Assembly: GCA_016182295.1 (NCBI GenBank)
Contig: JACOXP010000005.1
Coordinates: 4,926-68,925, forward strand
DNA length: 64,000 bases
Reading direction: 5' to 3'
DNA from: Candidatus Harrisonbacteria bacterium
Lineage (GTDB): Bacteria > Patescibacteriota > Minisyncoccia > UBA6257 > WO2-44-18
A program made the translations under genes and the position numbers. This document shows positions 1 to 64,000 of the stretch, one piece after another; positions within the stretch are counted from its first letter, which is position 1, and each line of letters opens with the position of its first letter. A model generated the notes under the pieces. That model worked only from the letters and a program-made list of their open reading frames with translations. It made no database searches and was not told the origin of the DNA.

Positions 1-250
1 CGTGCACCTCTTCTTTAACAACGTCTTCCAGAAGTTTGGAAAAATCCGGTTTGGTCGTGAGTTGGACTTTATTTTCGTGTTCGGTAAGAAATAACCCCCT
101 TTGTTCATTGGTTAATTCTTCACCCAGCGATTTTATCGTTTTTCGGATCTCTTCCTCGCTGGTCTTAAGCAGTTTGGCGATTTTTTTTATTTCCAGCGGT
201 TCGCCGTATATAAAAAGGAATGCCTCTAATTTTGCCGAAAGGTTTTTATT
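1..250 (-). CDS. scpB: Segregation and condensation protein B (ScpB), N-terminal part; gene continues beyond window start
   Basis: Reverse-strand translation starts MNKNLSAKLEAFLFIYGEPLEIKKIAKLLK... (the ScpB LEALLF..GEPL motif). It lies directly downstream of scpA with a 4-nt overlap, the canonical scpA-scpB order. Confidence 0.6.
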
Positions 251-252
251 CA

Positions 253-963
253 TTAGTGTTTGTGAATTAAGATATCGCTGAAACTTTCTTTTTGCTCGAC
301 ATGAATAATTTTATCTTTGAGAAGGTGAAGCACCGCCAGAAAAAGAACGATAGCTTCGGTTCTGGATTTCTTTTGCGACAAAGTTTGGAAACTATGGCTT
401 CCGGATTCTTTAAATCTATTTAACAACTCTTCTATTTTTTGTTCAATACTGATAACGGCCGTTTTAATTTTTTGCTGTTCCGGAATCAGCGCCTGAAGAG
501 CCGCGGCCAAACCCCTTACCGCTTGCGATAAATCACTGACTTTCAGGCCTGGCGGCGGATAAAAAACAGCCGCGTCCCCAAGAGATAACAGCAACGGCCG
601 CCCATAAGAAATTCTATTTTTATCCCAGAGATTTTTAAGATGCTCGCCGGCTATTTTGAATTCTTTATAAATTTTTAATCGTTCTTCGAGATCGTGAATT
701 TCGGTTTCTTCTTCTTTCGTAAGCTCCAGCATCGGCAGCAGCACTTTTGATTTTATTAAGACCAATTTCGCCGCTACCACAAGAAAATCGGCTAGAATCG
801 AGGGCGAATATTGCTCCCCGAGTTTTTTAATGTAATTTAAAAAATCGGCGGTAACCTCCGCCAAGTTAACCTGGGTTATTTCCAGGTGTTTTCCCTCGAT
901 TAATTGGAGTAATTTGTCGAGCGGGCCGGTAAATTGGCCGGTTTTTACTTCATAACGATTCAT
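253..963 (-). CDS. scpA: Segregation and condensation protein A (ScpA)
   Basis: 236 aa; N-terminus FTGPLDKLLQLIEGKHLEI matches the ScpA family; followed by scpB. Confidence 0.8.
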   Translation of the reverse strand: MNRYEVKTGQFTGPLDKLLQLIEGKHLEITQVNLAEVTADFLNYIKKLGEQYSPSILADFLVVAAKLVLIKSKVLLPMLELTKEEETEIHDLEERLKIYKEFKIAGEHLKNLWDKNRISYGRPLLLSLGDAAVFYPPPGLKVSDLSQAVRGLAAALQALIPEQQKIKTAVISIEQKIEELLNRFKESGSHSFQTLSQKKSRTEAIVLFLAVLHLLKDKIIHVEQKESFSDILIHKH

Positions 964-2194
964 AGTAGATTAACGCTTCTTTAGTATAAACATTTGATGG
1001 ATTCCAAATCATCCAGCCGTCGTAATATTGAGGAGCGTTGGTGGCCGCCTCATCCCAGGCGTTAATCTGCGCTTTTACTTTTTCCGCGTCGTAATTTGCT
1101 CCCAAATCGAAATCCTGCAGCCAAGGACGGAATTTAGCAATAGGTGGCAGCGGCGTTGAAGTTCCATATTCTTCCAGAAGATTTGCTTCATAAATTTTCG
1201 CTCTGTAGAGAGCCGTATCCATTGAGTATTTCACAACTTCGTAAGGATGCTCCGCTGGATTTTGAAAACCGATAAAAGTTTTAGCGTAGTGCGAGGGATA
1301 AACCATCGGCGCGATTACGTCAAAATACGGCAAAGCGAATTCCAAATGCTGGCCTATCCCAAGTCCGTCGGTGTTGACCGTTACCAAACCGAAGAGGTCA
1401 GCGGAAATTTTTTCATCCGGCAACCGCCAGCGCATATACTTGAAAAAGTCCCGCATCACGTGGATTTTTAAAGTTTTTTCGTCCCAAAACGGATAGCTAA
1501 TGTCTTTTACGTTTCCGTCTGAAGCAAAACGGATGTAATCAAAATTAATTTCGTCGAAGCCGCGATTAACTATTTCTTCGGCAATGTCCAGATTATAGTC
1601 CCAAACTTCTCTGGAAGACTGATCCATCCAGGTTAGGCCTTTAAAATCTTTCCAAACCGCGCCGGTGGATGAGCTATGAAGCGCCAGATCCGGCCTCGCG
1701 ATCGCGTATCGCTGATCTTGGAAAGCGGAAATTCTGCCAATGATATAAATGTCTTCGTCGTGCAAACGTTTTATTAATTTATTAAGATTGGGAATTCTAA
1801 GTTCGACGGCGTCGTATTTTTTCGGTAATTCCAAATCCGTGTTGTAAACGATATAGCCGGAATAATCTTTGATATCTATAACGATGGCGTTCAACTCCGT
1901 TTGTTTGATGAGATTAATCAGATAATTTAATTTTTTTTCGTTGGACGCCGACCAGCTGGTCGCGTAAACGGCTTTTACAATTTCCGGCGGATTTTCCAGC
2001 GGTTTTTGCGGTTCGATATCCGTATTGGTTGGAGGAATAATTTTTGGTTCTGTTTCAACCGTTATGCTAGTAGCCTCGGCGACGGCTTTTGGAGAATCAA
2101 CGTTAATGGTTACCGGTTGTTGTATAAACCAAAAAACGCCGATTCCGGCACCGGCAATAATTAAAAAAAGGGCGAACCGGCCAACACTAAACAT
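950..2194 (-). CDS. Membrane-anchored putative glycoside-hydrolase-like (TIM-barrel, DUF4015-like) protein
   Basis: 414 aa; N-terminal TM helix then a soluble domain rich in aromatic and acidic residues, resembling hypothetical glycosyl hydrolase-like proteins. Assignment from recall only. Confidence 0.35.
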   Translation of the reverse strand: MFSVGRFALFLIIAGAGIGVFWFIQQPVTINVDSPKAVAEATSITVETEPKIIPPTNTDIEPQKPLENPPEIVKAVYATSWSASNEKKLNYLINLIKQTELNAIVIDIKDYSGYIVYNTDLELPKKYDAVELRIPNLNKLIKRLHDEDIYIIGRISAFQDQRYAIARPDLALHSSSTGAVWKDFKGLTWMDQSSREVWDYNLDIAEEIVNRGFDEINFDYIRFASDGNVKDISYPFWDEKTLKIHVMRDFFKYMRWRLPDEKISADLFGLVTVNTDGLGIGQHLEFALPYFDVIAPMVYPSHYAKTFIGFQNPAEHPYEVVKYSMDTALYRAKIYEANLLEEYGTSTPLPPIAKFRPWLQDFDLGANYDAEKVKAQINAWDEAATNAPQYYDGWMIWNPSNVYTKEALIYYESL

Positions 2195-2218
2195 CTTATT
2201 ATTATCTTAAGCCGAAAC

Positions 2219-2247
2219 TTGCTTAAAATCCAATTTTTTGTTACAAT
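2219..2247 (+). promoter_or_regulatory. Sigma70-like promoter (TTGCTT-N17-TACAAT) upstream of the NUDIX gene; RBS GGAGGTG at 2274-2280
   Basis: -35 TTGCTT at 2219-2224, 17-nt spacer, -10 TACAAT at 2242-2247; ATG at 2282. Confidence 0.4.
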
Positions 2248-2281
2248 CCGGACACAAGTTTCTTTGAAATTACGGAGGTGA

Positions 2282-2728
2282 ATGATGAAGAAAAGAGTGG
2301 TAATTCGGTTGTGGGACGGAGGACGCGAACATGTTTTGATGTTGTTGCGCGAGTCAAAAGACGGTGTTTATAAACACCGCAATCATCGCAAATTGTGTTG
2401 GGTTTTGCCCCAAACGAAGATTCTGCAGTTTGAAAGTCCGCGCGAAGCGGCGATGCGAGCGCTAGAGGAAATGGGCGTGGGAGCCGCGGTAAAAGAGACT
2501 CATTCCGACGTTATCTATACGGATGACAAGGAAGTGTTTCTCTTCGATGCTTATAATTCCGGCCAGCTTCCTCAAAAACTGGGCCATGATATTTTGACGA
2601 GCAATTGGGTTTATGTAAATTGGCTGATTCCCGGTCACCCGACTTACGGCCGCTTCCAGGGCTATCACATCTCAAGACGGCAAATTAGGGACTATATACT
2701 CAGAGAAACCCTCACAGCCCCCCAATAA
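2282..2728 (+). CDS. NUDIX family hydrolase
   Basis: 148 aa; Nudix-box-like segment ...QFESPREAAMRALEEMGV... (G-x5-E-x7-REuxEExGu pattern). Confidence 0.5.
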   Translation: MMKKRVVIRLWDGGREHVLMLLRESKDGVYKHRNHRKLCWVLPQTKILQFESPREAAMRALEEMGVGAAVKETHSDVIYTDDKEVFLFDAYNSGQLPQKLGHDILTSNWVYVNWLIPGHPTYGRFQGYHISRRQIRDYILRETLTAPQ

Positions 2729-2741
2729 GGGGCTTTTTTTG
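2717..2741 (+). terminator. Rho-independent terminator (GCCCC-loop-GGGGC + T7)
   Basis: Hairpin gcccc/ccaataa/ggggc followed by ttttttt immediately after the NUDIX stop. Confidence 0.6.
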
Positions 2742-2788
2742 TTGGCTTTGTCTTTGCGAAACAACCGAAAAATTTATAGAATAAGGGC

Positions 2789-3901
2789 ATGGCACTGGCA
2801 ATCTACAGGAAATACCGCCCTAAAAGCTTTGGTGAATTTTTAGGCCAAAGAGAAATTTCGGAAGTTTTGAAAAACGCCGCCCGGCAAAACCGGCTGGCTC
2901 ACGCTTATCTTTTCTGCGGACCCCGCGGCACCGGAAAGACGACCGCCGCCCGCCTTCTCGCCAAGCTTGCTAATTGCCTGACTCGCAAGACCGATTCCAG
3001 TTTTCATCAAAAAGGCGAACCTTGTAATTATTGCGTCCACTGTTCCGATATTGATGCCGGAAAAGCGCTGGATGTCATAGAAATCGACGCCGCTTCCAAC
3101 CGCGGCATTGACGAAATCCGCAACCTCAAAGAAGGCATTCGCCTTTCCCCGGCCGTCCACGATCACAAAGTAGTTATCATTGACGAAACCCACATGCTCA
3201 CCAAGGAAGCGTTCAACGCGCTTTTGAAAACTTTGGAAGAGCCGCCGGCTCACGCGATTTTAGTGCTGGCGACCACCGAATATGAAAAAGTGCCGCCGAC
3301 AATTTCTTCCCGCTGTCAGAGATTCTATTTCCGCAAGCTCCCGGTTGAAGAAATAAAATCAAAATTAAAAAGGATCGCCCTTGCTGAAAAAATACAGGCC
3401 ACTGACGAAGCGCTGGAATTGATTGCTTCGGCAGCCGAAGGAAGTTTACGCGATGCCGAATCTCTCTTTGATCAGATGGCTTCTTTTTCCGGCAGTATAG
3501 ACGCCGAAGCGGTTGAAAAAAATCTCGGCCAGGTGGGCCTGGCAAGGATCGTTACGCTCGCCGGTCACATTTTTGAAAATAATCTTTCCGCCGCGCTTCA
3601 ATATATCGGGAAATTAAACGAGGGCGGCTACAATGTCGTTGATCTCAACAAAGAGCTTATTCACTACTTGCGGCGGGTTATCAGTTTGAAAGTTGATCCA
3701 AATTTGGCGACGCTTTTTGAACGGCAATTTACCGCTAAAGATTTAGACCAATTAAAAAAACACGGCGAACTGGTTGATATGAATAAACATATTAATCTTC
3801 TGCGGTCGCTGATTCGCGCTTACAGCGAGATGCGTTATAGTCCTTTCGCTTCCGTGCCATTGGAAATCGCCATAATTGAAAATCTCCAGAAAAAGGAGTA
3901 A
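2789..3901 (+). CDS. dnaX: DNA polymerase III subunit gamma/tau (short form)
   Basis: 370 aa; YRPKSF..GQ, Walker A GPRGTGKTT, zinc-finger cysteines CNYCVHC, SRC motif. Confidence 0.85.
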   Translation: MALAIYRKYRPKSFGEFLGQREISEVLKNAARQNRLAHAYLFCGPRGTGKTTAARLLAKLANCLTRKTDSSFHQKGEPCNYCVHCSDIDAGKALDVIEIDAASNRGIDEIRNLKEGIRLSPAVHDHKVVIIDETHMLTKEAFNALLKTLEEPPAHAILVLATTEYEKVPPTISSRCQRFYFRKLPVEEIKSKLKRIALAEKIQATDEALELIASAAEGSLRDAESLFDQMASFSGSIDAEAVEKNLGQVGLARIVTLAGHIFENNLSAALQYIGKLNEGGYNVVDLNKELIHYLRRVISLKVDPNLATLFERQFTAKDLDQLKKHGELVDMNKHINLLRSLIRAYSEMRYSPFASVPLEIAIIENLQKKE

Positions 3902-3922
3902 AATGTAGAAAATTCCCAACCT

Positions 3923-3947
3923 TCCGGGATCGTCTAATGGTAGGACG
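3923..3947 (+). pseudogene. 5' fragment (acceptor + D-arm, 25 nt) of a tRNA-Gln gene, identical to the first 25 nt of tRNA-Gln(TTG) at 17766
   Basis: tccgggatcgtctaatggtaggacg is identical to 17766-17790. The matching 3' part lies about 360 nt downstream (4309-4352). Confidence 0.5.
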
Positions 3948-4005
3948 AGTCCCTTGCTAAAATATTAATCTCAACCGCGGCGGTGCAAATTTTAGTGAAT
4001 TGAGC

Positions 4006-4076
4006 TGGGGGATCGTCTAATGGTAGGACGCATGGCTCTGAACCATGAAGTCTAGGTTCGACTCCTGGTCCCCCAG
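4006..4076 (+). tRNA. tRNA-Gln (anticodon CTG)
   Basis: Cloverleaf: acceptor tggggga/tccccca, D-stem gtct/ggac, anticodon stem catgg/ccatg with loop ctCTGaa, T-arm ctagg-ttcgact-cctgg, discriminator g. It is flanked by a 9-bp inverted repeat (3997-4005 / 4076-4084) that extends the acceptor stem to 16 bp. Confidence 0.85.
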
Positions 4077-4308
4077 CTCAATTCATTTATTCAGCGCTAG
4101 GCGCGACGACGAAGACGTAAAACTTTACGCCGAGGAGGAGCAACGACGCGATGGAATAAAATTTGCCCGCCCCTTCGGGTTGTTGGCAAAATGGCGTCTC
4201 GACTCGAGGCTCATCCTCGGAGTAGAGTCTACACCTTCGGATTCGCTCCTTCGCGAGACATCCATTTTGCCTAACAACGCGGCGAGAGCTAATATTTTGG
4301 CAAGGGAC

Positions 4309-4352
4309 CTGCTCTGAACCATGAAATTGGGGTTCGATTCCCTGTCCCGGAA
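4309..4352 (+). pseudogene. 3' fragment of a tRNA-Gln gene (anticodon loop of CTG type + T-arm/acceptor of TTG type)
   Basis: ctgctctgaaccatgaaattggggttcgattccctgtcccggaa. The last 24 nt differ by 1 nt from the 3' end of tRNA-Gln(TTG) at 17766-17836. No 5' partner within 80 nt; the partner is at 3923-3947. Confidence 0.5.
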
Positions 4353-4356
4353 CAGA

Positions 4357-4575
4357 TCAAAACTTAACCGGCAGTTGAAGCGCGAAACCAATGGCTATTA
4401 AAAGCAGACCGAAGAGTCCGAATTTTTGTTCTCTTTTCATCTGCGAGAAAACCTTATCGTCTATTTTGTGCTCGCGCCAAAAACGATAATGGACAGCGAT
4501 TGCCATATAACCAACCAGGAGTTTCCCCAAAGTATCGATAAAGAATCCGATTGAAGCTAGTAGTTCTAAACTCAT
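4357..4575 (-). CDS. Small two-TM membrane protein (hypothetical)
   Basis: 72 aa, two hydrophobic helices; compact spacing before the GT-C genes. Confidence 0.3.
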   Translation of the reverse strand: MSLELLASIGFFIDTLGKLLVGYMAIAVHYRFWREHKIDDKVFSQMKREQKFGLFGLLLIAIGFALQLPVKF

Positions 4576-4609
4576 AATACTTATGTTAATTTTACCTTAT
4601 TAACTTCCT

Positions 4610-6109
4610 ATGAAGCAAAACCTTCTTTGGGTAATCGCGATTTTTGTTGTTTTTGCTGCTGCTTGGCATTTTGGCAATCCCAATATCGCCGATCCGGACA
4701 GTTTCTTTTACATGGGGCTGGCTTCTTGGCATCGGGAAAGCGGAGTTTTGGCCAACGATTTTCCCTGGATATATCACTCCGTCGTTCGCGAGCTTTCCGC
4801 TTCGCTTTGGTATGGTTTTGGCGTTTTTTTAATCCCGTTTTCTTTATTAAGCATTCCTTTTTGGAGTATCAAAATCGCGGGCGTTCTTTTAACCGCGGCG
4901 GCGCTTTTTTCGATTTACTGGGTGTGTAAAAAATTCGGTTTCCGCTGGCCGGCATTCTGGCCATTCCTGGCTTTTTTTGCCGCCCCCAACTCTCTCTTTC
5001 ATTTTCTAATGGTCAGGCCGCAGACAATTTCGCTGATTTTGGCGCCCTTGTTGTTTTATTTTCTTTTACGTCGGTCGTTTTGGGGCATCGCGCTTACTTC
5101 TTTTGGCATCGTCTGGTTTCATTTTAACTTTGCCTGGCTCCCAGTTTTAATTTTTGCCGTCATTAAATTTTACTCGCTTCTTTTTGAGAAAAAAATTGTT
5201 TTAAAAGAAGGTTTGACTTTGCTGGCCGGTCTGTTGTTGGGTTGGCTTTTGCGGCCGGAACCAATCGCTGCCGCCAAGCTTTTTTATATTCAGGTCTTCC
5301 AGCAGATTTTTGAAAAATCCGGCGGTTTGCCGCTGATCTTTGGCGCGGAAAATTATCCTTTAAGCGCCGAGATTCTTTTCACCAATTTCTTGGTGTTTCT
5401 CGTTCTTTGGGTGGCCGGAACGTTTTTTATAAGCAAAACAGCGATGGAAAAAAGAATGCTGATTTTTTGCGGCTTAACCATTTCTTCCATTTTCTTTTTG
5501 ATTTCCATTATTGTGGCGAGGCGAGCATACGACTTCTGGATCATTTTCGGAGTTATTTTTCTCGCTGCCGTTTTTTCCTTCATCGAAGGCAGACAAGTTC
5601 GGCAAGCGGTAGCCTACGTGTTGGGCGGCATTCTTGTTTTTTTGATTTTATTTTCCGGCGTTAAGACCGGTATCAGTTTGGCTAACCAGGGGCACTCGCC
5701 GACAAATTTGAAAGAAGTTTCCCTTTGGCTGAAGGAGAACAGCCAACCTGGGGAAATCGTTTTTAATCTTCACTGGGCGGATTTTTCACCGCTGTTTTAT
5801 TGGAATCGCCAGAATTATTACACTTTCGGTCTCGATCCGATTTTTGCGTACGCCTATAACCCGTCGCTTTATTGGAAATTTCATTACCTTTCCATCGATC
5901 AAGTGACTAAAAAAACTTGCGGCGCTGAAGCCTGCACCCGGGAGCAATTGGAAGATACTTATGAGGTTTTGGTTCGCGATTTTAACGCTAAGTACGTATT
6001 GCTTACCAAAGATGAAAACCCAGCCGTTGATTTTTGGATTAGCGGAGATGATCGTTTTCAGAAAGTATTCGAGACGGATAACGAGAAAATTTACCTCATC
6101 CAAGAATGA
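4610..6109 (+). CDS. GT-C fold polytopic membrane glycosyltransferase (PMT/ArnT/STT3-like), paralog 1
   Basis: 499 aa, about 12 predicted TM segments followed by a ~130-aa soluble C-terminal domain. First-loop motif ADPDSFFYMGLASW (D-x-D-x-aromatic). Translationally coupled to paralog 2. Confidence 0.5.
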   Translation: MKQNLLWVIAIFVVFAAAWHFGNPNIADPDSFFYMGLASWHRESGVLANDFPWIYHSVVRELSASLWYGFGVFLIPFSLLSIPFWSIKIAGVLLTAAALFSIYWVCKKFGFRWPAFWPFLAFFAAPNSLFHFLMVRPQTISLILAPLLFYFLLRRSFWGIALTSFGIVWFHFNFAWLPVLIFAVIKFYSLLFEKKIVLKEGLTLLAGLLLGWLLRPEPIAAAKLFYIQVFQQIFEKSGGLPLIFGAENYPLSAEILFTNFLVFLVLWVAGTFFISKTAMEKRMLIFCGLTISSIFFLISIIVARRAYDFWIIFGVIFLAAVFSFIEGRQVRQAVAYVLGGILVFLILFSGVKTGISLANQGHSPTNLKEVSLWLKENSQPGEIVFNLHWADFSPLFYWNRQNYYTFGLDPIFAYAYNPSLYWKFHYLSIDQVTKKTCGAEACTREQLEDTYEVLVRDFNAKYVLLTKDENPAVDFWISGDDRFQKVFETDNEKIYLIQE

Positions 6110-7647
6110 ACAAGAAATTATTACTTTCAATTCTTGTAGTCATAGCGGTTGCCTTTGCCCTTCACGCGAGCATTCCCGGAATTCCGGATACGGACGCTTT
6201 TTATCACATTCGCCATTCCTGGCTTTACCGCGCCGGCGGTATTTTCCAATCCAGCTTCCCGTGGACTCAATATTCGGTCATCAACCAATACTCCGCGGAT
6301 ATCTGGTACGGATTTCATATTTTAATAATCCCCTTCACGTTTTTTAGCGATCTTATCAAGGGAATGACAACCGGCGGATTTGCGGTAAATTTGGCGGCGG
6401 TTTTTCTGGTCTTCGCCGCTTTATCAAGGTTAAAAGTAAAATGGCCGCTTTTTTGGACTTTTCTTTTCTGGTTCGCTTCGGCTGATGTTTTATTCCGCTT
6501 GACGATGTTGCGCCCTCACCCGCTTTCGATGGGGCTTAGTTTGATTATTTTTGCTTACTTAGCCACGCCGAGAACCAAGTATACTTTGCCGATTATCTTT
6601 TTTTCCGCGGCGACTATTTCGTGGATACACCTTTCTCTTTCCTGGCTGCCGATTTTGGTTGGCCTTGCTGTCGCCGGTGTCGCCATTCTAAAAAAGGAAA
6701 TTCAGCCGATAAAAAACGCGCTTCTCATAATCCCCGGAATTTTATTGGGGTGGGTTCTGCGTCCCAATTTTTTAGGAGCGGCAAAGATTGCTTATATTCA
6801 GGTTGTCCAGCTTGTCGTGGAGAAACAGTTTGGCGCCGAGTTTCTTCGCTTTGGCCGAGAGTTGCGCCCGTTCGTCTTTGAAAACTTCGCCGATCAATTG
6901 GTGCCGATTTCTGTTTTAATGACGCTGGGAATTTGCCTGATTTTCTGGAAAGTTTTTTTAAAAAAAATTAAAACCGCGACGGCTACTTGGGCCAGTCTGG
7001 GATTGGCGGTTTTGTTTTTCACGCTGGCTTTTACTTTGGCTCGGCGCGCCAACGATATTTTTATCGGTTTTGCCGCGATTTTTCTGGGGCTATTATTCAC
7101 GGAATTATTTATGGAAAAACGTCTGTTTACGGCAAAGTGGGTAATGCCGGTATTGACCACGACCGTTGCCATCATTTTAGTAGCGATGCCGATTAAAAAT
7201 ATTTATCGTTTCGGAACTTACCTTCAAAATGTTTTCGATCCGCAAAGATTTAGCGAGGCTTCCAAATGGCTGATTAAAAATTCCCAGCCGGGCGAAATCG
7301 TGTTCAGTCCGAATTGGGATCGTTTTGGGCCGCTGTTTTTCTGGAATTGGCAAAATTATTACATCAACGGCATGGATCCCATTTTTGAATTTGCTTACGA
7401 TCAATCGCTTTATTGGAAAACTCATTTTCTTTCCGTTGATCAAGGAGCCGCGATCACTTGCGGTATGGTTCGTTGCAGAGCTGGCGAAGCCGAGGACACA
7501 CATTTGGTTCTGAAACGAGATTTCAAAGCGTCATACATCATAGTTGAAAAAACGCGCAGTCCGAGGTTATATGAATATGTGGCAAAAACTGATGGTTTTA
7601 AGAAGGTCTTTGAAACTGTTTCGGAAGGAGTGTTTAAAATATTATGA
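6106..7647 (+). CDS. GT-C fold polytopic membrane glycosyltransferase, paralog 2
   Basis: 513 aa; same architecture. First-loop motif IPDTDAFYHIRHSW. The C-terminal domain motif NSQPGEIVF...W.RFGPLF.WNWQNYY is shared with paralog 1. Confidence 0.5.
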   Translation: MNKKLLLSILVVIAVAFALHASIPGIPDTDAFYHIRHSWLYRAGGIFQSSFPWTQYSVINQYSADIWYGFHILIIPFTFFSDLIKGMTTGGFAVNLAAVFLVFAALSRLKVKWPLFWTFLFWFASADVLFRLTMLRPHPLSMGLSLIIFAYLATPRTKYTLPIIFFSAATISWIHLSLSWLPILVGLAVAGVAILKKEIQPIKNALLIIPGILLGWVLRPNFLGAAKIAYIQVVQLVVEKQFGAEFLRFGRELRPFVFENFADQLVPISVLMTLGICLIFWKVFLKKIKTATATWASLGLAVLFFTLAFTLARRANDIFIGFAAIFLGLLFTELFMEKRLFTAKWVMPVLTTTVAIILVAMPIKNIYRFGTYLQNVFDPQRFSEASKWLIKNSQPGEIVFSPNWDRFGPLFFWNWQNYYINGMDPIFEFAYDQSLYWKTHFLSVDQGAAITCGMVRCRAGEAEDTHLVLKRDFKASYIIVEKTRSPRLYEYVAKTDGFKKVFETVSEGVFKIL

Positions 7648-8330
7648 ACAATAAATTATCAGTAGTGATTCCAACTTTTAACGAAATAAAAACACTGCCA
7701 TCCGTAATTGAAAAGGTGTTAGCTCAGAAACCGGCGGAAATTATCATTGTGGATGATTGTTCGACTGATGATACTTGGAAATTTCTTTCCAATTTGAAAA
7801 ATAAGTCAATTAAAACCTTTCGACACAAAGAAAATTCTGGAAAAGGAGCAGCCGTTCGTACTGGTATACAAAAAGCCACCGGGACAATTCTTATTATTCA
7901 GGATGCCGACTTAGAGTACGATCCTTCAGAATACGCCAAAGTATTAAAGCCAATTTTAGATGATAGGGCCGATGTTGTTTATGGGTCGCGTTTTGTAGGT
8001 CCGGAACCGCATCGAATTCATTATTTTTGGAATTTTGTTGGTAATCGTTTTTTAACAACGTTGACAAACTTGTTTGCCAATCTCAATTTATCAGATATGG
8101 AAACTGGCTGTAAGGCGTTTCGTAAGGAAGTGTTTGACTCAATAAATCTCACCGAAAACGATTTTGGGTTCGAACCGGAAGTAACCATTAAGCTTGCCAA
8201 ACAAGGTTACCGTTTTTATGAAGTCGGAATTTCCTATCACGGCCGCAGTTATAAAGAAGGCAAAAAAATCCGTTGGACCGACGGCGTTAAAGCTGTTTGG
8301 GTTATAGTAAAACACGGTCTTTTCTCGTAA
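7644..8330 (+). CDS. GT2 polyprenol-phosphate (dolichol-phosphate mannose synthase-like) glycosyltransferase
   Basis: 228 aa; VVIPTFNE, IIVDDCSTD, DADLEYDP motifs typical of Dpm1/GtrB-like GT2. 4-nt overlap with the upstream GT-C gene. Confidence 0.8.
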   Translation: MNNKLSVVIPTFNEIKTLPSVIEKVLAQKPAEIIIVDDCSTDDTWKFLSNLKNKSIKTFRHKENSGKGAAVRTGIQKATGTILIIQDADLEYDPSEYAKVLKPILDDRADVVYGSRFVGPEPHRIHYFWNFVGNRFLTTLTNLFANLNLSDMETGCKAFRKEVFDSINLTENDFGFEPEVTIKLAKQGYRFYEVGISYHGRSYKEGKKIRWTDGVKAVWVIVKHGLFS

Positions 8331-8334
8331 TAAA

Positions 8335-8367
8335 ATCCCCCGATTACTTTGCCGGGGGATCTTTTTT
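8335..8367 (+). terminator. Rho-independent terminator after the GT2 gene
   Basis: atcccccg...cgggggat hairpin followed by tttttt. Confidence 0.6.
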
Positions 8368-8499
8368 GTTCTGGTTTTTTGCTTGAGCAATTTGAAGCGA
8401 CCAGTAAATAAATATAGCAATGATGCAAAGCGTGAAAACAACTCTTAGGGTCAGCCCATCCATGCCCGATTCCTTAAAAAGTGCCGAGGTTATTATAAC

Positions 8500-8532
8500 A
8501 AAAACCCGCCCTCTTTTGGAGGGCGGGTTTTT
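8500..8532. terminator. Bidirectional intrinsic terminator (A5-cccgccctc-tttt-gagggcggg-T5), likely terminating rnpB on the minus strand
   Basis: Perfect 9-bp GC stem flanked by an A-run and a T-run, 30 nt downstream (minus strand) of the rnpB 3' end. Confidence 0.5.
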
Positions 8533-8565
8533 GACGCCCTCCGTCGCATTAAGCGGCGGAGGGCA

Positions 8566-8911
8566 AAGCCGGTAGTTCGTAAGCCGGATTCTGTAACCCA
8601 GATTGAACATCGGGGCGACAACCATTTATCTAAGCGGCACACCGGATTTACGGTTCGGCCTTGCACCCGGTAAGGATTTAGCCGTTTCACCTCCGCCTTT
8701 TATCCCCATAGCGGAGTTGGACCTTCTACGTTGGGATCGGGTCCGCCTGATCCTTTCGAATCAAGCCGTCACTGTTCGCACCTCTACATTACTGTCGGCA
8801 GCCACTACAGCTGCTACCGCGCTGCTACCCACGCCAATGGCGGGGCAGGGGTGTCCGGACTTTCCTCCCTTCGAATTTAATCGAAAAGCGATTGTCTGAA
8901 CTACCGGCTTG
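8566..8911 (-). ncRNA. rnpB: RNase P RNA (bacterial type A), rnpB
   Basis: Minus strand contains GGAGGAAAGTCCGGAC (P4 5' strand, revcomp of 8848-8868) and ACAGAATCCGGCTTA (P4 3' strand, revcomp of about 8574-8590). P1 is formed by AAGCCGGTAGTTC (5' end) and GAACTACCGGCTT (3' end). Length about 345 nt. The six-frame ORFs here (8344-8625, 8493-8690, 8603-8899, 8761-8943) are spurious. Confidence 0.8.
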
Positions 8912-8920
8912 TTTACTGTA

Positions 8921-9355
8921 TCACAAATTAGCTTTTTTATCAAGTGCCTGATTTACCAACTTGTCAGCTTCCTTATTTTTCTCTCGCGGAATATGTTTAA
9001 ATTCCACGTTTTTAAAATCCAACTTTAAATTCCAGATCTCCAACCAAAGCGGCTGAAGACCCTCGTCTTCAATTTTGTAGACACCAGTCAATTGCCGCAT
9101 TAAAAGTTCGCTATCCATATAACAGACAACTTCGGTTTGTTTGGCTTTTGCTTTACCGATTAACGCCTTTGCTTTTTTTAAGGCGAAAGCCAATGCTTTA
9201 TACTCGGCGACATTATTGGTTGTTTCGCCGATATATTCGCCATATTTTTTACCGCCAACCACCGCGCCGATAGCCGCCGGTCCGGGATTTCCCCGCGCTC
9301 CCCCGTCCGTATAAATTTCCAATTTTTTATTATCGTTGCCAAAAAGTGTTTTCAT
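8921..9355 (-). CDS. rnhA: Ribonuclease HI
   Basis: 144 aa; IYTDGGARGNPGPAAIGAVV and the EYKALAFAL segment typical of RNase H. Confidence 0.8.
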   Translation of the reverse strand: MKTLFGNDNKKLEIYTDGGARGNPGPAAIGAVVGGKKYGEYIGETTNNVAEYKALAFALKKAKALIGKAKAKQTEVVCYMDSELLMRQLTGVYKIEDEGLQPLWLEIWNLKLDFKNVEFKHIPREKNKEADKLVNQALDKKANL

Positions 9356-9373
9356 TTTATATACACAAGTAGA

Positions 9374-10228
9374 TTAGTTTTTGATTATTTTCCACGGTTT
9401 TGGTTTATTAATAGGAAAAGAAAAGCCCGCTGCCGGTTTATGTCCTCCCCCGCCATAGCGGGCGGCAATTTTGGAAACATCAACTTTGCCGTTAGAGCGT
9501 AGAGAAATCCTAAGCGCGCCGGATTTCTCGCTCCAAACAAGAGCTATTGGAGGTTTTTTCTTGACTAATTCGGCTCCAACCTCCGAATGAAGAACCGGTG
9601 AGTTAACCGCTAATATTTTGCGGCCAGCGAATTTTACCGTTTCCGCGCCCTTCAAAAGCCGTTCGATCATCTCCTTTTCATATCTGAGCAATAAACCACC
9701 CTTCTCAAAATAACTTCGGCGGCGTTTTGAATTTTCCAAATCTCGCGCAATCTTATCAAAATTTTTGAAGTTTAAATCGATCATTTGCACGTAGGCAGTC
9801 AACTCTTTAGTTCCGGGAACTTTAAATTTCCAAAGATCTAAATCCTGGATGTGCCGAGTTAAGCGGGGCACTTTTTTATTCGGATGAAAATATTGCCAAG
9901 CGATCATAGCTCCGGATTTATTTAATTCATAGACGTATTCATGAGCCATCTTCGTTGATTTTTTGGCGGAAACATGATGATCCAGAGCTATCACTTTTTT
10001 ATTTTCCCGGACAATTTTTTGCATCAACGGTTCTTTAAAAGAAAAATCAACGACATATATTTCTTTGCCCTTAAGGCCGGACGGTAAAGAATCCCCGTGC
10101 TTTAATCCGTAGTAATCGGCTTTGTTGCCGAATTTTTTCCAAGCTGCCCAGCCACCCCCCGTCCCGTCCATGCACTCACCGTGATATAAAATAACTATTT
10201 TTTTAGACATGTTTTTTAAGTATTTCAA
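9374..10228 (-). CDS. DHH/DHHA1 phosphoesterase (NrnA-like oligoribonuclease/pAp phosphatase)
   Basis: 284 aa; DHH motif (ALDHHVS) and DHHA1 GGGH..AAG near the C-terminus. Confidence 0.6.
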   Translation of the reverse strand: MKYLKNMSKKIVILYHGECMDGTGGGWAAWKKFGNKADYYGLKHGDSLPSGLKGKEIYVVDFSFKEPLMQKIVRENKKVIALDHHVSAKKSTKMAHEYVYELNKSGAMIAWQYFHPNKKVPRLTRHIQDLDLWKFKVPGTKELTAYVQMIDLNFKNFDKIARDLENSKRRRSYFEKGGLLLRYEKEMIERLLKGAETVKFAGRKILAVNSPVLHSEVGAELVKKKPPIALVWSEKSGALRISLRSNGKVDVSKIAARYGGGGHKPAAGFSFPINKPKPWKIIKN

Positions 10229-11177
10229 CGCCGGGCAATTTTTTACCGGCCAGCATTTCCAGCATCGCGCCTCCTCCGGTTGATAGAAAATCGATTTTCT
10301 TTTCGAGACCGAGGTGTTTAATCAATTGCGTCGTTTCTCCTCCACCGGCCACTGAAAATGCTTTACTGGCGGCAATGATATGCGCGAGAGCGATTGAGCC
10401 GGCGGCATATTTAGGATTTTCAAAATTTCCAATCGGACCGTTCCAAATCACGGTTTTCGCTCTCCGAATAACTTCTTTATACTCTATTATCGTCAATGGG
10501 CCAACGTCATAGGCCCACTTTTTCTCCCCGACCCAATCAATTGGCCGAACTAATTTTGATGATTTTGGAATTTTAGAATTGTTTAAAATACTGCTTCCAA
10601 GAAGAACTTTATTGGTTTTTGGCAGCAGATATTTGATTACGGGCAATTTATCCTCAATTTTACTACCGCCGAAAATCAGCACTAAGGGACGTTTCGGCTT
10701 TTTCATAACTTTAGAAAGCACCCCAATTTCTTTTTTTAAAAGCAAGCCCATTGAAGAAGGAAGCAGTGTGGGAAGCTGGGTAATGGAGGCATTTTTTCTG
10801 TGCGAGACCGCGAAGGCGTCATTTATATACCGGTCGCCAAGACGAGCTAATTTTTTGGCAAATTGCAGATCGTTCTTTTCTTCGCCCGGCCAAAATCTCA
10901 AATTTTCCAAGAGAAAAATCCGGCCGGCCGGCAACTTTTCAGGAATTTTTTTAAGAAAAACAACCTTTTGCCGAAGATGGTGCCGGAGAAACGGCAAAAA
11001 TTCTTTCAGACTCAATTTAGAGTTATTTTTCCCGTCAGGACGCCCGCGGTGGCTTAAAATTACTACTTTTGCCCCCCCTTTGCGCAATAATTGTTCAATA
11101 GTCGGTAAAGAGGCTTCCAAACGGAGCGCGTCTTTAGCGCTTTCAACATTAAAATCAACTCTCACGAGATAAGTCAT
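10203..11177 (-). CDS. pgk: Phosphoglycerate kinase (compact form)
   Basis: 324 aa; VRVDFNV...KVVILSHRGRP at the N-terminus and GGGETTQ...STGGGAMLEMLAGKKLPGV at the C-terminus. Confidence 0.8.
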   Translation of the reverse strand: MTYLVRVDFNVESAKDALRLEASLPTIEQLLRKGGAKVVILSHRGRPDGKNNSKLSLKEFLPFLRHHLRQKVVFLKKIPEKLPAGRIFLLENLRFWPGEEKNDLQFAKKLARLGDRYINDAFAVSHRKNASITQLPTLLPSSMGLLLKKEIGVLSKVMKKPKRPLVLIFGGSKIEDKLPVIKYLLPKTNKVLLGSSILNNSKIPKSSKLVRPIDWVGEKKWAYDVGPLTIIEYKEVIRRAKTVIWNGPIGNFENPKYAAGSIALAHIIAASKAFSVAGGGETTQLIKHLGLEKKIDFLSTGGGAMLEMLAGKKLPGVEILKKHV

Positions 11178-11212
11178 TTCAATAATTATAGCATTTAGTT
11201 AAAATTAGGATA

Positions 11213-12475
11213 ATGCCGGAAAAACAACATATTGTGATTTTGGGAGCCGGGTTCGGGGGTTTAAGGGCCGCTCTTTCTCTTTCTAAAAAAATCCGCAAAG
11301 GTAAACTCAACGCGGAAATTTCCTTAATAGATCGCAATGCTTACCATACTTACACCCCCACTTTATATGAAGCGGCAACCACCTCGAAAGAAACCGCTAA
11401 TTATCTACAAATTAAAGAAATTGTAACTTTTCCAATCGAGGAAATTATCAAAAAAACGGGAATTAATTTTATCGAAGACGAAGTGGAGAAACTTGATCTG
11501 GTCGGCGGCGACATTCATTGCGCCGGAGGCCGCAAATTAAATTTTGATTATTTAGTCCTCGCCTTAGGTTCGGAGCCGCATCATTTTGGAATCCAAGGTT
11601 TGCGGGAACACGCCTTGAATCTAAAAACTTTTTTAGACGCTATCAAAATTCGGGATCGAATTTGGGAATTGGCCGAGAGCGGTCAGCAAACTTTTCGGAT
11701 TATCGTCGGAGGCGGCGGTTCCACCGGGGTGGAACTTGCCGGAGAAATTCAGGGCTGGCTTTGCGAATTAAAAGAAGAATTCCATGAATGCGCGACTAAA
11801 GTTACGATCGTTGAGGCGGCGCCGACGATTCTTGCCGGATTTCCGGAAAAAATTGTTGAAGCGGCCCGCAAAAGAATCGGTGATTTAGGAGTGGAAGTTT
11901 TAGTCAGCGAAGCTATCGCCAAAGCCGACGCCGAAAAAATTACGCTCCAAAGCGGCAGAGAAATGCGTTATGACATTCTTGTTTGGACCGGTGGTGTTAA
12001 GGCCTCAAGTTTAATGGGCTCTCTGCCTTTGAAAATGGAAAAACGAGGACGCGTTGAGGTAGTTAGCGCAATGGAATGCTTGCCGCAAAGTCCCGACCTG
12101 AAACTTTATGGGAAAATTTACGGAATTGGCGACGCTGTTTGTTTTTATGATCCGGCAAGCGGCAAACCAATTCCCGGAGTCGCCAGAGCGGCCATTTCCC
12201 AGGCCGATATTGTAGTTAATAATATCGTCAACGATCTTAAAGGCGGCAAAAAGCATAGGCAATATAAACCGTTTGCTTACCCCTACATAATTCCGATTGG
12301 GGGGAAATGGGCAATAGCCAAAATAGGACCCCTGATTATTTCCGGATTTTTGGGCTGGATTTTAAAAGGACTGGTTGAAATCAATTATCTTTTATCAATT
12401 ATGCCGCTTGGTAAAGCGCTGCGAATATGGCTTAAGGGTCTTAGAATTTTTATTCAAAACGATCGTTTGGGTTAA
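11213..12475 (+). CDS. FAD-dependent pyridine nucleotide-disulfide oxidoreductase (type II NADH dehydrogenase-like)
   Basis: 420 aa; HIVILGAGFGGL dinucleotide-binding motif and a second GGGSTGVE Rossmann motif. Confidence 0.7.
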   Translation: MPEKQHIVILGAGFGGLRAALSLSKKIRKGKLNAEISLIDRNAYHTYTPTLYEAATTSKETANYLQIKEIVTFPIEEIIKKTGINFIEDEVEKLDLVGGDIHCAGGRKLNFDYLVLALGSEPHHFGIQGLREHALNLKTFLDAIKIRDRIWELAESGQQTFRIIVGGGGSTGVELAGEIQGWLCELKEEFHECATKVTIVEAAPTILAGFPEKIVEAARKRIGDLGVEVLVSEAIAKADAEKITLQSGREMRYDILVWTGGVKASSLMGSLPLKMEKRGRVEVVSAMECLPQSPDLKLYGKIYGIGDAVCFYDPASGKPIPGVARAAISQADIVVNNIVNDLKGGKKHRQYKPFAYPYIIPIGGKWAIAKIGPLIISGFLGWILKGLVEINYLLSIMPLGKALRIWLKGLRIFIQNDRLG

Positions 12476-12569
12476 TTTTGTTCGATAATAATCGGCGATT
12501 TTTTTACTTCGCCTCGGATTAAATAACCTAGTCCAAAGGCAAGCGTCGTAATAAGCGTGATCAAAATAA

Positions 12570-12598
12570 TTGACTTTAAATTATTCATAGCGTAATAT
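12570..12598 (+). promoter_or_regulatory. Sigma70-like promoter TTGACT-N17-TAATAT upstream of rpmA
   Basis: -35 at 12570-12575, -10 at 12593-12598, ATG at 12612. Confidence 0.45.
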
Positions 12599-12611
12599 AT
12601 AACACAATACT

Positions 12612-12884
12612 ATGGCGCATACAAAAAGCGGCGGGTCTACAGACCTGGGCCGCGATTCAAGATCAAAACGACTTGGCATTAAGATTAACGACGGAGAAGC
12701 CGCTAAAACCGGCGAAATTATTATCCGCCAAAGAGGTACTCATTATATTCCGGGTCAAAATGTCGCCCGCGCCGGCGATGACACGCTTTACGCGATGAAG
12801 TCCGGCGTTGTTAAATTTGTTTCCGGAAAAAAGGCCCGTTTTGACGGATCTCGGCGTTTTATAAAGATCGTAAAAGTACTTTAG
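12612..12884 (+). CDS. rpmA: 50S ribosomal protein L27
   Basis: [24 protein letters not shown]... canonical L27 N-terminus. Confidence 0.9.
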
Positions 12885-13284
12885 CTTTTCCCCTTATCCC
12901 CCTTCCGAATTTTACGGCGATTACGTGTTCTCCCAAAGAACGAAGCGGATGTTTGAGATCCGCTTCCGCGTTTTCATAGCCCCTTTCCGCGAGGGCTTTT
13001 TCGATTTCTCCGGCGCCGACTGATCCGAAAACCTCGCCTTTTTTGCCGGTTTTGACGAAAAATTCGAAGACCTCGATTTTTAAAGCGTCAACGCGGTTTT
13101 TATAACTATCAAAGGTTTCCGCTTCCTTTTTATCAAAATTTTCTTTGATCGCCAATGCTTTTTGATCTGCCGGGATCGCTTTTTTTCCGGGAAATAAAAA
13201 ATTCCTGGCGTAACCGTCGCTCACGTTTTTTATTTCCATTTTTCTTCCCAAACCGCGAACGTCTTGAAGAAGAAGCACCCGCAT
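12859..13284 (-). CDS. rplI: 50S ribosomal protein L9
   Basis: [32 protein letters not shown] canonical L9. Confidence 0.85.
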
Positions 13285-14516
13285 TATTGATTTGAAGCCA
13301 CGACTTCTTCTTTTAATACCTCGAAAGCTTTAGAAAGTTGGGTATCGTTGCCGGCCGTAATATCTTCTTCGGTTAATTTAATTTCAAAATCAGGAGTAAG
13401 GCCATCTTTTTCAATTTCGTGGCCAGCGGGAGTAACCCACTTGGCAATGGTTATTTTCAAACTGGAATTATCTTTCAGTTTTTCCAGAGTTTGTACCGTG
13501 CCTTTTCCGAAGGTTTGTTCACCGATAAGTTTAATGCCGCGGACATCCCTCAAAGCGCCGGCCAAAATTTCTGAAGCGGAAGCCGATCCCCCGTTAACTA
13601 AAATCACAGTTGGAAAGTCCTTTAGAGCGGCGTTGCCGCGGGCGTAAAAATCTGTTTTCGGCCGGTCTCGGAAAACCTCGCTGACCACCAAACTTTCTTT
13701 AGGCAAGAACAGACCGGCCAGGTCAACGGCGATTTCCAGAAAGCCGCCGGGATTATTGCGCAGATCTAGCACTATGCCGTCAACTCCTTTGGCCAACCCC
13801 TCCACCAACGCTTTTTGAAATTGAGAAGGGGCATTCTCGTTAAATGAATAAAGCCTAATATGGAGAAGATTGTCTTTAATATCCCAATCAGCGGTTGGTA
13901 CACGAATTTCATCGCGAATAATAGTAATGTCTTTAGTGGTTTCCCAACCGACCCGCAGAATAGTTAAAGTCACCGCCGTGCCGATCTCTCCACGAATTTT
14001 TTTAACAGCCTCGTTAATGTCCAGACCGTCCGTTGATTCATCGTCCACTTTTAGAATGAAATCTTTCGGCAATAAACCGGCTTTTTCCGCCGGGGATTCT
14101 TTAAGCGGAGCAATAACCATTAATTGATCGTCGCGAATTCCGATTTCCGCTCCGATGCCACCAAAGCGGCCAGTTACGTCTTCCTCGAATTTTTTGGCGT
14201 CAGGCGGAGGAAAAAATACCGTGTGCGGATCGTTAAAAGAATCAGCCAGACCGGCGACGGCGCCGTAAACCAAATTCTGCTCGGTTATTTCATCGCCGTT
14301 AATGTGCTGGCTGATTAGCTTTTCCCAGGCCTGCCAAAAAACTCCAAAATCGGCCCGAATATCCGGATCATCGAGATTTGTAATACCCTTGACGGTAATC
14401 ACTTTTGGGTCCTGTTGACCAAAGCGAAAACCAACGTAAAACGACCCGCCAGTCGCTAAAACCGCGACTACTATTCCAATTACAAGAATCTTCACAAAAC
14501 CTAATTTATTCATCAA
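13284..14516 (-). CDS. ctpA: Carboxyl-terminal processing protease (S41 family) with PDZ domain
   Basis: 410 aa; N-terminal TM helix, PDZ region, [14 protein letters not shown] catalytic Ser motif. Confidence 0.85.
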
Positions 14517-14527
14517 GGTATATCTAT

Positions 14528-15091
14528 TTATTTAACAAAATCCGCGGAAGAAAGTAAAGAATATTCGGCGCCGGGACGCTGCAGCCTGGATTCCATAAGG
14601 TCTAATGATACTGCCCAGAAAGCTTTCTCAAATTTTCTTTCAATGGTCGGCAAACTGTCCAGCGATCCGGATTGAAAACGCGCCAGAGTTAAATGGGCGT
14701 TGAAACGGCGATATTCTTGTCGAAAATTAACCCCTTTTTTCTTTAAAATATTTTCCAAACTTAATTTTATTTTTCCTAACCGATCCGATGTTTCTGGATC
14801 GGAAGCCAGCCAAATCATTCTTGGGGATTTTCCCACCGGACCGTAGATGATTTTTTCAAAGCGAATTTCCGGCGCTTCCAGCTCAGATGTCACTTCTTCG
14901 ATCGCCTCGCTTATCATATTTACGTTGTTATCGTCTTGATAGGCTAAAAAAGAAATAGTCAGATGCCAATTATAAGGAGAAACAAAACGCACGCCGTATT
15001 CAAATAACGGTTTTAGCTCCTCGACTGATTTGATGAGAGCCGTTTTAATTTCTTTCGGTAGATTAATGGCCACAAAAACTCTTTTTCGCAT
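14528..15091 (-). CDS. thpR: RNA 2',3'-cyclic phosphodiesterase (2H family, ThpR/LigT)
   Basis: 187 aa with two H-x-T-x motifs (WHLTISF and AHLTLARF). Confidence 0.75.
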   Translation of the reverse strand: MRKRVFVAINLPKEIKTALIKSVEELKPLFEYGVRFVSPYNWHLTISFLAYQDDNNVNMISEAIEEVTSELEAPEIRFEKIIYGPVGKSPRMIWLASDPETSDRLGKIKLSLENILKKKGVNFRQEYRRFNAHLTLARFQSGSLDSLPTIERKFEKAFWAVSLDLMESRLQRPGAEYSLLSSADFVK

Positions 15092-15109
15092 CGATGTTAT
15101 AATACTAAC

Positions 15110-15391
15110 ATGCGTTCAATTGGTGAAAATCGCGGGGAATATCTCGAAGAGCTTAAACGTCGTTCCGAAGAGGCCAGGGTTTCTAAATCATATCAACTAA
15201 TTGGTTTGGAGGTTGCCAAGCTTCTTGGGGACTGGAAACACAAAGCCCTTTATATTAAGCTTGCCAAACAGTACGGGGAGGGGCGTCTAATGGAGGTTGC
15301 CAAACGGGTGGCGGAGCGCGACGAAGTTAAAAACAAAGGCGCTTATTTTATGAAGGTCTTTCATGTCGAAAATAGTAACTACAGCAAATAA
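15110..15391 (+). CDS. Hypothetical protein
   Basis: 93 aa, charged, no recognisable motif; overlaps the def start. Confidence 0.3.
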   Translation: MRSIGENRGEYLEELKRRSEEARVSKSYQLIGLEVAKLLGDWKHKALYIKLAKQYGEGRLMEVAKRVAERDEVKNKGAYFMKVFHVENSNYSK

Positions 15392-15845
15392 AAAAGACGA
15401 AAAGTTTCTCAGGCGGCCAACCGCTTCTTTTGATTTTTCCAAGCATAAAAAATCCGAAATTCGGCAATTAATAAAAGACATGCGGACCACGATGCAAAAA
15501 GCTGACGGTATTGGTTTAAGCGCCAATCAGATCGGTTTAAACACAAAAATCTTCGTGGCAAAAGTTGAAAATAAATTCTACACTCTGTTTAATCCGGAAT
15601 TCATCCAAATTTCCAAAGAAACGTCGGATATAGATGAGGGTTGTCTCAGTATCCCGGGAGTTTTTGGCATGGTGGAAAGACCGGCGAAAGTCACCATTAA
15701 GGGTTTAGACGCGAACGGAAAGACGGTGAAAATCAAGGCCTGGGGCCTTCTAGCGCGGGTTTTTCAGCATGAAATGGATCACCTTAACGGGAGGTTATTT
15801 ATTGATAGAGCGAAAACTGTGCAGAAATTAGAATCTAGGAACTAA
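15363..15845 (+). CDS. def: Peptide deformylase
   Basis: GIGLSANQIG, EGCLSIPG and HEMDHLNG motifs. Confidence 0.9.
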   Translation: MSKIVTTANKKDEKFLRRPTASFDFSKHKKSEIRQLIKDMRTTMQKADGIGLSANQIGLNTKIFVAKVENKFYTLFNPEFIQISKETSDIDEGCLSIPGVFGMVERPAKVTIKGLDANGKTVKIKAWGLLARVFQHEMDHLNGRLFIDRAKTVQKLESRN

Positions 15846-15857
15846 TATCTAGAAGAC

Positions 15858-16682
15858 ATGAAATATGTATTTTTTGGTACGCCGGAATTTGCGGCGATAA
15901 TTCTTGAAAAATTAATTAAAGCCGGTATGCCGCCGGCAGTTGTTGTTTGTAATCCAGATCGTCCTGTTGGCAGGGAAAAGATACTCACCCCCCCGCCAGC
16001 CAAATTTTCCGCCGAAAAATATAATATACCAATTCTCCAACCAGAAGTTTTAGATTCTAGATTCCAGCTTCTAGATTCTAGCTTCGATTTCTTCGTGGTA
16101 GCGGCTTATGCCAAAATTCTGCCGAAAGAAATTATTGAACTTCCCCGTCTCGGGACAATGGGCGTTCATCCTTCGCTTCTTCCTAAATATCGAGGCGCAA
16201 CGCCGATTCAGAGCGCGATTCTGGCTGGTGAGAAAGAAACCGGCACGACGATCTTCTTACTTGACGAAAAAGTGGATCATGGACCTATGTTGGTCACTGG
16301 CCAATTGGATATAACCACTAGTGATAATTATGAAACTCTATTAAAAAAACTTGCGGAACTGAGCGGCGACTTACTTATTAAAACGCTGCCGCAATTTATT
16401 GCCGGAAAAATGAAACCGATTCCGCAAGATGAAACCAAAGCGACGTATACGAAGAAATTTACAACTGAAGACGCCAAAGTGGATTTAGAAAAAGATGATC
16501 CGGAAATGATTTTACGAAAAATTCGAGCGTTGAATCCGGAACCCGGAGTTTTTGCCCTGAGCCAGTCAAAGGGTGGACTAAAAAGAACCAAAATTTTAGA
16601 CGCGGATTTAAAAGACGGTAAAATCCATCCAACAAAAATCCAAATTGCTGGCAAAAAACCTACTTTAAACCGTATTCTTTGA
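15858..16682 (+). CDS. fmt: Methionyl-tRNA formyltransferase
   Basis: MKYVFFGTPEFA.., HPSLLPKYRGATPIQ; follows def as in most bacteria. Confidence 0.9.
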   Translation: MKYVFFGTPEFAAIILEKLIKAGMPPAVVVCNPDRPVGREKILTPPPAKFSAEKYNIPILQPEVLDSRFQLLDSSFDFFVVAAYAKILPKEIIELPRLGTMGVHPSLLPKYRGATPIQSAILAGEKETGTTIFLLDEKVDHGPMLVTGQLDITTSDNYETLLKKLAELSGDLLIKTLPQFIAGKMKPIPQDETKATYTKKFTTEDAKVDLEKDDPEMILRKIRALNPEPGVFALSQSKGGLKRTKILDADLKDGKIHPTKIQIAGKKPTLNRIL

Positions 16683-17253
16683 TGATTTTATTAGCGAAGT
16701 CCCAGTTGAGGTTTTTAAAAAAGGAATTGATGTAATCTTTGCGATTTACTCCGTAATCCATAAAATAAGCGTGCTCGTAAACATCAAGCACGACTAAAGG
16801 AATCGCTCCCCAAACGGCGCCAACATTATGAGCATCCGCGCCATAGTTATGGAGTTTTTTGTCTTTGTAATCGTAGGCAAGCACCCCCCAGCCGCGAGCG
16901 GCAATGCCGGTAGCGATCATGTCAACCTTCCAGACGTCTAAAGAACCGAAGTCCCGCTCAATCATTTTAACCAAGTCCCCTTTTGGCTTTCCATCGCCGC
17001 CGAGATGGCCAAAATAAACTTCGTGGAGCTTCATTCCATTGACGGCAAAAGTTTCCTGGCGTTTCAACTCGCCGATGTAGCTAAACACGCCGTTGGCTTC
17101 CGATTTGTCGGCGGTTTCGAGTTTTAATTGGATTTCGTTAGTCTTTTTAACGTAGCCCTCGTAAAGTTTTACGTGCTCCGCGAGCATTTTAGCGCTCATT
17201 CCATCGAGCCCTTTTTCAAAATTAAACTTTTCCGGAGCGAAATCCTTCCTCAT
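16660..17253 (-). CDS. sodA: Fe/Mn superoxide dismutase
   Basis: 197 aa; the C-terminal ...YEHAYFMDYGVNRKDYINSFFKNLNWDFANK matches the Fe/Mn SOD signature. Confidence 0.85.
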   Translation of the reverse strand: MRKDFAPEKFNFEKGLDGMSAKMLAEHVKLYEGYVKKTNEIQLKLETADKSEANGVFSYIGELKRQETFAVNGMKLHEVYFGHLGGDGKPKGDLVKMIERDFGSLDVWKVDMIATGIAARGWGVLAYDYKDKKLHNYGADAHNVGAVWGAIPLVVLDVYEHAYFMDYGVNRKDYINSFFKNLNWDFANKIIKEYGLK

Positions 17254-17259
17254 TTACAT

Positions 17260-17727
17260 TTACTTGCTGGTATAAGTGAGAACTATTTGCTGGCCGTCTG
17301 ACAAAATTAGCTCTCCTATTTCCGAATAAGGAATGTCGTTGACCGTCAGGATTAAATTGTATCCTTCCTTCTCAATGGGGTTATTCCAAGCTGTAAAAAA
17401 GTCTTTCAAGCGAAAGATTTTGCCTGATTCAGTGGACTCAACATGAATTGTGCCGGTTGTATCATGAGTATGAATTTCCGCCATACAGCCGGTTACAACG
17501 CCAACATTGGAATGGATGGTTTCCTCAATGCCGTCCACTAAAACGGTTATATGCGGATGAAAGTGTTGACTGAGATTAGCGTGGCCGTTGAGACAGGCAA
17601 TGCCAGTGTCTTTTAAGCTTGCGAGATAGGGAGCGTTTGGATTATTAATTCGCGGCAAAAGGAAAAGCCCGCCAAGCACAACCGCCAGGCCGACAGCAAC
17701 TAAAACTTGAGTTCGTTTGCCAGACAT
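17260..17727 (-). CDS. His-rich secreted hypothetical protein
   Basis: 155 aa; signal/TM segment; multiple His clusters (HFHPH, HTHDTTGTIH). Immediately upstream of and co-directional with sodA. Confidence 0.35.
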   Translation of the reverse strand: MSGKRTQVLVAVGLAVVLGGLFLLPRINNPNAPYLASLKDTGIACLNGHANLSQHFHPHITVLVDGIEETIHSNVGVVTGCMAEIHTHDTTGTIHVESTESGKIFRLKDFFTAWNNPIEKEGYNLILTVNDIPYSEIGELILSDGQQIVLTYTSK

Positions 17728-17765
17728 ATGATTTTTAGTATAATATATTCAGACAAAAACATCAA

Positions 17766-17836
17766 TCCGGGATCGTCTAATGGTAGGACGTCTCCCTTTG
17801 GAGGAGAAAATCGGGGTTCGAATCCCTGTCCCGGAA
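17766..17836 (+). tRNA. tRNA-Gln (anticodon TTG)
   Basis: Acceptor tccggga/tcccgga, D-stem gtct/ggac, anticodon stem tctcc/ggaga with loop ctTTGga, T-arm cgggg-ttcgaat-ccctg, discriminator a; no encoded CCA. Confidence 0.85.
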
Positions 17837-17879
17837 CATCGAATAAATTGGTATCCTTGAAACAGAAAGGGATTCCTCC

Positions 17880-17895
17880 TCCCTGTCCCGGAACA
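17880..17895 (+). repeat. Direct repeat of the last 16 nt of tRNA-Gln(TTG) (tccctgtcccggaaca), 43 nt downstream of the tRNA
   Basis: Exact 16-nt copy of 17821-17836. The preceding 10 nt also resemble the T-loop region. Confidence 0.6.
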
Positions 17896-17904
17896 AAATA
17901 TAAA

Positions 17905-18813
17905 CTAAATTTTAAGGTAACGGCGGACGGCGATTGTCGCCGAAATCGAACCCAGAAGTATTCCGAAAGCGAGGTTATAGGTTAGAAATTGAGGCCAGCG
18001 ATCAAAGAAATAGGCCGTCAGAGAAAGCTCCGGAATGAAAACATCCGCGTACGGAGCCGCCAGTATTATAATCGGACTGGCAATCAACAAACTGATGACG
18101 CCTCCAAGTAAGCCATAAATGATTCCCGCCACCACGTAAGGCCCGTGTATGAATTTATTGGCCGCTCCCACTAAACGCATAATTCCTATTTCTTCGCGGT
18201 TTGAGTAAATAACCAGCCGAATCGTGTTGAAAGTTACCAAAATCGCCACCAGGGAAAGAAATATGGTTACCGCGAGACCGGTGTTGCGAATGGTGTCTAT
18301 AATGCGCGCCAAGCGCTCGATAGCCAAACGTGTCTGGGTATAATTTACTTTATCAATAATGTCAGAGAGATTTTCAGTGGTTAAGTATTCAGCAATGTTG
18401 GCATATTGGTCGGGATTTCGAGCTTTGATATTAAGCGAAGCAAGCAGCGGATTTGATTGAAGCTCTTCCAACGCTTGTTGAATAGTTGGATCATCTTTGT
18501 GCTGATCTTTGAAAATCGAAAGCGCTTTATCCTGCGAAACATATTCTATCGCTTTTACCTCCGGTAATTTTTCCATCACGCGCGCCAATTCAAGAATTTG
18601 ATCTTCCGGCGCTTCTGATTTGAAATACACGCTGATGTCTATTTTGTCTTGGAGCGAAGCGGTCGCCGTGTTAGCAGCGACTCCGAAAACCAAAAGGCCA
18701 TTGAACACCAACAGCGCCAACACCAAAACAGATATCGTTGTAGCCGAAAGAAGCGCGTTGCGAGAGAAATTTTGAAAACCGAATTTTAATATTCTAAAGA
18801 ATGTAGTGGCCAT
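17905..18813 (-). CDS. ftsX: Cell division permease FtsX
   Basis: 302 aa; four TM segments with a large periplasmic loop; directly downstream of ftsE. Confidence 0.8.
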   Translation of the reverse strand: MATTFFRILKFGFQNFSRNALLSATTISVLVLALLVFNGLLVFGVAANTATASLQDKIDISVYFKSEAPEDQILELARVMEKLPEVKAIEYVSQDKALSIFKDQHKDDPTIQQALEELQSNPLLASLNIKARNPDQYANIAEYLTTENLSDIIDKVNYTQTRLAIERLARIIDTIRNTGLAVTIFLSLVAILVTFNTIRLVIYSNREEIGIMRLVGAANKFIHGPYVVAGIIYGLLGGVISLLIASPIIILAAPYADVFIPELSLTAYFFDRWPQFLTYNLAFGILLGSISATIAVRRYLKI

Positions 18814-19474
18814 GTTCCGCGTCGTTTATTAGTTTACCACCTTTAAGGGTGACAACACGACGTTTTAATTTATTGACTATGTCTCGACTGTGGGTGGCTA
18901 AGATTACCGTGGCGCCGAGTTCCTCGTTAATTTTTAAAAGTAAATTAATAATATCTTCAGCGTTTTCATGATCCAAGTTGCCGGTTGGTTCGTCGGCCAC
19001 AACGACCGATGGTCTGTGAATCATCGCTCTGGCAATCGCGACCCGTTGTTTCATTCCGCCGGAAAGTTCGTGGGGAAAATAACTTTGATTATCCGCCAAA
19101 CCAACCAAATCGAGCATTTGCGGGACCAGCTCTTCAATTTCCCACTGCGCTCGCCCCTCAACTTCCAAAGCAAAAGCGACATTTTCGTAAGAAGTTTTAG
19201 TGGGCAGTAATTTAAAATCTTGGAAGACCACCCCGACTTTTTTTCTTAAAGCGGGCATTTCTTCGGGTTCTAGTTTATTAACTTCATAGGGACCAAAAAT
19301 CACCCTGCCTTTCTGCGGCCGATCCTCGCCTATTAAAAGCTTAACGATGGTTGACTTCCCCGCTCCGGAAGGGCCGGTGAGAGAAACAAATTCGCCCGGC
19401 GAGATTTTAAAGCTTACGTTTTCAAGGACGGGTTTACCGTTATAAGACTTAGTGACGTTGTGAAAAGCTATCAC
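18794..19474 (-). CDS. ftsE: Cell division ATP-binding protein FtsE
   Basis: Walker A GPSGAGKST, ABC signature LSGGMKQR, Walker B VVVADEPTGNLD. Confidence 0.9.
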   Translation of the reverse strand: MIAFHNVTKSYNGKPVLENVSFKISPGEFVSLTGPSGAGKSTIVKLLIGEDRPQKGRVIFGPYEVNKLEPEEMPALRKKVGVVFQDFKLLPTKTSYENVAFALEVEGRAQWEIEELVPQMLDLVGLADNQSYFPHELSGGMKQRVAIARAMIHRPSVVVADEPTGNLDHENAEDIINLLLKINEELGATVILATHSRDIVNKLKRRVVTLKGGKLINDAEHGHYIL

Positions 19475-19522
19475 GGCAATGAGTAAATGTTATCTTTTCC
19501 AATTGAAGGCACGACCTTGCCA

Positions 19523-20248
19523 TTATAATTGTAACTCGGCTTCGATGAATTTGTCTAAATCCCCTTCTAAAACCTTGTCCGGCTGGCTGGATTCCGCGCC
19601 CGTCCGATGATCTTTAACTTTTTTGTAAGGGTTGAGGACGTAAGAACGAATTTGACTTCCCCATTCCGGCTTAACTTTGGTTCGAAGCTCGGAAAGCTCT
19701 TTTTTCTGACCGGCAATCATCAGAGTTTTTAATTTTGATTTTAAAAGTGACATAGCTTTTTCTTTATTTTGCGGTTGGGAACGCTCTGACTGAGAAGCGG
19801 CGGCTATACCTGTCGGCAAATGGACAATTCTTACGGCAGTTTCCCTTTTATTTACATTTTGTCCGCCCGGACCGCTGGATCTAGAGGTCTCAATTTTTAA
19901 ATCCTCCGGCGGAATTACCACATCCCTATGTTCGATGTCCTGAAAAATTGGCACAACCTCAACGAGCGCAAAAGAAGTATGACGCAATTTTTTGGCCGAA
20001 AAAGGAGAAATTCTGACTAAGCGGTGCACCCCCATTTCATTTTTGAGAGTTCCGTAAGTAAAATCGCCGCGAATTTCCATTCCGCGATCTTCGGTCGCCA
20101 CCACTTTCCAGCCGCGTTTTTGAACGTATTTAAAATACATTCTAAAAAGCATATTCGCCCAATCTTTGGCGTCTTCGCCGCCAACACCCGCGTAAATAGT
20201 CAGGTGCGCTGGTCCTTGATCGTATTTCCCGCTTAACGCTTTAAACAT
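19523..20248 (-). CDS. prfB: Peptide chain release factor 2 homolog lacking the N-terminal domain 1
   Basis: 241 aa; SPF codon-recognition motif (RISPFSAKKLRHTSF) and GGQ motif (GPGGQNVNK). It begins at the position equivalent to about residue 120 of E. coli RF2. No upstream frame and no CTT-TGA frameshift site. Confidence 0.7.
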   Translation of the reverse strand: MFKALSGKYDQGPAHLTIYAGVGGEDAKDWANMLFRMYFKYVQKRGWKVVATEDRGMEIRGDFTYGTLKNEMGVHRLVRISPFSAKKLRHTSFALVEVVPIFQDIEHRDVVIPPEDLKIETSRSSGPGGQNVNKRETAVRIVHLPTGIAAASQSERSQPQNKEKAMSLLKSKLKTLMIAGQKKELSELRTKVKPEWGSQIRSYVLNPYKKVKDHRTGAESSQPDKVLEGDLDKFIEAELQL

Positions 20249-20720
20249 ATTTTTTATAGATTATATCGTCCCCGGCGTTTTTGCCATATAAATCGTCCTT
20301 TCCGGAAATTTGATAATGATTTTTAGTCAAGAAATAACGAATCGATAAATTCTTTGATTTAGCGTCGCATAAAATAAACTTTGACCGAAATTCTCTAACG
20401 CCTTCCGTTTCCGAATTACGCAAAAGGAAACTTGCTATATAGCGGCCCCGTTTATCGGGCCGTACGGTAAGATTTTTAATTTCCAAAGCGTCCGGATGCC
20501 GCTTATGTTTTTGATAAATCGTTACGCCGACGATTTCTTTATTTTCAACAGCGACTAAGGCGCGTTTGGATTCTTTTTTTAATTCCGTATGGACTTTTTG
20601 CGCCCAATCAAAAAAATCAGGATAATCATTCTGGGGAATCCAAAGCCGCGGACCCAAAAGATAACTGATGACCTCATCTATTTTTGAAGCAGGATAATCA
20701 TTTGTGAAGACGAAATTCAT
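20241..20720 (-). CDS. GNAT family N-acetyltransferase
   Basis: Motif A-like VRPDKRGRYIASFLL. Start taken at the ATG (MNFVFT...) rather than the upstream GTG, which would overlap tRNA-Thr. Confidence 0.5.
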   Translation of the reverse strand: MNFVFTNDYPASKIDEVISYLLGPRLWIPQNDYPDFFDWAQKVHTELKKESKRALVAVENKEIVGVTIYQKHKRHPDALEIKNLTVRPDKRGRYIASFLLRNSETEGVREFRSKFILCDAKSKNLSIRYFLTKNHYQISGKDDLYGKNAGDDIIYKKYV

Positions 20721-20723
20721 TTG

Positions 20724-20795
20724 AGCCACCTCTCGGATTTGAACCGAGGACCTTTCCCTTACGAAGGGACTGCTCTGCCGCTGAGCTAAGGTGGC
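20724..20795 (-). tRNA. tRNA-Thr (anticodon CGT)
   Basis: Minus strand gccacct...aggtggc acceptor, D-arm gctc/gagc, anticodon loop ttCGTaa, T-arm ctcgg-ttcaaat-ccgag. Confidence 0.8.
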
Positions 20796-20839
20796 AACGC
20801 ATTATATTTTGCCAGGTTTTGAAGTAATTTGCAAAAAGT

Positions 20840-20910
20840 TTTATCTCGGAGCGGGCGAGGAGAATCGAACTCCCGTCCGTTGCTTGGGAAGCAACCGTAC
20901 TACCACTGTA
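20840..20910 (-). tRNA. tRNA-Gly (anticodon CCC)
   Basis: Minus strand gcgggcg/cgcccgc acceptor, anticodon stem gttgc/gcaac with loop ttCCCaa, T-arm gggag-ttcgatt-ctcct. Confidence 0.85.
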
Positions 20911-20921
20911 CTACGCCCGCA

Positions 20922-21497
20922 TTAGTCAGAGCTTAGCTTACCTTTATTCCAATTAAATTCCGGCGTCAAGAGAATAACAGAAGCGTTTTTTGCTGTTTCC
21001 GCAAGCCATTCTTCCAAAATTTTTCCCTCGGAAGAAAACTGATTTTCTAAAATTTCCCGTTCCGCCCTAGGCACTAGAATTAATTTTTCGAATTCGGCCA
21101 ACTCCAAACCATAAAGCAGTTTAGCCGCTTCCTCAATTTTTGATAAATCCCCGCTGTTATTTAAACGTTCTTGAATTAAAACCGAAAGCTGTCCGCCAAT
21201 TTGTTTATTTAATTCTTGTCGTATGAGGGTTTTTTCAATAATGTCCTGCAGGGAAGCCCGCCTCAACTCCTTTTTGAAGTTATTGCTTTTCACGTTGATT
21301 CCGTTTTGCTCAGCTAAAATACGCGAATAGTATTGATAAGCCACGATAAATTCGCGATCCAAAGACCGGGCGATGATAATTTGAGAATTTACAATCGCCA
21401 CCGGGTAGTATCCCGATCGAACCACAAAATAACTTGCGAGACCGACAAAAATTAAAGCTAGAAAACCGATAACAAATTTGTTTAGCTGATCTTTCAT
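20922..21497 (-). CDS. Membrane-anchored hypothetical protein (SurA N-terminal domain-like chaperone)
   Basis: 191 aa; N-terminal TM then helical domain; weak resemblance to SurA_N/PpiD-like proteins. Confidence 0.3.
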   Translation of the reverse strand: MKDQLNKFVIGFLALIFVGLASYFVVRSGYYPVAIVNSQIIIARSLDREFIVAYQYYSRILAEQNGINVKSNNFKKELRRASLQDIIEKTLIRQELNKQIGGQLSVLIQERLNNSGDLSKIEEAAKLLYGLELAEFEKLILVPRAEREILENQFSSEGKILEEWLAETAKNASVILLTPEFNWNKGKLSSD

Positions 21498-21503
21498 AAT
21501 GGG

Positions 21504-21761
21504 TTATTGAATTTTAATAAGAGTTTCGCCGGGACGTTTATAGTCGAATTTTGATTTTAATTCCTTTTCCAGATTTTCCGGAACGGAATAATATTCCAGA
21601 TCATCTTTAAGTTGTTGATTTTCGGTCCGCAGGGCCCCCAGTTCATTTTTGGCGTTTTCTAAAATATCCGCCAGAGACAAGTTATTCATATAAGTGCGAA
21701 CTAACTGAACGCTTAAAAAACCGAAAATCACCATTACCGCCAACCAGACAATCCACCGCAT
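21504..21761 (-). CDS. Septum formation initiator (FtsB/DivIC-like)
   Basis: 85 aa; single TM followed by a coiled coil (LRTENQQLKDDLEYY). Confidence 0.45.
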   Translation of the reverse strand: MRWIVWLAVMVIFGFLSVQLVRTYMNNLSLADILENAKNELGALRTENQQLKDDLEYYSVPENLEKELKSKFDYKRPGETLIKIQ

Positions 21762-21773
21762 AATTTTATTCTA

Positions 21774-23549
21774 CTACTTCTTTAATAATTCCTTAAATAC
21801 GTGAGCGGGAATTTTAATTTGCGATTTTTCCGCCATTGCTTTAAGTTTTTTCTTGCCTTTTTGCTGTTTTTTCCAAAGCTTCATTTTTCGAGTGCGGTCT
21901 CCGCCGTAAAGATAGCCGGTTACGTCCTTTTTGAGCGCCGGGACGTTTTCGCGAGCAATAATTCGCCCGCCGGCGGTTACTTGAATCGCCTGCATAAATT
22001 GCTGGCGGGGCAAGAGATTTTTCAATGTTTCAGCGGTGAATCGTGCTTCTCGCTCAATGTCTTTTTTGGGCAAAATCCTGGTTAATCCGGGCACCACTTG
22101 CCCAGCCACCACAACTTCTACTTTTGCTAGATCGGCTCGTTCATAACCGGATATTTCGTAATAGAACGAAGCAAAGCCCTGCGAAATTGATTTTAATTTA
22201 TCGTCAAAGTCCCGGATTAGATCGGCCAGCGGCAATTTCGCTCGAACCAACATCTTGTTTTTAAATGTTTCGGTTGTTAAGTCGGAAATTCTAAAAATTT
22301 CTTTAAGTTGCAAAATTCCGCCGAGATATTGAGGTGGTGTGACAATTTCTATTTTCGTAACCGGCTCTTCTACCTGGTTGTATTCGTTGGGAAAATCTTT
22401 TGGGTTAGTAATTAAGACGCCGTCAACTTTGTAAGCCACTGATGGGAAGCTATGAACAGTAGATATTTGGAATTCCTTTTCCAGCCGTTCCGCGGTGATC
22501 TCAAAATGGAGCCTTCCCAGAAATCCACCCTTAAATCCTCTACCCAAAACTTCGCTGGAATCCGCTTCGAAGGTTAGCGCCGAGTCAGTCAATTTTAATT
22601 TTCCAAGCGCCTGTTTGAATTCGTCGTAATTATCGGTCTCTTCCGGATAAAAAGACACGAACACAACTGGTTTTGGTTCCTGATACCCCGGCAAGGCTTT
22701 CTCTTTTGAGTTTTGGAGAATGAGGGTGTCCCCGATTTTTAGCTGGTCTGGGTTTTTAATGCCGGTAGCGATATAGCCGATCATTCCTTCGCCGATTTCT
22801 TGGCAAGTTTTAAAAGCCGGAGCGAAATAACCAATTTCTTTTGCCTTTGCTCTGGCTTCAGTAGCGAGAAAACCGACATCGTCATTAGTTTTAAAACTTC
22901 CGTTGAAAACACGGATAAAAGCGATAATGCCCTTATGTTCGTCGTACAAGGAATCAAAAACAAGCGCGCGGGAATGATTCTTGATCGGTGAACCGTAATT
23001 GAGATTTTTCGGAGGAGGAATTTCGCGAACAATTGTTTCTAAAAGTTCGGGGACTCCATCGCCGGTTTTTCCGGAAACCTTCAATATTTTTTCAGGTTCG
23101 ATGTTTAATAATTCGGCTAAATCGCCGATGCTATTTTCTATTTGCTCGGGAGCGGCGACATCAATTTTATTAACGGCCCCGATAATCTTCAGCCCTGATT
23201 TTTTCGCGGATTCAAAATTCGCGAGCGTTTGCGCTTGAATGCCTTGGGTTGCGTCAACGAGCAGTACCGCGCCTTCAACAGCCGCCAGCGCTCGCGAGAC
23301 CTCGTAGGCAAAATCCGAGTGGCCCGGCGTGTCTATTAAATTTAAAATGTAGTTTTTATATTTCATTCGGACCGGGGCCATTTTAATAGTTATGCCGCGT
23401 TCTCGTTCAAGTTCCAATTGGTCAAGGTATTGCGGTTTCATCAGTCGTTTTTCGACAGTGCCAGTGCTTTCCAAAAGCCGATCGGCGAGAGTCGACTTTC
23501 CATGATCAACGTGGGCAGTTATGACGAAGTTTCTGATATTTGAGTCCAT
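21774..23549 (-). CDS. lepA: Elongation factor 4 (LepA)
   Basis: 591 aa; AHVDHGKST, DTPGHSDF and a LepA-type C-terminal domain. Confidence 0.9.
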   Translation of the reverse strand: MDSNIRNFVITAHVDHGKSTLADRLLESTGTVEKRLMKPQYLDQLELERERGITIKMAPVRMKYKNYILNLIDTPGHSDFAYEVSRALAAVEGAVLLVDATQGIQAQTLANFESAKKSGLKIIGAVNKIDVAAPEQIENSIGDLAELLNIEPEKILKVSGKTGDGVPELLETIVREIPPPKNLNYGSPIKNHSRALVFDSLYDEHKGIIAFIRVFNGSFKTNDDVGFLATEARAKAKEIGYFAPAFKTCQEIGEGMIGYIATGIKNPDQLKIGDTLILQNSKEKALPGYQEPKPVVFVSFYPEETDNYDEFKQALGKLKLTDSALTFEADSSEVLGRGFKGGFLGRLHFEITAERLEKEFQISTVHSFPSVAYKVDGVLITNPKDFPNEYNQVEEPVTKIEIVTPPQYLGGILQLKEIFRISDLTTETFKNKMLVRAKLPLADLIRDFDDKLKSISQGFASFYYEISGYERADLAKVEVVVAGQVVPGLTRILPKKDIEREARFTAETLKNLLPRQQFMQAIQVTAGGRIIARENVPALKKDVTGYLYGGDRTRKMKLWKKQQKGKKKLKAMAEKSQIKIPAHVFKELLKK

Positions 23550-23572
23550 ATTGGTATAATATAAAGTAACTT

Positions 23573-25876
23573 ATGCAAACAGGCGAGGTAAAGCTGGCTA
23601 GAACCCTTGGTTTAGGATCTATCGTATTGCTAGGCATCGGAGCTCTGTTGGGAGGCGGTATCTTTACCCTTTTGGGTCCCGCTGCCGGTCTGGCTGGTCC
23701 CGGCCTTTTTTTAGCAATGATTTTAGGCGCTGGAGTCGCCTTTTTAAACTTGCAAATGTATATCGCTTTGGGCACCACCTTTCCGGAGGCCGGCGGCGGA
23801 TATCTTTGGGTGCGTAAGGGTCTTGGAAACTTTCAAGGTTTTCTTGCTGGTTGGATGAGCTGGTTCGCTCATACCGCCGCGGCTGGATTATATGCTTTAA
23901 GTTTTGGGTTTTACGCCAAGGAAGTCGCCATTTTAATTTCTTCAGAAGTTTTATCATCCGGATTACCTTGGGAAAAAATCTTTTCCGTGGCGGTAGTTAT
24001 TTTATTTGGATACATTCATTGGCGCGGCGCCAAAACCAGCGGCATTACCGGGAATGTAATAGCTATTTTACTTTTAATAGTGCTTGGACTTTTTGTGATT
24101 TTTGGTAGTTTAAAAATGATTTCGGATCCGGTGCCAACATCAGAAAATTTCATGCCTCTTTTACCGTCCGGAATTTTAGGAATTATCGCCGCGGCCAGTT
24201 TTTTTTACATCGCTTTTGAAGGTTCGGAGATTCAAGTGCAAGCTGGCGAAGAAACCCGAAATCCCCAAAGGACAATCAAACGGGGACTTTTTTACTCTTG
24301 GGGAATAGTCAGCGCCTTGTATATCTTAATTTCTATAGTAATTATTGGCGCGACTCGCGATGGAGGCCCCGTTTACCAGGTACTTTCCGGTTGGGGTGAA
24401 GGCGCTGTTGCGCTTTCCGCCCAAACTTTTATGCCATTGGGCCGATTTATTTTAATAATCGGTGGTCTGTTTGCAAACCTAGCGGCTCTCAACGCGACCA
24501 TTTATTCTTCAAGTCGTGTTTCTTTCGCGTTAGCCAGGGATAAAAATATTTGGTCAAAATTAGCCGAGATTCATTTAAAAAATCTTACCCCGTACCTCGC
24601 TGTCATTATTTCATCGCTGTTGATAATAGCGATGGTGATTTTTTTGCCGATTTTCAGCGTCGCTAGCGTTGCCAGTTTGCTGTTCATTCTTCTTTTTATG
24701 CAGCTTAATATCGCCGGCATTCGTATTCATTACAAATGGCCGGATATCAAATGGTATTATAAAATACCGTTTTTTCCGGTCATTCCACTGGTTGCTGTTG
24801 TTATTTATGGTTTGCTTGCCCTAACAATGCTCCAAGTTAATTTTATTGCTTGGATTGTTGCTATTTTTTGGCTGCTTATCGGTTTTATTAATTATTTTGC
24901 GTATGCCGACACGGTTAGTCGTGAAGAATTTGAAACCAGTATTGTCTATGAAGAAACTGTCAGGATTGGGCCAAAAAAAGGCAAAAGAATTCTTTTGCCG
25001 CTTGCCCCGTATCTCACAGAGGAAGAAATAAAAAATTTAAGCGAAATGGCTTTTTCTCTCACGAGCAAGTTTGACGGCGAATTAGTCATAGTAAGAATTC
25101 ATGAAATTCCTCACGCTTTACCGCTGGATCAGTCAACGCTTAATCAAAAAACTATCGAGGATGAGAAAAAACTTTTTGAAAAATTGGAAGATTGGGTCAA
25201 GGAATACAACGACAAGACCGGACCGGAGATAAAAGACATAAATTTTCATAGTTTAATTTTAGTCGGTCGAGATATTGTAGATGTGATCTTAGACACTATC
25301 AAGCAAGAAGAATGCGATATGCTGATTTTAAATTGGTACGGATACACGCAAACTAAGGGAGTTATTTTGTCTAGTAAAATTGACCGAATTTTGCGGGAAT
25401 CGGAATGCGATCTTTTGGTTATTAAAGATCCCCAGCCGCCAAAATCGATACTTATCGCCGCCCACCCGTCCGCGGGTAGCCCCTATTTAGATCTTATCGG
25501 CGCTTTGGCAAACGGCATCTCCGTTTTTTATAAAGCAAAACTCAAATTATACAGCATGATTCCCGGTAATATCCCGTCATATTTCAAACCCAATCCCACT
25601 GAAATTCTCAAGGCCCTAAAACTCAAGAAAAAAGATTTTGACGAAGTTGATATCGTCGGAGGCAAATCCATTGCCACCGGCATCCTTGAAAAAGCGAAGG
25701 AAAACGACCTGATTATTATTGGTTCGGCGCGCCCGAGATTTCTTTCGGAATTTAAGTTGGGTGGAGTCGCGGAAACTTTGGCTAAACACGCTACCAGTTC
25801 TCTCCTAATTGTCAGGGGTCACGAAGGAGCCGCTGAAGCGTTTATTAAAAGAATGCTAATGAAATTGCGGCCATAA
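23573..25876 (+). CDS. APC-family amino acid permease fused to tandem universal stress protein (UspA) domains
   Basis: 767 aa; about 12 TM segments with N-terminal GSIVLLGIGALLGGGIF; C-terminal 300 aa with two Usp-like alpha/beta units. Confidence 0.7.
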   Translation: MQTGEVKLARTLGLGSIVLLGIGALLGGGIFTLLGPAAGLAGPGLFLAMILGAGVAFLNLQMYIALGTTFPEAGGGYLWVRKGLGNFQGFLAGWMSWFAHTAAAGLYALSFGFYAKEVAILISSEVLSSGLPWEKIFSVAVVILFGYIHWRGAKTSGITGNVIAILLLIVLGLFVIFGSLKMISDPVPTSENFMPLLPSGILGIIAAASFFYIAFEGSEIQVQAGEETRNPQRTIKRGLFYSWGIVSALYILISIVIIGATRDGGPVYQVLSGWGEGAVALSAQTFMPLGRFILIIGGLFANLAALNATIYSSSRVSFALARDKNIWSKLAEIHLKNLTPYLAVIISSLLIIAMVIFLPIFSVASVASLLFILLFMQLNIAGIRIHYKWPDIKWYYKIPFFPVIPLVAVVIYGLLALTMLQVNFIAWIVAIFWLLIGFINYFAYADTVSREEFETSIVYEETVRIGPKKGKRILLPLAPYLTEEEIKNLSEMAFSLTSKFDGELVIVRIHEIPHALPLDQSTLNQKTIEDEKKLFEKLEDWVKEYNDKTGPEIKDINFHSLILVGRDIVDVILDTIKQEECDMLILNWYGYTQTKGVILSSKIDRILRESECDLLVIKDPQPPKSILIAAHPSAGSPYLDLIGALANGISVFYKAKLKLYSMIPGNIPSYFKPNPTEILKALKLKKKDFDEVDIVGGKSIATGILEKAKENDLIIIGSARPRFLSEFKLGGVAETLAKHATSSLLIVRGHEGAAEAFIKRMLMKLRP

Positions 25877-26193
25877 AAAAATCGCCCCCGATTAGGAGCG
25901 ATTTTTTAACTTATTGGCCGTCGGACGTACAGACCGCGCAGTTGGTGCAGTCCATCTTGATGGGAGTCGATAAAACCCCCAGGGTTAAAGCTGTCCAGAA
26001 CCAGGCCAATGGCTCCAGTCCCAAAACGAGCTGTTTTCCAATAATTCCAATCCAAGCAAGGACTAACGATACGACAGCAACCAGCCAGAGCCCTTTCCAA
26101 AGCCAACATTTTAAGTGCCTCTTCATTAAAATAATGGATATCAATTTAACGACCTTTAGTCGATACAATAATTATAGCAAATCGGTTTCAAAA

Positions 26194-26664
26194 TTAATTC
26201 CTTTCGTCCTCGGCGTATAGAAATTCAAAATCGATTTTTTTGTATTCGAAAAGCTCTTCTCGTTTAAAAAATCTTTTAATTTCCTCCTCGGGACTTTCCG
26301 ATGGATCGGAAGCATGTACTAAATTGGCTTGCTGACTCATTCCGAAATCGCCTCTAATAGTGCCGGGGTCCGCTTCATATCCTCTGGTTTGGCCAACGAT
26401 ATAGCGCACTGTCGAGACCGCCTTAATGCCGGAAAGCGCCATAGCAATGACCGGAGAAGATGACATAAACCGTTTTAAGCCGGCAAAAAACGGCTTATCG
26501 GCGTATTTGCCATAATGTTCTTTTAAAAGTACGTCATCCAAGCGCACCATCTTCATTCCGATGATTTTCAAACCTTTGCGCTCAAATCTCGTGACAATTT
26601 CGCCTAAAAGGTTGCGCTGTAACGCGTCCGGTTTTATTAAAACTAACGTTCGTTCCTCCTTCAT
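26194..26664 (-). CDS. ndk: Nucleoside diphosphate kinase
   Basis: ERTLVLIKPDALQRNLLGEIVTRFERKGLKI; active-site His region NLVHASD. Confidence 0.9.
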   Translation of the reverse strand: MKEERTLVLIKPDALQRNLLGEIVTRFERKGLKIIGMKMVRLDDVLLKEHYGKYADKPFFAGLKRFMSSSPVIAMALSGIKAVSTVRYIVGQTRGYEADPGTIRGDFGMSQQANLVHASDPSESPEEEIKRFFKREELFEYKKIDFEFLYAEDERN

Positions 26665-28034
26665 TTAATTGATTTTATATGTAACTCTTTTAGTTGTTTT
26701 TCGTCAACTTCCGAAGGCGCCTCTGTCATAAGGTCGCGCGCGTCGCCCGTTTTTGGAAAAGCGATAACCTCTCGGATATTCGGTTCACCGAGCAAAATCG
26801 TCATTAATCTATCAAATCCAATGGCGGCGCCTCCATGCGGTGGAACACCAAATGAAAACGCTTCAATCATATGACCGAATTTTTCCATAATTTCTTTTTC
26901 TTTATAACCAAGCAGCGAAAAAGCTTTTTTTAAAAGTTCCGGTTTGTGATTACGAATACTGCCGCCGGCAATTTCAAAACCATTAAGCGCAAGATCGTAT
27001 TGATGAGCTAGTATTTCCTTCAAATCCTTTGCTTTATCGGGAAGATTCTCTTGAGGCATTGAAAAGGGGTTATGCCCAAAATCCCATTTTTTCGCTTTTT
27101 CGTCATACTCATAAAACGGGAAATCCGTTATCCAAACAAAAGCAAGCTCATTCCGATCATTTTTGTCTTTTCGCAAATCCGGTTTATCGGTTTGATATTT
27201 CTCCATAGCCTCTTTATGGGTTAAGCGCGGAAATGGGATTTTGGTAATTTTTTTCTCCGGCCAAACTTCTTTGACGAGATTAATCATCGCGCCCTCCACG
27301 AATTCCAAAACATCGTCGCGTTCAACAAAGCTCATTTCTAAATCGATTTGGGTAAATTCCGGCTGGCGATCGCCACGGGTGTCCTCGTCGCGGAAACAAC
27401 GCGCTAATTGGAAATATCGTTCGAGGCCGGCGACCATCAACAATTGTTTGTATTGCTGGGGCGCTTGCGGCAGGGCGTAAAATTTTCCCGGATACAACCG
27501 AGACGGCACTAAATAATCACGAGCGCCTTCCGGAGTGGATTTACCCAAAATCGGCGTTTCCACTTCTACGAAGTCGTGTTTTTTAAAATAAGTATTAATA
27601 AATTCTAAGGCCCGGCTTCGTGTTCGAATATTTTTCTGCATCCGAGGACGACGTAAATCGAGATAACGGTATTTCATCCTAACCTCTTCGCCGATTTCTT
27701 TCCCGTCGGTATCAACGGCAATCGGCGGCGTTTGAGATTCTGATAGCACTTCCAGTTCTTCGGCTGAAATCTCAATTTTCCCGGTTGGTAAATCAGGATT
27801 AACCATATTTTCTGGCCTCTTGGCAACTTTACCGATAATTTTGACTACCCACTCCGGCCGCAACTTGTCCCCTTCTTTTTGCATTTTTCCGGCAAATACC
27901 GCTTGAATCAAACCGGATCGATCTCGCAAGTCAATAAAAATAATTTTGCCGTGGTCTCGTCGCGCGTGCACCCACCCGCAAATTTCTATTTTTTCACCTT
28001 CTTTTTTTGCAGTTTCCGCGATTAAGGTTCGCAT
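26661..28034 (-). CDS. aspS: Class II aminoacyl-tRNA synthetase, most likely aspartyl-tRNA synthetase (compact, archaeal-like length)
   Basis: 457 aa; OB-fold N-terminus CGWVHARRDHGKIIFIDLRD; class II motif 3 GVPPHGGAAIGFDRLMTIL. AsnRS cannot be excluded. Confidence 0.65.
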   Translation of the reverse strand: MRTLIAETAKKEGEKIEICGWVHARRDHGKIIFIDLRDRSGLIQAVFAGKMQKEGDKLRPEWVVKIIGKVAKRPENMVNPDLPTGKIEISAEELEVLSESQTPPIAVDTDGKEIGEEVRMKYRYLDLRRPRMQKNIRTRSRALEFINTYFKKHDFVEVETPILGKSTPEGARDYLVPSRLYPGKFYALPQAPQQYKQLLMVAGLERYFQLARCFRDEDTRGDRQPEFTQIDLEMSFVERDDVLEFVEGAMINLVKEVWPEKKITKIPFPRLTHKEAMEKYQTDKPDLRKDKNDRNELAFVWITDFPFYEYDEKAKKWDFGHNPFSMPQENLPDKAKDLKEILAHQYDLALNGFEIAGGSIRNHKPELLKKAFSLLGYKEKEIMEKFGHMIEAFSFGVPPHGGAAIGFDRLMTILLGEPNIREVIAFPKTGDARDLMTEAPSEVDEKQLKELHIKSIK

Positions 28035-28038
28035 TAGG

Positions 28039-28917
28039 TTAATTATAATAAATTTTTAATTTTAGTCCATCAAAGATTGCTTTAATCGTCCCATTTAAAT
28101 CGGTTCGGAAAATCTGCGAGCCGACATCGGCTAGTCGATTCAAGGCGGCGTTTGTTGGGTGGCCATAGCTATTTTTACCGACGCCAATTACAGAAATTGA
28201 CGGGTTAACACCGCGTAAAAATTCGTTATTACTGGAATATTTCGATCCGTGATGCGCCACCTTTAAGATTTGCGCTGAAAGATCGTATTTACGGGCAAGT
28301 TGATTTTCAACGTCAAAACCGATATCGGCGGTATAAAGCGCCCGTAAGCCGCCCCGCTCTAAAAGCAAAACAATCCCAGAATCATTTATCGCTTTCTCTG
28401 GAGAAGGCGTTCTGCTTGGAGACAGGACTGAAATAACGGCAGTTTCATAAACAATTTTATCACCTTCACGCGAAATAAGCGTTTTGATTTCTTTCTCCTT
28501 CACTATCTTTTCAAAGTCACCCCAAGCGGTAGCTTTTCCGGAGCGGCCGTTAGTAATCACCGCGCCAACCTCATAAGTGCGTAGAACGTCAATTAATCCG
28601 CCAAAATGGTCAAAATCCGGATGAGTAACGATAATCAAGTCAATATAACGATCTTGCGGCGCCAGAGCTTTCGCGAGCTCCGTTAAAACTTTGGGGCTTC
28701 TCCCGCCGTCAATTAAAATTTGGACATCCCCGGGCAAATTAATCATCTGGCTGTCTCCCTGACCAACGTCAAAAAACCAAAGCTCTAAATTCTCTGCGCC
28801 ATTATTGAACAAAATCACGTACCAAATAAACCCATTCGTCGCCGCCAGAATTAATAAGCTTGAATAAAAATATTGATTGTTCTTCATATAACAACACTTG
28901 TAGGGCCGATCGGCCAT
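28039..28917 (-). CDS. comEC: ComEC/Rec2 C-terminal metallo-beta-lactamase domain protein
   Basis: 292 aa; HPDFDHFGG and VAHHGS MBL motifs; N-terminal TM. Confidence 0.7.
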   Translation of the reverse strand: MADRPYKCCYMKNNQYFYSSLLILAATNGFIWYVILFNNGAENLELWFFDVGQGDSQMINLPGDVQILIDGGRSPKVLTELAKALAPQDRYIDLIIVTHPDFDHFGGLIDVLRTYEVGAVITNGRSGKATAWGDFEKIVKEKEIKTLISREGDKIVYETAVISVLSPSRTPSPEKAINDSGIVLLLERGGLRALYTADIGFDVENQLARKYDLSAQILKVAHHGSKYSSNNEFLRGVNPSISVIGVGKNSYGHPTNAALNRLADVGSQIFRTDLNGTIKAIFDGLKLKIYYN

Positions 28918-28929
28918 TGAGGTGTAATA

Positions 28930-30264
28930 TTATAGAAATTGGATTATTTTTGCAAAAAGATTTATAACTCCTAATTCGTAACCAAGGAAGATGCTGGTTG
29001 GAAAACTCAATAACCAGGATAGATGATATGAGATGGCGGCGGAGAAGGCGGTGAAAAATCCGAGGGTCATAGTAATTGGAACAAATTCTAAGACCAAAAT
29101 ATTAGTTATTAAACTCATTGGAGAAAAATAACCGAAGTGATAAAGCGCCAGTGGCAAAACGGCAACTTGGGCTGAAGTAGTTGTTAAAAAATGCTCGCGC
29201 CAGTTAAAAATTCCCGGTTTTTCGGTAAATTTCAGCCATTTTTGCAAATAAGGCCTAAAATAACTGATTCCCAAAAGCGCGGCGAAAGAAAGTTGAAATC
29301 CAATGTCGAAAACAAGGACTTTTGGATTCAAGATCACCATAACAAGAGCCGCGGCGGCGATAGCATTTCGAAGGTAATATATCCGCTTGAATTGGTCGGC
29401 AAATAGCAAAATCATCGCCATAATTGCCGCTCGCACAACTGAAGCCTCGGCTCCAGTCATAATGACAAAACTTAAGATAAATAAAATACTGATAAGCAAC
29501 CGCCATTTTTTAGTAAACCACCAAAGGCCCAGAATCGCCCCCAAACTTACCGTAATAACAGTAATATTGTATCCGGACAGAGCGACCAGATGCGTTGTTC
29601 CCGTAAGGCGCATGTTTTCCTTGAATTCGTCGGAAAACTCAGCTGTGGAGCCGAGCGTTAGACCGGAAAGAAACGCCGCTTTTTCAAGAGGTAAAACTTT
29701 CCGATAGCTTTCTTCAAAATATTCTTTAACGCTAAAGAGAGCCGCTTTAATCGGCGATCCCTGATTTTTAGCGATAAGTTCGATTTTGGGGAAACTCACC
29801 AGACCGGCAATCCCTTCTTTAGAAAAATACCCTTGCCATTCCGGATTAATTTTTTCAATAATGCCTTCAACTTGAACCCGATCGCCATAATCAAATTTTG
29901 GATACCGACCGGCGGTAATTTGCAGACGTTCGGCGCTTTCGATAACCAACTTTTGGCTATTAAGCCGTTGTTCAGCCTCGACAATTATTCCGGTAATTTT
30001 CACTTTCTGCCCGAAAGGAACATCCCCGGGATTATTCATTACGTCAAAAATAAAGTAATACCCCGCGCCCAAAAACATTACCAAAACAATGAACACCGCT
30101 CCGTAGGGCAGCGTTTGACGATAAAAGAAAGCAATCGAAAAAATTAATAGAATTACGACGGTTGTGATGAAGCGCGCTTGTTCAAAACCGATCGCGATAC
30201 TCGCGATAAAAACGCCTGCCAGAAAAAAGCAGGTCGTCCAAAAGAAAATTTCGTGTAACTTCAC
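28930..30264 (-). CDS. comEC: ComEC/Rec2 competence membrane channel domain (DUF4131 + competence domain)
   Basis: 444 aa; polytopic; OB-like DUF4131 N-terminal region, then a multi-TM competence domain. Confidence 0.7.
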   Translation of the reverse strand: MKLHEIFFWTTCFFLAGVFIASIAIGFEQARFITTVVILLIFSIAFFYRQTLPYGAVFIVLVMFLGAGYYFIFDVMNNPGDVPFGQKVKITGIIVEAEQRLNSQKLVIESAERLQITAGRYPKFDYGDRVQVEGIIEKINPEWQGYFSKEGIAGLVSFPKIELIAKNQGSPIKAALFSVKEYFEESYRKVLPLEKAAFLSGLTLGSTAEFSDEFKENMRLTGTTHLVALSGYNITVITVSLGAILGLWWFTKKWRLLISILFILSFVIMTGAEASVVRAAIMAMILLFADQFKRIYYLRNAIAAAALVMVILNPKVLVFDIGFQLSFAALLGISYFRPYLQKWLKFTEKPGIFNWREHFLTTTSAQVAVLPLALYHFGYFSPMSLITNILVLEFVPITMTLGFFTAFSAAISYHLSWLLSFPTSIFLGYELGVINLFAKIIQFL

Positions 30265-31289
30265 TTGGCGGATTTTATCACACCGCCGCCCAACATCAAG
30301 CCTTTTTTATCGTAAATTACAGCCGATTGGCCCTCGGCTACGAATTTTATCGGTCGGCTAAAAATTAACTTTTTACCGTCGAACCCCGCTTTTTCAAGCG
30401 GTTGACGATAACGAACCCGCGCGTAAACCAATTTCGGGGATTTTCCAGTCAGATTAATATTAGTTAACCCAACCTCTTTTTTATAAAGAGCCGGGTTCTT
30501 TTCTCCCTCGGCGACAATAACCGTGTTTTTTTTGATATCTTTGCCAGCCACGTAAAGCGGTTTTTCATATCCGCCGATGCCGAGGCCGTGGCGCTGACCG
30601 ATAGTGTAATAAAAGGCGCCGCGATGTTCGCCTATTACACTTGTTTGCCGATCGGCAGACAAGTGTAATATGGGACCGGGTTTTTCTGGAATATATTTTT
30701 TGAGAAAATCCAATAAAGTAACTTTCCCCAGAAAACAGATACCCTGCGAATCTTTTTTAGCGGCGTTATGCAGGGAAAATTTAACCGCCAGTTTACGCAC
30801 TTGAGATTTTTTATAGTCACCGATCGGGAAAAGACAGTGTTGAATTTGGTTCGGTTTTAGCGTCCATAAAAAATAAGACTGATCTTTATTGCTGTCTTTG
30901 GCGGTGAAAAGTTTTTTACCAATTCGACGAACATAATGGCCAGTTGCCACGAAATCCGCCCCCAGCTCCATCGCCTTTTTGTAAAATAATCCGAATTTAA
31001 TTTCCTGATTGCACATCACATCTGGATTTGGAGTAATCCCCTTTTTGTAGCCATCAATCATATATTGGACAACTTTATCTTTGTATTCTTTTTCAAAATC
31101 AAAAGCATAAAAGGGAATGCCGAGATGTTCGGCCGCCCGGCGGGCGTCTTCGGCGTCTCCGGCGGCGCACCCGTCCACGTTGAAGCATTTTAGATGGATT
31201 CCGACAACGTCAAACCCCCGCTTTTTCAAAAGCGCCGCTGTTACGGAAGAATCTACCCCACCTGACATCCCAATAAATACTGTTTTCAT
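30261..31289 (-). CDS. mnmA: tRNA-specific 2-thiouridylase MnmA
   Basis: PP-loop IGMSGGVDSSV; catalytic Cys region GICFLGK. Confidence 0.9.
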   Translation of the reverse strand: MKTVFIGMSGGVDSSVTAALLKKRGFDVVGIHLKCFNVDGCAAGDAEDARRAAEHLGIPFYAFDFEKEYKDKVVQYMIDGYKKGITPNPDVMCNQEIKFGLFYKKAMELGADFVATGHYVRRIGKKLFTAKDSNKDQSYFLWTLKPNQIQHCLFPIGDYKKSQVRKLAVKFSLHNAAKKDSQGICFLGKVTLLDFLKKYIPEKPGPILHLSADRQTSVIGEHRGAFYYTIGQRHGLGIGGYEKPLYVAGKDIKKNTVIVAEGEKNPALYKKEVGLTNINLTGKSPKLVYARVRYRQPLEKAGFDGKKLIFSRPIKFVAEGQSAVIYDKKGLMLGGGVIKSAK

Positions 31290-31589
31290 TGAACATATTA
31301 TGCAACAATTTTATTATTTTTGCAAAATTTGACTAAAAAGTAATAGTTTGTTATTCTCAACTCAGAACATTTTTAAGGAGAAGGTTGTGAAAAAAGCCGG
31401 GAAGAAGCTCAGTCTTTGCTGACACTCGGGCAGTTGTCCCGAGGTTTCGGTCGAAGCCTCAACGGGAATGGTGGTCATCACCGATGACAATCTTCCGGGT
31501 AAGCTGCGCATGATCAAGCTTACCAAGAAACAATTCCTCCGCCTTCTCAAAGAAGGCGGGAATTTCATCGAGGGTAGGTAAATTTTTAA

Positions 31590-31618
31590 GGCCTCCGACT
31601 CAAAGTCGGGGGCCTTTT
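31590..31618 (+). terminator. Rho-independent terminator upstream of efp
   Basis: ggcctccgac-tcaaa-gtcgggggcc hairpin followed by tttt. Confidence 0.5.
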
Positions 31619-31650
31619 CAAAAACTATTTTTTATAGTAACTTTCACTCA

Positions 31651-32226
31651 ATGCTTTCATACAATGAATTAAAAAGAGGGGCAATTTTTGTGTTAGACGG
31701 ACAGCCGCACGAAGTTTTGGAATACGAATTTTTGCGGATGCAACAAAGAAAACCGGTAGCTAAAACCAAGATTAAAAACCTGATAACAGGCAAAATAGTC
31801 GAGCGGTCTTTTCATCAAAACGAATCTTTTGAAGAGGCCGACATCCAAAAAGAGGAGATAAAATACTTATATAACAATCGCGGTCAAGTTTGGTTTTGCG
31901 CGAAAGACAATCCAGCCCAAAGATTTCAGATTCAGGAAGAAATTATCGGTTCCGCCAGCCAATTTTTAAAAGCCAATTCTTTGGTGATCGCGTTGAAATT
32001 TGACGAAAAAATAATCGGCATTCGTCCGCCAATCAAAGTAGACCTTAGGGTAAAAGAAGCCCCGCCAGGATTTAAGGGCGATACCGCTACCGGCGGCACC
32101 AAGCCAATTACTTTAGAAACCGGCGCTATAGTCAACGCTCCGCTTTTTATTAATACCGGGGATACTATAAGGGTCAATACTGAAACCGGTGAATACGTGG
32201 AACGCGTCGAAAAATCCAAGGAGTAA
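31651..32226 (+). CDS. efp: Elongation factor P
   Basis: 191 aa; MLSYNELKRGAIFVLDGQPHEVLEYEF... canonical EF-P. Confidence 0.9.
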   Translation: MLSYNELKRGAIFVLDGQPHEVLEYEFLRMQQRKPVAKTKIKNLITGKIVERSFHQNESFEEADIQKEEIKYLYNNRGQVWFCAKDNPAQRFQIQEEIIGSASQFLKANSLVIALKFDEKIIGIRPPIKVDLRVKEAPPGFKGDTATGGTKPITLETGAIVNAPLFINTGDTIRVNTETGEYVERVEKSKE

Positions 32227-32228
32227 AG

Positions 32229-33698
32229 TTATTCCTGTTTTTCTTTGTGAAGCGATTCGTTAATCGCTTTTTTTAATTCATCCACGTTTATTTTAGCTTT
32301 TGGTTTTTCAAAACGTGGACGTTCCGGGCGCGGCTGATCGAATTTCGGGCGTAAAACCTCCTCCATCGGCCGTTCATTTCTCCTAAGACGTTTTTCTTGC
32401 ATTACTTCCCCAACGGTCGGTTGCCACTCCTCGGCGATTTTTTTGGCAACAACTGATACCGGCGTGGCGTAATGCCGCCTGGTGTAATCTATAATTTCTT
32501 CACGACTTGACGCGGTAGGCGGCGTTAACGGCCCAATACCCACCGCGGAAAACGGACGCGAAGAAACGCCGTCAATCATCAATTTAATGTAACAATGAGC
32601 TTTTGGCAGGTTGACGATATCTTGAATGACAAATTCCGGCATTAATTCTTTTTCCAGAAATTCGGCGTCTTCCGCGCCGACCCGGAAAGTTACCAAGGTG
32701 CCGACGTTGCCGAAAACCGCGTCGCGCACCTTGGTATTAAATTCATGGATAAGTTGCCTGATATATTGGTGAGCTAAGATCAAACATAAACGGTATTTTC
32801 TGGCCTCTGACAAAATATTAGCAAAGGAATCGGTCGCGAAATTCTGAAATTCGTCAACGTAAAGATAAAAATCTTTACGGTCTCTCTCCGGAAGGTCTAC
32901 CCGGGACATTGCCGCCAGCTGGAGTCGAGTGATAATCATTGACCCAAGTAAAGCGGAGTTGTCTTCGCCAATTTTACCTTTAGATAAATTAAAAATAAGT
33001 ATTTTTTGATCATCCATCGCTTTGCGCAAATTCAAAGCGGAGCGCGATTGGCCTAAAATATTTCTTACTAACGGGTTAGCGACGAATTGGCCGATTTTGT
33101 TTTGAATGGCGGCGGTCGCTTCGGTTTCGAATTTCTGCGCGTAGCGGGCAAATTCATTAACCCAAAAACCTTTAATAACGGGATCTTGCAGTCGATCTAC
33201 CAATCCTTTTCTATACTCTTTATCGGATAATAACCGCATTACTCCCAAAATAGTTGAATCGGGGAATTCTAATAAAGTTAATAAAGCGTTATTTAAAATA
33301 TATTCCATTCTCGCGGACCAAACATCCGGCCAGATCTTTTTAAAAACACCCATCAAGCCGGAAGCTATTAAATGGCGGAATTCACCCCCCACTTTTTCTA
33401 ATGGGTTGAAAGCTATCGGGTGATTAATATCGGCAGGGTCAAAATAAACCGTATCTTTCACCCTTTCCGGCGGTATAAAATCGAGAATTTTATCGGCAAG
33501 ATCGCCGTGAGGGTCAACCACCGCCACCCCGTGGCCGGCTTTAATATCGGCAACTATCATATTCTCCAGCATCGTTGTTTTACCCATGCCGGTTTTACCG
33601 ATCAGATACATATGTCGGCGACGATCGTCGATTTTAATGCCGAATTTTTTGCTTTGTCCTCGGAAACTAACTAGTCCGAAATAATTTACATCAGCCAT
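32229..33698 (-). CDS. P-loop NTPase of the VirD4/TraG/HerA (FtsK-HerA superfamily, AAA_10/DUF87-like) type
   Basis: 489 aa; Walker A GKTGMGKTT, Walker B YLYVDEFQNF, sensor LILAHQ; Lys/Arg/Glu/Pro-rich C-terminal tail. Confidence 0.55.
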   Translation of the reverse strand: MADVNYFGLVSFRGQSKKFGIKIDDRRRHMYLIGKTGMGKTTMLENMIVADIKAGHGVAVVDPHGDLADKILDFIPPERVKDTVYFDPADINHPIAFNPLEKVGGEFRHLIASGLMGVFKKIWPDVWSARMEYILNNALLTLLEFPDSTILGVMRLLSDKEYRKGLVDRLQDPVIKGFWVNEFARYAQKFETEATAAIQNKIGQFVANPLVRNILGQSRSALNLRKAMDDQKILIFNLSKGKIGEDNSALLGSMIITRLQLAAMSRVDLPERDRKDFYLYVDEFQNFATDSFANILSEARKYRLCLILAHQYIRQLIHEFNTKVRDAVFGNVGTLVTFRVGAEDAEFLEKELMPEFVIQDIVNLPKAHCYIKLMIDGVSSRPFSAVGIGPLTPPTASSREEIIDYTRRHYATPVSVVAKKIAEEWQPTVGEVMQEKRLRRNERPMEEVLRPKFDQPRPERPRFEKPKAKINVDELKKAINESLHKEKQE

Positions 33699-33699
33699 A

Positions 33700-34947
33700 T
33701 TATTCTACCGGCAATCCCGCTGGCGGCTCGCCCTTCTTTGCCCCCAAACGCCTCAAAAGCGGCGCTTCGACTACCAGTGACGGGAAATGATATATGGTGG
33801 CCAATTCTTCAACGTTTAAAACGGAAGTTTTTCTCGGCCAATACATTCTCCGATAAGATTCAAAAAGTCGCCTTTTTCTAAACCAAAGCCGGCGTTGCTT
33901 TAAAAGTTTAAGGTTGCCGCGCACAATCGTCATGGTTTTAATATTCGGACGAAACCCGTTGAGGTCTTGAGTGGTGAACTGATGAAAAGTAGACATCACC
34001 GCCGCGATATTAGAACGGGTAAAACTGTTGCGCTTATCTATATAGAGAAAACGAATATTGGTTTTAAAACCGAGTCGGCTGATTTTTTTCTCAATCGCTT
34101 CCACAGCGCTTAACTCCCCTTTAGTCATGTGGAAAAGAAGGCTTTGCGCCTCCCTTTCTTCTTTCTTGGATTCCTCCCAAACAGGATGTTGCCCAGCGGC
34201 AAAGATCAAATTTTTAACGAATTCCCAAACAGCGTCGAAAAAATTTTTCGGGGCCGCTTTTTTACGCCCGATCAATTTATCACGAAGGGCTTCGCCTTCT
34301 TTTTTCCACGCGTCGTCAGTTGGGCTGACCATTATTTGAATCCAAATCGCTTCGTCATTTTTCAGTTTAGACATCACCTCTGTGATAGCGGCAATAGGAT
34401 CTAAGCGCTTTTCTTCCTGGGCGTTTTCAAAATGTTCATAAGTCTGAATTGGATATGGATTCGCTTTTATCAGGTGATAATCTGTTCCCCAAACATCGTA
34501 AACCTTGTTTGGCAATGTTTTGGGCATTAAATTCATGTAATCTTCCGCTTCGTGAACTTCCGCGTCTGGATATTGGGCGTAAATAGCCGATTCAAGGATA
34601 TCCCGCCATTGGGCGGGGGTGCGGACATAAAAATGAACCCCGCCGGCAAATCCAACAAGCTCAAAGGCCACCCAATCCTCGAATAAACGGCCCTCTAGAT
34701 ATTTTTCAAAAAGTTTGAAACCAAAAGAATAAATTCCATAAACAGCGGAAAAAATCTGCTCCATCGCCTTGGGAGTTTTTTCAATACCGGCCGGAATTTT
34801 AATTTCCAAAAGCACCCACTTTATGCTTCGGAGATATTTTATAAAGACGTGATACTTCCAAAATTTCCAAAAAACGAACATTAAGGCAAGCGGCAATACA
34901 ATCCACCAAACCGCCGCGAAAACCGAGATAACGCTATTTAAAATCAC
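33700..34947 (-). CDS. Membrane-anchored hypothetical protein, partner of the upstream ATPase
   Basis: 415 aa; one or two N-terminal TM helices then a large soluble domain; 1-nt gap to the ATPase gene suggests translational coupling. Confidence 0.35.
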   Translation of the reverse strand: MILNSVISVFAAVWWIVLPLALMFVFWKFWKYHVFIKYLRSIKWVLLEIKIPAGIEKTPKAMEQIFSAVYGIYSFGFKLFEKYLEGRLFEDWVAFELVGFAGGVHFYVRTPAQWRDILESAIYAQYPDAEVHEAEDYMNLMPKTLPNKVYDVWGTDYHLIKANPYPIQTYEHFENAQEEKRLDPIAAITEVMSKLKNDEAIWIQIMVSPTDDAWKKEGEALRDKLIGRKKAAPKNFFDAVWEFVKNLIFAAGQHPVWEESKKEEREAQSLLFHMTKGELSAVEAIEKKISRLGFKTNIRFLYIDKRNSFTRSNIAAVMSTFHQFTTQDLNGFRPNIKTMTIVRGNLKLLKQRRLWFRKRRLFESYRRMYWPRKTSVLNVEELATIYHFPSLVVEAPLLRRLGAKKGEPPAGLPVE

Positions 34948-34954
34948 TAGTTAA

Positions 34955-35950
34955 TTATACCAAAGTGGTATAACGGCCGTCACCAAGACGTTTAAAATGC
35001 TTTCGGTTCTGAAGATTGATTAAAATAGTGTTTTCTTTAAAGATTCTCTGCTTCATAACTAAATTAATAACTTCCCGAGAAGAAAGCGGACCGTCCTTTT
35101 TCAAAAAGTGAGAGATAAGTTCTTTAGCGGTCCCCGCGACAACGCCAAACTCGCTTAAAGTATAGGTGCCCTTTCCAACCAAAACAAACTTTTTATCTTT
35201 GATCAGCTCGTTGTGGATAGTCGGAGCGTGGGTTTTTTTACCCCGAATTTCAGAGACTAATCTGGCGATTTCCGTAAAATGCAGAGGGCGCTTTTCTTTC
35301 TTCAAAATTAAATAGGCCCAATCTCGGGCGGTTTTCGGGTTAATTTCCGTCCATTCGGCAAGGCCAATACTGCCATAAACATTGGTAGTGATATTTTTGG
35401 AAATAGACGCGTAATTGCGGGCAACGCCGTCGCTCACCCCGGAATTTCTGGCGGCGGCTACAAAGGTGGTGGAAAAGTCGTCACGATCGGCGTTTTTTAG
35501 AACGTAGGAAACAAAAGATAAGGCTTTTTTCTTTCCATCGTCACCGATGTGCCAAAAAGCGTGAGTGTCTTTCCCGTCGTTGGCATATTGAAAAGAATCG
35601 CAGATTTCAAGTAAAAACTTAACTCGATTTTGAGCGTTAGCTCCGGCCAATTCTTCTATCAGCAAATCCTCGCGCTTGGTTCCGCCGGAATTTTTTAAAA
35701 TTTCATTGACGGCTTTTTTGAATCCGGAAAATTCATCGCCATTGGCGTTGGTTTTAGCTACTTTAATAGCGGTGGATTCGATTTGACGAATTCGTTCGCG
35801 GGTTAAGCTGTATTTTGATCCTAATTCAGCAAGGGTCAGGGATTCAGTTTTACCAAGACCATACCGCCCTTCCAAAACTTCTTTTTGACGAGAAGTCAGC
35901 CCGGTTAAGCAGGTTTTGATCAGCGAATTGATTTTGTTGTTATCCAACAT
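34955..35950 (-). CDS. DNA-binding protein with N-terminal sigma-70 region-4-like HTH and C-terminal HARE-HTH-like domain
   Basis: 331 aa; TSRQKEVLEGRYGL...TLAELGSKYSLTRERIRQIESTAI resembles sigma70 region 4; C-terminal FTEIARLV...HNELIKDKKFVLVGKGTYTLSEFG resembles the HARE-HTH of RpoE delta. Confidence 0.4.
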   Translation of the reverse strand: MLDNNKINSLIKTCLTGLTSRQKEVLEGRYGLGKTESLTLAELGSKYSLTRERIRQIESTAIKVAKTNANGDEFSGFKKAVNEILKNSGGTKREDLLIEELAGANAQNRVKFLLEICDSFQYANDGKDTHAFWHIGDDGKKKALSFVSYVLKNADRDDFSTTFVAAARNSGVSDGVARNYASISKNITTNVYGSIGLAEWTEINPKTARDWAYLILKKEKRPLHFTEIARLVSEIRGKKTHAPTIHNELIKDKKFVLVGKGTYTLSEFGVVAGTAKELISHFLKKDGPLSSREVINLVMKQRIFKENTILINLQNRKHFKRLGDGRYTTLV

Positions 35951-35972
35951 GTTAAGCTCAATGCTACCATAT

Positions 35973-36833
35973 TTAACGCCAGATTGTCAACAATGGGCTG
36001 GCAAGAAAAATCGATGAGTAAGTGCCGACCAAAGTACCCGCTAAAATCACTATCAAAAAGTTTTGCAGGTTAACTGGCCCAAAAAACAGGAGGGCGATGA
36101 TCGCGATAACCAGAGTTAAGGATGTATTAATGGATCGGGAAAGAGTTTGATTTACGCTCGCGTTGACTAAGTTGTTAAAATCCCCAGCCCCTTTGGAATT
36201 TTTAATATTTTCCCTAATACGATCAAAAACAACAATTGTGTCATGAACAGAGAACCCCATTACTACCAAAATAGCTACGACAAAATTAGTATCTATTTCG
36301 GCTCCGATGAAATAACCGAGCAGAGCGAAAAGCCCCGCTGGTATAACAGCGTCGTGGAATAAAGTCACCAAAGCGATAATCCCATATTTCCAAGAACTAA
36401 CCGGCTTTGAAACCTTGCGAAAAGCGAAAGCCACATAAATGGAAATCAACGCCAATACCAAACCAAAAGCCCAAATCGCCTTTCGACGAAGTTCATTTCC
36501 GATCACCGGGCCTATATTCTGAAATTGCAATTCTTCCAATTCTCCCACTGAACGAAATTCCGACAATAGCGATTCTTTTGCGGCTTCATCAAGCTCTTTA
36601 AGCCGAATCAAAAAGACGCCATTTTCTTGAGGAATGACCGTTCCTTCGCTCGCAATAACCGCCAACCTTTCCTGAGACGGCGCTTCTCCGAAGAATTTTA
36701 TTTGCCAGGCAACGCCGCCGGCAAAATCTATTCCCGGTTTAAGGCCAAAGAACAGGATGCTCGCCAAGCTGGCTAACGCGAGAAGCGCTGATAAGGTTAT
36801 AAAAATATGTTTTTTGCCGATAATGTTAAGCAT
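35973..36833 (-). CDS. secF: Protein translocase subunit SecF
   Basis: 286 aa; six TM segments; follows secD with an 8-nt overlap. Confidence 0.85.
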   Translation of the reverse strand: MLNIIGKKHIFITLSALLALASLASILFFGLKPGIDFAGGVAWQIKFFGEAPSQERLAVIASEGTVIPQENGVFLIRLKELDEAAKESLLSEFRSVGELEELQFQNIGPVIGNELRRKAIWAFGLVLALISIYVAFAFRKVSKPVSSWKYGIIALVTLFHDAVIPAGLFALLGYFIGAEIDTNFVVAILVVMGFSVHDTIVVFDRIRENIKNSKGAGDFNNLVNASVNQTLSRSINTSLTLVIAIIALLFFGPVNLQNFLIVILAGTLVGTYSSIFLASPLLTIWR

Positions 36834-38073
36834 GATTTTTAATAAATAGTCGTAACATTACTCTGGTAACCGTAATCGCGCTGAACATGCTGATAAGAAC
36901 GCCGATTAAAAGCGCTAACGCGAATCCTCTCACGAAACTGGACGTCAAATAGTAAAGAATGACCGATGTGATAATAGTAGTGATGTTGGAATCGCGAATG
37001 GACGGCCAGGCGCGTTTGAATCCTTCCTCTAGGGAGGTCGCCAAACTAATGCCTTTCGCTATTTCTTCTTTGGAGCGAGCGAAAATCAAAATGTTGGCAT
37101 CCACCGCCATGCCAATCGACAATATAAATCCGGCTATTCCGGCCAAAGTCATCGTAATTCCAAAAAGCTTAAAAACAGAAACTGTAAAAATAACATAAAA
37201 GATTAAGGCCAAAGCGGCGACGTATCCCAAGCGGCGATAATAAATAATCATAAAAAGAATAATAGCCAGCGTTCCCAATGCTCCGGCAGTGATAGCTTTA
37301 TTCAAAGAGTCAGTCCCCAAAGTCGCGCCAATGGTCTGCTCGCTAATTATATGGATTGGGGCCGGAAGAGCGCCGGCATTAAGCAACTGGGCCAATCGCT
37401 TCGCTTCGTTAAAATCGAAACCGCCGGAAATTTGAGCGTTGCCACTGGGGATTTTTTCTTGCACTACCGGCATTGAAATTAATTCATCATCAAGAAAAAT
37501 AGCCAGGGGTTCGCCCACATTTTTTTCCGTAAGTTCGGAAAAAATCGCGCCGCCTTCGCTGTTAAATTGAATGGAAATAACCGGTTCGTTTGTGGTCGGA
37601 TTGGTTGTTACCACGGCGCGCTGGAGATATTTTCCAGTCAAAGTGGTCTTTTTAAAATCCAGTTGCGCCTCTTCTCCCTCACCGATCGCTTCAACTTCTC
37701 GAAAATCAAGCAAAGCCGTGCGGCCAATCAGGCGAATTGCTTCGGCGGTGTCTTTAATCCCAGCCAATTCCACTATGATTTGGTGGGAATCCCCCTGAAC
37801 AGCGGTAGTTACCCTGGGTTCGCTGACGCCGAAAACATTTACCCGCCTTTCCATCACGTCGCGCAGTCCGGCTAAAACAGAGTCCTGGTCCGCCGGAGCC
37901 ACTTCCGACATATCAACTTCATAAATTAAGTAGCTTCCACCCACCAGATCTAGGCCAAGACGCCAAGGCAAAACAATGCCACCAAGCCCTTTTGGATAAA
38001 CAAAAAACGCGGCTCCGACAAACAGGAAAGCAATTAGAAGAAAAAGAAGTAAATTTTTCGTTGCGGAATTCAT
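36826..38073 (-). CDS. secD: Protein translocase subunit SecD
   Basis: 415 aa; N-terminal TM, periplasmic domain, C-terminal six-TM bundle. Confidence 0.85.
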   Translation of the reverse strand: MNSATKNLLLFLLIAFLFVGAAFFVYPKGLGGIVLPWRLGLDLVGGSYLIYEVDMSEVAPADQDSVLAGLRDVMERRVNVFGVSEPRVTTAVQGDSHQIIVELAGIKDTAEAIRLIGRTALLDFREVEAIGEGEEAQLDFKKTTLTGKYLQRAVVTTNPTTNEPVISIQFNSEGGAIFSELTEKNVGEPLAIFLDDELISMPVVQEKIPSGNAQISGGFDFNEAKRLAQLLNAGALPAPIHIISEQTIGATLGTDSLNKAITAGALGTLAIILFMIIYYRRLGYVAALALIFYVIFTVSVFKLFGITMTLAGIAGFILSIGMAVDANILIFARSKEEIAKGISLATSLEEGFKRAWPSIRDSNITTIITSVILYYLTSSFVRGFALALLIGVLISMFSAITVTRVMLRLFIKNHA

Positions 38074-38140
38074 TAATGAATTACTGAAAAATTGCTTTTA
38101 ACTATAATATTAAAAAATGGTTTTGACAATGCGTATAAAA

Positions 38141-38172
38141 AAATGAGCCCCAAGTGGTTGTTACCACAAGGG
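38141..38172 (-). terminator. Intrinsic terminator downstream of the GC-rich islet (minus strand)
   Basis: gagcccc...ggggctc imperfect hairpin, followed on the minus strand by atttttttat. Confidence 0.45.
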
Positions 38173-38190
38173 GCTCGGTTGATGATGAGC

Positions 38191-38682
38191 TTAGCTCGCC
38201 ACACACTTATAGACGCAGAATGGCATGAGCGAGAGAATGAGCTCTCGCTTGCGCCATGCCTTGCGAGACCGAACCCGGTCTTGCGTGGAGTCGGAGCAGA
38301 ACCAGGAATCCTCCGGATACTGCTCGATTTCCTTACAGGCATGAATTTCGATTCCCGCTCCGGCTTCGCGAACGGCTTGCTGAACATCTCGCAGAGCGCG
38401 CCAAAGATGCGGTTTGGCGGCTACGACCCACAACTCGGTGAGTCCGTGTCGCTCCGCCCACCGAACGGTTCCTCGCGCGATGCGCAAAGTCGGCGGTGGA
38501 TTTCCGGGATCTTCTTGCGTGTACTCCACTTGAATACTTTGCTCGACGTGAATATCGAGCTGGGTGTACACCGGAGCATTTAACTCCTGCGCCTTCTTCG
38601 CAACGATTTCGGCGATACGCCGATTGGAGCGAATCGTCCACGGCGCTCCAAAAGCGAACGCGACAATACCCGGGATTTTCAA
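38191..38682 (-). CDS. Hypothetical Rossmann-like protein, possibly nucleoside 2-deoxyribosyltransferase-like; encoded in GC-rich foreign DNA
   Basis: 163 aa; the N-terminus IVAFAFGAPWTIRSNRRI resembles the FGAGWF.DRQN start of N-deoxyribosyltransferases (from memory). Local GC is about 55-60% versus about 40% in the flanks. Confidence 0.3.
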   Translation of the reverse strand: MKIPGIVAFAFGAPWTIRSNRRIAEIVAKKAQELNAPVYTQLDIHVEQSIQVEYTQEDPGNPPPTLRIARGTVRWAERHGLTELWVVAAKPHLWRALRDVQQAVREAGAGIEIHACKEIEQYPEDSWFCSDSTQDRVRSRKAWRKRELILSLMPFCVYKCVAS

Positions 38683-38883
38683 GCTTCACCTCCTAATGTA
38701 TTGGGTTAGAAAAGAGCCGATTCTTGACTGCCGAAATCGTAACATATATCCTCCATTTTGTAAAGGGATAACAAAAATTAAAAAAACCCGCCAGAGCTCC
38801 GAAAGGAGATGGCGGGTCAGTGATATCCGAGGTTCAGATCCCGAATCCAGGTTCGTCCCAGGCGTCGAAGATGTTTTTCCTCG

Positions 38884-39519
38884 TTATTGATTGGCGGGAT
38901 CACAGTTGTGACGCTCGATGTTGTGGCCGTTCTTATCAAATACTTCCGTAAACGACCCGCCATCGACTGAATAGCCGTAACCACCCTGATACCAGCCAAA
39001 AGTGGCGGAGACAGCCCCACACTGATTGCAGCGCTCCAACCGTTCCAAGATTGTCTGGGTATGATATTCTCTCGGGTCACCCTTGATAATTTTATCCACG
39101 GCTTGTTTAATCTCTGGTTCAAGCGTCGTGATTACCGGTACACATTCTGTGAAGGCGTTGTGCGCTTCGATGGCCTTGAGTTTTAGTACTCCTGCCGCTT
39201 CTTCTCCACAGTTGATGATCTCCATCTTTTGTACACGTGGAAGATGGAACACTGAACCGATTGTCTCACCGTGATACTTTTCAAGGCAAAACGCGGCGAT
39301 CTCCGCGCGATAGGCAAGGGATTCTTCCGTATCTCCCGCGAGCAAGCCCCATGCCTTACCTTGATCCTCAACTCGTTTGGCGTTTCTCGCATAACGACGT
39401 TCGTCGCCGCGAAGTCGTTCTGCCTCGATGAGTAGTGCTTCGAATCTTTTGTCCATTGCGACCCCCTTTTCAATTGTTTTGGTGCTGATTTTGGCGAGCG
39501 AATCAGGTGAAAAACCCAA
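38884..39519 (-). CDS. Hypothetical Cys-containing protein encoded in GC-rich foreign DNA
   Basis: 211 aa; five Cys including CNQCG and HNCDP; no recognisable family; same high-GC codon usage as its neighbour. Confidence 0.3.
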   Translation of the reverse strand: MGFSPDSLAKISTKTIEKGVAMDKRFEALLIEAERLRGDERRYARNAKRVEDQGKAWGLLAGDTEESLAYRAEIAAFCLEKYHGETIGSVFHLPRVQKMEIINCGEEAAGVLKLKAIEAHNAFTECVPVITTLEPEIKQAVDKIIKGDPREYHTQTILERLERCNQCGAVSATFGWYQGGYGYSVDGGSFTEVFDKNGHNIERHNCDPANQ

Positions 39520-39602
39520 TCCTACTAACTCGTCAAATCCGCACTGATATTACACGAATAAACTCCTTTGTCAAGCGAAAACGGAAATCGAAAGTCAGAT
39601 TT

Positions 39603-39676
39603 TGGTGCCCCCACATGGAATCGAACCATGGTCAACTGCTTAAAAGGCAGCTGCTTTACCATTAAGCTATGGGGGC
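39603..39676 (-). tRNA. tRNA-Lys (anticodon TTT), CCA encoded
   Basis: Minus strand gccccca/tgggggc acceptor, anticodon stem gctgc/gcagt with loop ctTTTaa, T-arm catgg-ttcgatt-ccatg, 3' acca. Confidence 0.85.
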
Positions 39677-39722
39677 GTCTTTCGCTTATTTTAATACAAA
39701 ACCCCCGCTTTGACAAATTACT

Positions 39723-40820
39723 TTATTCTATTTCCCGCTCAAGATCCTCTAAAATTTTTTTGGCTTTGGCGTTGAGTCTTTTGGGAGCGCGGACCTCCCA
39801 TTCAACATAAAGATCGCCGCGGCCGCGGCCTCCGAACTTAGTCATTCCTTCTCCGGAAATTTTTACGCGTTCCCGCAAATCCACTCCCGCCGGAATCACC
39901 ATAAAAACTTTATTGCCGCTGATAGTCGGTATTTCAATTTTTTTCTCCAATAACACATCCAACAAGTCAATCTCTTTTTTTACAAAAAGGTCGTCATTAA
40001 ATCGTTTAAAAATTTTATGATCGGCTATTTTTATCCTAAGATAAAGGTCGCCTGGCTCCGCTCCCCGCTCTCCGGCATCTCCCGCTTTGGGAATTTTAAT
40101 AAGTTGATCATTGGCTACTCCGGGAGCGATTGTTATTTTAATTTCTTTGGAAACCTTTACTCTTCCGGTTCCGGAACACTCTCGGCAGGGTTTTTTGGGA
40201 ATTTGACCGCTACCCGAACATTTCGGGCAAGTTTTTACCTGGGAAATATTTCCGAAAAAAGTGCTTCGGGATTCCCGAATTTCCCCCCGCCCGCTGCAAG
40301 TCGAGCATTCGCTGACGCCTTCAGAAGCAAAATACCCCAGGCCGGAGCATTGGCCGCAGGAAGTAAAAACTTTAACTTTAATATTTCGATCAATGCCGCG
40401 AAAAGCTTCCTCAAAAGTAATTTCTTCAACAACCTCTAAATCAGAACCGCGATTATAACTTTTTCGTTTTCTGACTCCCAATCCCTCAAAAAACGCGTCG
40501 AAAATATCGCTGATATTGCCAAGATCCTCCGCGTTGCTCGGATCGAAGCCAAAACCAAACTCAAAATTTCCGAAGGGGTTATCCCCGCCGGGAGAAGGTC
40601 CGCCTCCGGCGGAAAAAACCCGCCCAAAGCGGTCGTATTGCGATCGTTTTTCTTTATTGGAGAGGACCTGATAGGCCTCGTTAATTTCTTTAAATTTTTC
40701 AGAATTTCCACCGGCTTTGTCCGGATGATGTTGGTGAGCCAATTTACGGTAAGCTCGCTTGATGTCGTCTTCCGTAGCGCCCTTACCGACACCAAGAATT
40801 TGGTAATAATCTTTAGGCAT
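39723..40820 (-). CDS. dnaJ: Chaperone DnaJ
   Basis: J-domain YYQILGV...HPDK, G/F region, four CxxCxGxG zinc-finger repeats. Confidence 0.9.
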
Positions 40821-40835
40821 TATCTAAATATTTTT

Positions 40836-41759
40836 TTACTCTAATACTATAACAGTTTTGCTCTTACTCTGCAATTCAATCCGGCAAAAATTCATTGCCA
40901 ACAGTAATTGATAGAGCAGAACCGCCAGAGCGATTGCCAACCAATTAATAATAATTAACAAAAATTTAGCCATTAAGAAAATCAAAAACCCAACGCCTAT
41001 TAAAGTCAGATTTCTCGCAAAAGGCGTTAAGGCAAGCAATCTTCCGACAGTGGCGCGGTAAAAAATATCCAATAAACTATCGCTGGTTTTCGCGGGTACA
41101 CCGGTCAAGTTTCCAAAAACTTCGCTAAGACGCGAGGCCGATTCCGAAATAAATTCATTTTTAGTGGCTTGCGAAGCGTTAGCCAGCTCTTCTGGAAGAA
41201 GCGCCGCGGCAATTTCAGTTATTGATTTTTGAATTGAAAACCCGGGAATATAACCGGCCGCGATTGGCTCCGCCGGTTTAATTATTATGGAAAGAGTTTC
41301 TTTGACTGACGTTGGATCGCTTAAATTAAAAGACCCGAGATAGGCGATGATCGCGAAAAGAGCAATTGCGGAAGAAGCGGGACCTAAAATAGCGAGACCA
41401 GTTTTGGTAAATTTTATTTCCAAACTATTTTTTAACTCAAGACGGCCTCGATAATATCCCCACAAAAGAAGAATCGAAAAAATGCTCATAGCGGTTATGG
41501 AAACTGTTGAAAATGGCGCGCCCGAGGAAACACCCACCGCTATAGCGGAAAAGATAATAATTAAAAATTTCGGAAAGAAAATATCCAATAATAAAGTTTG
41601 AATAAGAAAAATACTTAGAAATAAAGCTCCGGCCAAAGCCAAAAATATTAAAGAAATTAAACTGCCGTCAGCGACAAAGTTCCTAAAAGCTAATCCAAAA
41701 ATAATCGCGGCGATTATCGAAACCGCTCCCAAAATGATTGTTTTAAGGTCTCGGCTCAT
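40836..41759 (-). CDS. Polytopic membrane protein (hypothetical), inserted between dnaK and dnaJ
   Basis: About 307 aa from the internal Met ([13 protein letters not shown]...). The longer six-frame ORF would overlap the dnaK 3' end by about 100 nt. Confidence 0.4.
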
Positions 41760-43587
41760 TATTATTTTTGTGCATGGTCTGGCCGATTTTTTGGATCTCT
41801 GCTGATAAATCGGCCGCGGCGGCGCGAATCGCCGCCAAATCCGCTCCATCTTTTACCGCTTTAAGAGCTTCGATTTTTTTAGTAACCGTTTCTTTTACGT
41901 CGGCAGGCGCTTTATCACCAGCGTCCTTCAAAGATTTTTCCGAAACGTAAACAAGATTTTCGGCGTTGTTTCGCGCTTCCGCGAGATCTTTCTTCTGCTT
42001 GTCTTCGTTGGCGAATTTTGCCGCCTCGGATTTTAAGCGCTCAATTTCTTCTTTAGACAAAGAGGTGGTAGCCTCGATTTTAACCGATTGTGACTTTCCG
42101 GTAGTTTTGTCTTTGGCGGAAACATTAAGAATGCCGTTAGCGTCAATATCGAAAGTAACCTCAACCTGCGGCGTTCCCCGCGGAGCCGGCGGAATGCCGT
42201 CTAAAATGAAACGAGCGAGGGTTTTATTATCAGTCGCCATTGGGCGCTCACCTTGCAAAATATGAATTTCCACAGATGGCTGATTGTCTGAAGCGGTGGA
42301 AAAAACTTGGCTTTTAGCGGTGGGGACGGTGGTGTTTTTTTCGATAATTTTAGTGAAAACACCGCCGAGAGTTTCAAGACCGAGAGAAAGCGGGGTTACG
42401 TCCAGCAAAAGCACGTCTTTGACGTCTCCCTGGAGAATACCCGCCTGAATCGCCGCTCCCATCGCTACCACTTCGTCCGGGTTTAGGTTTTTATGAGGTT
42501 CTTTGCCGAAATACTTTTTTACCGCTTCTTGAATCGCCGGCATCCTGGTTTGACCGCCAACTAATACAATTTCGTTAATGTCAGAAGGAGGGAACTTTGC
42601 TTCTCGAATTGTTTGGCCAAGAATTTCGACGGACCGATCTATTAACTCGCGCACTAATTCTTCAAGCTTCGCTCGGGAAAGTTTCATCAGAAAATGTTTG
42701 GGACCAGAAGCGTCGGAACTGACATAGGGCAGGTTTATCTCGGTTTCAAAAGCGCCGGAAAGTTCGTGCTTCGCCTTTTCCGCCGCCTCCTTCAAGCGTT
42801 GAAGCGCCAAAGGGTCTTTGGCAAGATCAATCCCCGACTCTTTTTTATATTCGTTAACCAGATATTCAATAATTTTTTTATCAAAATCATCGCCGCCAAG
42901 ATGAGTATCGCCGCCGGTGGCTTTAACTTCTACCGTGTCGTCCCCAACTTCCAAGACGGAAACGTCAAACGTGCCTCCGCCAAGATCATAGACAACGATT
43001 CGCTCATCCTTCTTTTTATTTAGTCCGTAGGCAAGCGCGGCCGCTGTTGGCTCGTTTAAAATGCGGCGCACTTTAAGACCGGCGATTTCACCGGCGTTTT
43101 TAGTCGCCTGCCGCTGGCTGTCGTCAAAATAAGCCGGCACGGTAATGACCGCTTCCTCAATCTTTTCTCCTAATTTTGCCTCGGCGTCCGCTTTTAGCTT
43201 AGCTAAAACCATTGCTGAAATTTCTTCCGGCTTGTACCAGCGAGCTTGCCCTGAGCTCGTCGAGGGGTCTCCCATTTTCACTTCTACCCCGCCGCTTTCG
43301 GCCGCGCGGATTTCGTAAGGAAGCCAATTCTTATCGTGCTGAACTTCCGGATCGGTAAATTTCCGGCCAATCAAACGCTTCACGGAAAAAATGGTGTTCT
43401 TGGGATTTGTTATCGCCTGACGTTTCGCCAGAAGACCGACTAACCGCTCACCGGACTTGCTGATTGCCGCTATCGAAGGCGTAACTCTGGATCCTTCGGC
43501 GTTTTCTAAAATGCGAGGCCCGCCCGTTTCCGTAACGGCCATTTCTGAATATGTAGTTCCTAAATCTATGCCAATTATTTTGCTCAT
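41743..43587 (-). CDS. dnaK: Chaperone DnaK (Hsp70)
   Basis: 614 aa; [28 protein letters not shown] signatures. Confidence 0.95.
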
Positions 43588-43596
43588 TGCGTTTTT

Positions 43597-44061
43597 TTAT
43601 AAATTTTTAACTTTTGACCCTTTAGATATTTTAACACGACTTGGTCTTAAAACTCTTCCATTCAAGGCGTAACCAGCCAAAACTTCTTCTAAAATAACGT
43701 TTTGGGGCTGATCCGATTCAATCTCCTCAACGGATTCATGGTAAAGAGGGTCGAAGGTTTGGCCTTCGGAAATGGTAATTTTTTCTAAACCCTGCTTTTT
43801 CAAAATTCCTTCCAGCTGACTCTTAATCGCTAAAATACCAGCATCCTTGTTAGTTTTTTCAAACTCCGCCCAACTATCTAAAACCGGCAGAAATTCCAGT
43901 AAAAGGCCGGCGTTGGCGAATTTAACAAACTCCTCCAGACGTCTATTCTCGTCTTTTTGGTAGTTAATGAAATCCGCCTTCGCTCTTTTGAGTTCGTTAA
44001 GGTATTTGTCAGCAAGATTTTCTTCTGCCATTGAAGAATATTTTAAAAACTTTTTATACAA
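43597..44061 (-). CDS. grpE: Nucleotide exchange factor GrpE
   Basis: 154 aa; position upstream of dnaK; coiled-coil N-terminus and C-terminal beta domain. Confidence 0.8.
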   Translation of the reverse strand: MYKKFLKYSSMAEENLADKYLNELKRAKADFINYQKDENRRLEEFVKFANAGLLLEFLPVLDSWAEFEKTNKDAGILAIKSQLEGILKKQGLEKITISEGQTFDPLYHESVEEIESDQPQNVILEEVLAGYALNGRVLRPSRVKISKGSKVKNL

Positions 44062-44098
44062 TTGTCAACGACGACGCTTTCCGGTCTCTCGGACAACT

Positions 44099-44123
44099 AA
44101 AAAGCCCCACTAACGTGTGGGGC
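44099..44123 (-). terminator. Intrinsic terminator after the beta-rich secreted protein gene (minus strand)
   Basis: gccccac-loop-gtggggc hairpin with a T-run on the minus strand (A-run 44099-44103 on plus). Confidence 0.5.
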
Positions 44124-44141
44124 GGACGTGGAGTCCATCGG

Positions 44142-44930
44142 CTATTTCAAGCTAATGGATAATCCAATGCCGATCATCAATCGGCTTTCTTCCTCAACCT
44201 GCTGGTAGTAATTCAGAGTTGAAAGAAGAGCAACTTGATTCCAAAGCGGATAGGTTGCTTCCGCGCGGAGGCCAAGGCGGCGATTTTCTGAACTTATTTG
44301 GACATACGGCTCCAGATCCAGTCGGAAATCCCCGCACCTGAATTTAGCTTCACAGCTAAATTCATAATTGGCCGTGTCTTCCCCCCCGATAAAATAACCT
44401 CGGGGGAAATACCGATCTTTGACCTCGATTGGATCAGTGTTGTTTAAAAACAATTTTGATCCGAAAGCAAGATCGATACCGAATTTCTCAACGCCAAGCT
44501 TTGCGCAACGCCACTCCGCGAAGAGCCAGTCCTGAAATCGGCCATTTTCGCCCTTGGTCATCAGATCGTCAGCCGGCGTCCGTTTGTCGGCGTTATGCCA
44601 GCTGTGATGACCCAAGCCGACTGACCAAGTTTCGATAACCGCCAGATCGAGAATGGCAAACGCGCCGGCGCGGGATACCTTGTTGTCATTCGACGCCCAA
44701 ATATAAGGTTCCAGATTGAGCTTCAGCCAATCCGTGAACTTCACATCGGCATCGAGCGCGACTCGGTAATCCGCCGACTCATCGTGATTTTTGTAAACTA
44801 ACCGGATATATTCCGGTTCGTTGTTTATCACGAAGCGTTCGATTTTCAAATCGCCGGAGATTTTCCAGTCCTGAGCGCGGGCAACGGCCGAGAAAAGAAA
44901 GCAGAAAAAAACCACCGGTAAGTTTCGCAT
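44142..44930 (-). CDS. Secreted beta-strand-rich protein (porin/beta-barrel-like), hypothetical
   Basis: 262 aa; cleavable-looking signal peptide (VFFCFLFSAVARAQD); alternating hydrophobic patterns and many Tyr/Trp/Gly; GC above the local average. Confidence 0.35.
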   Translation of the reverse strand: MRNLPVVFFCFLFSAVARAQDWKISGDLKIERFVINNEPEYIRLVYKNHDESADYRVALDADVKFTDWLKLNLEPYIWASNDNKVSRAGAFAILDLAVIETWSVGLGHHSWHNADKRTPADDLMTKGENGRFQDWLFAEWRCAKLGVEKFGIDLAFGSKLFLNNTDPIEVKDRYFPRGYFIGGEDTANYEFSCEAKFRCGDFRLDLEPYVQISSENRRLGLRAEATYPLWNQVALLSTLNYYQQVEEESRLMIGIGLSISLK

Positions 44931-44999
44931 TTTCCATCTCCTTATTAAAAATGTTTAAGGTACTGGCAAACTGTACCTTATTTTTGCTAAAAAGTCAAG

Positions 45000-45893
45000 T
45001 TAATCCCCAAAGTCAGCGCAGAGGACCCTAATACTGGGCGTAGCGGTTGAGCAACCTACACTATTTCCAGTATTTACTCCAGTACCTGACCATCCGCCAA
45101 GACAGATAGCGGTAAGAGAAAGCGCTTGACAAGCCGCCGTTCCGCCTTGACCAAGACCGGCCGATGATCCTACATTAGTAAAAATTGAAACTGATCCATT
45201 AACACCACTGATTTTTCTGACAACTAATTGATTAGCTCCGTTTCCGGCAATTTCCAACGCGCCAATCATTGGAGTTACGCTGACCGGGCCAATACCTATA
45301 AAACCGGAGCTAGTTATTGTAAATGGTAACAATCCGTTGCTACCGAACTGCACCTTTCCCGCTTCTAGATTAACAATTTTGGTGTCATTTCTTTCCTGAA
45401 GTATTCTTAAACCATCATTACCGGTAGAACCGGATATGGTATTTGTAACTCTTACTCCAGCCGTATCGCTATCCGTAGAATTTATTGTTAGTTTATCCGT
45501 GGGCAACCCCCCAATTCCTACACTAGCCCCATCTACAGTTAACGCGTCATCGCCCATTAATATAATACGGGCATCATAATCAGAAGAATTATCGTTGCTA
45601 AAATCTACATAAGGAGTACCGCCGGAACCGCCTAGCTCAATGGACGCTCCCTGATCTATTTTTAAACTACCTCGAGTGCCCCATCGTGTGTCTCCGCCAA
45701 CATGAAGTTTGGCATCCGGGATAGCAATTCCGATTCCAACATTACCCGCGGAAACTGTAATTGCTCCGGATCCTCCGGGTGGATTCTGGTTGGGATTCGT
45801 CCATCCAAAAACAAGATCCGTTATCAGCCAACCGGCAAAAAACAAAGCTACGATGTTTGTCCAGAAAAGAGGTTTTTTAATCAGATTTGTCAT
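45000..45893 (-). CDS. Membrane-anchored Gly/Ser/Thr-rich fibre-like surface protein (paralog A)
   Basis: 297 aa; N-terminal anchor KKPLFWTNIVALFFAGWLI; repeated motif GNVGIGIAIPDAKLHVGG reminiscent of tail-fibre/beta-helix repeats. Confidence 0.4.
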   Translation of the reverse strand: MTNLIKKPLFWTNIVALFFAGWLITDLVFGWTNPNQNPPGGSGAITVSAGNVGIGIAIPDAKLHVGGDTRWGTRGSLKIDQGASIELGGSGGTPYVDFSNDNSSDYDARIILMGDDALTVDGASVGIGGLPTDKLTINSTDSDTAGVRVTNTISGSTGNDGLRILQERNDTKIVNLEAGKVQFGSNGLLPFTITSSGFIGIGPVSVTPMIGALEIAGNGANQLVVRKISGVNGSVSIFTNVGSSAGLGQGGTAACQALSLTAICLGGWSGTGVNTGNSVGCSTATPSIRVLCADFGD

Positions 45894-45905
45894 AAGTTAA
45901 TTAAA

Positions 45906-46904
45906 TTAATTACAGAACACAAAACTTCCTGGCCCGCCAGGACCAACAAACCACTGATTTGACGTCAACTCACTAGAAGAATCCTCCTGTAGTATGGTAA
46001 CAGCACTAGTTGAACGCATAAGTATTGCGACGCCATCACTTGAACCATTTACACCAAAGTCAATAAAGTCTCCAAAAGAATCAGGTTCGCTTGCCCAGCC
46101 CACAACACGATTATCCGAGGAACGTTGGTATATGTTAGCCATCGCATACCCCGTGCCGGTATTGGGTACAAACACCGCTGTACAAATAGAATCTAAACAT
46201 TGAGAAGGGACAGCAACAGCGCTATTAGCAGCGGCCGCAACAATCACGCACGCTGAAGTATTATCAACACCGTCAGATATTCCTGGTGGAACATTTTTTA
46301 ACCTTGTCCACTCGAGAGGGTTACTTACCAAGTTGATTGTGCCCGGAGTATTAATTGAAACGCCTTGGCGCCACAGATCTCCGGCGTTAATATTACCAGT
46401 AACATCAAGCTTTGTCCCAGGAGCAGTGTTGCCAATTCCCACATTAGTTCCATTATCGAAAATTTGAGAATTCCCAAGGGTGGTGGCGGCAGTAAATTTG
46501 GAAATGAAATTCGTCGTGCCGCTGCCGCCAATAGCGCCTCCGCTTGGGGAGGCGCAATCTAGAGAAGAAGAATTAAGGCCCGTAACAAACTGGCCGCCAG
46601 CGCAGTCGGACGGCAAACTAGTCAAACGTGGCCATGGCACAGAACCGGCAACCAGGGCTCCGGTCCAACTAACGTTCCCGCTAATTTTTAACTTCGCGGA
46701 CGCGTCCGGTAAAGCCCCGATTCCTACATTACGGCTAGCGTCTACGGTAATAGCGGCGGATCCGTCCGGCGGTGGTACTACCGGATTGTTCCACCCCAAA
46801 ACTAAACTTGCTATCAGCCAACCGGCAAAAACCAAAGCAAAAATATTTGTCCAAAAAAGCGGTTTTTTTAATAACTGAATCATACTATAATCAAAGTATA
46901 GCAA
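45906..46904 (-). CDS. Membrane-anchored fibre-like surface protein (paralog B)
   Basis: 332 aa; same N-terminal anchor motif and NVGIGNTAPGTKLDV repeat; C-terminal part Cys-containing and divergent from paralog A. Confidence 0.4.
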   Translation of the reverse strand: MLYFDYSMIQLLKKPLFWTNIFALVFAGWLIASLVLGWNNPVVPPPDGSAAITVDASRNVGIGALPDASAKLKISGNVSWTGALVAGSVPWPRLTSLPSDCAGGQFVTGLNSSSLDCASPSGGAIGGSGTTNFISKFTAATTLGNSQIFDNGTNVGIGNTAPGTKLDVTGNINAGDLWRQGVSINTPGTINLVSNPLEWTRLKNVPPGISDGVDNTSACVIVAAAANSAVAVPSQCLDSICTAVFVPNTGTGYAMANIYQRSSDNRVVGWASEPDSFGDFIDFGVNGSSDGVAILMRSTSAVTILQEDSSSELTSNQWFVGPGGPGSFVFCN

Positions 46905-46942
46905 TTCTAGATTCTAGTTTCTAGTTTCTGGGTTTTGCTGGT

Positions 46943-47851
46943 ATGTGGATAACTAAATCACCGAAAATAACCTGGATCGACATTCTGAAACCCACAAAAG
47001 CCGACATCGATTTTCTCAAACAACAGCACAATTTTCACCCGATCATCCTTGACGAACTGCTCCACCTTTCCAATCGCTCCCGAGTGGAGTTCTATCAAGA
47101 TTATCTTTACCTCACTTACCATTTTCCTATTTACGACAGATCAATAAAAACTTCCCGCCGGGCCGAAGTTGACTTTTTAATTACTAAAGAAAAAATAATT
47201 ACCGTCCATTACGAAGATCTTGAAGCGATCGATACTTTCGCGCGCGCCATCAACAATAACGCGCATTTTAAAGCCAGAGCGACGCAAGACAGCGCCCGCG
47301 TTGTTTATTATATTATTCAGGAAATAATCCAATTTTCTTTGCATCAACTTCGCCACGTTGAAGATAATATAAGAAAAATCTCCCAGGAAATCTTTAAAGG
47401 ATACGAAACTCAACTTTTAGAAAAAATTTCTTACGCCAAACGGGAAATCTTGGATTTTAATGTTACCAGCGCGCCGCAAAAAATCTTATTGGAATCTTTG
47501 CTGGATGTTGGCAAGAAATTTTGGGGTGAAGAAGAACGAATTTATTTTGCCGATTTGGTCGGTGATTATTCCAAACTTACCCAACAAGTAGAAAATTATC
47601 GCGCTACCATTGAAGCGCTGGAAAGCACCAATGGCCAGCTATTAAACGCCAAAACCAACAGAGTAATGCAGCGTTTCACCATTCTCGCTTTTCTGACCTT
47701 CCCGATATTTCTATTCGTGTCGCTGGCCGAAGTAGAATTTATCAACACTTTTATCGCGGAAAATCCACTGCGCTTTTGGTCTATCTTGATCGGTGTAATT
47801 GTATTAGTATTTTCTTTAATAGCGATATTTAAGAAAAAGGGGTGGCTTTAA
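46943..47851 (+). CDS. CorA-like divalent cation transporter (no canonical GMN motif)
   Basis: 302 aa; CorA-like cytoplasmic domain and two C-terminal TM helices, but the loop reads ...LAEVEF... instead of YGMNF. Confidence 0.6.
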   Translation: MWITKSPKITWIDILKPTKADIDFLKQQHNFHPIILDELLHLSNRSRVEFYQDYLYLTYHFPIYDRSIKTSRRAEVDFLITKEKIITVHYEDLEAIDTFARAINNNAHFKARATQDSARVVYYIIQEIIQFSLHQLRHVEDNIRKISQEIFKGYETQLLEKISYAKREILDFNVTSAPQKILLESLLDVGKKFWGEEERIYFADLVGDYSKLTQQVENYRATIEALESTNGQLLNAKTNRVMQRFTILAFLTFPIFLFVSLAEVEFINTFIAENPLRFWSILIGVIVLVFSLIAIFKKKGWL

Positions 47852-47852
47852 A

Positions 47853-49244
47853 ATGTTGATATATAATACTTTATCCGGACAAAAAGAAAATTTAGAGAAG
47901 GCAAGCATCAATAAAAAAATTAGGTTGTTTGTCTGCGGCCCGACCGTTTATGATTATGCCCATATTGGCAACGCCCGCACCTATATTGCTTTCGATATAA
48001 TCGTCCGCTGGCTTCGCAAATCCGGCTGGAAAGTTTATTATCTTCAGAATATCACCGACATTGATGATAAAATTATCCGCCGCGCGGCCGAGGAAAACAT
48101 CTCTCCAGAAACGCTTGCAAGAAAATACGAAAAAATTTATTTATCCGATATGAAAACGCTCGGCATAAAATCAGTCACTAAATACGCCCGCGCGACTGAT
48201 CACATCAGGCAAATTATCAGGCAAATCCAAGCTCTTATTAAAAACGGCAACGCGTATGAAATTTCCGGCGATGGAATTTATTTCGATATTTCAACTTTCG
48301 CCAGCTATGGAAAACTTTCCAGACGCACCACCGAACAAGCGGAGGATTCCATCTCCCGCATAGATGAGAGTGTTAATAAAAAAAATAAAGGCGATTTCGC
48401 TCTTTGGAAACTAACGCGATCCGAAAAGCCTGCCTGGGATTCTCCTTGGGGACCGGGCCGGCCCGGCTGGCACATTGAAGATACTGCCATCACCGAACAT
48501 TATTTCGGTTCGCAATATGAAGTCCACGGCGGCGCTGTCGATTTAAAATTTCCTCACCACGAAGCGGAAATCGCCCAGCAAGAATCGGCTTCCGGAAAAT
48601 CCCCCCTCGCCAAAATCTGGATGCATACGGGGTTTCTGCTCGTAGGCGGAAAAAAAATGGCCAAAAGCGCCGGTAATTTCATCACCGTCAGAGATTTTTT
48701 AAAAAAATATCCCGTTTCAATTTCCCGTTACTTAGTCGCCGTCCATCATTATCGTTCCCCCATGGACTACTCCGATAAGCTTGCCCAACAAGCGGAGTCC
48801 GCCATCGACAATCTTTCCCAATTTGTTGCCAAACTTTCACTTGTGTACCGTGACGGCCGTCAAGAAACACAAGTAAAGGAGGATTTGCGAAAAGCCGGTG
48901 AAAGTTTTGAAACGGCAATGAACGATGACTTTAACACTCCGGAAGCGTTAGCGGCTATTTTTATCCTAGTTAACGAATTTCAAAAAAATTTCTGGGATCT
49001 CGGGAAAGCCGGCGCTAAAAAAGTTAAGAAATTTATAAAAGAGCGGCTTAACGATCTCGGTATCGAGCTTTTTTTACCAAAAGTTCCCTTTAAAATAAAG
49101 CAGATTGCCAAAAAACGGGAGTTATTCAGAGTTAATAAACAATTTGTTCAATCGGACAACTTGCGAAAAGAGATAGAACGGTTAGGATATGGGGTAGAAG
49201 ACACTCCAGCCGGACCGTTCTTATGGCCAAAAGGGAAGGATTAA
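47853..49244 (+). CDS. cysS: Cysteinyl-tRNA synthetase
   Basis: HIGNARTY (HIGH), KMAKS (KMSKS), Cys-binding GPGRPGWHIEDTA region. Confidence 0.9.
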   Translation: MLIYNTLSGQKENLEKASINKKIRLFVCGPTVYDYAHIGNARTYIAFDIIVRWLRKSGWKVYYLQNITDIDDKIIRRAAEENISPETLARKYEKIYLSDMKTLGIKSVTKYARATDHIRQIIRQIQALIKNGNAYEISGDGIYFDISTFASYGKLSRRTTEQAEDSISRIDESVNKKNKGDFALWKLTRSEKPAWDSPWGPGRPGWHIEDTAITEHYFGSQYEVHGGAVDLKFPHHEAEIAQQESASGKSPLAKIWMHTGFLLVGGKKMAKSAGNFITVRDFLKKYPVSISRYLVAVHHYRSPMDYSDKLAQQAESAIDNLSQFVAKLSLVYRDGRQETQVKEDLRKAGESFETAMNDDFNTPEALAAIFILVNEFQKNFWDLGKAGAKKVKKFIKERLNDLGIELFLPKVPFKIKQIAKKRELFRVNKQFVQSDNLRKEIERLGYGVEDTPAGPFLWPKGKD

Positions 49245-50578
49245 AATTACCACCGCAAAATATTGACGCCGAACAGTCAGTTCTCGGTTCTTTAATGGTT
49301 GATAAAAACGCGATTATTCAAGTGGCGGATGTTTTGCGTCCCAATGATTTTTATCACCCTCAAAACTCGGCGATCTACGAAGCAATTCTTAGTCTTTTTG
49401 AAAAAAGAAGACCGATTGATATTTTAAGCGTTACCACTGAATTAAAAGAGCGCAATATTTTAAAAGAAATTGGCGGATCGACTCATTTGAGTAAGTTGGT
49501 GGAAATGGTTCCGTCGGCGACTCACGTTCTTCACTATGCCAAAATGGTGCGGGACAAAAAAATTCTACGCGACCTCATCGCTACCTCCGCCGAAATTTCT
49601 GAAAAAGCATTCAACCCCGACGGAGAGCTTGACGAAACTCTTGACGAGATAGAACAGAAAATTTTCGCCATATCTCAACATTCTGTCCAGCAAAAGTTCA
49701 CTTTGATTAAAGAAGAACTTCCCAAGGCTTACGAACGTCTGGAAAAAATGCACAGCGGCGAACGGCCGCTTGGCGGAATTGGAACCGGTTTTTCAAAACT
49801 TGATTTTTATCTTTCCGGCCTTCGGAATTCCGATATGGTGGTCGTGGGCGCCCGCCCGTCGCTGGGTAAAACTTCTTTTGTTTTGGATATAGCCCGCCAC
49901 GCCGCTGTCAAAGAGCAAAAATCGGTTGGCGTCTTTTCGCTGGAAATGTCCAAGGATCAAATTATTGATCGTATTATCGCCGCTGAAGCGGAAGTGCCGC
50001 TTTCCACTTTGCGTACCGGCCGGGTCAAAAACGATACTGATTTTGAGTTGGTTCAGCGAGCTCTTGATTCTCTTTCCCGGGCGCCTCTTTTTATAGACGA
50101 CACGCCATCACCGAACGTTCTTCAAATGCGCTCCATGGCCCGAAGATTACAGGCGGAGCACGGTCTTGATCTTTTGATTGTCGACTATCTCCAACTGATT
50201 CAACCGAAGACCGGTTCCGACAATATAGTTCAGCAAATTACCGAAATTTCCCGCAATATCAAAGGACTTGCCCGCGAACTTAACGTGCCGATTATAGCCG
50301 TTTCCCAGCTTTCCCGAGGCGTGGAGCAAAGAGAAATTAAAATCCCCCGCCTTTCCGATCTTCGCGAATCCGGCTCCATCGAACAAGACGCGGACGTCGT
50401 TTTGTTTTTATATAGAAAAGATCGCGATAAATTAAGTCCCAGCCCGGAAGAACAAGGGATGGCCGAAATTATCATCGCCAAGCATCGCAACGGCCCGCTT
50501 GGCAGCGTTCAGCTTAAGTTTGATGAGCAAAAAACCACTTTCCGAAACCTAGACACCACCCACACCAATGTTGCCTGA
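49223..50578 (+). CDS. dnaB: Replicative DNA helicase DnaB
   Basis: 451 aa; N-terminal DnaB domain; Walker A GARPSLGKTSF; RecA-like core. Confidence 0.9.
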   Translation: MAKREGLKLPPQNIDAEQSVLGSLMVDKNAIIQVADVLRPNDFYHPQNSAIYEAILSLFEKRRPIDILSVTTELKERNILKEIGGSTHLSKLVEMVPSATHVLHYAKMVRDKKILRDLIATSAEISEKAFNPDGELDETLDEIEQKIFAISQHSVQQKFTLIKEELPKAYERLEKMHSGERPLGGIGTGFSKLDFYLSGLRNSDMVVVGARPSLGKTSFVLDIARHAAVKEQKSVGVFSLEMSKDQIIDRIIAAEAEVPLSTLRTGRVKNDTDFELVQRALDSLSRAPLFIDDTPSPNVLQMRSMARRLQAEHGLDLLIVDYLQLIQPKTGSDNIVQQITEISRNIKGLARELNVPIIAVSQLSRGVEQREIKIPRLSDLRESGSIEQDADVVLFLYRKDRDKLSPSPEEQGMAEIIIAKHRNGPLGSVQLKFDEQKTTFRNLDTTHTNVA

Positions 50579-51137
50579 TCCAATTAGAAAATTCGTCGAA
50601 ATTTTCGCCAAATTGCCCGGTATTGGCCCCCGCCAAGCAACTCGTATAGCTTTTCATATGGCTAACCAAGGCAAAAATTCCGTTTCCGAAGCGGCTAAAG
50701 CGGTTGCCGGCCTCGGAAACCTCTCAGTTTGCGCTTCCTGTTTTACCGCGACTCTGGCAAACAGCGTTTGCGCTGTTTGCTCCAACCCAAAACGCAATCC
50801 TAAAATTATAGCCGTGGTTGAAAAAGAAACGGATTTGACGTCCATAGAAAAAACCGGCAAGTTCGAAGGCCGTTATTTAGTTCTGGGCGAACTTAAAAAA
50901 GACGGTATTTTAAATGAAATGCAAAAATTGCGTCTAAAAACTCTTAAAAATGCCGATGAAATAATCATTGCCATTAATCCGACAACTTATGGAGATATTA
51001 ACGCTGAGATAATTTCCCAGGAATTAAAAAATTCTTCTAAAAAACTGACTCGACTGGGACGCGGTATTCCGACCGGCGGCGAAATAGAGTTTGCCGATGA
51101 AGCAACTTTGGAATCGGCGCTTGAACACCGAAAATAA
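50568..51137 (+). CDS. recR: Recombination protein RecR
   Basis: LPGIGPRQATRIAFH HhH motif, C4 zinc finger (CASCFTAT...CAVC), Toprim domain. Confidence 0.9.
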   Translation: MLPDPIRKFVEIFAKLPGIGPRQATRIAFHMANQGKNSVSEAAKAVAGLGNLSVCASCFTATLANSVCAVCSNPKRNPKIIAVVEKETDLTSIEKTGKFEGRYLVLGELKKDGILNEMQKLRLKTLKNADEIIIAINPTTYGDINAEIISQELKNSSKKLTRLGRGIPTGGEIEFADEATLESALEHRK

Positions 51138-51163
51138 TCCCCCGATATCGGGGGATTATTTTA
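51137..51163. terminator. Bidirectional intrinsic terminator shared by recR (+) and rplU (-)
   Basis: Perfect palindrome aatcccccgatatcgggggatt flanked by an A-run and a T-run; both stop codons lie within or next to the stem. Confidence 0.6.
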
Positions 51164-51464
51164 TTCCGGTAATTTCTACTTCGGTAAAATACTGTCGATG
51201 TCCCTTTTTCTTTCTTTCTCTGGTTTTGGAATGATATTTAAAAACTATAATTTTTTTACTTCTTCCCTGTTTGAGAATTTTGGCGGATACTTTAGAGCCG
51301 GCAATATAAGGGGTGCCGATTTTCACATTTTCGCCGTCCGCGAGCAATAAAACTTTATCGAAATCCAAAACGTCACCGTTGTTGGTTTCCAATTTCTCTA
51401 TTTTCACTTTTTGGCCGGGGGCAACCTTGTATTGTTTCCCGCCAGTTTCAATAACCGCAAACAT
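51156..51464 (-). CDS. rplU: 50S ribosomal protein L21
   Basis: MFAVIETGGKQYKVAPGQKVKIEKL canonical L21. Confidence 0.9.
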   Translation of the reverse strand: MFAVIETGGKQYKVAPGQKVKIEKLETNNGDVLDFDKVLLLADGENVKIGTPYIAGSKVSAKILKQGRSKKIIVFKYHSKTRERKKKGHRQYFTEVEITGIK

Positions 51465-51467
51465 ATT

Positions 51468-51785
51468 TTAATTGCTACTGATGATAACACCTATGGCCAT
51501 TAAAATCAATAAGGAAATAACCGCGGTAGAAAAAGAAATCAAGTTAGCTATAAATTGACTTCTTTTTTTTAAAGATAACGCCAGTACTAAATTAATGAAG
51601 AAAATAGCCCCTCCGGTAATTAGAATGGAAAGAGCGTCCCATTTGGATCCCAAGAAATTGATTCCCCGAAAAACGTCTATCCCAACAATTAAAAAATTGC
51701 CAGCATCATTGAAATTAAGGTAAAATAAGACAGCCGCTAGCGCCAACAGCGTGAAACTAAGAAAAAAAACTGGCTTTATCAACAT
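51468..51785 (-). CDS. Small three-TM membrane protein (hypothetical)
   Basis: 105 aa, hydrophobic; upstream of rplU on the same strand. Confidence 0.3.
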   Translation of the reverse strand: MLIKPVFFLSFTLLALAAVLFYLNFNDAGNFLIVGIDVFRGINFLGSKWDALSILITGGAIFFINLVLALSLKKRSQFIANLISFSTAVISLLILMAIGVIISSN

Positions 51786-51822
51786 TAAGTTTCAGTATAT
51801 CTTTAAAACAATCAAAGTAAAC

Positions 51823-52926
51823 ATGCGTATTGCTTATTTTATCGGAACGCTTAAAAAAGGAGACGGGGTCGCTAGAGTAGTGACCACGCTTGCCAGAGAG
51901 GCTCAACAAAGAGGCGTCGAAAGCGTTATCGTTACTGGTTTTGTGGAGAGCCAGTCTATTTCCCCGGTGCCCACGATATTAATCCCATCCGTAAAATTTC
52001 CTCTTTACAAGGAATATAAACTTCCTCTGCCCGGAATGGGCGGTTTTGAAAAAAAATTAAAAGAATTTAATCCGGATGTAATTCATATTCACAGTCCGGA
52101 TACGATAGCTTTCGCGGCTGCGAAATACGCAAAAAAATATAATGTGCCTATTTTCGCCACTCATCACACGGACTTTTCCCGCTATCTTTCTTACTATCAT
52201 ATCAATTTTCTCAATCCGGTTCTTTGGGCCATACTTCGCAGACTGTATTCGAAGGTAAGGATGGTAACCGTGCCATCCGATTGGACCAATCAAGATCTTA
52301 ACAATCATGGCATCAGAAACGTGACTACGGTTCCATGGGGAGTGGACTTTAAAAGTTTTGCCCCGTCGTTCCGAAGCGAACAGTGGCGTAAAAGTATTCT
52401 GAAACGCGGCGAACAGAAAATACTTGTATCAGTTTCAAGATTAACCTGGGAAAAAGATTTAAAAACATTAGCCGAAGCTTATAAGCTTTTACAGTCAGCC
52501 GGCAAAAAATTTCAAATGGTAATCGCTGGCGATGGTCCGGCTCGCAAAGAGTTTGAAGAAATGATGCCGGGGGCAGTTTTTTTGGGATATATTGACAAAG
52601 AAAAACTGTCCGAAGTTTTTGCTTCTTCGGATATTCTTCTTTTTCCATCCAGCACAGAAACTTTCGGCCAAGTTACTTTGGAGGCTATGGCCTCCGGCGC
52701 GGTTCCAGTAGTAGCTGATCAGGGCGGATCAGCGACGATAGTTGAAAACGGAAAAAACGGCCTCATTGCTCAAACTAAAAACCCGCAGAGTTTTTGTGAA
52801 AAAACACTGAATTTGCTTAATGATGAAAATCTTCTCAACAAAATGAAGAAGGCGGGATTGAAGTCCGCTAAACGTTATTCTTGGCCAAAAGTTTTAGACC
52901 AAATATTTGAGATATATAGAAATTAG
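51823..52926 (+). CDS. GT4-family (GT-B) glycosyltransferase
   Basis: Start at the internal Met MRIAYFIG; C-terminal E-x7-E-like region FGQVTLEAMASGAVPVV. Confidence 0.7.
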   Translation: MRIAYFIGTLKKGDGVARVVTTLAREAQQRGVESVIVTGFVESQSISPVPTILIPSVKFPLYKEYKLPLPGMGGFEKKLKEFNPDVIHIHSPDTIAFAAAKYAKKYNVPIFATHHTDFSRYLSYYHINFLNPVLWAILRRLYSKVRMVTVPSDWTNQDLNNHGIRNVTTVPWGVDFKSFAPSFRSEQWRKSILKRGEQKILVSVSRLTWEKDLKTLAEAYKLLQSAGKKFQMVIAGDGPARKEFEEMMPGAVFLGYIDKEKLSEVFASSDILLFPSSTETFGQVTLEAMASGAVPVVADQGGSATIVENGKNGLIAQTKNPQSFCEKTLNLLNDENLLNKMKKAGLKSAKRYSWPKVLDQIFEIYRN

Positions 52927-54083
52927 ATATCGAACTTTTTCACAAGTTCGTAAAAAATCGCTTTATCATTAACCTTGACCGGCTCGCCCGGCGGAACTTC
53001 GATATTGAATGGGTTAACCAAAGCCCCGAATTTGTGAATTTCATAGTGCAGATGCGGCCCGGTTGATTCTCCGGTAGAACCGACGTAACCGACCACCTGC
53101 CCCTGTTTAACTTTGGCGCCGACGCGAATACCTTTAGCCAAGCTTTGAAAATGACCGTAACGGCTACTGTACATTTCATTATGACGGACTAAAACCGATA
53201 TTCCGTACGGTCCGTTCCAACCAGCTTGAACCACCGTGCCATCACCAATGCTAACGGCGGGTGTGCCCGCGGGAGCGGCGTAATCAATTCCCCGATGAGG
53301 CGCCACTTTTTTTGTAACAGGATTAAAACGCGCGTAACTGAACCCGGAGCTAATATACCTATACTGAAGTGGCGCTTTCAAAAATTGTTTCTGCAATGCC
53401 TCGCCGTTTTCATCATAATGCCCTCCTTCGCTGTTTTCACTCTCAAACCAATATCCTTTGTAAACCGCTCCGTCATTAGTGAAACGAGCGGCTAAAATAT
53501 AGCCGGGCATTACATACTTGCCATCGAGCCAACGCTCTTCATAAATCGCCTCAAAGCTATCGCCCACTCGGATATCAGCAACAAAATCCACTTGCCAGGC
53601 AAACATTTCCGCGAGCGCCAAAGCAAGTCGCTCGTCGTAACCTTTATCTATTAAGGTTTGGTAAAGCGATGTCTCGATAACTCCGCTGACTTTGCCTTCC
53701 TTAATTTCATAGGCGATGGTTTCCCGAACCGCTTCCCATTGGCCGTTTTTATATTCGGCGATTAATTGCTCCTCGCTGTTGATTGAATAAGTTAACTTTT
53801 TCAAATTGCCGCCACTGATTGTGTCGTAAATTAACGCCAAGTCGCGGCCGCTGATGATTTTTCTAAAATCGTATTTTTCATCGGCGGCTGAAAGAATGCC
53901 TTCAACGGTGCCGTCCTGAGCGCCAACGCGGCGAATTATCTCCCCGAAAGTAATTCCTTCGGGAACTTGCAGACGAAGAGCGCGCTCCGAGGGGATTTCC
54001 GGGGTTGGAAGATTGACGTACCAAATCAAAATGCCGCCAACCAAGAATGCTCCTAAAAACAAAACTCTGCGCAAAAACCTCAT
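52923..54083 (-). CDS. M23 family metallopeptidase (cell-wall endopeptidase) with signal anchor
   Basis: HRGIDYAAPAGTPAVSIGDG and GPHLHYEI motifs (HxxxD / HxH). Confidence 0.8.
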   Translation of the reverse strand: MRFLRRVLFLGAFLVGGILIWYVNLPTPEIPSERALRLQVPEGITFGEIIRRVGAQDGTVEGILSAADEKYDFRKIISGRDLALIYDTISGGNLKKLTYSINSEEQLIAEYKNGQWEAVRETIAYEIKEGKVSGVIETSLYQTLIDKGYDERLALALAEMFAWQVDFVADIRVGDSFEAIYEERWLDGKYVMPGYILAARFTNDGAVYKGYWFESENSEGGHYDENGEALQKQFLKAPLQYRYISSGFSYARFNPVTKKVAPHRGIDYAAPAGTPAVSIGDGTVVQAGWNGPYGISVLVRHNEMYSSRYGHFQSLAKGIRVGAKVKQGQVVGYVGSTGESTGPHLHYEIHKFGALVNPFNIEVPPGEPVKVNDKAIFYELVKKFDI

Positions 54084-54110
54084 TGCTCCCTATACTAACC
54101 CAAACTTTGA

Positions 54111-55349
54111 TTATTCTACAATAATCGTTCCTTTTGCTGATGGACCAAGGTGATTGTGGTAGTTAATAGTGCCCGATTCGGTAAAGGTAAACTTATAAGC
54201 CCCGCCTGGTTCTAAACGTCCTGATTCAAAAGCTGGGAAACTGGTGTGCACCGGGTGCGGATCGGAAGCGATCCACATTGGCCCGGGACCATTGTTTACA
54301 AAAGTAAGCTCATCCCCAATTTCCACTCTCATGGTTGTTGGAGTAAAAACACCGCTTTTAAAAGTAACTAGGTTATCCTCTACGCTCTCTTCTTTCTGAC
54401 CCTCTCCGTTTAAATGCAATTCCGCTTTCACGGCAACTTCAACTTTTGCTTCTTGGGCTTCGCGGTGAGCTTCCTGAAAGATTCGAAATGCTTCGGCGTA
54501 AGCCCCGGTTTCCATTTTTAACTTTCCTTCCGCGACTAAATCCTCCGCTTTTTTCAATTTCGTTTCAGCGGCGGATTTTACCTCGGCGCTTACTTCTGAT
54601 TTAGCGATAAACTCGCGAACCTCAGAAATTTTCTTCTCGGTCGCTTTCAATTTCCCCTCAGCGGCTGTTTGGGATTCTGGATTAGAAAGCTTGGATTCCA
54701 CTTCCGCTCTTATACCGGCGGTTTTAACAGCGTGGGTTTTAATCTTTTCCGCAAGCAGTTCAACTTCACCATTTTCGGTTTCGGAAATCCTTGCTAAAAT
54801 CTTCGCGTGAGCGTTGATCGCGGTCTCCAGGCCGGAAATTACTTCCGCGGCCGCTTGAATTTTATCATTAGCTTCAAGTTCGGCGATTCTTTCTTCAACA
54901 CGCTTGGCAAACTCCTCGAACCTTTCTTCCAGACGCTCCCGTTTTTCCATATCAAGCTCGCCTTTCGCCGCTAATTTTTCGGCTTCTTCAAGGCGGCGTT
55001 CGGCTCGGCGCGCTTCCCATTGGGCTTTTGCTTCGGCGGAAACAGACAAGGCCGATCTTACTTCCTCGTTAATATTCACTTTAATGTTATAAAGAACGTC
55101 GCCGGGCAGGGCGTTTTCAGCCGCTAACGACACTCCGCCTCCGACCAGCGCGCTAATTACTAATACTGCTGCGATTATTGGCATAAATTTTAAATAATAA
55201 TTATTATAATTAAACGACTTTTGTAATACCTGACGACTGGTATCTTTTAATCTTACAATGCTTTCTAAGTTTTGACGAATATGGTTTTTCTCCACAGCCT
55301 CCAAATGGATATTTTTCGCTTTATTAAAAAATTTTTCTAGATTATTCAT
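54111..55349 (-). CDS. Putative anti-sigma factor: TM + DUF5667-like coiled-coil region + C-terminal cupredoxin-like domain
   Basis: 412 aa; LPGDVLY motif after the TM; long Ala/Glu/Lys-rich helical region; C-terminal beta domain ...GGAYKFTFTESGTINYHNH...GTIIVE. Overlaps the ECF sigma gene by 8 nt. Confidence 0.45.
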   Translation of the reverse strand: MNNLEKFFNKAKNIHLEAVEKNHIRQNLESIVRLKDTSRQVLQKSFNYNNYYLKFMPIIAAVLVISALVGGGVSLAAENALPGDVLYNIKVNINEEVRSALSVSAEAKAQWEARRAERRLEEAEKLAAKGELDMEKRERLEERFEEFAKRVEERIAELEANDKIQAAAEVISGLETAINAHAKILARISETENGEVELLAEKIKTHAVKTAGIRAEVESKLSNPESQTAAEGKLKATEKKISEVREFIAKSEVSAEVKSAAETKLKKAEDLVAEGKLKMETGAYAEAFRIFQEAHREAQEAKVEVAVKAELHLNGEGQKEESVEDNLVTFKSGVFTPTTMRVEIGDELTFVNNGPGPMWIASDPHPVHTSFPAFESGRLEPGGAYKFTFTESGTINYHNHLGPSAKGTIIVE

Positions 55350-55848
55350 TGAATATTTCTTTAATTTGTTTTAACCCTCGGTGCAATCTTACGGAAATGT
55401 TATTCTCGCTTTCTCCGGTTATTTCAGAAATCTCTTTCGGAGTCAGATCGTCAATATATTTCATCAAAACAACGTCTCGATATTTCGGATCCAATTTTTC
55501 GATAATTTTTAATATTCCCGCGGCTTCCGTATTCGCGATTATTCGTGAATCCGCGTTGGCGCTCATAACATCAAAACCGTTTTCTTCCCGCATTTTATCA
55601 AGCGAAACGGGTTTTTTACGGCGCGATTCATCAATGATTAAATTGTTGGCCACTTTATATAAAAAGGCTCTGGCGTTGCTGAATTTTCCTCCACGAGCGG
55701 CGTATTCCAGAGTTTTGGTAAAAGTTTCCTGAGTTAACTCTTTAGCCCGTTCCCGATCGAAAATTCTAAAATAGCAATGCCGAAAAATGGCATCCGCAAA
55801 TTCATCGTAAACCTTCATAAATTGAGTGTTTGCGTCCAATGGGTCCAT
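55342..55848 (-). CDS. ECF-type RNA polymerase sigma factor (sigma-70 family)
   Basis: 168 aa; region 2 (DANTQFMKVYDEF...FRHCY) and region 4 (LTPKEISEITGESENNISVRLHRGLKQI). Confidence 0.85.
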   Translation of the reverse strand: MDPLDANTQFMKVYDEFADAIFRHCYFRIFDRERAKELTQETFTKTLEYAARGGKFSNARAFLYKVANNLIIDESRRKKPVSLDKMREENGFDVMSANADSRIIANTEAAGILKIIEKLDPKYRDVVLMKYIDDLTPKEISEITGESENNISVRLHRGLKQIKEIFNE

Positions 55849-55935
55849 CCTATCTGACGTAATAATTAACCTGATCTTACGTCGTAAATCAAGGCATTAA
55901 ATATAACCCATATGGGCAATAAATTATACCCCGTA

Positions 55936-55964
55936 TTGACATAAAAATTCTGTTGTATTATAAT
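55936..55964 (+). promoter_or_regulatory. Consensus sigma70 promoter TTGACA-N17-TATAAT, 7 nt upstream of the ATG (probable leaderless mRNA)
   Basis: -35 at 55936-55941, -10 at 55959-55964, ATG at 55972; no Shine-Dalgarno sequence between. Confidence 0.5.
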
Positions 55965-55971
55965 ATCTCCT

Positions 55972-57207
55972 ATGAAAAAAGTTGTTATCTGGGGCGTGTT
56001 TTTGGGCTTTGTTGCGGGGAATTTAGTTTTTATTGGTATTTCTGAAGCTAATTTTGGCTTTGGAAATCCTCCTACCTGGGTCAGTAACCAGCCCACTTAC
56101 TTTACAGTTCGCAGCGGCGACACTCTGCAATTCGAAGTTAAAGCCGTTGATTCTAATAATAAAACAATTACTTACGGAGTTGATCGGCTTCCGTTTGGAG
56201 CTACCCTTGAAAAATCCAGTGGCGCTTTTAAATGGACTCCCTCCACCGGCCAAATCGGTAACCATTATATGCAATTTAACGCCACCAATGGCGAGGGTTT
56301 CACTTACATTACCATCAGCATTTCGGTAATTAAGGCGTCTCCTGATACCAGCTCAACTCAGGTTACTATCACTCCAAGCGTTACTCCGGTCCCCAATTAC
56401 AACAGCGCGCCGTTTTTCGTCGGATTTAACCCGTCAACTATCGGGCAGGTTAATCAGCTTTATACTTTTGACGTAAACGCCAGTGACGTTAACAACGATT
56501 TTCTTACTTATCTTTTGCTGACTTCTCCGAACGGAATGTTTATAAATCGAACCACTGGCTATATCGCCTGGGTTCCTGTCACGGAACAAGTCGGTTTGAA
56601 CACTGTTACCGTCGGGGTTTCTGATGGGAAAACCACTACTTCCCAAAGTTATCAAGTTCAGGTTTCCGCCGCGGAAATTTTACCGCCTCCCCCGGTCGTA
56701 ACTATTACACCCCCCGTTTCTTCTCCGATTAATGAACGGCCAGCTGAAACTAAATTAATAATTTCCAATTTAAAAATTGAAAGCGGTGAAAACGGCGAAG
56801 TCATTGTTTCTTGGACAACTAATATTCCGTCTCGCGAGCGAGTAATTTGGGGCAAAGAATCTCAAACGGATCGCGCCAATAATATCTATAATTACCAAAA
56901 CGCCACCCAGGAATCTACTTCTCTCGCCACCGAACATCGAGTAAACATCGGCGCGATCGATCAGGAAATAATTTATTATCTTCGCGCGGTAGCTAAAACT
57001 GATCGGCAAATCGCCATCAGTCGGGAAATCGCTTTTGTTCAGTTGGATGAAGGCCGCGTCGTGGGAAATTTTGGAGTCGCCAATCTTTTCGCCTTTCTTG
57101 GAGATCTAATCGCCAGTCCGCTTTTCCTTTTCTTGCTGGTTCTGGCTTTGATAATAATGGTCTATCTCCAGAAACGGAAAATTAAACGCTTAAACTCTCC
57201 CCTCTAA
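55972..57207 (+). CDS. Secreted, C-terminally anchored protein with tandem Ig-like (putative Ig / cadherin-like) domains
   Basis: 411 aa; signal peptide; repeated ~90-aa beta-rich modules (YTFDVNASD..., TVTVGVSDGKTT...); C-terminal TM followed by basic residues. Confidence 0.45.
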   Translation: MKKVVIWGVFLGFVAGNLVFIGISEANFGFGNPPTWVSNQPTYFTVRSGDTLQFEVKAVDSNNKTITYGVDRLPFGATLEKSSGAFKWTPSTGQIGNHYMQFNATNGEGFTYITISISVIKASPDTSSTQVTITPSVTPVPNYNSAPFFVGFNPSTIGQVNQLYTFDVNASDVNNDFLTYLLLTSPNGMFINRTTGYIAWVPVTEQVGLNTVTVGVSDGKTTTSQSYQVQVSAAEILPPPPVVTITPPVSSPINERPAETKLIISNLKIESGENGEVIVSWTTNIPSRERVIWGKESQTDRANNIYNYQNATQESTSLATEHRVNIGAIDQEIIYYLRAVAKTDRQIAISREIAFVQLDEGRVVGNFGVANLFAFLGDLIASPLFLFLLVLALIIMVYLQKRKIKRLNSPL

Positions 57208-57213
57208 CGCGTT

Positions 57214-57243
57214 AAAACTCCCGTCTTGCTAGACGGGAGTTTT
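57214..57243 (+). terminator. Rho-independent terminator after the Ig-like protein gene
   Basis: ctcccgtc-ttgcta-gacgggag hairpin followed by tttt. Confidence 0.6.
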
Positions 57244-57366
57244 AATTTACAATTAGAAAGACCGGTGCTTAAAAAAGTTGAGATTAAAAAACAAATAAAA
57301 CCAGGCGAATTTCTTAAATTCGTTCCCCCGCGACAAAAGACGGAGCTTTTGCGAGCCGTCAAAAAA

Positions 57367-58518
57367 ATGCGCGGCAAAAGAGTGGTTCATATAAACGCCA
57401 CCAGCGTTGGCGGTGGCGTGGCCGAGCTTCTCCAAAGTTTGATTCCCTATCTTCGCTCTCTGGGCATCCAAAGTGATTGGTACGTTATTGACCCAAAAGC
57501 CGGCAGCAAATTTTTTACCACCACTAATAAAATCCATAACGCGCTTCAGGGAGCGGCCATTAAATTTTCCAAAAGTGAGTGGTCAAATTACGAAAGAGTA
57601 AATCGTCTCATTGCCGAGGATTTGGAAAAAATCGACTGCGACGTAATTGTGATTAACGATCCCCAGCCACTTCTTTCCGGATTTCTTGCTCATCGCAATA
57701 AACACAAAATTTATTTTAGCCATATTGACACTTCTTCCGCCTATCCCCGCGCTTGGAAGAAAGTGGAGCCGATTATCAGCAGTTATCACCGAATTGTTTT
57801 CAGCAATCGGGATTTCGTTCACGGCAGTTTACCGAAACAACGAATTAAAGTTTTTACTCCGGCGATCGATCCGCTCGCTCCAAAACAAACTATTGTCCCG
57901 AAAAACAAAGCCCGCGCTTATCTTAAAAAACACGGCGGCATACCGATAAATTGCCCGTTGATAGTTCAAGTATCACGATTTGATATTTGGAAAAACCCCC
58001 TGGGTGTTATTCAGGCCTTCCGTTTGGTTCAGCAAACTTATCCGGAAGCTCGCTTAGCTCTCGTTGGCTTCAACGAAGCTAAGGATAATCCGGCGGCGGA
58101 AGCGGTTTATAAAGACATTGAGGCGGTGGCGAAAAAAGACCCGAAAAGTTTTTTATTTTTTAATCCTAAAGGAAAAAACGTCTCTGAATTTACAGTTATG
58201 GCGCAGAATGCCGCCGATGTTATGGTGCAAAATTCCACCAAAGAGGGTTTTGGATTAGTAGTTTCGGAAGCGATGTGGAAACGCCAGCCGGTAATCGGCG
58301 GACCGGCTTCCGGAGTGCGAGCGCAGGTTAAAAACGGAAAAAACGGATTTATTGTAAAAACTCCGGAACAGTTGGCTCAAAAAATAATTTGGATGCTTAG
58401 GAATCCGGTCGCTAAAAAGAGGATGGGTGAAACCGCTCGTAGAGTTGTGGCCGAGCAATTTCTTTTTCCAAGATTGTTACTTGACCACCTTAAGCTTTAT
58501 CAATCCTGCCTGCGGTAA
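57367..58518 (+). CDS. GT4-family (GT-B) glycosyltransferase
   Basis: Start placed at the internal Met (MRGKRVVHINATSVGGG). The longer ORF from 57226 would begin inside the upstream terminator hairpin. C-terminal EGFGLVVSEAM motif. Confidence 0.65.
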   Translation: MRGKRVVHINATSVGGGVAELLQSLIPYLRSLGIQSDWYVIDPKAGSKFFTTTNKIHNALQGAAIKFSKSEWSNYERVNRLIAEDLEKIDCDVIVINDPQPLLSGFLAHRNKHKIYFSHIDTSSAYPRAWKKVEPIISSYHRIVFSNRDFVHGSLPKQRIKVFTPAIDPLAPKQTIVPKNKARAYLKKHGGIPINCPLIVQVSRFDIWKNPLGVIQAFRLVQQTYPEARLALVGFNEAKDNPAAEAVYKDIEAVAKKDPKSFLFFNPKGKNVSEFTVMAQNAADVMVQNSTKEGFGLVVSEAMWKRQPVIGGPASGVRAQVKNGKNGFIVKTPEQLAQKIIWMLRNPVAKKRMGETARRVVAEQFLFPRLLLDHLKLYQSCLR

Positions 58519-58542
58519 TTTTAATTTTGCTATAATTGGCCT

Positions 58543-59010
58543 ATGGCAGAAAATCCTCCTTCGCCGACCGAAAAAAAGACCAAAGAAGTGGTAGAAAAGG
58601 CGGCTGAGAAACTCCAAATTCCGTTGCCAACCGGCCGCGGCCCGCTGATTTTAAAATTAATAGCTCTTTTGAATTTGGCCGGCGGCCTTGGCATCACCGG
58701 CAGCGTACTTGCCGACGTGGCAACTACCGAAATGGTTAATATAGTCGTTTATCTAGTTCGCCTGCTAGTCGGTCTTTTAGCGATAGCGGTCGCTTACGGA
58801 ATTATCCAGAAAAAGCTTTGGTCACCCTGGCTTTACGCGGGCGTTGTTTTGATTGGTTTATTCACCAATCCGCTTTTAGCCATCGTTCCAGCGATAGTAA
58901 CAATCTATATTTTTACTCAACGAGATTACTTCGGACTCCCACCGTTTAAAGAACAGGTGGCGCGAATTCAAAGATGGATTAAAAATCTCTTTTCTAGTAA
59001 AGGGCTTTGA
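58543..59010 (+). CDS. Membrane protein (hypothetical)
   Basis: 155 aa; three or four TM helices. Confidence 0.3.
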   Translation: MAENPPSPTEKKTKEVVEKAAEKLQIPLPTGRGPLILKLIALLNLAGGLGITGSVLADVATTEMVNIVVYLVRLLVGLLAIAVAYGIIQKKLWSPWLYAGVVLIGLFTNPLLAIVPAIVTIYIFTQRDYFGLPPFKEQVARIQRWIKNLFSSKGL

Positions 59011-59767
59011 TTCCGGCTATATCTCCGGCGTTAAGGTCCCGCTTTTTAATTTCTCCTTCGGAAGCAAAACGAAACATGGTTTCTTCGACACAAGAGTCGG
59101 AAGGATGGCCCATTCCCGCGGCGTGGCCAACTTCGTGAACGGCAATATTAAGGAAGTCCATTTTGCCAGCAACTCCGGAAGCGTCAACGCTCCAGCTAAA
59201 ATCCACGTCGTCAAAAACCATATCCCATTCCACTAATTCTCTTTGAAACGGCGGGCCACTGAATATTCCCCAAACGATAGTGACCGCGATCGCGCCTGGA
59301 TCAGAAACATTAGCAAAAAGAAACTCATTTTTACCGTCGGGGGCGATGAAATCGGCTCCGTCAACAACACCGATGGATTCGACTCCAAAGATATCGGCGG
59401 CAACCTCTGAATCCCATGTTTCCAAAGCGGTGGAAAGAAGACTGTGAACGCTTGAACTAGCTAGTCCTTGGGTGTTAGAAGAATCAACTAAATAATCTTC
59501 GGTGAGCTTCCAATTGGCTCCTTTGGATAAATAAGCGTAACAGGTGGAACCGGCCTCGCCTCCGGGCCCCCCGGTATGATTAGGTCGGTGATGATAACCG
59601 CGTTTATAGTGGATAATTTTAAAACCCTCGACTTTTTTACCGGTTTGGCGATCGAACGCTTCGCCCAGCGGAACTATGACCGAATGGTCCACGTCCGGCT
59701 TAGCAAACGCCGGCGCTACTGAGATCGCAACCGCGACCGTAACTATTAAAGAAATTATTTTATTCAT
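58994..59767 (-). CDS. Secreted zinc metalloprotease of the metzincin type (HExxHxxGxxH)
   Basis: 257 aa; signal peptide; HEVGHAAGMGH zinc-binding motif. Confidence 0.7.
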   Translation of the reverse strand: MNKIISLIVTVAVAISVAPAFAKPDVDHSVIVPLGEAFDRQTGKKVEGFKIIHYKRGYHHRPNHTGGPGGEAGSTCYAYLSKGANWKLTEDYLVDSSNTQGLASSSVHSLLSTALETWDSEVAADIFGVESIGVVDGADFIAPDGKNEFLFANVSDPGAIAVTIVWGIFSGPPFQRELVEWDMVFDDVDFSWSVDASGVAGKMDFLNIAVHEVGHAAGMGHPSDSCVEETMFRFASEGEIKKRDLNAGDIAGIKALY

Positions 59768-59801
59768 ATTAGTAAAGATTATAGCACATCAAATAGTTGT
59801 C

Positions 59802-59874
59802 AACCCCGCACCTATCCGAGACTCACGGCTCGTCACCTCGCCGAAGGCGGTAGTGGTCTCGGATAGGTGCGGGG
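59802..59874. repeat. Inverted repeat: 20-bp perfect GC-rich arms (59802-59821 / 59855-59874) around a 33-nt GC-rich loop
   Basis: ccccgcacctatccgagac / gtctcggataggtgcgggg. The loop contains a secondary cgcc-gaag-gcgg hairpin. Lies between the lexA-like stop and the metalloprotease start. Confidence 0.6.
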
Positions 59875-59892
59875 TCAACCTCCGCCCATCCA

Positions 59893-60528
59893 TTAATTTG
59901 ATTTTTTAATAACGTAAATCGCTTTGCCACTGACGTAATAGCTTTCGCTGGGATCTATATAGATCGGTGGGTAGCTATCAGTTGATTCGGCAAGAAGCAT
60001 AATAATTTTATTTTTAATATCCCGAAAGAATCGTTTGATATTCGCGACATTGTCGATAATGGAGAGCACGTAATCGCCGTTTTGGGGAGTTTTCTGCCTC
60101 GGATCGACAATAACAAAATCGCCCTCTTCGATACTGCGTCCGTTGATTTTAGCTCTGTTCATGGAATTACCGAATGCTCGAATCGCGAAAAAATCGCCAA
60201 TGGCCTTAAGCCCTAAAACTTTCCTAGAAATTTTCAAATATCCCTCGATGTTTTCCTGGGCAAAGATTCTAGCCGGACCGCAATTAGCCGCGCCGATGAT
60301 AGGAACTGACACAATGGACGATCCGTCGGATTTGCCCTGTTTGAGTACCGTTATCGCCTTAGCGTCCCAATTAATCGCGATTAGGCCTTTCTTTTCCAAT
60401 TGCAAAATATGATGCTTTATTTTTTGCGGATATTTTTCACCGACCATTTTGGCAATTTTGCGAAGACTGGTTTCGGAAAAATTTATCTTGCCAAGCAATT
60501 TATAAAGTTTAAGTTGTAAATCTTTCAT
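59893..60528 (-). CDS. LexA-like transcriptional repressor (S24 peptidase family)
   Basis: 211 aa; N-terminal wHTH; C-terminal S24 domain with the Ser motif GNSM and downstream Lys; Ala-Gly-like cleavage region GAANCG. Confidence 0.65.
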   Translation of the reverse strand: MKDLQLKLYKLLGKINFSETSLRKIAKMVGEKYPQKIKHHILQLEKKGLIAINWDAKAITVLKQGKSDGSSIVSVPIIGAANCGPARIFAQENIEGYLKISRKVLGLKAIGDFFAIRAFGNSMNRAKINGRSIEEGDFVIVDPRQKTPQNGDYVLSIIDNVANIKRFFRDIKNKIIMLLAESTDSYPPIYIDPSESYYVSGKAIYVIKKSN

Positions 60529-60651
60529 ATTTAAATTTTAGAACAGCCGTCGAGGGTGTCAAGTTTAGTTATCCACAGATTCATTCACAATCATACGCTA
60601 TTGACGGGGAAAGCGCTTTCCAGAATAGTATTTTCTCTGTACAATTTATCT

Positions 60652-61338
60652 ATGCCTCAAATTCCGAAATTTCTTTTTAAAAACGACACCCGCGATGATT
60701 TGGTGATCGCCCCGGCTCTTTTCATAATTGATGCCCAAAATTGCTTTATTAGTCCCAAAGGATCATACGGAGAAATGGGATTTGAAACAAAAAAGTATGA
60801 AACCGCGGTGCCGACAATGGCTAACGCCGTCAAAAAGGCCCGCCGACTGGGAATGCCGATTTTCTTTTCAAAGGCGGTGCGGGAGGCCTCTGGCCTTGAT
60901 AATTTGGACCGAGTCCATAAAATCCTCCCCAAAGCAAGAAGAGAACGTATTCGCCGCACCCCGCTTTGTGTAAGGGGGACGTGGGACAGCGAGATAATCA
61001 AGGAAATCACCGCCGACCCCCAAAAAGATTACATAGTGGAAAAACGACGGGATTCCGCTTTTTATGGAACGGAGTTAGAGGTCTGGTTGAAAGCTCTGGG
61101 TATTGATACTTTGGTTTTTGCCGGAATAGACACCGCCATTTGCGTGGAGTCAACCCTTCGGGACGCTTTTAATGTAGGATATGACGTTATTCTTCTATCC
61201 GACGCTACCGCTTCTCTCAATACCAGCCATTACAGCGGCACTCTGGAAAAAGTCGGCGCAAATTTCGGATTGGTTATGACGACGGATGCATTTTTCGCCA
61301 AATTGAAAAAAAATGAAGATAAGAAAGGCAACGGCTAG
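60652..61338 (+). CDS. Isochorismatase-family cysteine hydrolase
   Basis: Start at the internal Met MPQIPKF; LFIIDAQNCF, KAV and DTAICVEST catalytic-triad regions. Confidence 0.65.
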   Translation: MPQIPKFLFKNDTRDDLVIAPALFIIDAQNCFISPKGSYGEMGFETKKYETAVPTMANAVKKARRLGMPIFFSKAVREASGLDNLDRVHKILPKARRERIRRTPLCVRGTWDSEIIKEITADPQKDYIVEKRRDSAFYGTELEVWLKALGIDTLVFAGIDTAICVESTLRDAFNVGYDVILLSDATASLNTSHYSGTLEKVGANFGLVMTTDAFFAKLKKNEDKKGNG

Positions 61339-61771
61339 AGATACGTTGGCGATTATCGCTTTAATGAAACAATTAATCGACGAACATCGCCGATCGGATA
61401 AATACTATAAGCCGTTTTCTTTATATCGGGGATTGCCGGAATATGTCCAAAAAGCAATCCGCGACTCAAAAAAACTTTTACTCACGGCGGAAATGGATAA
61501 GAAAATTGTCGGTTACCTGCTAGTCGCCATAGAGCCGGCCCCGTTTTATTCGTCAGAGAAAAAAATCGGCGTCATCGCGGACACCGTTGTTTCTAAAAAA
61601 TATCGCCGTCAAGGTATCTTGAAAAAAATGTTTCTTCAAGCTCAAAAATGGCTTCGCGGCAAAAAAATCCGCTATTTTGAGTTATCAGTCGACGCCCGCA
61701 ATAAAAGCGCCGTAAGGTCCTGGAAAAAACTAGGGTTTTCGAACTACAAACTGCGTCTTCGCAAGGCGTAG
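61313..61771 (+). CDS. GNAT family N-acetyltransferase
   Basis: 152 aa; motif A RRQGILKKMF; 26-nt overlap with the upstream gene. Confidence 0.65.
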   Translation: MKIRKATARDTLAIIALMKQLIDEHRRSDKYYKPFSLYRGLPEYVQKAIRDSKKLLLTAEMDKKIVGYLLVAIEPAPFYSSEKKIGVIADTVVSKKYRRQGILKKMFLQAQKWLRGKKIRYFELSVDARNKSAVRSWKKLGFSNYKLRLRKA

Positions 61772-62886
61772 CCACGCAAATGCCTGAAGGCCTTGGCTTG
61801 TCTTATAATCACTTCTTCGATCCTCGCTTGGGATAACTTGGCAACGTGGTGATAAAAAGTCATAAAACGAACAAGTAGCAAGGCTCTCAAAACCGCCAAC
61901 TCTCTTGCCTTAAGCGGTTGGTTTTTATTTAAAAATTCATAGATAATTTGGGCCCAAAGCTCCGAAGAAAGATGGAAATTCTTTCCAGAAACAATTTTTG
62001 CTCCATCAAACATTGTTTCTATTTCTTTTTTATTCGCCTTGTATTCTTTTAACGCTTCTTTTTTCATTTTTTTGTAATTAAAATAAAGTTCCGGGGGCGG
62101 CGGCAAAAGATCCGGCATATGAAAAATTTTGGTAGCTCCGGTTTTTAAGTTTCTTTTTTGCCAATAACGCCGGTTTTTCGCCAATTGGCGAAAAAGAGAA
62201 TCCGCCACTTCAATTATCATATTGTGAAGTTTCGGCGCCGACGGCTTATGGGATTTTATTCCAAGAAAAGTTTCCGCGAAACGGCAATTGCTAAAAATGC
62301 TCTGGGTAACCATATAAATATCCACGCCGTATTTATAAGCGCTCGGATACCATTTGTTTTTCAAGAAAGCTTTATAAGCTTTTGGCGAAACCGCTATTTC
62401 ACCGGCCAACGGCTGTCGAAGATTTCGCAAAAGAAGACCATAAAGAACCGGGAAAATAAAATGATTGGTAATAGCGCCGTCGAATTTATTACGAAGGTAA
62501 ACAGGTAAAACGTGATCATATCCTTTTAAAACGGGATCGATCAGCCGCTTGACCCATTCCGGCGAAGCGCTTTTAACATCCCCGTCAATAAAAGCGACCG
62601 CGCGGGCTTTATTTCTTTTAGCGTAACGAAAAACCTCCAAAAGATTAGCGCCCTTTCCTTGATGATCGTCGGATTGTTTAGCCGTGGATATATACACTTT
62701 TTTGGACTCTGTTGAGGTTTGTAAAAAAGCGCCCTTGGTATCGTCTTTTGAGCGACTGTCGGCGTTAATAATAATAGTTTCGTAATTTTTAAAATATCGG
62801 CGCAACCCTTTATCAATGATTACCGTGAGTGATTTGATATTGTCGGCCTCGTTTAAAGTAGGTATGCCAAAAACGATTTTTTGCAT
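61744..62886 (-). CDS. GT2-like glycosyltransferase (GT-A fold) with C-terminal extension
   Basis: 380 aa; FGIPTLNEADNI, IINADSRSKDDT, AFIDGD (DxD) motifs. Confidence 0.5.
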   Translation of the reverse strand: MQKIVFGIPTLNEADNIKSLTVIIDKGLRRYFKNYETIIINADSRSKDDTKGAFLQTSTESKKVYISTAKQSDDHQGKGANLLEVFRYAKRNKARAVAFIDGDVKSASPEWVKRLIDPVLKGYDHVLPVYLRNKFDGAITNHFIFPVLYGLLLRNLRQPLAGEIAVSPKAYKAFLKNKWYPSAYKYGVDIYMVTQSIFSNCRFAETFLGIKSHKPSAPKLHNMIIEVADSLFRQLAKNRRYWQKRNLKTGATKIFHMPDLLPPPPELYFNYKKMKKEALKEYKANKKEIETMFDGAKIVSGKNFHLSSELWAQIIYEFLNKNQPLKARELAVLRALLLVRFMTFYHHVAKLSQARIEEVIIRQAKAFRHLRGYALRRRSL

Positions 62887-62900
62887 ATTACTTTATATTA

Positions 62901-62938
62901 TCAAAAACCCCCGGACAAAAGACCAGGGGGGTTTTTGA
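62901..62938. terminator. Bidirectional intrinsic terminator (aaaaaccccc...ggggggttttt)
   Basis: GC hairpin flanked by A- and T-runs between the DUF378 gene stop and the GT2 gene start. Confidence 0.5.
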
Positions 62939-62952
62939 TAAAAGGTGAACGC

Positions 62953-63225
62953 CTAGGCAGATTGCCCGCCTTTTACGCATTCCTTGCAGCGCTTTTTGTG
63001 CGAAGCAAGCTCGTAAAGAGCCGAAACGCCAACTAAAATATAGATGATTTTAGAAACGGTCGCTTCCATTCCGCCAAAAAGTTGGCCGATTTCCCAATTG
63101 AAAAGGGCTAAAACCAGCCAATTCAATCCACCGACGACTAGAAGTAAAAATGCAATTTTGTGCATAGAATTTTTATATGATGTTTGGTTTTTCGACCTTT
63201 TTATCGGTTTTATATAATTATACAT
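62953..63225 (-). CDS. DUF378-family small membrane protein
   Basis: 90 aa; MHKIAFLLLVVGGLNWLVLALF... two TM helices typical of DUF378. Confidence 0.55.
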   Translation of the reverse strand: MYNYIKPIKRSKNQTSYKNSMHKIAFLLLVVGGLNWLVLALFNWEIGQLFGGMEATVSKIIYILVGVSALYELASHKKRCKECVKGGQSA

Positions 63226-63245
63226 TGAGTTATAATTTGAACATA

Positions 63246-63944
63246 ATGACTATCCACAGGGAGAAACACATTTTGCTGGGTAGATACCTTAAAGATATCG
63301 TTTTTGCCGCCAATGACGGCATTGTGACCACTTTCGCGGTCGTCGCGGGAGTAGTTGGAGCGGCTCTTTCGCCGGTTGTTATCCTAATTATTGGTTTCGC
63401 GAGCTTAATCGCCGATGGCTTTTCAATGGCTACCGGAAATTACCTCGGCAGTAAATCGGAAAAGGAGTTTTATCTTAAAGAAGAAGCCGTAGAAAAACGG
63501 GAAATTAAGGAAATTCCGGAAAAAGAATTGGAGGAAATCAGACGCATTCTTAAGCGTAAAGGATATGATGGAAAAAATTTGGAAGAAATGGTCCGGTTGA
63601 TTTCTTCAAACGAAAAATACTGGCTGGATTTTATGATGCATGAAGAAATCGGCCTGCTTACCCCGGAAGCTTACTCGCCTTTTGTAAGCGCAACCGCGAC
63701 CTTTGTCTCATTTATAGCCGCCGGCAGTCTGCCTTTATGGCCGTATGTGATATTCGGAGGCGATTCGGTTTTTACAATATCAGCGGTGGCCACCGGAGTA
63801 ACGCTTTTTATCGTTGGCGCCTTGAGGAAATTTTTTTCCAATCGCTCCTGGTTCGCTTCGGGAGTGGAAATGCTTTTAGTCGGCGGATCCGCGGCAACGC
63901 TTGCTTATTTTGCCGGTTTTTTCTTGCAATCTCTATTAAGTTAA
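63246..63944 (+). CDS. VIT1/CCC1-family iron/manganese transporter
   Basis: Start at the internal Met MTIHREKH; ANDGIVTTFAVVAGV N-terminal motif; C-terminal TM bundle. Confidence 0.65.
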   Translation: MTIHREKHILLGRYLKDIVFAANDGIVTTFAVVAGVVGAALSPVVILIIGFASLIADGFSMATGNYLGSKSEKEFYLKEEAVEKREIKEIPEKELEEIRRILKRKGYDGKNLEEMVRLISSNEKYWLDFMMHEEIGLLTPEAYSPFVSATATFVSFIAAGSLPLWPYVIFGGDSVFTISAVATGVTLFIVGALRKFFSNRSWFASGVEMLLVGGSAATLAYFAGFFLQSLLS

Positions 63945-64000
63945 ACCGCGTTGGCAATTTTTTTCCAAGTAAAGTGTTCGTAAACCCCAGACCATAAAAA

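Follow-up and report, generated by a model that had tools for sequence, protein, structure and literature searches.

The DNA analysed here, hereafter the window, is a 64,000-nt stretch of the genome of a Candidatus Harrisonbacteria bacterium (contig JACOXP010000005.1), in which a GC-rich segment lies between secD and a tRNA-Lys gene. What this segment is, and how it came to lie beside a tRNA gene in an AT-rich genome, are questions of wider interest, as Patescibacteria (CPR) have tiny genomes and are reliant on DNA uptake and, to our knowledge, little is known of how accessory genes move between them. The initial annotation, made from the sequence alone, proposed a foreign islet of two genes acquired by lateral transfer.

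Organization of the locus

The tRNA-Lys(ttt) gene was confirmed at 39603..39676 on the minus strand (ARAGORN; Rfam tRNA, 76.8 bits), with a promoter-like site beside it at 39688-39716 (promoter scan). Downstream of it and on the same strand, i.e., on the 3' side as described previously, are two ORFs, designated ORF B and ORF A, and no other ORF is found before secD (36826-38073, minus strand; ORF list). ORF B (38884..39456, minus strand; GC 50.3%) most likely starts at the ATG at 39456, as called by NCBI, and specifies 190 aa; the 211-aa version beginning at a TTG, as first annotated, is improbable. It is preceded by a promoter-like site, TTGACA and TAATAT separated by 16 nt (39547..39574, minus strand), which is a consensus match only (10/12 positions in a consensus scan), and is followed by an intrinsic terminator read from the sequence, CCCGCC...GGCGGG and a run of seven T (about 38780..38816, minus strand). 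Directly downstream of this terminator (alignment A3) is the promoter of ORF A, TTTACA and TACGAT separated by 17 nt with a TG in front of the second element (38736..38764, minus strand; promoter scan and alignments A3 and A6), then a 5' leader of about 50 nt with the Shine-Dalgarno sequence AGGAGGTGA at its end (38683..38735, minus strand; alignments A3, A6 and A8), and then ORF A itself (38191..38682, minus strand), which has a TTG start, encodes 163 aa and has a GC content of 56.7%. The ORF A terminator (GAGCCCCTTGTGGT, a loop and ACCACTTGGGGCTC, with a 2x2 internal loop, then a run of seven T; 38137..38176, minus strand) was delineated by folding 48 loci and by RNAalifold. A terminator had been noted here at 38141-38172; it does exist, with the hairpin lying a few bases away at 38145-38176 and the T-run at 38137-38143. 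A promoter-like site at 38101..38129 (minus strand; promoter scan) marks where host transcription would resume into secD. The locus comprises four independent minus-strand transcription units: tRNA-Lys, ORF B, ORF A and secDF.

Since a chimeric assembly had been raised as a concern, the window from 39659 to 34884 was compared with three independent per-run assemblies, and there were no mismatches over 4776 nt. This excludes a chimeric ORF B-ORF A-secD junction.

The terminator at 38780-38816 and the promoter at 38736-38764 also show that ORF B and ORF A are separate units, which bears on the proposal that an NDT-like (nucleoside 2-deoxyribosyltransferase-like) ORF A and a cysteine-cluster ORF B form a nucleoside/nucleotide-modifying or conflict module. 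The two genes do lie side by side on one strand, each GC-richer than the host, and a Rossmann-like fold, as predicted for ORF A, could bind a nucleotide. Against this, ORF B has only three homologues and was not found beside ORF A at any of the 47 other ORF A loci, ORF A was absent from the one ORF B homologue neighbourhood examined (in Taylorbacteria), and neither protein gave a PADLOC match. The module reading is largely refuted and we consider it hardly credible. ORF B is a rare orphan, unrelated to ORF A, that fills the spacer between the tRNA gene and the ORF A unit. Its protein combines an N-terminal region of helices with a C-terminal beta-sheet, on which sits the cysteine cluster noticed initially (CxxC...HxC), and a structure search retrieved generic helical matches only.

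Base composition

The window has a GC content of 43.7% (sd 3.5% for 450-nt windows), and the maximum of all 64 kb, 57.3% at 38201-38650 (+3.9 sd), falls within ORF A. At the three codon positions, ORF A has GC fractions of 0.62/0.46/0.62, compared to 0.52/0.38/0.44 in 23 long host ORFs. The rise over ORF B is mild (about +2 sd), a level it has in common with dnaK and with the RNase P RNA (8565-8907), the latter being the second GC peak of the window. The uniformly GC-rich stretch reported for 38190-39520 is therefore sustained by sliding-window analysis for ORF A but not for ORF B, while the description of the intergenic DNA on both flanks as AT-rich is correct (33% and 39% GC). For annotation, the lesson is that a GC peak is no evidence for a two-gene module.

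The elevated GC is not well explained as just the trace of one recent acquisition. ORF A homologues are GC-richer than their host flanks in 40 of 42 genomes, by a mean of 9.6 points (+7.5, +8.7 and +14 points at the three codon positions, the third being the largest), with the cassette 10-30 points above AT-rich hosts, and this excess does not scale with relatedness to the window copy (rho 0.17, p 0.29). A high GC content characterizes the ORF A family and is not only the scar of one recent transfer. Coding sequences of the family are also more stably folded than their synonymous-codon shuffles (mean MFE z-score -2.2, n=20, compared to -0.4 for 30 control segments; p = 1e-4).

Given this over-stable folding, the GC-rich stretch might instead encode a structured non-coding RNA, its ORF being incidental, particularly as RNA genes can underlie GC peaks in this AT-rich genome (RNase P RNA accounts for the second) and the transcript in the window has a fold z-score of -5.7 relative to dinucleotide shuffles (CDS, -3.7 relative to synonymous shuffles). 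Opposing this, substitutions are codon-periodic, with variation of 0.37/0.29/0.63 at the three positions and a dN/dS of about 0.2; indels in the family are multiples of three (alignment A7); and the protein model is confident. Rfam searches at E-values up to 1 detected nothing but the tRNA over 37900-39800, and only tRNAs over six homologous loci, while RNAalifold gave no conserved consensus structure for the over-stable coding sequences, so a structured RNA overlapping the CDS was rejected. A riboswitch or leader RNA was likewise rejected, as RNAalifold returned 0 pairs in the AT-rich 5' leader and Rfam found nothing there. An RNA of this kind, or an assembly chimera, which is contradicted by the three identical assemblies, is most improbable, and ORF A is a genuine protein-coding gene.

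The ORF A protein and its family

The 163-aa protein is predicted to be a single-domain, Rossmann-like alpha/beta protein (AF2 model, pLDDT 92, pTM 0.87), in agreement with its first description. As originally noted, both ORFs are without confident homology: neither ORF A nor ORF B matched Pfam, NCBIfam, PHROGs, PADLOC or PDB sequences. ORF A nevertheless belongs to a sizeable family, with 288 homologues of 62–80% identity and almost constant length, and at least 345 clusters at 50% identity (1.84 billion representatives searched). Members occur patchily in 42 GTDB species genomes, nearly all of them Patescibacteria, and the family is unannotated, uncharacterised and almost confined to the Paceibacteria (Parcubacteria). 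No relatives were found in phage, plasmid and IMG/VR collections and, together with the lack of PADLOC and PHROG matches, this led us to reject an origin from a defence system or phage. Two oddities among the homologous loci should be mentioned: an apparent 683-aa fusion in L045 is the product of an N run, and a second 163-aa ORF beside the L006 homologue is unrelated to ORF A.

The initial suggestion of an NDT-like N-terminus was rejected on the basis of Pfam and two structure searches. NDT proteins (PF05014) do share a small Rossmann/flavodoxin-like alpha/beta domain and a glycine-containing loop after strand 1, but no PF05014 match was detected and the N-terminal resemblance is short and low in information; the label should not be carried forward in annotation. 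Foldseek retrieved weak, generic Rossmann matches (TM <=0.47). The nearest resemblance is to DUF218 (YdcF-SanA-ElyC; PF02698, E. coli YdcF structure 3ca8), although membership is not demonstrable. The predicted ORF A fold would, like that of YdcF, be a three-layer alpha/beta domain with conserved post-strand residues, and V-A-A-x-P-H-x-x-R after strand 4 of ORF A resembles what we take to be the H-x-x-R motif of DUF218, which serves as a lead only. DUF218 was also the most recurrent weak Pfam match among divergent members (4/92, best E 0.045). However, PF02698 did not match the window ORF A at E-values up to 1 or any of 44 close members at E-values up to 5, and no member examined reached its gathering score. 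YdcF was absent from the top 50 Foldseek matches, a phmmer search with YdcF of 1309 ORFs from CPR loci found nothing, and hhalign of alignment A4 (92 sequences, Neff 4.9) with A5 (31 enterobacterial YdcF sequences) gave a probability of 0.5%, a weak test given the low diversity of A5. ORF A differs from YdcF in length (163 compared to 266 aa), shares 8% identity with it in a structural alignment, and is without an N-terminal membrane anchor of the SanA/ElyC kind.

The product is probably an enzyme or a protein that binds a small molecule (e.g., a nucleotide or cofactor), and would be cytoplasmic or peripherally membrane-associated. A putative ligand site would lie at the C-terminal edge of the sheet, where it may be lined by F11-G12-x-P14, N20, Q41, T65, H92-x-x-R95-x-x-R98-D99 and Y158, a placement based on where these residues fall in the predicted secondary structure. 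No ligand, partner gene or regulatory RNA pointed to a more precise role. The H-x-x-R...Y pattern also brings serine/tyrosine recombinases to mind, an idea that is speculation and was set aside, as there is no Pfam match and the Rossmann-like topology is unlike that of a tyrosine recombinase.

A conserved expression cassette in changing neighbourhoods

Spanning about 0.65 kb, the ORF A unit contains a single gene. Its closest relatives retain the promoter (as CTTTACA...TGtTATACT; alignments A3 and A6), the 5'UTR, the TTG start and the terminator hairpin. Among the window and loci L021, L007, L008, L052, L053 and L025, homology begins at the upstream terminator or the promoter and stops just past the terminator T-run. 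Of the 48 loci that were folded, about 22 have the terminator hairpin, for which RNAalifold supports 11 pairs, seven with compensatory changes, and which is homologous across the family.

In every locus examined the gene neighbourhood of ORF A is different, including those of two relatives that are 80% identical, and the contexts of the closest relatives range over restriction-modification genes with a transposase, PaaX, infB-rbfA and dnaJ/secD. Loci L002 and L006 are particularly informative. Their ORF A proteins are 75% identical, compared to 41% for IF-2 and 36% for RbfA, and at synonymous sites infB is saturated (four-fold-site identity 0.28), whereas ORF A is not (dS 1.23, identity 0.54). 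The non-coding flanks of ORF A (promoter, leader and inter-terminator DNA) are still alignable between hosts. For ORF A, these observations and the 80%-identical relatives in other contexts bear out the earlier proposal of foreign composition and lateral acquisition beside a tRNA gene.

We suggest that the family travels as a self-contained expression cassette, which in the closest relatives would run from an upstream terminator through a sigma-70-type promoter, a short leader devoid of structure and a strong Shine-Dalgarno sequence, paired with a weak TTG start, to the ORF and its hairpin terminator. This cassette would have moved laterally between Paceibacteria genomes, tending to settle just 3' of tRNA genes. 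The most economical route may be that DNA is taken up and recombines into permissive intergenic sequence next to a tRNA gene, which, being conserved, would act as a homology anchor. A laterally spreading accessory cassette, without integrase or att repeats, is the best reading of the data and, in our judgement, a fairly probable one.

Alternatively, ORF A could be old and vertically inherited, with strong purifying selection on the protein and on mRNA/GC, an ancestral tRNA neighbourhood that was later rearranged, and no lateral transfer. The family-wide GC excess, unrelated to similarity to the window copy, speaks for this reading, and the over-stability of the CDS in most members would constrain synonymous sites and mimic a low dS. 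In addition, certain tRNA genes, namely Lys(ttt), Leu(caa), Val(tac) and Leu(taa), are each shared by several members as upstream neighbours, and tRNA-Lys(ttt) is found upstream of members that are only 47–57% identical (L030 and L045). The family-wide GC excess and the recurrence of tRNA-Lys(ttt) are both compatible with an association that is old and in part vertical, combined with an intrinsic constraint on composition. ORF A would probably have been gained at this exact tRNA-Lys/secD position. Strict vertical descent is nonetheless unlikely: hosts with IF-2 proteins 41% identical, and with saturation at the synonymous sites of infB, still have alignable promoter, leader and inter-terminator DNA, the surroundings of the closest relatives are unrelated, the distribution over the 42 GTDB species is patchy, and RNAalifold gave no conserved CDS structure able to fix synonymous sites.

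Association with tRNA genes

The end of a same-strand tRNA gene lies at most 350 nt upstream of ORF A in 14 of 48 loci, compared to 1.5% for random positions in those loci, an enrichment of about 19-fold (nominal binomial p 1e-14, the loci not being independent). At least nine tRNA species are involved, and over half of the 48 loci have no tRNA gene nearby. As stated in the initial annotation, no integrase or att repeat was found in the window: neither ORF between tRNA-Lys and secD matches a recombinase family, and no duplicated tRNA 3' end is present. Nor did any of 19 tRNA-linked loci have a direct repeat of the tRNA 3' end in the 800 nt that follow; the best downstream match exceeded shuffled controls only in L029 (11.5, shuffled maximum 10.5).

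Such an association could also be produced by a selfish, homing-type element, in which the protein itself or a trans factor would target conserved tRNA genes or the DNA 3' of them, with recombinational repair copying the cassette in. ORF A is a single gene with its own promoter and terminator, has neither integrase nor att repeats, is enriched directly 3' of many different tRNA species, and is patchy in distribution yet highly conserved in sequence; repeated gene conversion would also raise GC. In six loci (L007, L008, L015, L052, L053 and L009) similarity seems to stop only 5-10 nt short of a tRNA 3' end or of what remains of one, and 2 of 92 members have weak matches to the NYN (PIN-like nuclease) family (best E 8e-5). 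On the other hand, no nuclease or recombinase family was detected for ORF A, D99 is its sole invariant acidic residue and strand 1 is not followed by a catalytic Asp, the low dN/dS together with long terminal branches would rather be expected of a gene that is useful to the cell, and the majority of loci are not near a tRNA gene. A motif following the tRNA gene, GAAA[AT][TG][GT]CAA, occurs in six related loci; it is loose, arises commonly by chance, and is no more than a weak lead. Homing is improbable on this evidence. In its broader form, ORF A would be a new kind of integrase-less, att-less single-gene mobile unit inserting 3' of many tRNA genes, homing-like or otherwise, and this too is doubtful. 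Insertion might then be encoded by its own Rossmann-like protein and, if true, high GC and over-stable mRNA would be consequences or requirements of that life style, e.g., through GC-biased gene conversion.

Comparison with known systems

Under the favoured interpretation, a laterally spreading accessory cassette, ORF A combines an unusual set of features: its own promoter and terminator, a GC content well above that of its AT-rich hosts, tRNA adjacency with none of the usual integration machinery, and better conservation than a core translation factor. These properties make the cassette a tractable marker for gene flow and insertion-site choice in CPR, and its protein family merits a Pfam entry and biochemical study.

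Among known systems, free-standing homing endonuclease genes (seg, mob) spread by homing-type copying in the tRNA cluster of phage T4. Like ORF A, they are self-contained, single-gene cassettes with their own promoter and terminator, lie between highly conserved genes, have no integrase or att sites, and are patchy yet conserved; ORF A differs from homing endonucleases in that no GIY-YIG, HNH, LAGLIDADG or PD-(D/E)xK domain or motif was detected (Pfam, PHROG and structure searches). Integrase-mediated tRNA islands resemble the ORF A cassette in their foreign composition, position 3' of a tRNA gene, patchy occurrence and differing cargo contexts. Whereas those islands use an integrase, are bounded by a direct repeat of the tRNA 3' end and occupy one specific att site, the ORF A cassette lacks both integrase and repeat, and is a single gene of about 0.65 kb that is found next to many tRNA species.

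Composition and assembly of the tRNA-Lys/secD region

Two genes on the minus strand, ORF A (38191-38682, 163 aa) and ORF B (38884-39456, 190 aa), lie between the gene for tRNA-Lys(ttt) and secD, and had been described in the initial annotation as a single GC-rich islet. The window averages 43.7% GC (sd 3.5% in 450-nt windows), and its highest 450-nt value in all 64 kb, 57.3% (+3.9 sd), is found at 38201-38650, within ORF A. The gene as a whole is 56.7% GC, with 0.62, 0.46 and 0.62 at the three codon positions compared to 0.52, 0.38 and 0.44 in 23 long host ORFs. The GC anomaly is thereby upheld for ORF A; ORF B, at only 50.3% GC, is at the level seen in dnaK and other segments. AT-rich intergenic DNA (33–39% GC) flanks both sides. 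A 163-aa antisense ORF overlapping ORF A (38092-38583, plus strand) is without support as a gene, and is an expected by-product of GC-rich coding DNA.

A MAG chimera is ruled out for the gene order ORF B-ORF A-secD because three assemblies, each built from one other sequencing run (SRR12113430, SRR12113383 and SRR12113384), agree with the window throughout it (0 mismatches in 4776 nt, from window position 39659 to 34884). These independent assemblies (L055, L056 and L057) all stop inside the tRNA-Lys gene, at window positions 39659 and 39634; either the tRNA sequence is common to several co-occurring genomes, or the junction is polymorphic in the population.

Transcription units

Sequence reading and a promoter consensus scan revealed four separate transcription units, all on the minus strand. 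The tRNA-Lys(ttt) gene (39603-39676), confirmed by ARAGORN and Rfam, is preceded by a promoter-like site at 39688-39716 found in the consensus scan, and no terminator was found for it. ORF B has a promoter-like TTGACA/TAATAT pair at 39547-39574, begins at the ATG at 39456 (the NCBI start call) and is followed by a hairpin and T-run at about 38780-38816, recognized as a terminator by sequence reading. In the ORF A unit, the scan found a promoter-like site (TTTACA-17-TACGAT with an upstream TG, 38736-38764), followed by a leader of about 50 nt, the sequence AGGAGGTGA and a TTG start at 38682, and the unit closes with a terminator read from the sequence (hairpin 38145-38176, T-run 38137-38143). 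Its transcript is predicted to run from about 38730 to about 38137. The secDF unit starts with a promoter-like site at 38101-38129 and includes secD (36826-38073), with its terminator outside the region. The locus has neither an integrase gene nor any repeat of the tRNA 3' end.

Only three homologues of ORF B were found (59–69% identity). Neighbouring genes could be read only for the one from Taylorbacteria, the other contigs being too short; it is surrounded by nucleotide-sugar genes, and no ORF A occurs close by. Given this, and the separate promoters and terminators, the proposal that the two genes form a module is not supported; ORF B is a rare orphan and not a partner of ORF A.

An unannotated protein family

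The ORF A protein has no matches in Pfam, NCBIfam, PHROGs, PADLOC or PDB sequences. It has 288 homologues of nearly constant length (62–80% identity), and a profile search against 1.84 billion representative sequences returned 345 clusters (50% identity), almost all of them stand-alone proteins of about 160–170 aa. ORF A is a real protein-coding gene of an unannotated family; among homologues, variability at the three codon positions is 0.37, 0.29 and 0.63, highest at the third, the median dN/dS is 0.21 (41 genes), and indels are in-frame.

Among GTDB representative genomes, the family occurs in 42 species, the named lineages being Harrison-, Ryan-, Colwell-, Moran-, Lipton-, Jorgensen- and Yanofskybacteria, Spechtbacterales, Paceibacteria/Paceibacterota and Parcubacteria; a handful of short contigs carry bin labels from other phyla. 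The members in non-CPR bins are L046 (a Rhodoplanes MAG, flanks 65% GC), L034, L038, L047, L015 and P0010, the taxa being Rhodoplanes, Pirellulales, Sulfurimonas, Bdellovibrionales, Gammaproteobacteria and Nitrososphaera. Most of these look like mis-binned short CPR contigs, and the L046 contig may truly come from outside Patescibacteria.

A self-contained cassette linked to tRNA genes

Between the closest relatives, homology begins at an upstream terminator or at the promoter, takes in the leader, the SD and the TTG start, and stops just past the ORF A terminator. The TTG start is found in 15 of 19 aligned genes, and a terminator hairpin with a 2x2 internal loop at about 22 of 48 loci, with compensatory changes in 7 of its 11 pairs. 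In the leader, neither a conserved structure nor an Rfam match was detected.

At 14 of the 48 loci a tRNA gene on the same strand ends no more than 350 nt upstream, compared to 1.5% of random positions in the same loci, and within 1 kb at 19 of 48 (3.7% at random positions). At least nine different tRNA species occupy this upstream position, and tRNA-Lys(ttt) precedes both the window copy, where ORF B occupies the spacer, and an 80%-identical relative (L053). No duplicated tRNA 3' end was found downstream of the cassettes. At six loci (L007, L008, L009, L015, L052 and L053), GAAA(A/T)(T/G)(G/T)CAA lies 5–15 nt past the tRNA 3' end. These cassettes are related and sit beside different tRNAs (Arg, Leu, Lys); L052 retains a GCACCA remnant, and at some loci a GGCCGCC...GGCGGCC hairpin is next. 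The shared sequence hints that homology extends as far as the tRNA end; the motif is short and also turns up elsewhere by chance. Directly past a tRNA-Lys(ttt) gene in another locus (L030:4742-4900) are tRNA-like 5' and 3' halves (cccatagcttaatgg ... ggattcgattccttgcgggagcgcca) with about 90 nt inserted between them. Intron-containing tRNAs have been reported in Patescibacteria, as outlined in bioRxiv 10.1101/2025.07.03.662931, and this element may be of that kind.

Probable lateral spread

Gene neighbourhoods differ in each locus examined, including those of the two closest relatives, one of which is beside restriction-modification genes and a transposase and the other beside PaaX. Two genomes in which infB-rbfA adjoins the cassette (L002 and L006) share only 41% identity in IF-2 and 36% in RbfA, compared to 75% in ORF A; synonymous sites of infB are saturated (four-fold identity 0.28), whereas those of ORF A give a dS of 1.23 and a four-fold identity of 0.54. 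Non-coding flanks can also be aligned between such distant hosts, which likewise speaks for lateral spread. ORF A is best read as a self-contained cassette that lies beside tRNA genes, spreads laterally and encodes an uncharacterised Rossmann-like protein. No phage, plasmid or IMG/VR relatives were found. Small free-standing GIY-YIG genes (L002:2729-2971 and L004:8052-8336) occur a few kb or less from the ORF A homologue at two loci, and genes for rolling-circle Rep, Zeta toxin, Fic and AbiEii are near the homologues of L004 and L005, so some copies reside in mobile or defence-rich neighbourhoods.

The GC excess is a property of the family. In 40 of 42 genomes the GC content of ORF A exceeds that of the DNA flanking it (mean 52.6% versus 43.0%). 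The excess is 7.5 points at the first codon position, 8.7 at the second and 14 at the third, and the GC3 of ORF A stays near 0.6 even where that of the host is 0.23–0.27 (L001, L009 and L053). The excess shows no correlation with how similar a member is to the window copy (rho 0.17). The coding sequences (window 38191-38682 and 19 homologues, such as L001:6001-6510, L037 and L013) are also more stably folded than synonymous-codon shuffles, with a mean z of -2.2, compared to -0.4 for 30 control segments that included genes of GC-rich hosts (p = 1e-4), and RNAalifold detected no conserved structure in them. The persistent excess at third positions, the unusually stable mRNA and the tRNA linkage in the absence of an integrase leave room for a homing-like mechanism, which we consider improbable.

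Other GC-rich segments

After ORF A, GC in the window peaks next at 8565-8907 (minus strand, about 54%). This segment has no convincing ORF and aligns to the whole length of the bacterial RNase P RNA class A model (1-367, 73 bits, E 3.7e-22); the default Rfam scan missed the match because its score is below the gathering score of 100. Another segment of about 280 nt and about 51% GC (4078-4360, plus strand) lies 3' of tRNA-Gln(ctg) (4006-4077), and has no credible ORF or Rfam match. Its predicted fold is a long rod-like helix (z = -3.0), and a tRNA T-arm-like sequence, GGGGUUCGAUUCCC, is found close to its 3' end. This segment may encode an ncRNA that has escaped annotation, or else an interrupted tRNA.

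Predicted fold and closest known families

The AlphaFold model of ORF A, built from 44 sequences, is confident (pLDDT 92, pTM 0.87), and predicts an alpha/beta domain with five parallel strands and two helices at the C-terminus. In the divergent alignment, R95, D99 and Y158 are invariant, and F11, G12, N20, Q41, T65, H92, R98, W127, Q134 and W143 are at least 90% conserved. By predicted secondary structure, most of these residues appear to follow beta-strands, the usual ligand site in such folds and a putative one in ORF A.

The likeness to nucleoside 2-deoxyribosyltransferases proposed earlier is not supported, the protein having no Pfam match. Among 92 divergent members, weak Pfam matches were to DUF218, the most recurrent (4 members, best E 0.045), and to NYN (two members). 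A profile-profile comparison of the family with a YdcF alignment gave no signal, so membership is not demonstrated, but the recurrence of DUF218 among the weak matches makes DUF218/YdcF the closest known family to ORF A.

What the first reader, a model, noticed from the sequence alone, without database searches (positions are those of the whole stretch)
44142..46904. Higher-GC cluster encoding a secreted beta-rich (porin-like) protein and two fibre-like surface paralogs
These three consecutive minus-strand genes have visibly higher GC (about 50%) than their surroundings. They encode:
- A 262-aa signal-peptide protein with alternating hydrophobic patterns and abundant aromatic/Gly residues, like a beta-barrel or beta-sandwich. 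This is unexpected if the organism has a monoderm-like envelope.
- Two membrane-anchored Gly/Ser/Thr-rich paralogs. Both share an N-terminal KKPLFWTNI.AL.FAGWLI anchor and repeated N-V-G-I-G-x-x-x-P-x-A-K-L motifs typical of phage tail-fibre and beta-helix surface proteins. Their C-terminal regions are divergent.

Possible roles are adhesion to a host cell (these organisms are presumed episymbionts) or a phage-derived receptor-binding module. No reverse transcriptase or template repeat (DGR) is present nearby.
Basis: partly seen in the sequence, partly recalled or inferred. Interest (0 to 1): 0.5.

Follow-up and report, generated by a model that had tools for sequence, protein, structure and literature searches.

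The report
Phospholipase-like barrel beside variable surface fibres
In an ultra-small (CPR) bacterium of a group regarded as having no outer membrane, one of these three genes encodes a remote relative of the Gram-negative outer-membrane phospholipase A. It happens to lie next to two fast-diverging surface-fibre genes, and the three are neither a GC island nor a functional unit.

Summary
The three minus-strand genes exist as described, in a Candidatus Harrisonbacteria (Parcubacteria/CPR) genome. The "about 50% GC cluster" does not hold: the cluster is 46.5% GC against 43.7% for the window, and 6% of equal-length windows are as high.

They are two unrelated things.

1. ORF297 and ORF325 belong to a lineage-specific family. 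It has a conserved N-terminal hydrophobic helix, tail-fibre-type NVGIG...KL modules and unalignable Cys-containing C-termini. In six other loci with both flanks, 1-3 copies fill the same slot between corA and grpE-dnaK. They are resident variable surface genes, not a phage insert and not DGR targets.

2. ORF262 belongs to a tiny Patescibacteria-only family (25 cluster representatives among 1.84 billion).
- AlphaFold gives a confident 12-stranded barrel (pLDDT 88).
- Profile-profile comparison with an OMPLA family profile gives 85% probability.
- That alignment places invariant H108 and S110 and near-invariant D134 on OMPLA's catalytic His142, Ser144 and Asn156.
- In 11 other genomes the gene lies between IleRS and ArgRS. 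Only here is it beside grpE.

Likely role: an exported lipid acyl-hydrolase barrel. Where it resides in a monoderm-type cell is unknown.

The parts
44142..44930 (-). ORF262 (HYT03_00745): Sec-exported member of a Patescibacteria-only family, predicted 12-stranded OMPLA-like beta-barrel
44874..44930 (-). Signal peptide of ORF262 (aa 1-19, MRNLPVVFFCFLFSAVARA, A-x-A cleavage motif before QD)
   Evidence: Read directly from the sequence. The family consensus is ...AxAQE. SignalP could not be run.
44586..44618 (-). Invariant motif G105-x-G-H108-H-S110-W-H112-N113-x-D115 at the loop-side end of strand 5. H108 and S110 align with OMPLA catalytic His142 and Ser144.
   Evidence: Invariant columns in the 18-sequence alignment A2. 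hhalign alignments. Same strand parity as the hydrophobic face.
44529..44531 (-). D134 codon on strand 6, candidate third member of the triad. It aligns with OMPLA Asn156.
   Evidence: Asp in 17 of 18 family members and Asn in P0160. Aligned to N156 in both profile-profile runs. Shares parity with the hydrophobic face L136/A138/W140.
44104..44123 (-). Terminator-like GC-rich hairpin plus T-run, 19 nt after the ORF262 stop codon
   Evidence: Consensus scan: 7-bp stem with 6 GC pairs, followed by TTTTT. A consensus match only.
44970..44998 (-). Promoter-like site (TTGACT-17-TACAGT) in the 69-nt spacer before ORF262, which also holds an AGGAG ribosome-binding site
   Evidence: Consensus scan, 9 of 12. 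Sequence read. A weak match only.
45000..45893 (-). ORF297 (HYT03_00750): N-terminally anchored Gly/Ser/Thr-rich fibre-like surface protein, paralog 1
   Evidence: It has 4 Cys, all in the C-terminal 45 residues, and 31 homologs, most covering only the N-terminal 25-50%.
45906..46883 (-). ORF325 (HYT03_00755; 332 aa if read from TTG 46904): fibre-like surface protein, paralog 2
   Evidence: PHROG tail fibre phrog_9942, E 1.7e-4. The AF2 model is poor apart from helix 8-32 and the NVGIG hairpins.
46668..46883 (-). Conserved N-terminal module of ORF325 (KKPLFWTN, a hydrophobic helix of about 25 residues, GWNNP-PPP-GSAAI, first NVGIG...KL unit). The equivalent module in ORF297 lies at 45684-45893.
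   Evidence: 64% identity between the paralogs. 50-70% identity to orthologous loci. Alignment A3. AF2 helix 8-32 with pLDDT about 90.
46389..46541 (-). Central module of ORF325 (aa 115-165, GGSGTTNFISKFTAATTLGNSQIFDNGTNVGIGNTAPGTKLDV), shared with tail-fibre-like proteins
   Evidence: Covered by about 130 of 153 collected homologs. Short hits reach 60-80% identity. Some partners carry Peptidase_S74 or Phage_tail_C. P0043 lies in a phage-like contig.
46895..46923 (-). Promoter-like site (TAGAAA-17-TG-TATACT) about 12 nt before ATG 46883, in the short divergent spacer shared with corA
   Evidence: Consensus scan, 9 of 12. A weak match only.
46943..47851 (+). corA, the left boundary of the conserved variable slot
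   Evidence: Pfam CorA, E 8.6e-42. The same neighbour is seen in L005, L008, L031, L033, L034, L035 and L037.
43597..44031 (-). grpE (144-aa version), first gene of grpE-dnaK-X-dnaJ and the right boundary of the slot
   Evidence: A near-consensus promoter lies at 44068-44040.

Best explanation
The region holds two independent things that are adjacent only in this genome.

**(A) 45000-46883: a tandem pair of variable surface-fibre genes.**
- They belong to a Harrisonbacteria-lineage family of cell-surface fibre proteins.
- Shown:
  - They have a strongly conserved N-terminal 70 aa. This comprises a KKPLFWTN motif, a hydrophobic helix of about 25 residues, GW(T/N)NP plus a Pro-rich linker, and a first NVGIG...KL unit.
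  - Further tail-fibre-type modules follow.
  - The C-termini contain Cys and cannot be aligned between copies.
  - In every related locus with enough flanking sequence, 1-3 such genes fill the same slot between corA and grpE-dnaK-X-dnaJ.
- Inferred:
  - The helix anchors the protein in the cytoplasmic membrane, or serves as a long Sec signal cleaved at VxG|W.
  - The Gly/Ser/Thr-rich part forms an extended, probably oligomeric, disulfide-stabilised fibre.
  - The variable tip binds a partner-cell or environmental ligand.
  - Diversity arises by duplication and divergence at this slot, not by a DGR.

**(B) 44142-44930: a remote homolog of outer-membrane phospholipase A (OMPLA/PldA).**
- It is a separately transcribed gene, with its own ribosome-binding site, a promoter-like site and a terminator-like hairpin.
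- Shown:
  - It has a Sec signal peptide.
  - It has a confidently predicted 12-stranded antiparallel barrel, with short turns at one end and three long conserved loops at the other.
  - It shows specific profile-profile similarity to OMPLA over strands 2-12.
  - Invariant H108 and S110 (strand 5) and near-invariant D134 (strand 6) fall on OMPLA's His142, Ser144 and Asn156.
  - All three share strand parity with the hydrophobic face of the barrel.
- Inferred:
  - After export, the barrel sits in, or inserts into, a lipid layer and acts as a Ser-His-Asp acyl hydrolase on membrane lipids, releasing lysolipids and fatty acids.
  - That lipid layer could be an unrecognised outer layer of the cell or the envelope of a partner cell.
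  - Such an activity would suit organisms that cannot make their own lipids.
- The gene's ancestral position is between IleRS and ArgRS. In this genome it has been moved or copied into the spacer between the last fibre gene and grpE.
For: **Fibres**
- The paralogs are 64% identical over 74 aa and unrelated after that.
- Synteny is corA | 1-3 anchor-fibre genes | grpE dnaK in L005, L008, L031, L033 and L035, and corA plus the first fibre gene in L034.
- Alignment A3 shows the conserved head and the unalignable tails.
- Composition and Cys counts fit an extracellular fibre.
- Shared modules link the family to PHROG tail fibre, to partners with Peptidase_S74 or Phage_tail_C, and to a protein in a phage-like contig.
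- There is no relative in IMG/VR, no RT and no TR/VR repeat.

**Barrel**
- AF2 gives pLDDT 88.2 and pTM 0.83.
- Among the 50 Foldseek matches listed, the best query-normalised TM-score is OMPLA's (0.47).
- hhalign of family profile A2 against an OMPLA profile gives 84.8% probability (E 6.6e-6, 184 columns) and 78.5% in an independent run.
- Controls all score far lower (except YdiY). The real score is 44.3.
  - Reversed profile: 21.8.
  - 60 column shuffles: at most 21.4.
  - 60 block shuffles: at most 30.1.
  - The OMPLA profile against seven other E. coli OMPs: at most 18.8.
  - YdiY/DUF481: 11.2.
- The single-sequence version scores 32.5, against 11-27 for other OMPs and a maximum of 30.1 in 150 shuffles.
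- Face analysis and residue make-up of the two faces support a lipid-facing belt.
- The family is confined to Patescibacteria MAGs.
- Its position is fixed as IleRS|gene|ArgRS|SmpB in 11 other genomes.
- The arrangement in this window is reproduced in two independent read-run assemblies.
- A terminator-like and a promoter-like site separate ORF262 from grpE.

**Literature context**
- CPR lack lipid synthesis, are enriched in lysolipids, and phospholipase A has been named as a possible source (PMC7242380).
- No lipid uptake or breakdown mechanism has been identified in Patescibacteria (PMC11665869).
Against: - No Pfam PLA1 hit at any threshold for any of 18 family members, and no HMMER hit to PDB sequences. 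Homology therefore rests on profile-profile comparison at 78-85% probability, plus fold.
- The OMPLA "SNG" oxyanion motif and its Ca-site residues are not conserved. The family has S-W-H-N-x-D instead.
The spatial proximity of S110, H108 and D134, and their position on the outside of the barrel, are inferred only from strand parity.
- CPR are regarded as monoderm (10.1101/2021.05.31.446380), and no outer-membrane biogenesis gene lies in the window. There is thus no known membrane or assembly machine for such a barrel.
- The fibre model is poor (pLDDT 59), so the fibre fold, oligomeric state and anchoring versus cleavage are untested.
- No expression or localisation data exist.
Confidence: 0.55

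Rival explanations
1. One reading: the three genes form one horizontally acquired, higher-GC surface module, phage-derived or an island. The barrel and the fibres would work together in host adhesion or receptor binding.
For: - The three genes are adjacent, co-oriented and all exported.
- ORF262 interrupts otherwise conserved synteny and has the highest GC3 in the window.
- The fibre modules resemble phage tail-fibre modules.
Against: - Cluster GC is unremarkable: 6% of equal-length windows are as high. The two parts deviate in opposite directions in GC3.
- The fibre genes are resident at this slot in at least six related loci.
- The barrel family is inherited at another fixed locus in 11 genomes and is never next to fibre genes there. 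This includes the genome that supplies L005 and L022.
- Raised GC3 is a family trait in other genomes too.
- There are no integrase, phage or mobile-element genes nearby.
- The anchor family has no relative in IMG/VR.
- ORF262 has its own promoter-like and terminator-like sites.
Confidence: 0.05
2. ORF262 is a passive 12-stranded channel of the Tsx, NanC or KdgM type in some outer layer, with no enzymatic activity. The conserved His/Ser/Asp residues would serve substrate or metal binding or gating.
For: - The polar face is rich in charged residues, as in a water-filled lumen.
- The motif is His-rich.
Against: - hhalign shows no sequence-profile relation to Tsx or NanC (probability 0.2-1.7%, with only the signal peptides aligned).
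- H108, S110, H112 and D134 share parity with the hydrophobic face, not the polar one.
- The invariant residues sit in loops L1, L3 and L4 and at the strand tips, which in porins are the most variable parts.
- The catalytic positions of OMPLA are exactly the conserved ones.
Confidence: 0.2
3. ORF262 is not membrane-embedded. It would be a secreted soluble barrel whose hydrophobic face lines an internal cavity, acting as a lipid or hydrophobic-ligand carrier or a metal-binding protein. This would fit a cell with no outer membrane.
For: - The organism belongs to a clade treated as monoderm.
- An alternating pattern alone cannot tell inside from outside.
- Aromatic enrichment at strand ends is only modest: Trp+Tyr 12% against 7%.
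- CPR need to import lipids.
Against: - Side chains alone cannot fill a round 12-stranded barrel. This is a geometric inference.
- The polar face carries the invariant glycines, which is typical of lumen-facing positions.
- Homology to OMPLA implies the transmembrane orientation.
Confidence: 0.12
4. The two fibre paralogs are subunits of a pilus-like or pseudopilin filament. The argument is their conserved N-terminal hydrophobic helix and variable C-terminal domain. They would not be membrane-anchored fibres or adhesins.
For: - The architecture resembles type IV pilins: a conserved N-terminal helix and a variable tail with paired Cys.
- CPR are known to rely on type IV pili. This is established knowledge.
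Against: - There is no class III signal. No Gly precedes the helix, there is no F/M-T-L-I-E, and there is no Glu at position +5. The conserved motif is KKPLFWTN.
- No prepilin-type NCBIfam or Pfam hit was found.
- No pilus-assembly genes lie nearby.
- The internal modules are of tail-fibre type.
Confidence: 0.05
5. The C-terminal diversity of the paralogs is generated by a diversity-generating retroelement located elsewhere in the genome.
For: DGRs are common in CPR and often target surface proteins (papers listed). Only 64 kb of the genome was visible.
Against: - No RT was found among about 47 ORFs.
- No repeat of at least 40 nt matches either C-terminus anywhere in the window.
- The differences between copies are wholesale, with different lengths and no alignable sequence, not adenine-directed substitutions within a conserved scaffold.
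Confidence: 0.03

Closest known systems
Outer-membrane phospholipase A (OMPLA / PldA; Pfam PLA1 PF02253; PDB 1qd5, 1fw2) of diderm bacteria
   Same: - Size of about 240-270 aa after a Sec signal.
- Profile-profile probability of 78-85% over strands 2-12.
- An H-x-S pair at the loop-side end of strand 5, and an Asp or Asn early in strand 6 at the positions of His142, Ser144 and Asn156.
- These residues lie on the hydrophobic-face parity.
   Different: - No HMMER-level similarity to PLA1, and about 13% identity in the hhalign alignment.
- The Asn of the triad is Asp in 17 of 18 members.
- The S-N-G oxyanion motif and the P-x-S Ca-site motif are replaced by an invariant S-W-H-N-x-D.
- The roughly 30-residue N-terminal extension of OMPLA is absent.
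- The family is found only in Patescibacteria, a clade regarded as lacking an outer membrane.
- Dimerisation and Ca2+ dependence are unknown.
Other outer-membrane barrel lipid hydrolases: PagL (lipid A 3-O-deacylase, 8 strands, His-Ser-Glu) and LpxR (12 strands)
   Different: PagL has 8 strands. LpxR uses a different set of catalytic residues.
12-stranded specific channels: Tsx, NanC and KdgM
   Different: No sequence-profile relation (probability 1.7% or less). In these channels the conserved residues line the lumen, not the outer rim.
"Tail fiber domain-containing proteins" of Patescibacteria and of phages (N-terminal TM helix or phage adaptor, NVGIG...KL modules, C-terminal Peptidase_S74 intramolecular chaperone, PF13884)
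   Same: - ORF297 and ORF325 share the NVGIG-x3-P-x2-KL units.
- They share the GSGTTNxxxKFT...LGNSxIFDNGTNVGIG module and the TPYVDFxND...DYDARI module.
- Many CPR relatives also start with a TM helix followed by (A/G)W(T/N)(E/N)P and a Pro-rich linker.
   Different: - Neither paralog has a Peptidase_S74 or Phage_tail_C domain.
- The KKPLFWTN head is confined to a small set of proteins and is absent from IMG/VR.
- The genes are chromosomal, lying in a conserved housekeeping slot.
DGR variable proteins of CPR bacteria
   Same: Variable C-termini on exported surface proteins of an episymbiont-type organism.
   Different: There is no RT and no TR/VR pair in 64 kb. Variation is by whole-domain replacement and copy number, not targeted substitutions.

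Membership tests
OMPLA / PLA1 (PF02253) | Match to the Pfam PLA1 model at its gathering score | tested here: not met
   No PLA1 hit was found. ORF262 was scanned at E up to 1 and all 18 family members at E up to 10. There was no PDB sequence hit either.
OMPLA / PLA1 (PF02253) | Remote homology detectable by profile-profile comparison | tested here: met
   hhalign gives 84.8% probability (E 6.6e-6, 184 columns) and 78.5%. Decoy, shuffle and other-OMP controls scored 30.1 or less, against 44.3.
OMPLA / PLA1 (PF02253) | 12-stranded antiparallel beta-barrel | tested here: met
OMPLA / PLA1 (PF02253) | Catalytic His142 and Ser144 (H-x-S) on strand 5 | tested here: met
   H108 and S110 are invariant in 18 of 18 sequences. 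They align to H142 and S144 in three independent alignments.
OMPLA / PLA1 (PF02253) | Asn156 on strand 6 completing the triad | tested here: inconclusive
   The aligned residue is D134, which is Asp in 17 of 18 members and Asn in P0160. The single-sequence alignment instead placed N156 on G130. Geometry was not checked.
OMPLA / PLA1 (PF02253) | S-N-G oxyanion motif and Ca2+ ligands (Ser152 and others); Ca2+-dependent dimerisation | tested here: not met
   N165, G166 and S172 (precursor numbering) are invariant in the OMPLA alignment A5. The ORF262 family has W-H at the N-G positions and no conserved Ser at the S152 position. Dimerisation cannot be tested here.
OMPLA / PLA1 (PF02253) | Resides in the outer membrane of a diderm, assembled by BAM | not testable with these tools
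   CPR are classed as monoderm in the literature. No Omp85, Lpt or Lpx genes were found among the window ORFs, but the rest of the genome was not available.
General porin / specific channel (Tsx, NanC, KdgM, OmpG) | Sequence relation to a channel family; conserved residues lining the lumen | tested here: not met
   hhalign probability is 0.2-6.5%, mostly over signal peptides. Only sub-threshold Pfam porin hits were found, in single members. The conserved residues sit on the rim and loops.
Phage tail fibre with intramolecular chaperone (Peptidase_S74, PF13884) | C-terminal S74 chaperone domain; location in a phage structural module | tested here: not met
   Neither paralog has an S74 or Phage_tail_C domain. 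The neighbours are corA, cysS, dnaB, grpE and dnaK. Only the internal modules are shared.
DGR target protein | Nearby reverse transcriptase and a TR/VR repeat pair | tested here: not met
   No RVT hit among about 47 ORFs. No repeat involves the 3' parts of the genes.
Type IV pilin / pseudopilin | Class III signal peptide (G|F/M-T-L-I-E) and prepilin N-methylation domain | tested here: not met
   The motif is absent from the sequences. There was no NCBIfam or Pfam hit.
Genomic island (recent horizontal transfer) | Deviant composition, mobility genes, break of synteny | tested here: inconclusive
   ORF262 does break the corA-fibre-grpE synteny and has the top GC3. However, high GC3 is a family trait, its identity to relatives (30-41%) is typical of the family, and there are no mobility genes. 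The fibre genes are resident.

The most novel reading that the evidence does not exclude
A subclade of Parcubacteria keeps a highly diverged descendant of outer-membrane phospholipase A as an exported, self-inserting barrel enzyme. It would act on the envelope of a partner cell, or on an unrecognised outer lipid layer of the CPR cell itself, to release lysolipids and fatty acids. That would make it the missing lipid-harvesting step of lipid-auxotrophic CPR bacteria. It would also be the first outer-membrane-type beta-barrel enzyme family native to a monoderm-type lineage.
Probability: 0.25. Interest if true: 0.85.

Novelty: new variant of a known kind. Interest (0 to 1): 0.62.

Why it matters
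Patescibacteria cannot make their own membrane lipids. Field lipidomics found them enriched in lysolipids and named phospholipase A as a possible source (PMC7242380). A 2024 review states that no lipid uptake or breakdown mechanism has been identified in them (PMC11665869).

A conserved, exported family with an OMPLA-type barrel and a preserved His-Ser-(Asp/Asn) site gives a concrete, cloneable candidate for that step.

It also bears on envelope evolution. CPR are placed in a clade that lost the outer membrane. A transmembrane-type barrel retained there should either point to an unrecognised outer lipid layer, act on another cell's membrane, or be a relic put to a new use.

The fibre slot between corA and grpE is of more ordinary interest. 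It is a handy marker locus for strain-level surface variation in this lineage.

All of this is computational. The enzymatic activity, the location of the barrel and its target are untested.

Tried and rejected
**Database searches on the three proteins**
- Pfam, NCBIfam and PHROGs scans gave no family for ORF262 or ORF297, and only weak tail-fibre PHROG hits for ORF325.
- HMMER against PDB sequences found nothing for ORF262 or its profile, and only chance beta-lactamase hits for ORF297.
- The word-indexed homolog search badly under-reported the ORF262 family, finding 2 proteins. The exhaustive HMMER search was needed.

**Structure**
- AlphaFold of ORF325 with a 53-sequence alignment failed beyond the N-terminal helix and the NVGIG hairpins (pLDDT 59). 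I therefore ran no fold search on it.
- The afdb50 Foldseek library was not available.
- Model coordinates are not exposed, so the triad geometry and the inside/outside orientation could only be inferred from strand parity.
- Aromatic-girdle enrichment was only modest and is not decisive.

**Ideas tested and dropped**
- Phage origin of the anchor family: no relative in IMG/VR, and only one weak hit in GenBank phages.
- DGR: no RT and no TR/VR repeat.
- GC island: not significant for the cluster as a whole.
- DUF481/YdiY, the best BFVD structural hit, as the true family: hhalign probability 0.1%.
- Other E. coli OMPs as equally good sequence matches: rejected.
- Assembly or binning chimera: rejected, because two independent run assemblies show the same gene order.
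- Rfam and tRNA scans found only five tRNAs and nothing in the region.

**Literature**
- Searches found no paper linking Parcubacteria or Patescibacteria with beta-barrels or with outer-membrane phospholipase.

Full report
**What is there**

The window comes from a Candidatus Harrisonbacteria (Parcubacteria, CPR) MAG. The three proteins are identical to HYT03_00745, HYT03_00750 and HYT03_00755.

Three minus-strand ORFs lie at 44142-44930 (262 aa), 45000-45893 (297 aa) and 45906-46904. The third most likely starts at ATG 46883, giving 325 aa, as in the public gene calls.

They lie between corA-cysS-dnaB-recR on the plus strand and grpE-dnaK-X-dnaJ on the minus strand. Assemblies of two separate sequencing runs reproduce the order corA | 325 | 297 | 262 | grpE, so this is not a binning or assembly artefact.

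**Composition**

The "about 50% GC" statement is overstated.
- The three genes are 49.0%, 45.1% and 47.3% GC and the cluster is 46.5%. The window is 43.7%.
- Equal-length windows have mean 43.8%, sd 1.5% and maximum 48.5%, and 6.1% of them reach the cluster's value. dnaK alone is 48.2%.
- The cluster is also not uniform. ORF262 has the highest third-position GC of 49 ORFs (55.9%; mean 43.6%, sd 4.5%). ORF297 has the lowest (33.2%). The paralogs owe their GC to Gly, Ala and Thr codons at positions 1 and 2.
- Relatives of ORF262 in two other genomes also exceed their neighbours in GC3. This is therefore a family trait and not a mark of recent transfer.

**The two paralogs**

*Sequence features*
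- They are 64% identical over the first 74 residues (E 5e-24) and unrelated afterwards. At the DNA level the only repeat in the region is the pair of 5' ends, 116 nt at 74%.
- Each has two [NS][VI]GIG...KL units. These four are the only ones in the six-frame translation of the window.
- They are 35% and 31% Gly+Ser+Thr, against 17.5% in the background. They are poor in charged residues (11-13% against 24%). They carry 4 and 6 cysteines outside the N-terminal helix.
- Pfam and NCBIfam find nothing. PHROGs gives a weak tail-fibre hit for ORF325 (phrog_9942, E 1.7e-4).

*Homologs fall into two layers*
- A small set shares the whole N-terminal head: KKPLFWTN, a hydrophobic helix, GW(T/N)NP, a Pro-rich linker, GSGAI and NVGIG.
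- Hundreds share only internal modules. The main one is residues 115-165 of ORF325, at up to 60-80% identity.
  - Many of these partners end in Peptidase_S74 or Phage_tail_C domains.
  - One (P0043) sits in a phage-like contig, beside an endolysin-type peptidase and phage GroEL/ES.

*Structure*
- AlphaFold gives only the N-terminal helix (residues 8-32) and small hairpins at the NVGIG units with confidence (pLDDT 59 overall). The fold of the tails is unknown.

**Where the paralogs live**

- In related genomes the same slot holds the same kind of gene. L005 has recR-dnaB-cysS-corA | three anchor-fibre genes | grpE-dnaK-308aa-dnaJ, and L008 has one. L031 has one, L033 about three, and L035 two or three. 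L034 shows corA followed by the first.
- The heads are 50-70% identical, but the tails differ in length and cannot be aligned.
- No relative of the anchor family was found in IMG/VR. Only one weak hit exists in GenBank phages.
- The window holds no reverse transcriptase, integrase or phage gene and no TR/VR-type repeat.
- The paralogs are therefore resident members of a variable surface-protein slot that diversifies by duplication and tail replacement.
- It is inference that the helix anchors them, or that it is a long signal cleaved at VxG|W. It is also inference that they form oligomeric fibres and bind a partner cell.

**ORF262: family and position**

- The word-indexed search found only one relative (33% identity).
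- An exhaustive HMMER search with the two-sequence profile found 25 representatives among 1.84 billion, nearly all 240-270 aa.
- Named members come from Parcubacteria, Harrisonbacteria and Azambacteria MAGs.
- A scan of 185,579 species genomes for the signature peptide returned ten loci, all from Patescibacteria MAGs.
- In every one of these, and in the loci of P0002 and P0181, the gene lies in the arrangement IleRS(-) | gene(+) | ArgRS(-) | SmpB(+).
- One of them (L022) is from the same assembly as L005. The fibre slot of that assembly has no barrel gene.
- Family members are 29-47% identical to each other in most pairs, and the window's copy falls in the same range at 30-41%. It looks like a displaced or duplicated ordinary member, not a foreign import.
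- Here it has a good Shine-Dalgarno sequence and a promoter-like site in the 69-nt spacer. A GC-rich hairpin with a T-run follows its stop codon, and a near-consensus promoter for grpE lies beyond that.

**ORF262: fold**

- With the 18-sequence alignment, AlphaFold gives pLDDT 88.2 and pTM 0.83.
- The model has twelve long antiparallel strands. The turns after strands 2, 4, 6, 8 and 10 are short. The loops after strands 1, 5 and 7 are long.
  - The top scores are Tsx 15.8, OMPLA 15.8 (197 aligned residues), EstA 15.7, NanC 15.5, KdgM 15.4, LpxR 13.9 and PcoB 13.8.
- The 50 Foldseek matches listed are likewise membrane barrels, and OMPLA has the highest query-normalised TM-score among them (0.47). 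In BFVD the best match is a phage-borne DUF481 outer-membrane barrel.
- Each strand has one hydrophobic face. Its central positions are 75% aliphatic or aromatic and 7% charged or polar.
- The other face is 48% charged or polar and 10% Gly. The aromatic excess at strand ends is modest.

**ORF262: relation to OMPLA**

*The conserved residues*
- Invariant residues are Y46, Y76, G89, G105, H108, S110, H112, N113, D115 and Y174. D134, Q133, P167 and others are nearly invariant. They cluster at the loop-side end of strands 5 and 6 and in the long loops, which are the most variable parts of porins.

*Single-sequence comparison*
- hhalign of the family profile against E. coli K-12 PldA aligned GYGHHSWHNAD with GYNHDSNGRSD. 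This places H108 and S110 on the catalytic His142 and Ser144 (probability 31%, score 32.5, 126 columns).
- Seven other E. coli OMPs scored 11-27, mostly over their signal peptides. Reversed decoys scored 12-19, and none of 150 shuffles reached 32.5.

*Profile-profile comparison*
- I built an OMPLA profile from E. coli pldA plus twelve phospholipase A genes or gene fragments. They come from Pseudomonadota, Bacteroidota and Campylobacterota, and were found in the plasmid collection by tblastn with E. coli PldA. Seven of the twelve are annotated as phospholipase A.
- Profile-profile comparison then gave 78.5% (score 44.3, 140 columns). The tool's own alignment gave 84.8% (E 6.6e-6, 184 columns, strands 2-12).
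- Both alignments put H108 on His142, S110 on Ser144 and D134 on Asn156. The one family member without Asp at that column has Asn.

*Controls and strand parity*
- Controls: reversed profile 21.8; 60 column shuffles at most 21.4; 60 shuffles of 12-column blocks at most 30.1; OMPLA profile against other OMPs at most 18.8; YdiY/DUF481 11.2.
- By strand parity, H108, S110 and H112 lie on the same face as W102, V104 and L106. D134 lies on the same face as L136, A138 and W140.
- That is the hydrophobic face. In OMPLA this face is the outside of the barrel at the outer-leaflet rim, which is where its active site lies. The OMPLA triad and its location are established knowledge (Snijder et al. 1999), not tested here.

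*Differences from OMPLA*
- There is no HMMER-level match to Pfam PLA1.
- The invariant S-N-G and P-x-S of OMPLA are replaced by S-W-H-N-x-D.
- The N-terminal extension of OMPLA is missing.

**Interpretation**

I read ORF262 as a remote, functionally intact-looking homolog of OMPLA. It would be an exported 12-stranded barrel with a Ser-His-Asp(Asn) site at its rim, most likely an acyl hydrolase acting on membrane lipids.

- Shown: export signal, predicted fold, specific profile similarity, conservation of the catalytic positions, restriction to Patescibacteria, and a fixed genomic position elsewhere.
- Inferred: the geometry of the triad, the outward orientation, the substrate, and above all the place where the barrel resides.

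CPR are treated as a monoderm clade (10.1101/2021.05.31.446380). Nothing in the window points to outer-membrane biogenesis.

The idea fits what is known of CPR lipid biology. They lack lipid synthesis, their small-cell fractions are rich in lysolipids, and phospholipase A was suggested as a source (PMC7242380). A secreted phospholipase was proposed to harvest host lipids in Vampirococcus (PMC8080830). A 2024 review says no lipid uptake or breakdown mechanism has been identified (PMC11665869). I found no paper linking Patescibacteria to OMPLA or to beta-barrels.

**Rivals**

- A passive Tsx/NanC-type channel is not excluded by fold. It has no sequence support, however, and does not explain conserved rim residues on the hydrophobic parity.

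**Verdict**

- The fibre genes are an ordinary, if neatly organised, example of variable CPR surface proteins.
- The barrel is the interesting part. It is a new, highly diverged variant of a known enzyme family in a lineage where it is not expected, and it gives a testable candidate for CPR lipid acquisition.

Noticed in passing
window 40836-41849 (-): A multi-TM protein of about 306 aa (337 aa as the longest ORF) with no Pfam hit sits between dnaK and dnaJ. It is also present in L005 (308 aa) and L008 (309 aa), so it is a conserved extra member of the grpE-dnaK-X-dnaJ operon in this lineage.
   Followed up: partly
window 44031-44068 (-): The longest grpE ORF (TTG 44061) contains a near-consensus promoter (TTGACA-17-TAAAAT, 44068-44040). 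The ATG at 44031 (144 aa) is the more likely start and is the one called in the Logan assemblies.
   Followed up: partly
window 32229-35950 (-): A VirD4/TrwB-type coupling ATPase (489 aa) lies next to a 415-aa ORF with no Pfam hit and a 331-aa protein with only a Sigma70_r4 domain, directly upstream of secDF. This may be part of a CPR type IV secretion or DNA-transfer apparatus.
   Followed up: no
window 4610-7647 (+): Two consecutive 500-aa ORFs (4610-6109 and 6106-7647) have no Pfam hit and are followed by a family-2 glycosyltransferase. One contains a PLFWT string like the fibre anchor, probably by chance.
   Followed up: no
window 38092-39519: ORF 38884-39519 (211 aa, no Pfam hit) has the highest GC of all ORFs (49.8%). 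The neighbouring kilobase (49% GC) carries two mutually antisense 163-aa ORFs of unclear status. Rfam finds no RNA there.
   Followed up: no
window 54111-57207: There are further exported or surface proteins here: a DUF5667 protein (54111-55349, also seen at the edge of L005) and a He_PIG/Big_9 Ig-domain protein (55972-57207).
   Followed up: no
window 23573-25876 (+): An amino-acid permease is fused to two universal-stress-protein (Usp) domains (767 aa).
   Followed up: no
window 28039-30264 (-): A ComEC competence channel (Competence domain, 444 aa) and a separate metallo-beta-lactamase-fold ORF (292 aa) lie side by side, as if the usual ComEC fusion were split.
   Followed up: no
window 46883-46923 (-): The ATG of ORF325 lies only about 12 nt downstream of a -10-like TG-TATACT, and neither paralog has a visible Shine-Dalgarno sequence. 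ORF262, by contrast, has AGGAG. The fibre operon may be translated from a leaderless or nearly leaderless mRNA.
   Followed up: no
L001, L009-L012, L014-L023 (IleRS|gene|ArgRS loci): The IleRS of these Parcubacteria carries an inserted His_Phos_1 (histidine phosphatase) domain within the tRNA-synt_1 region, according to the precomputed Pfam hits.
   Followed up: no
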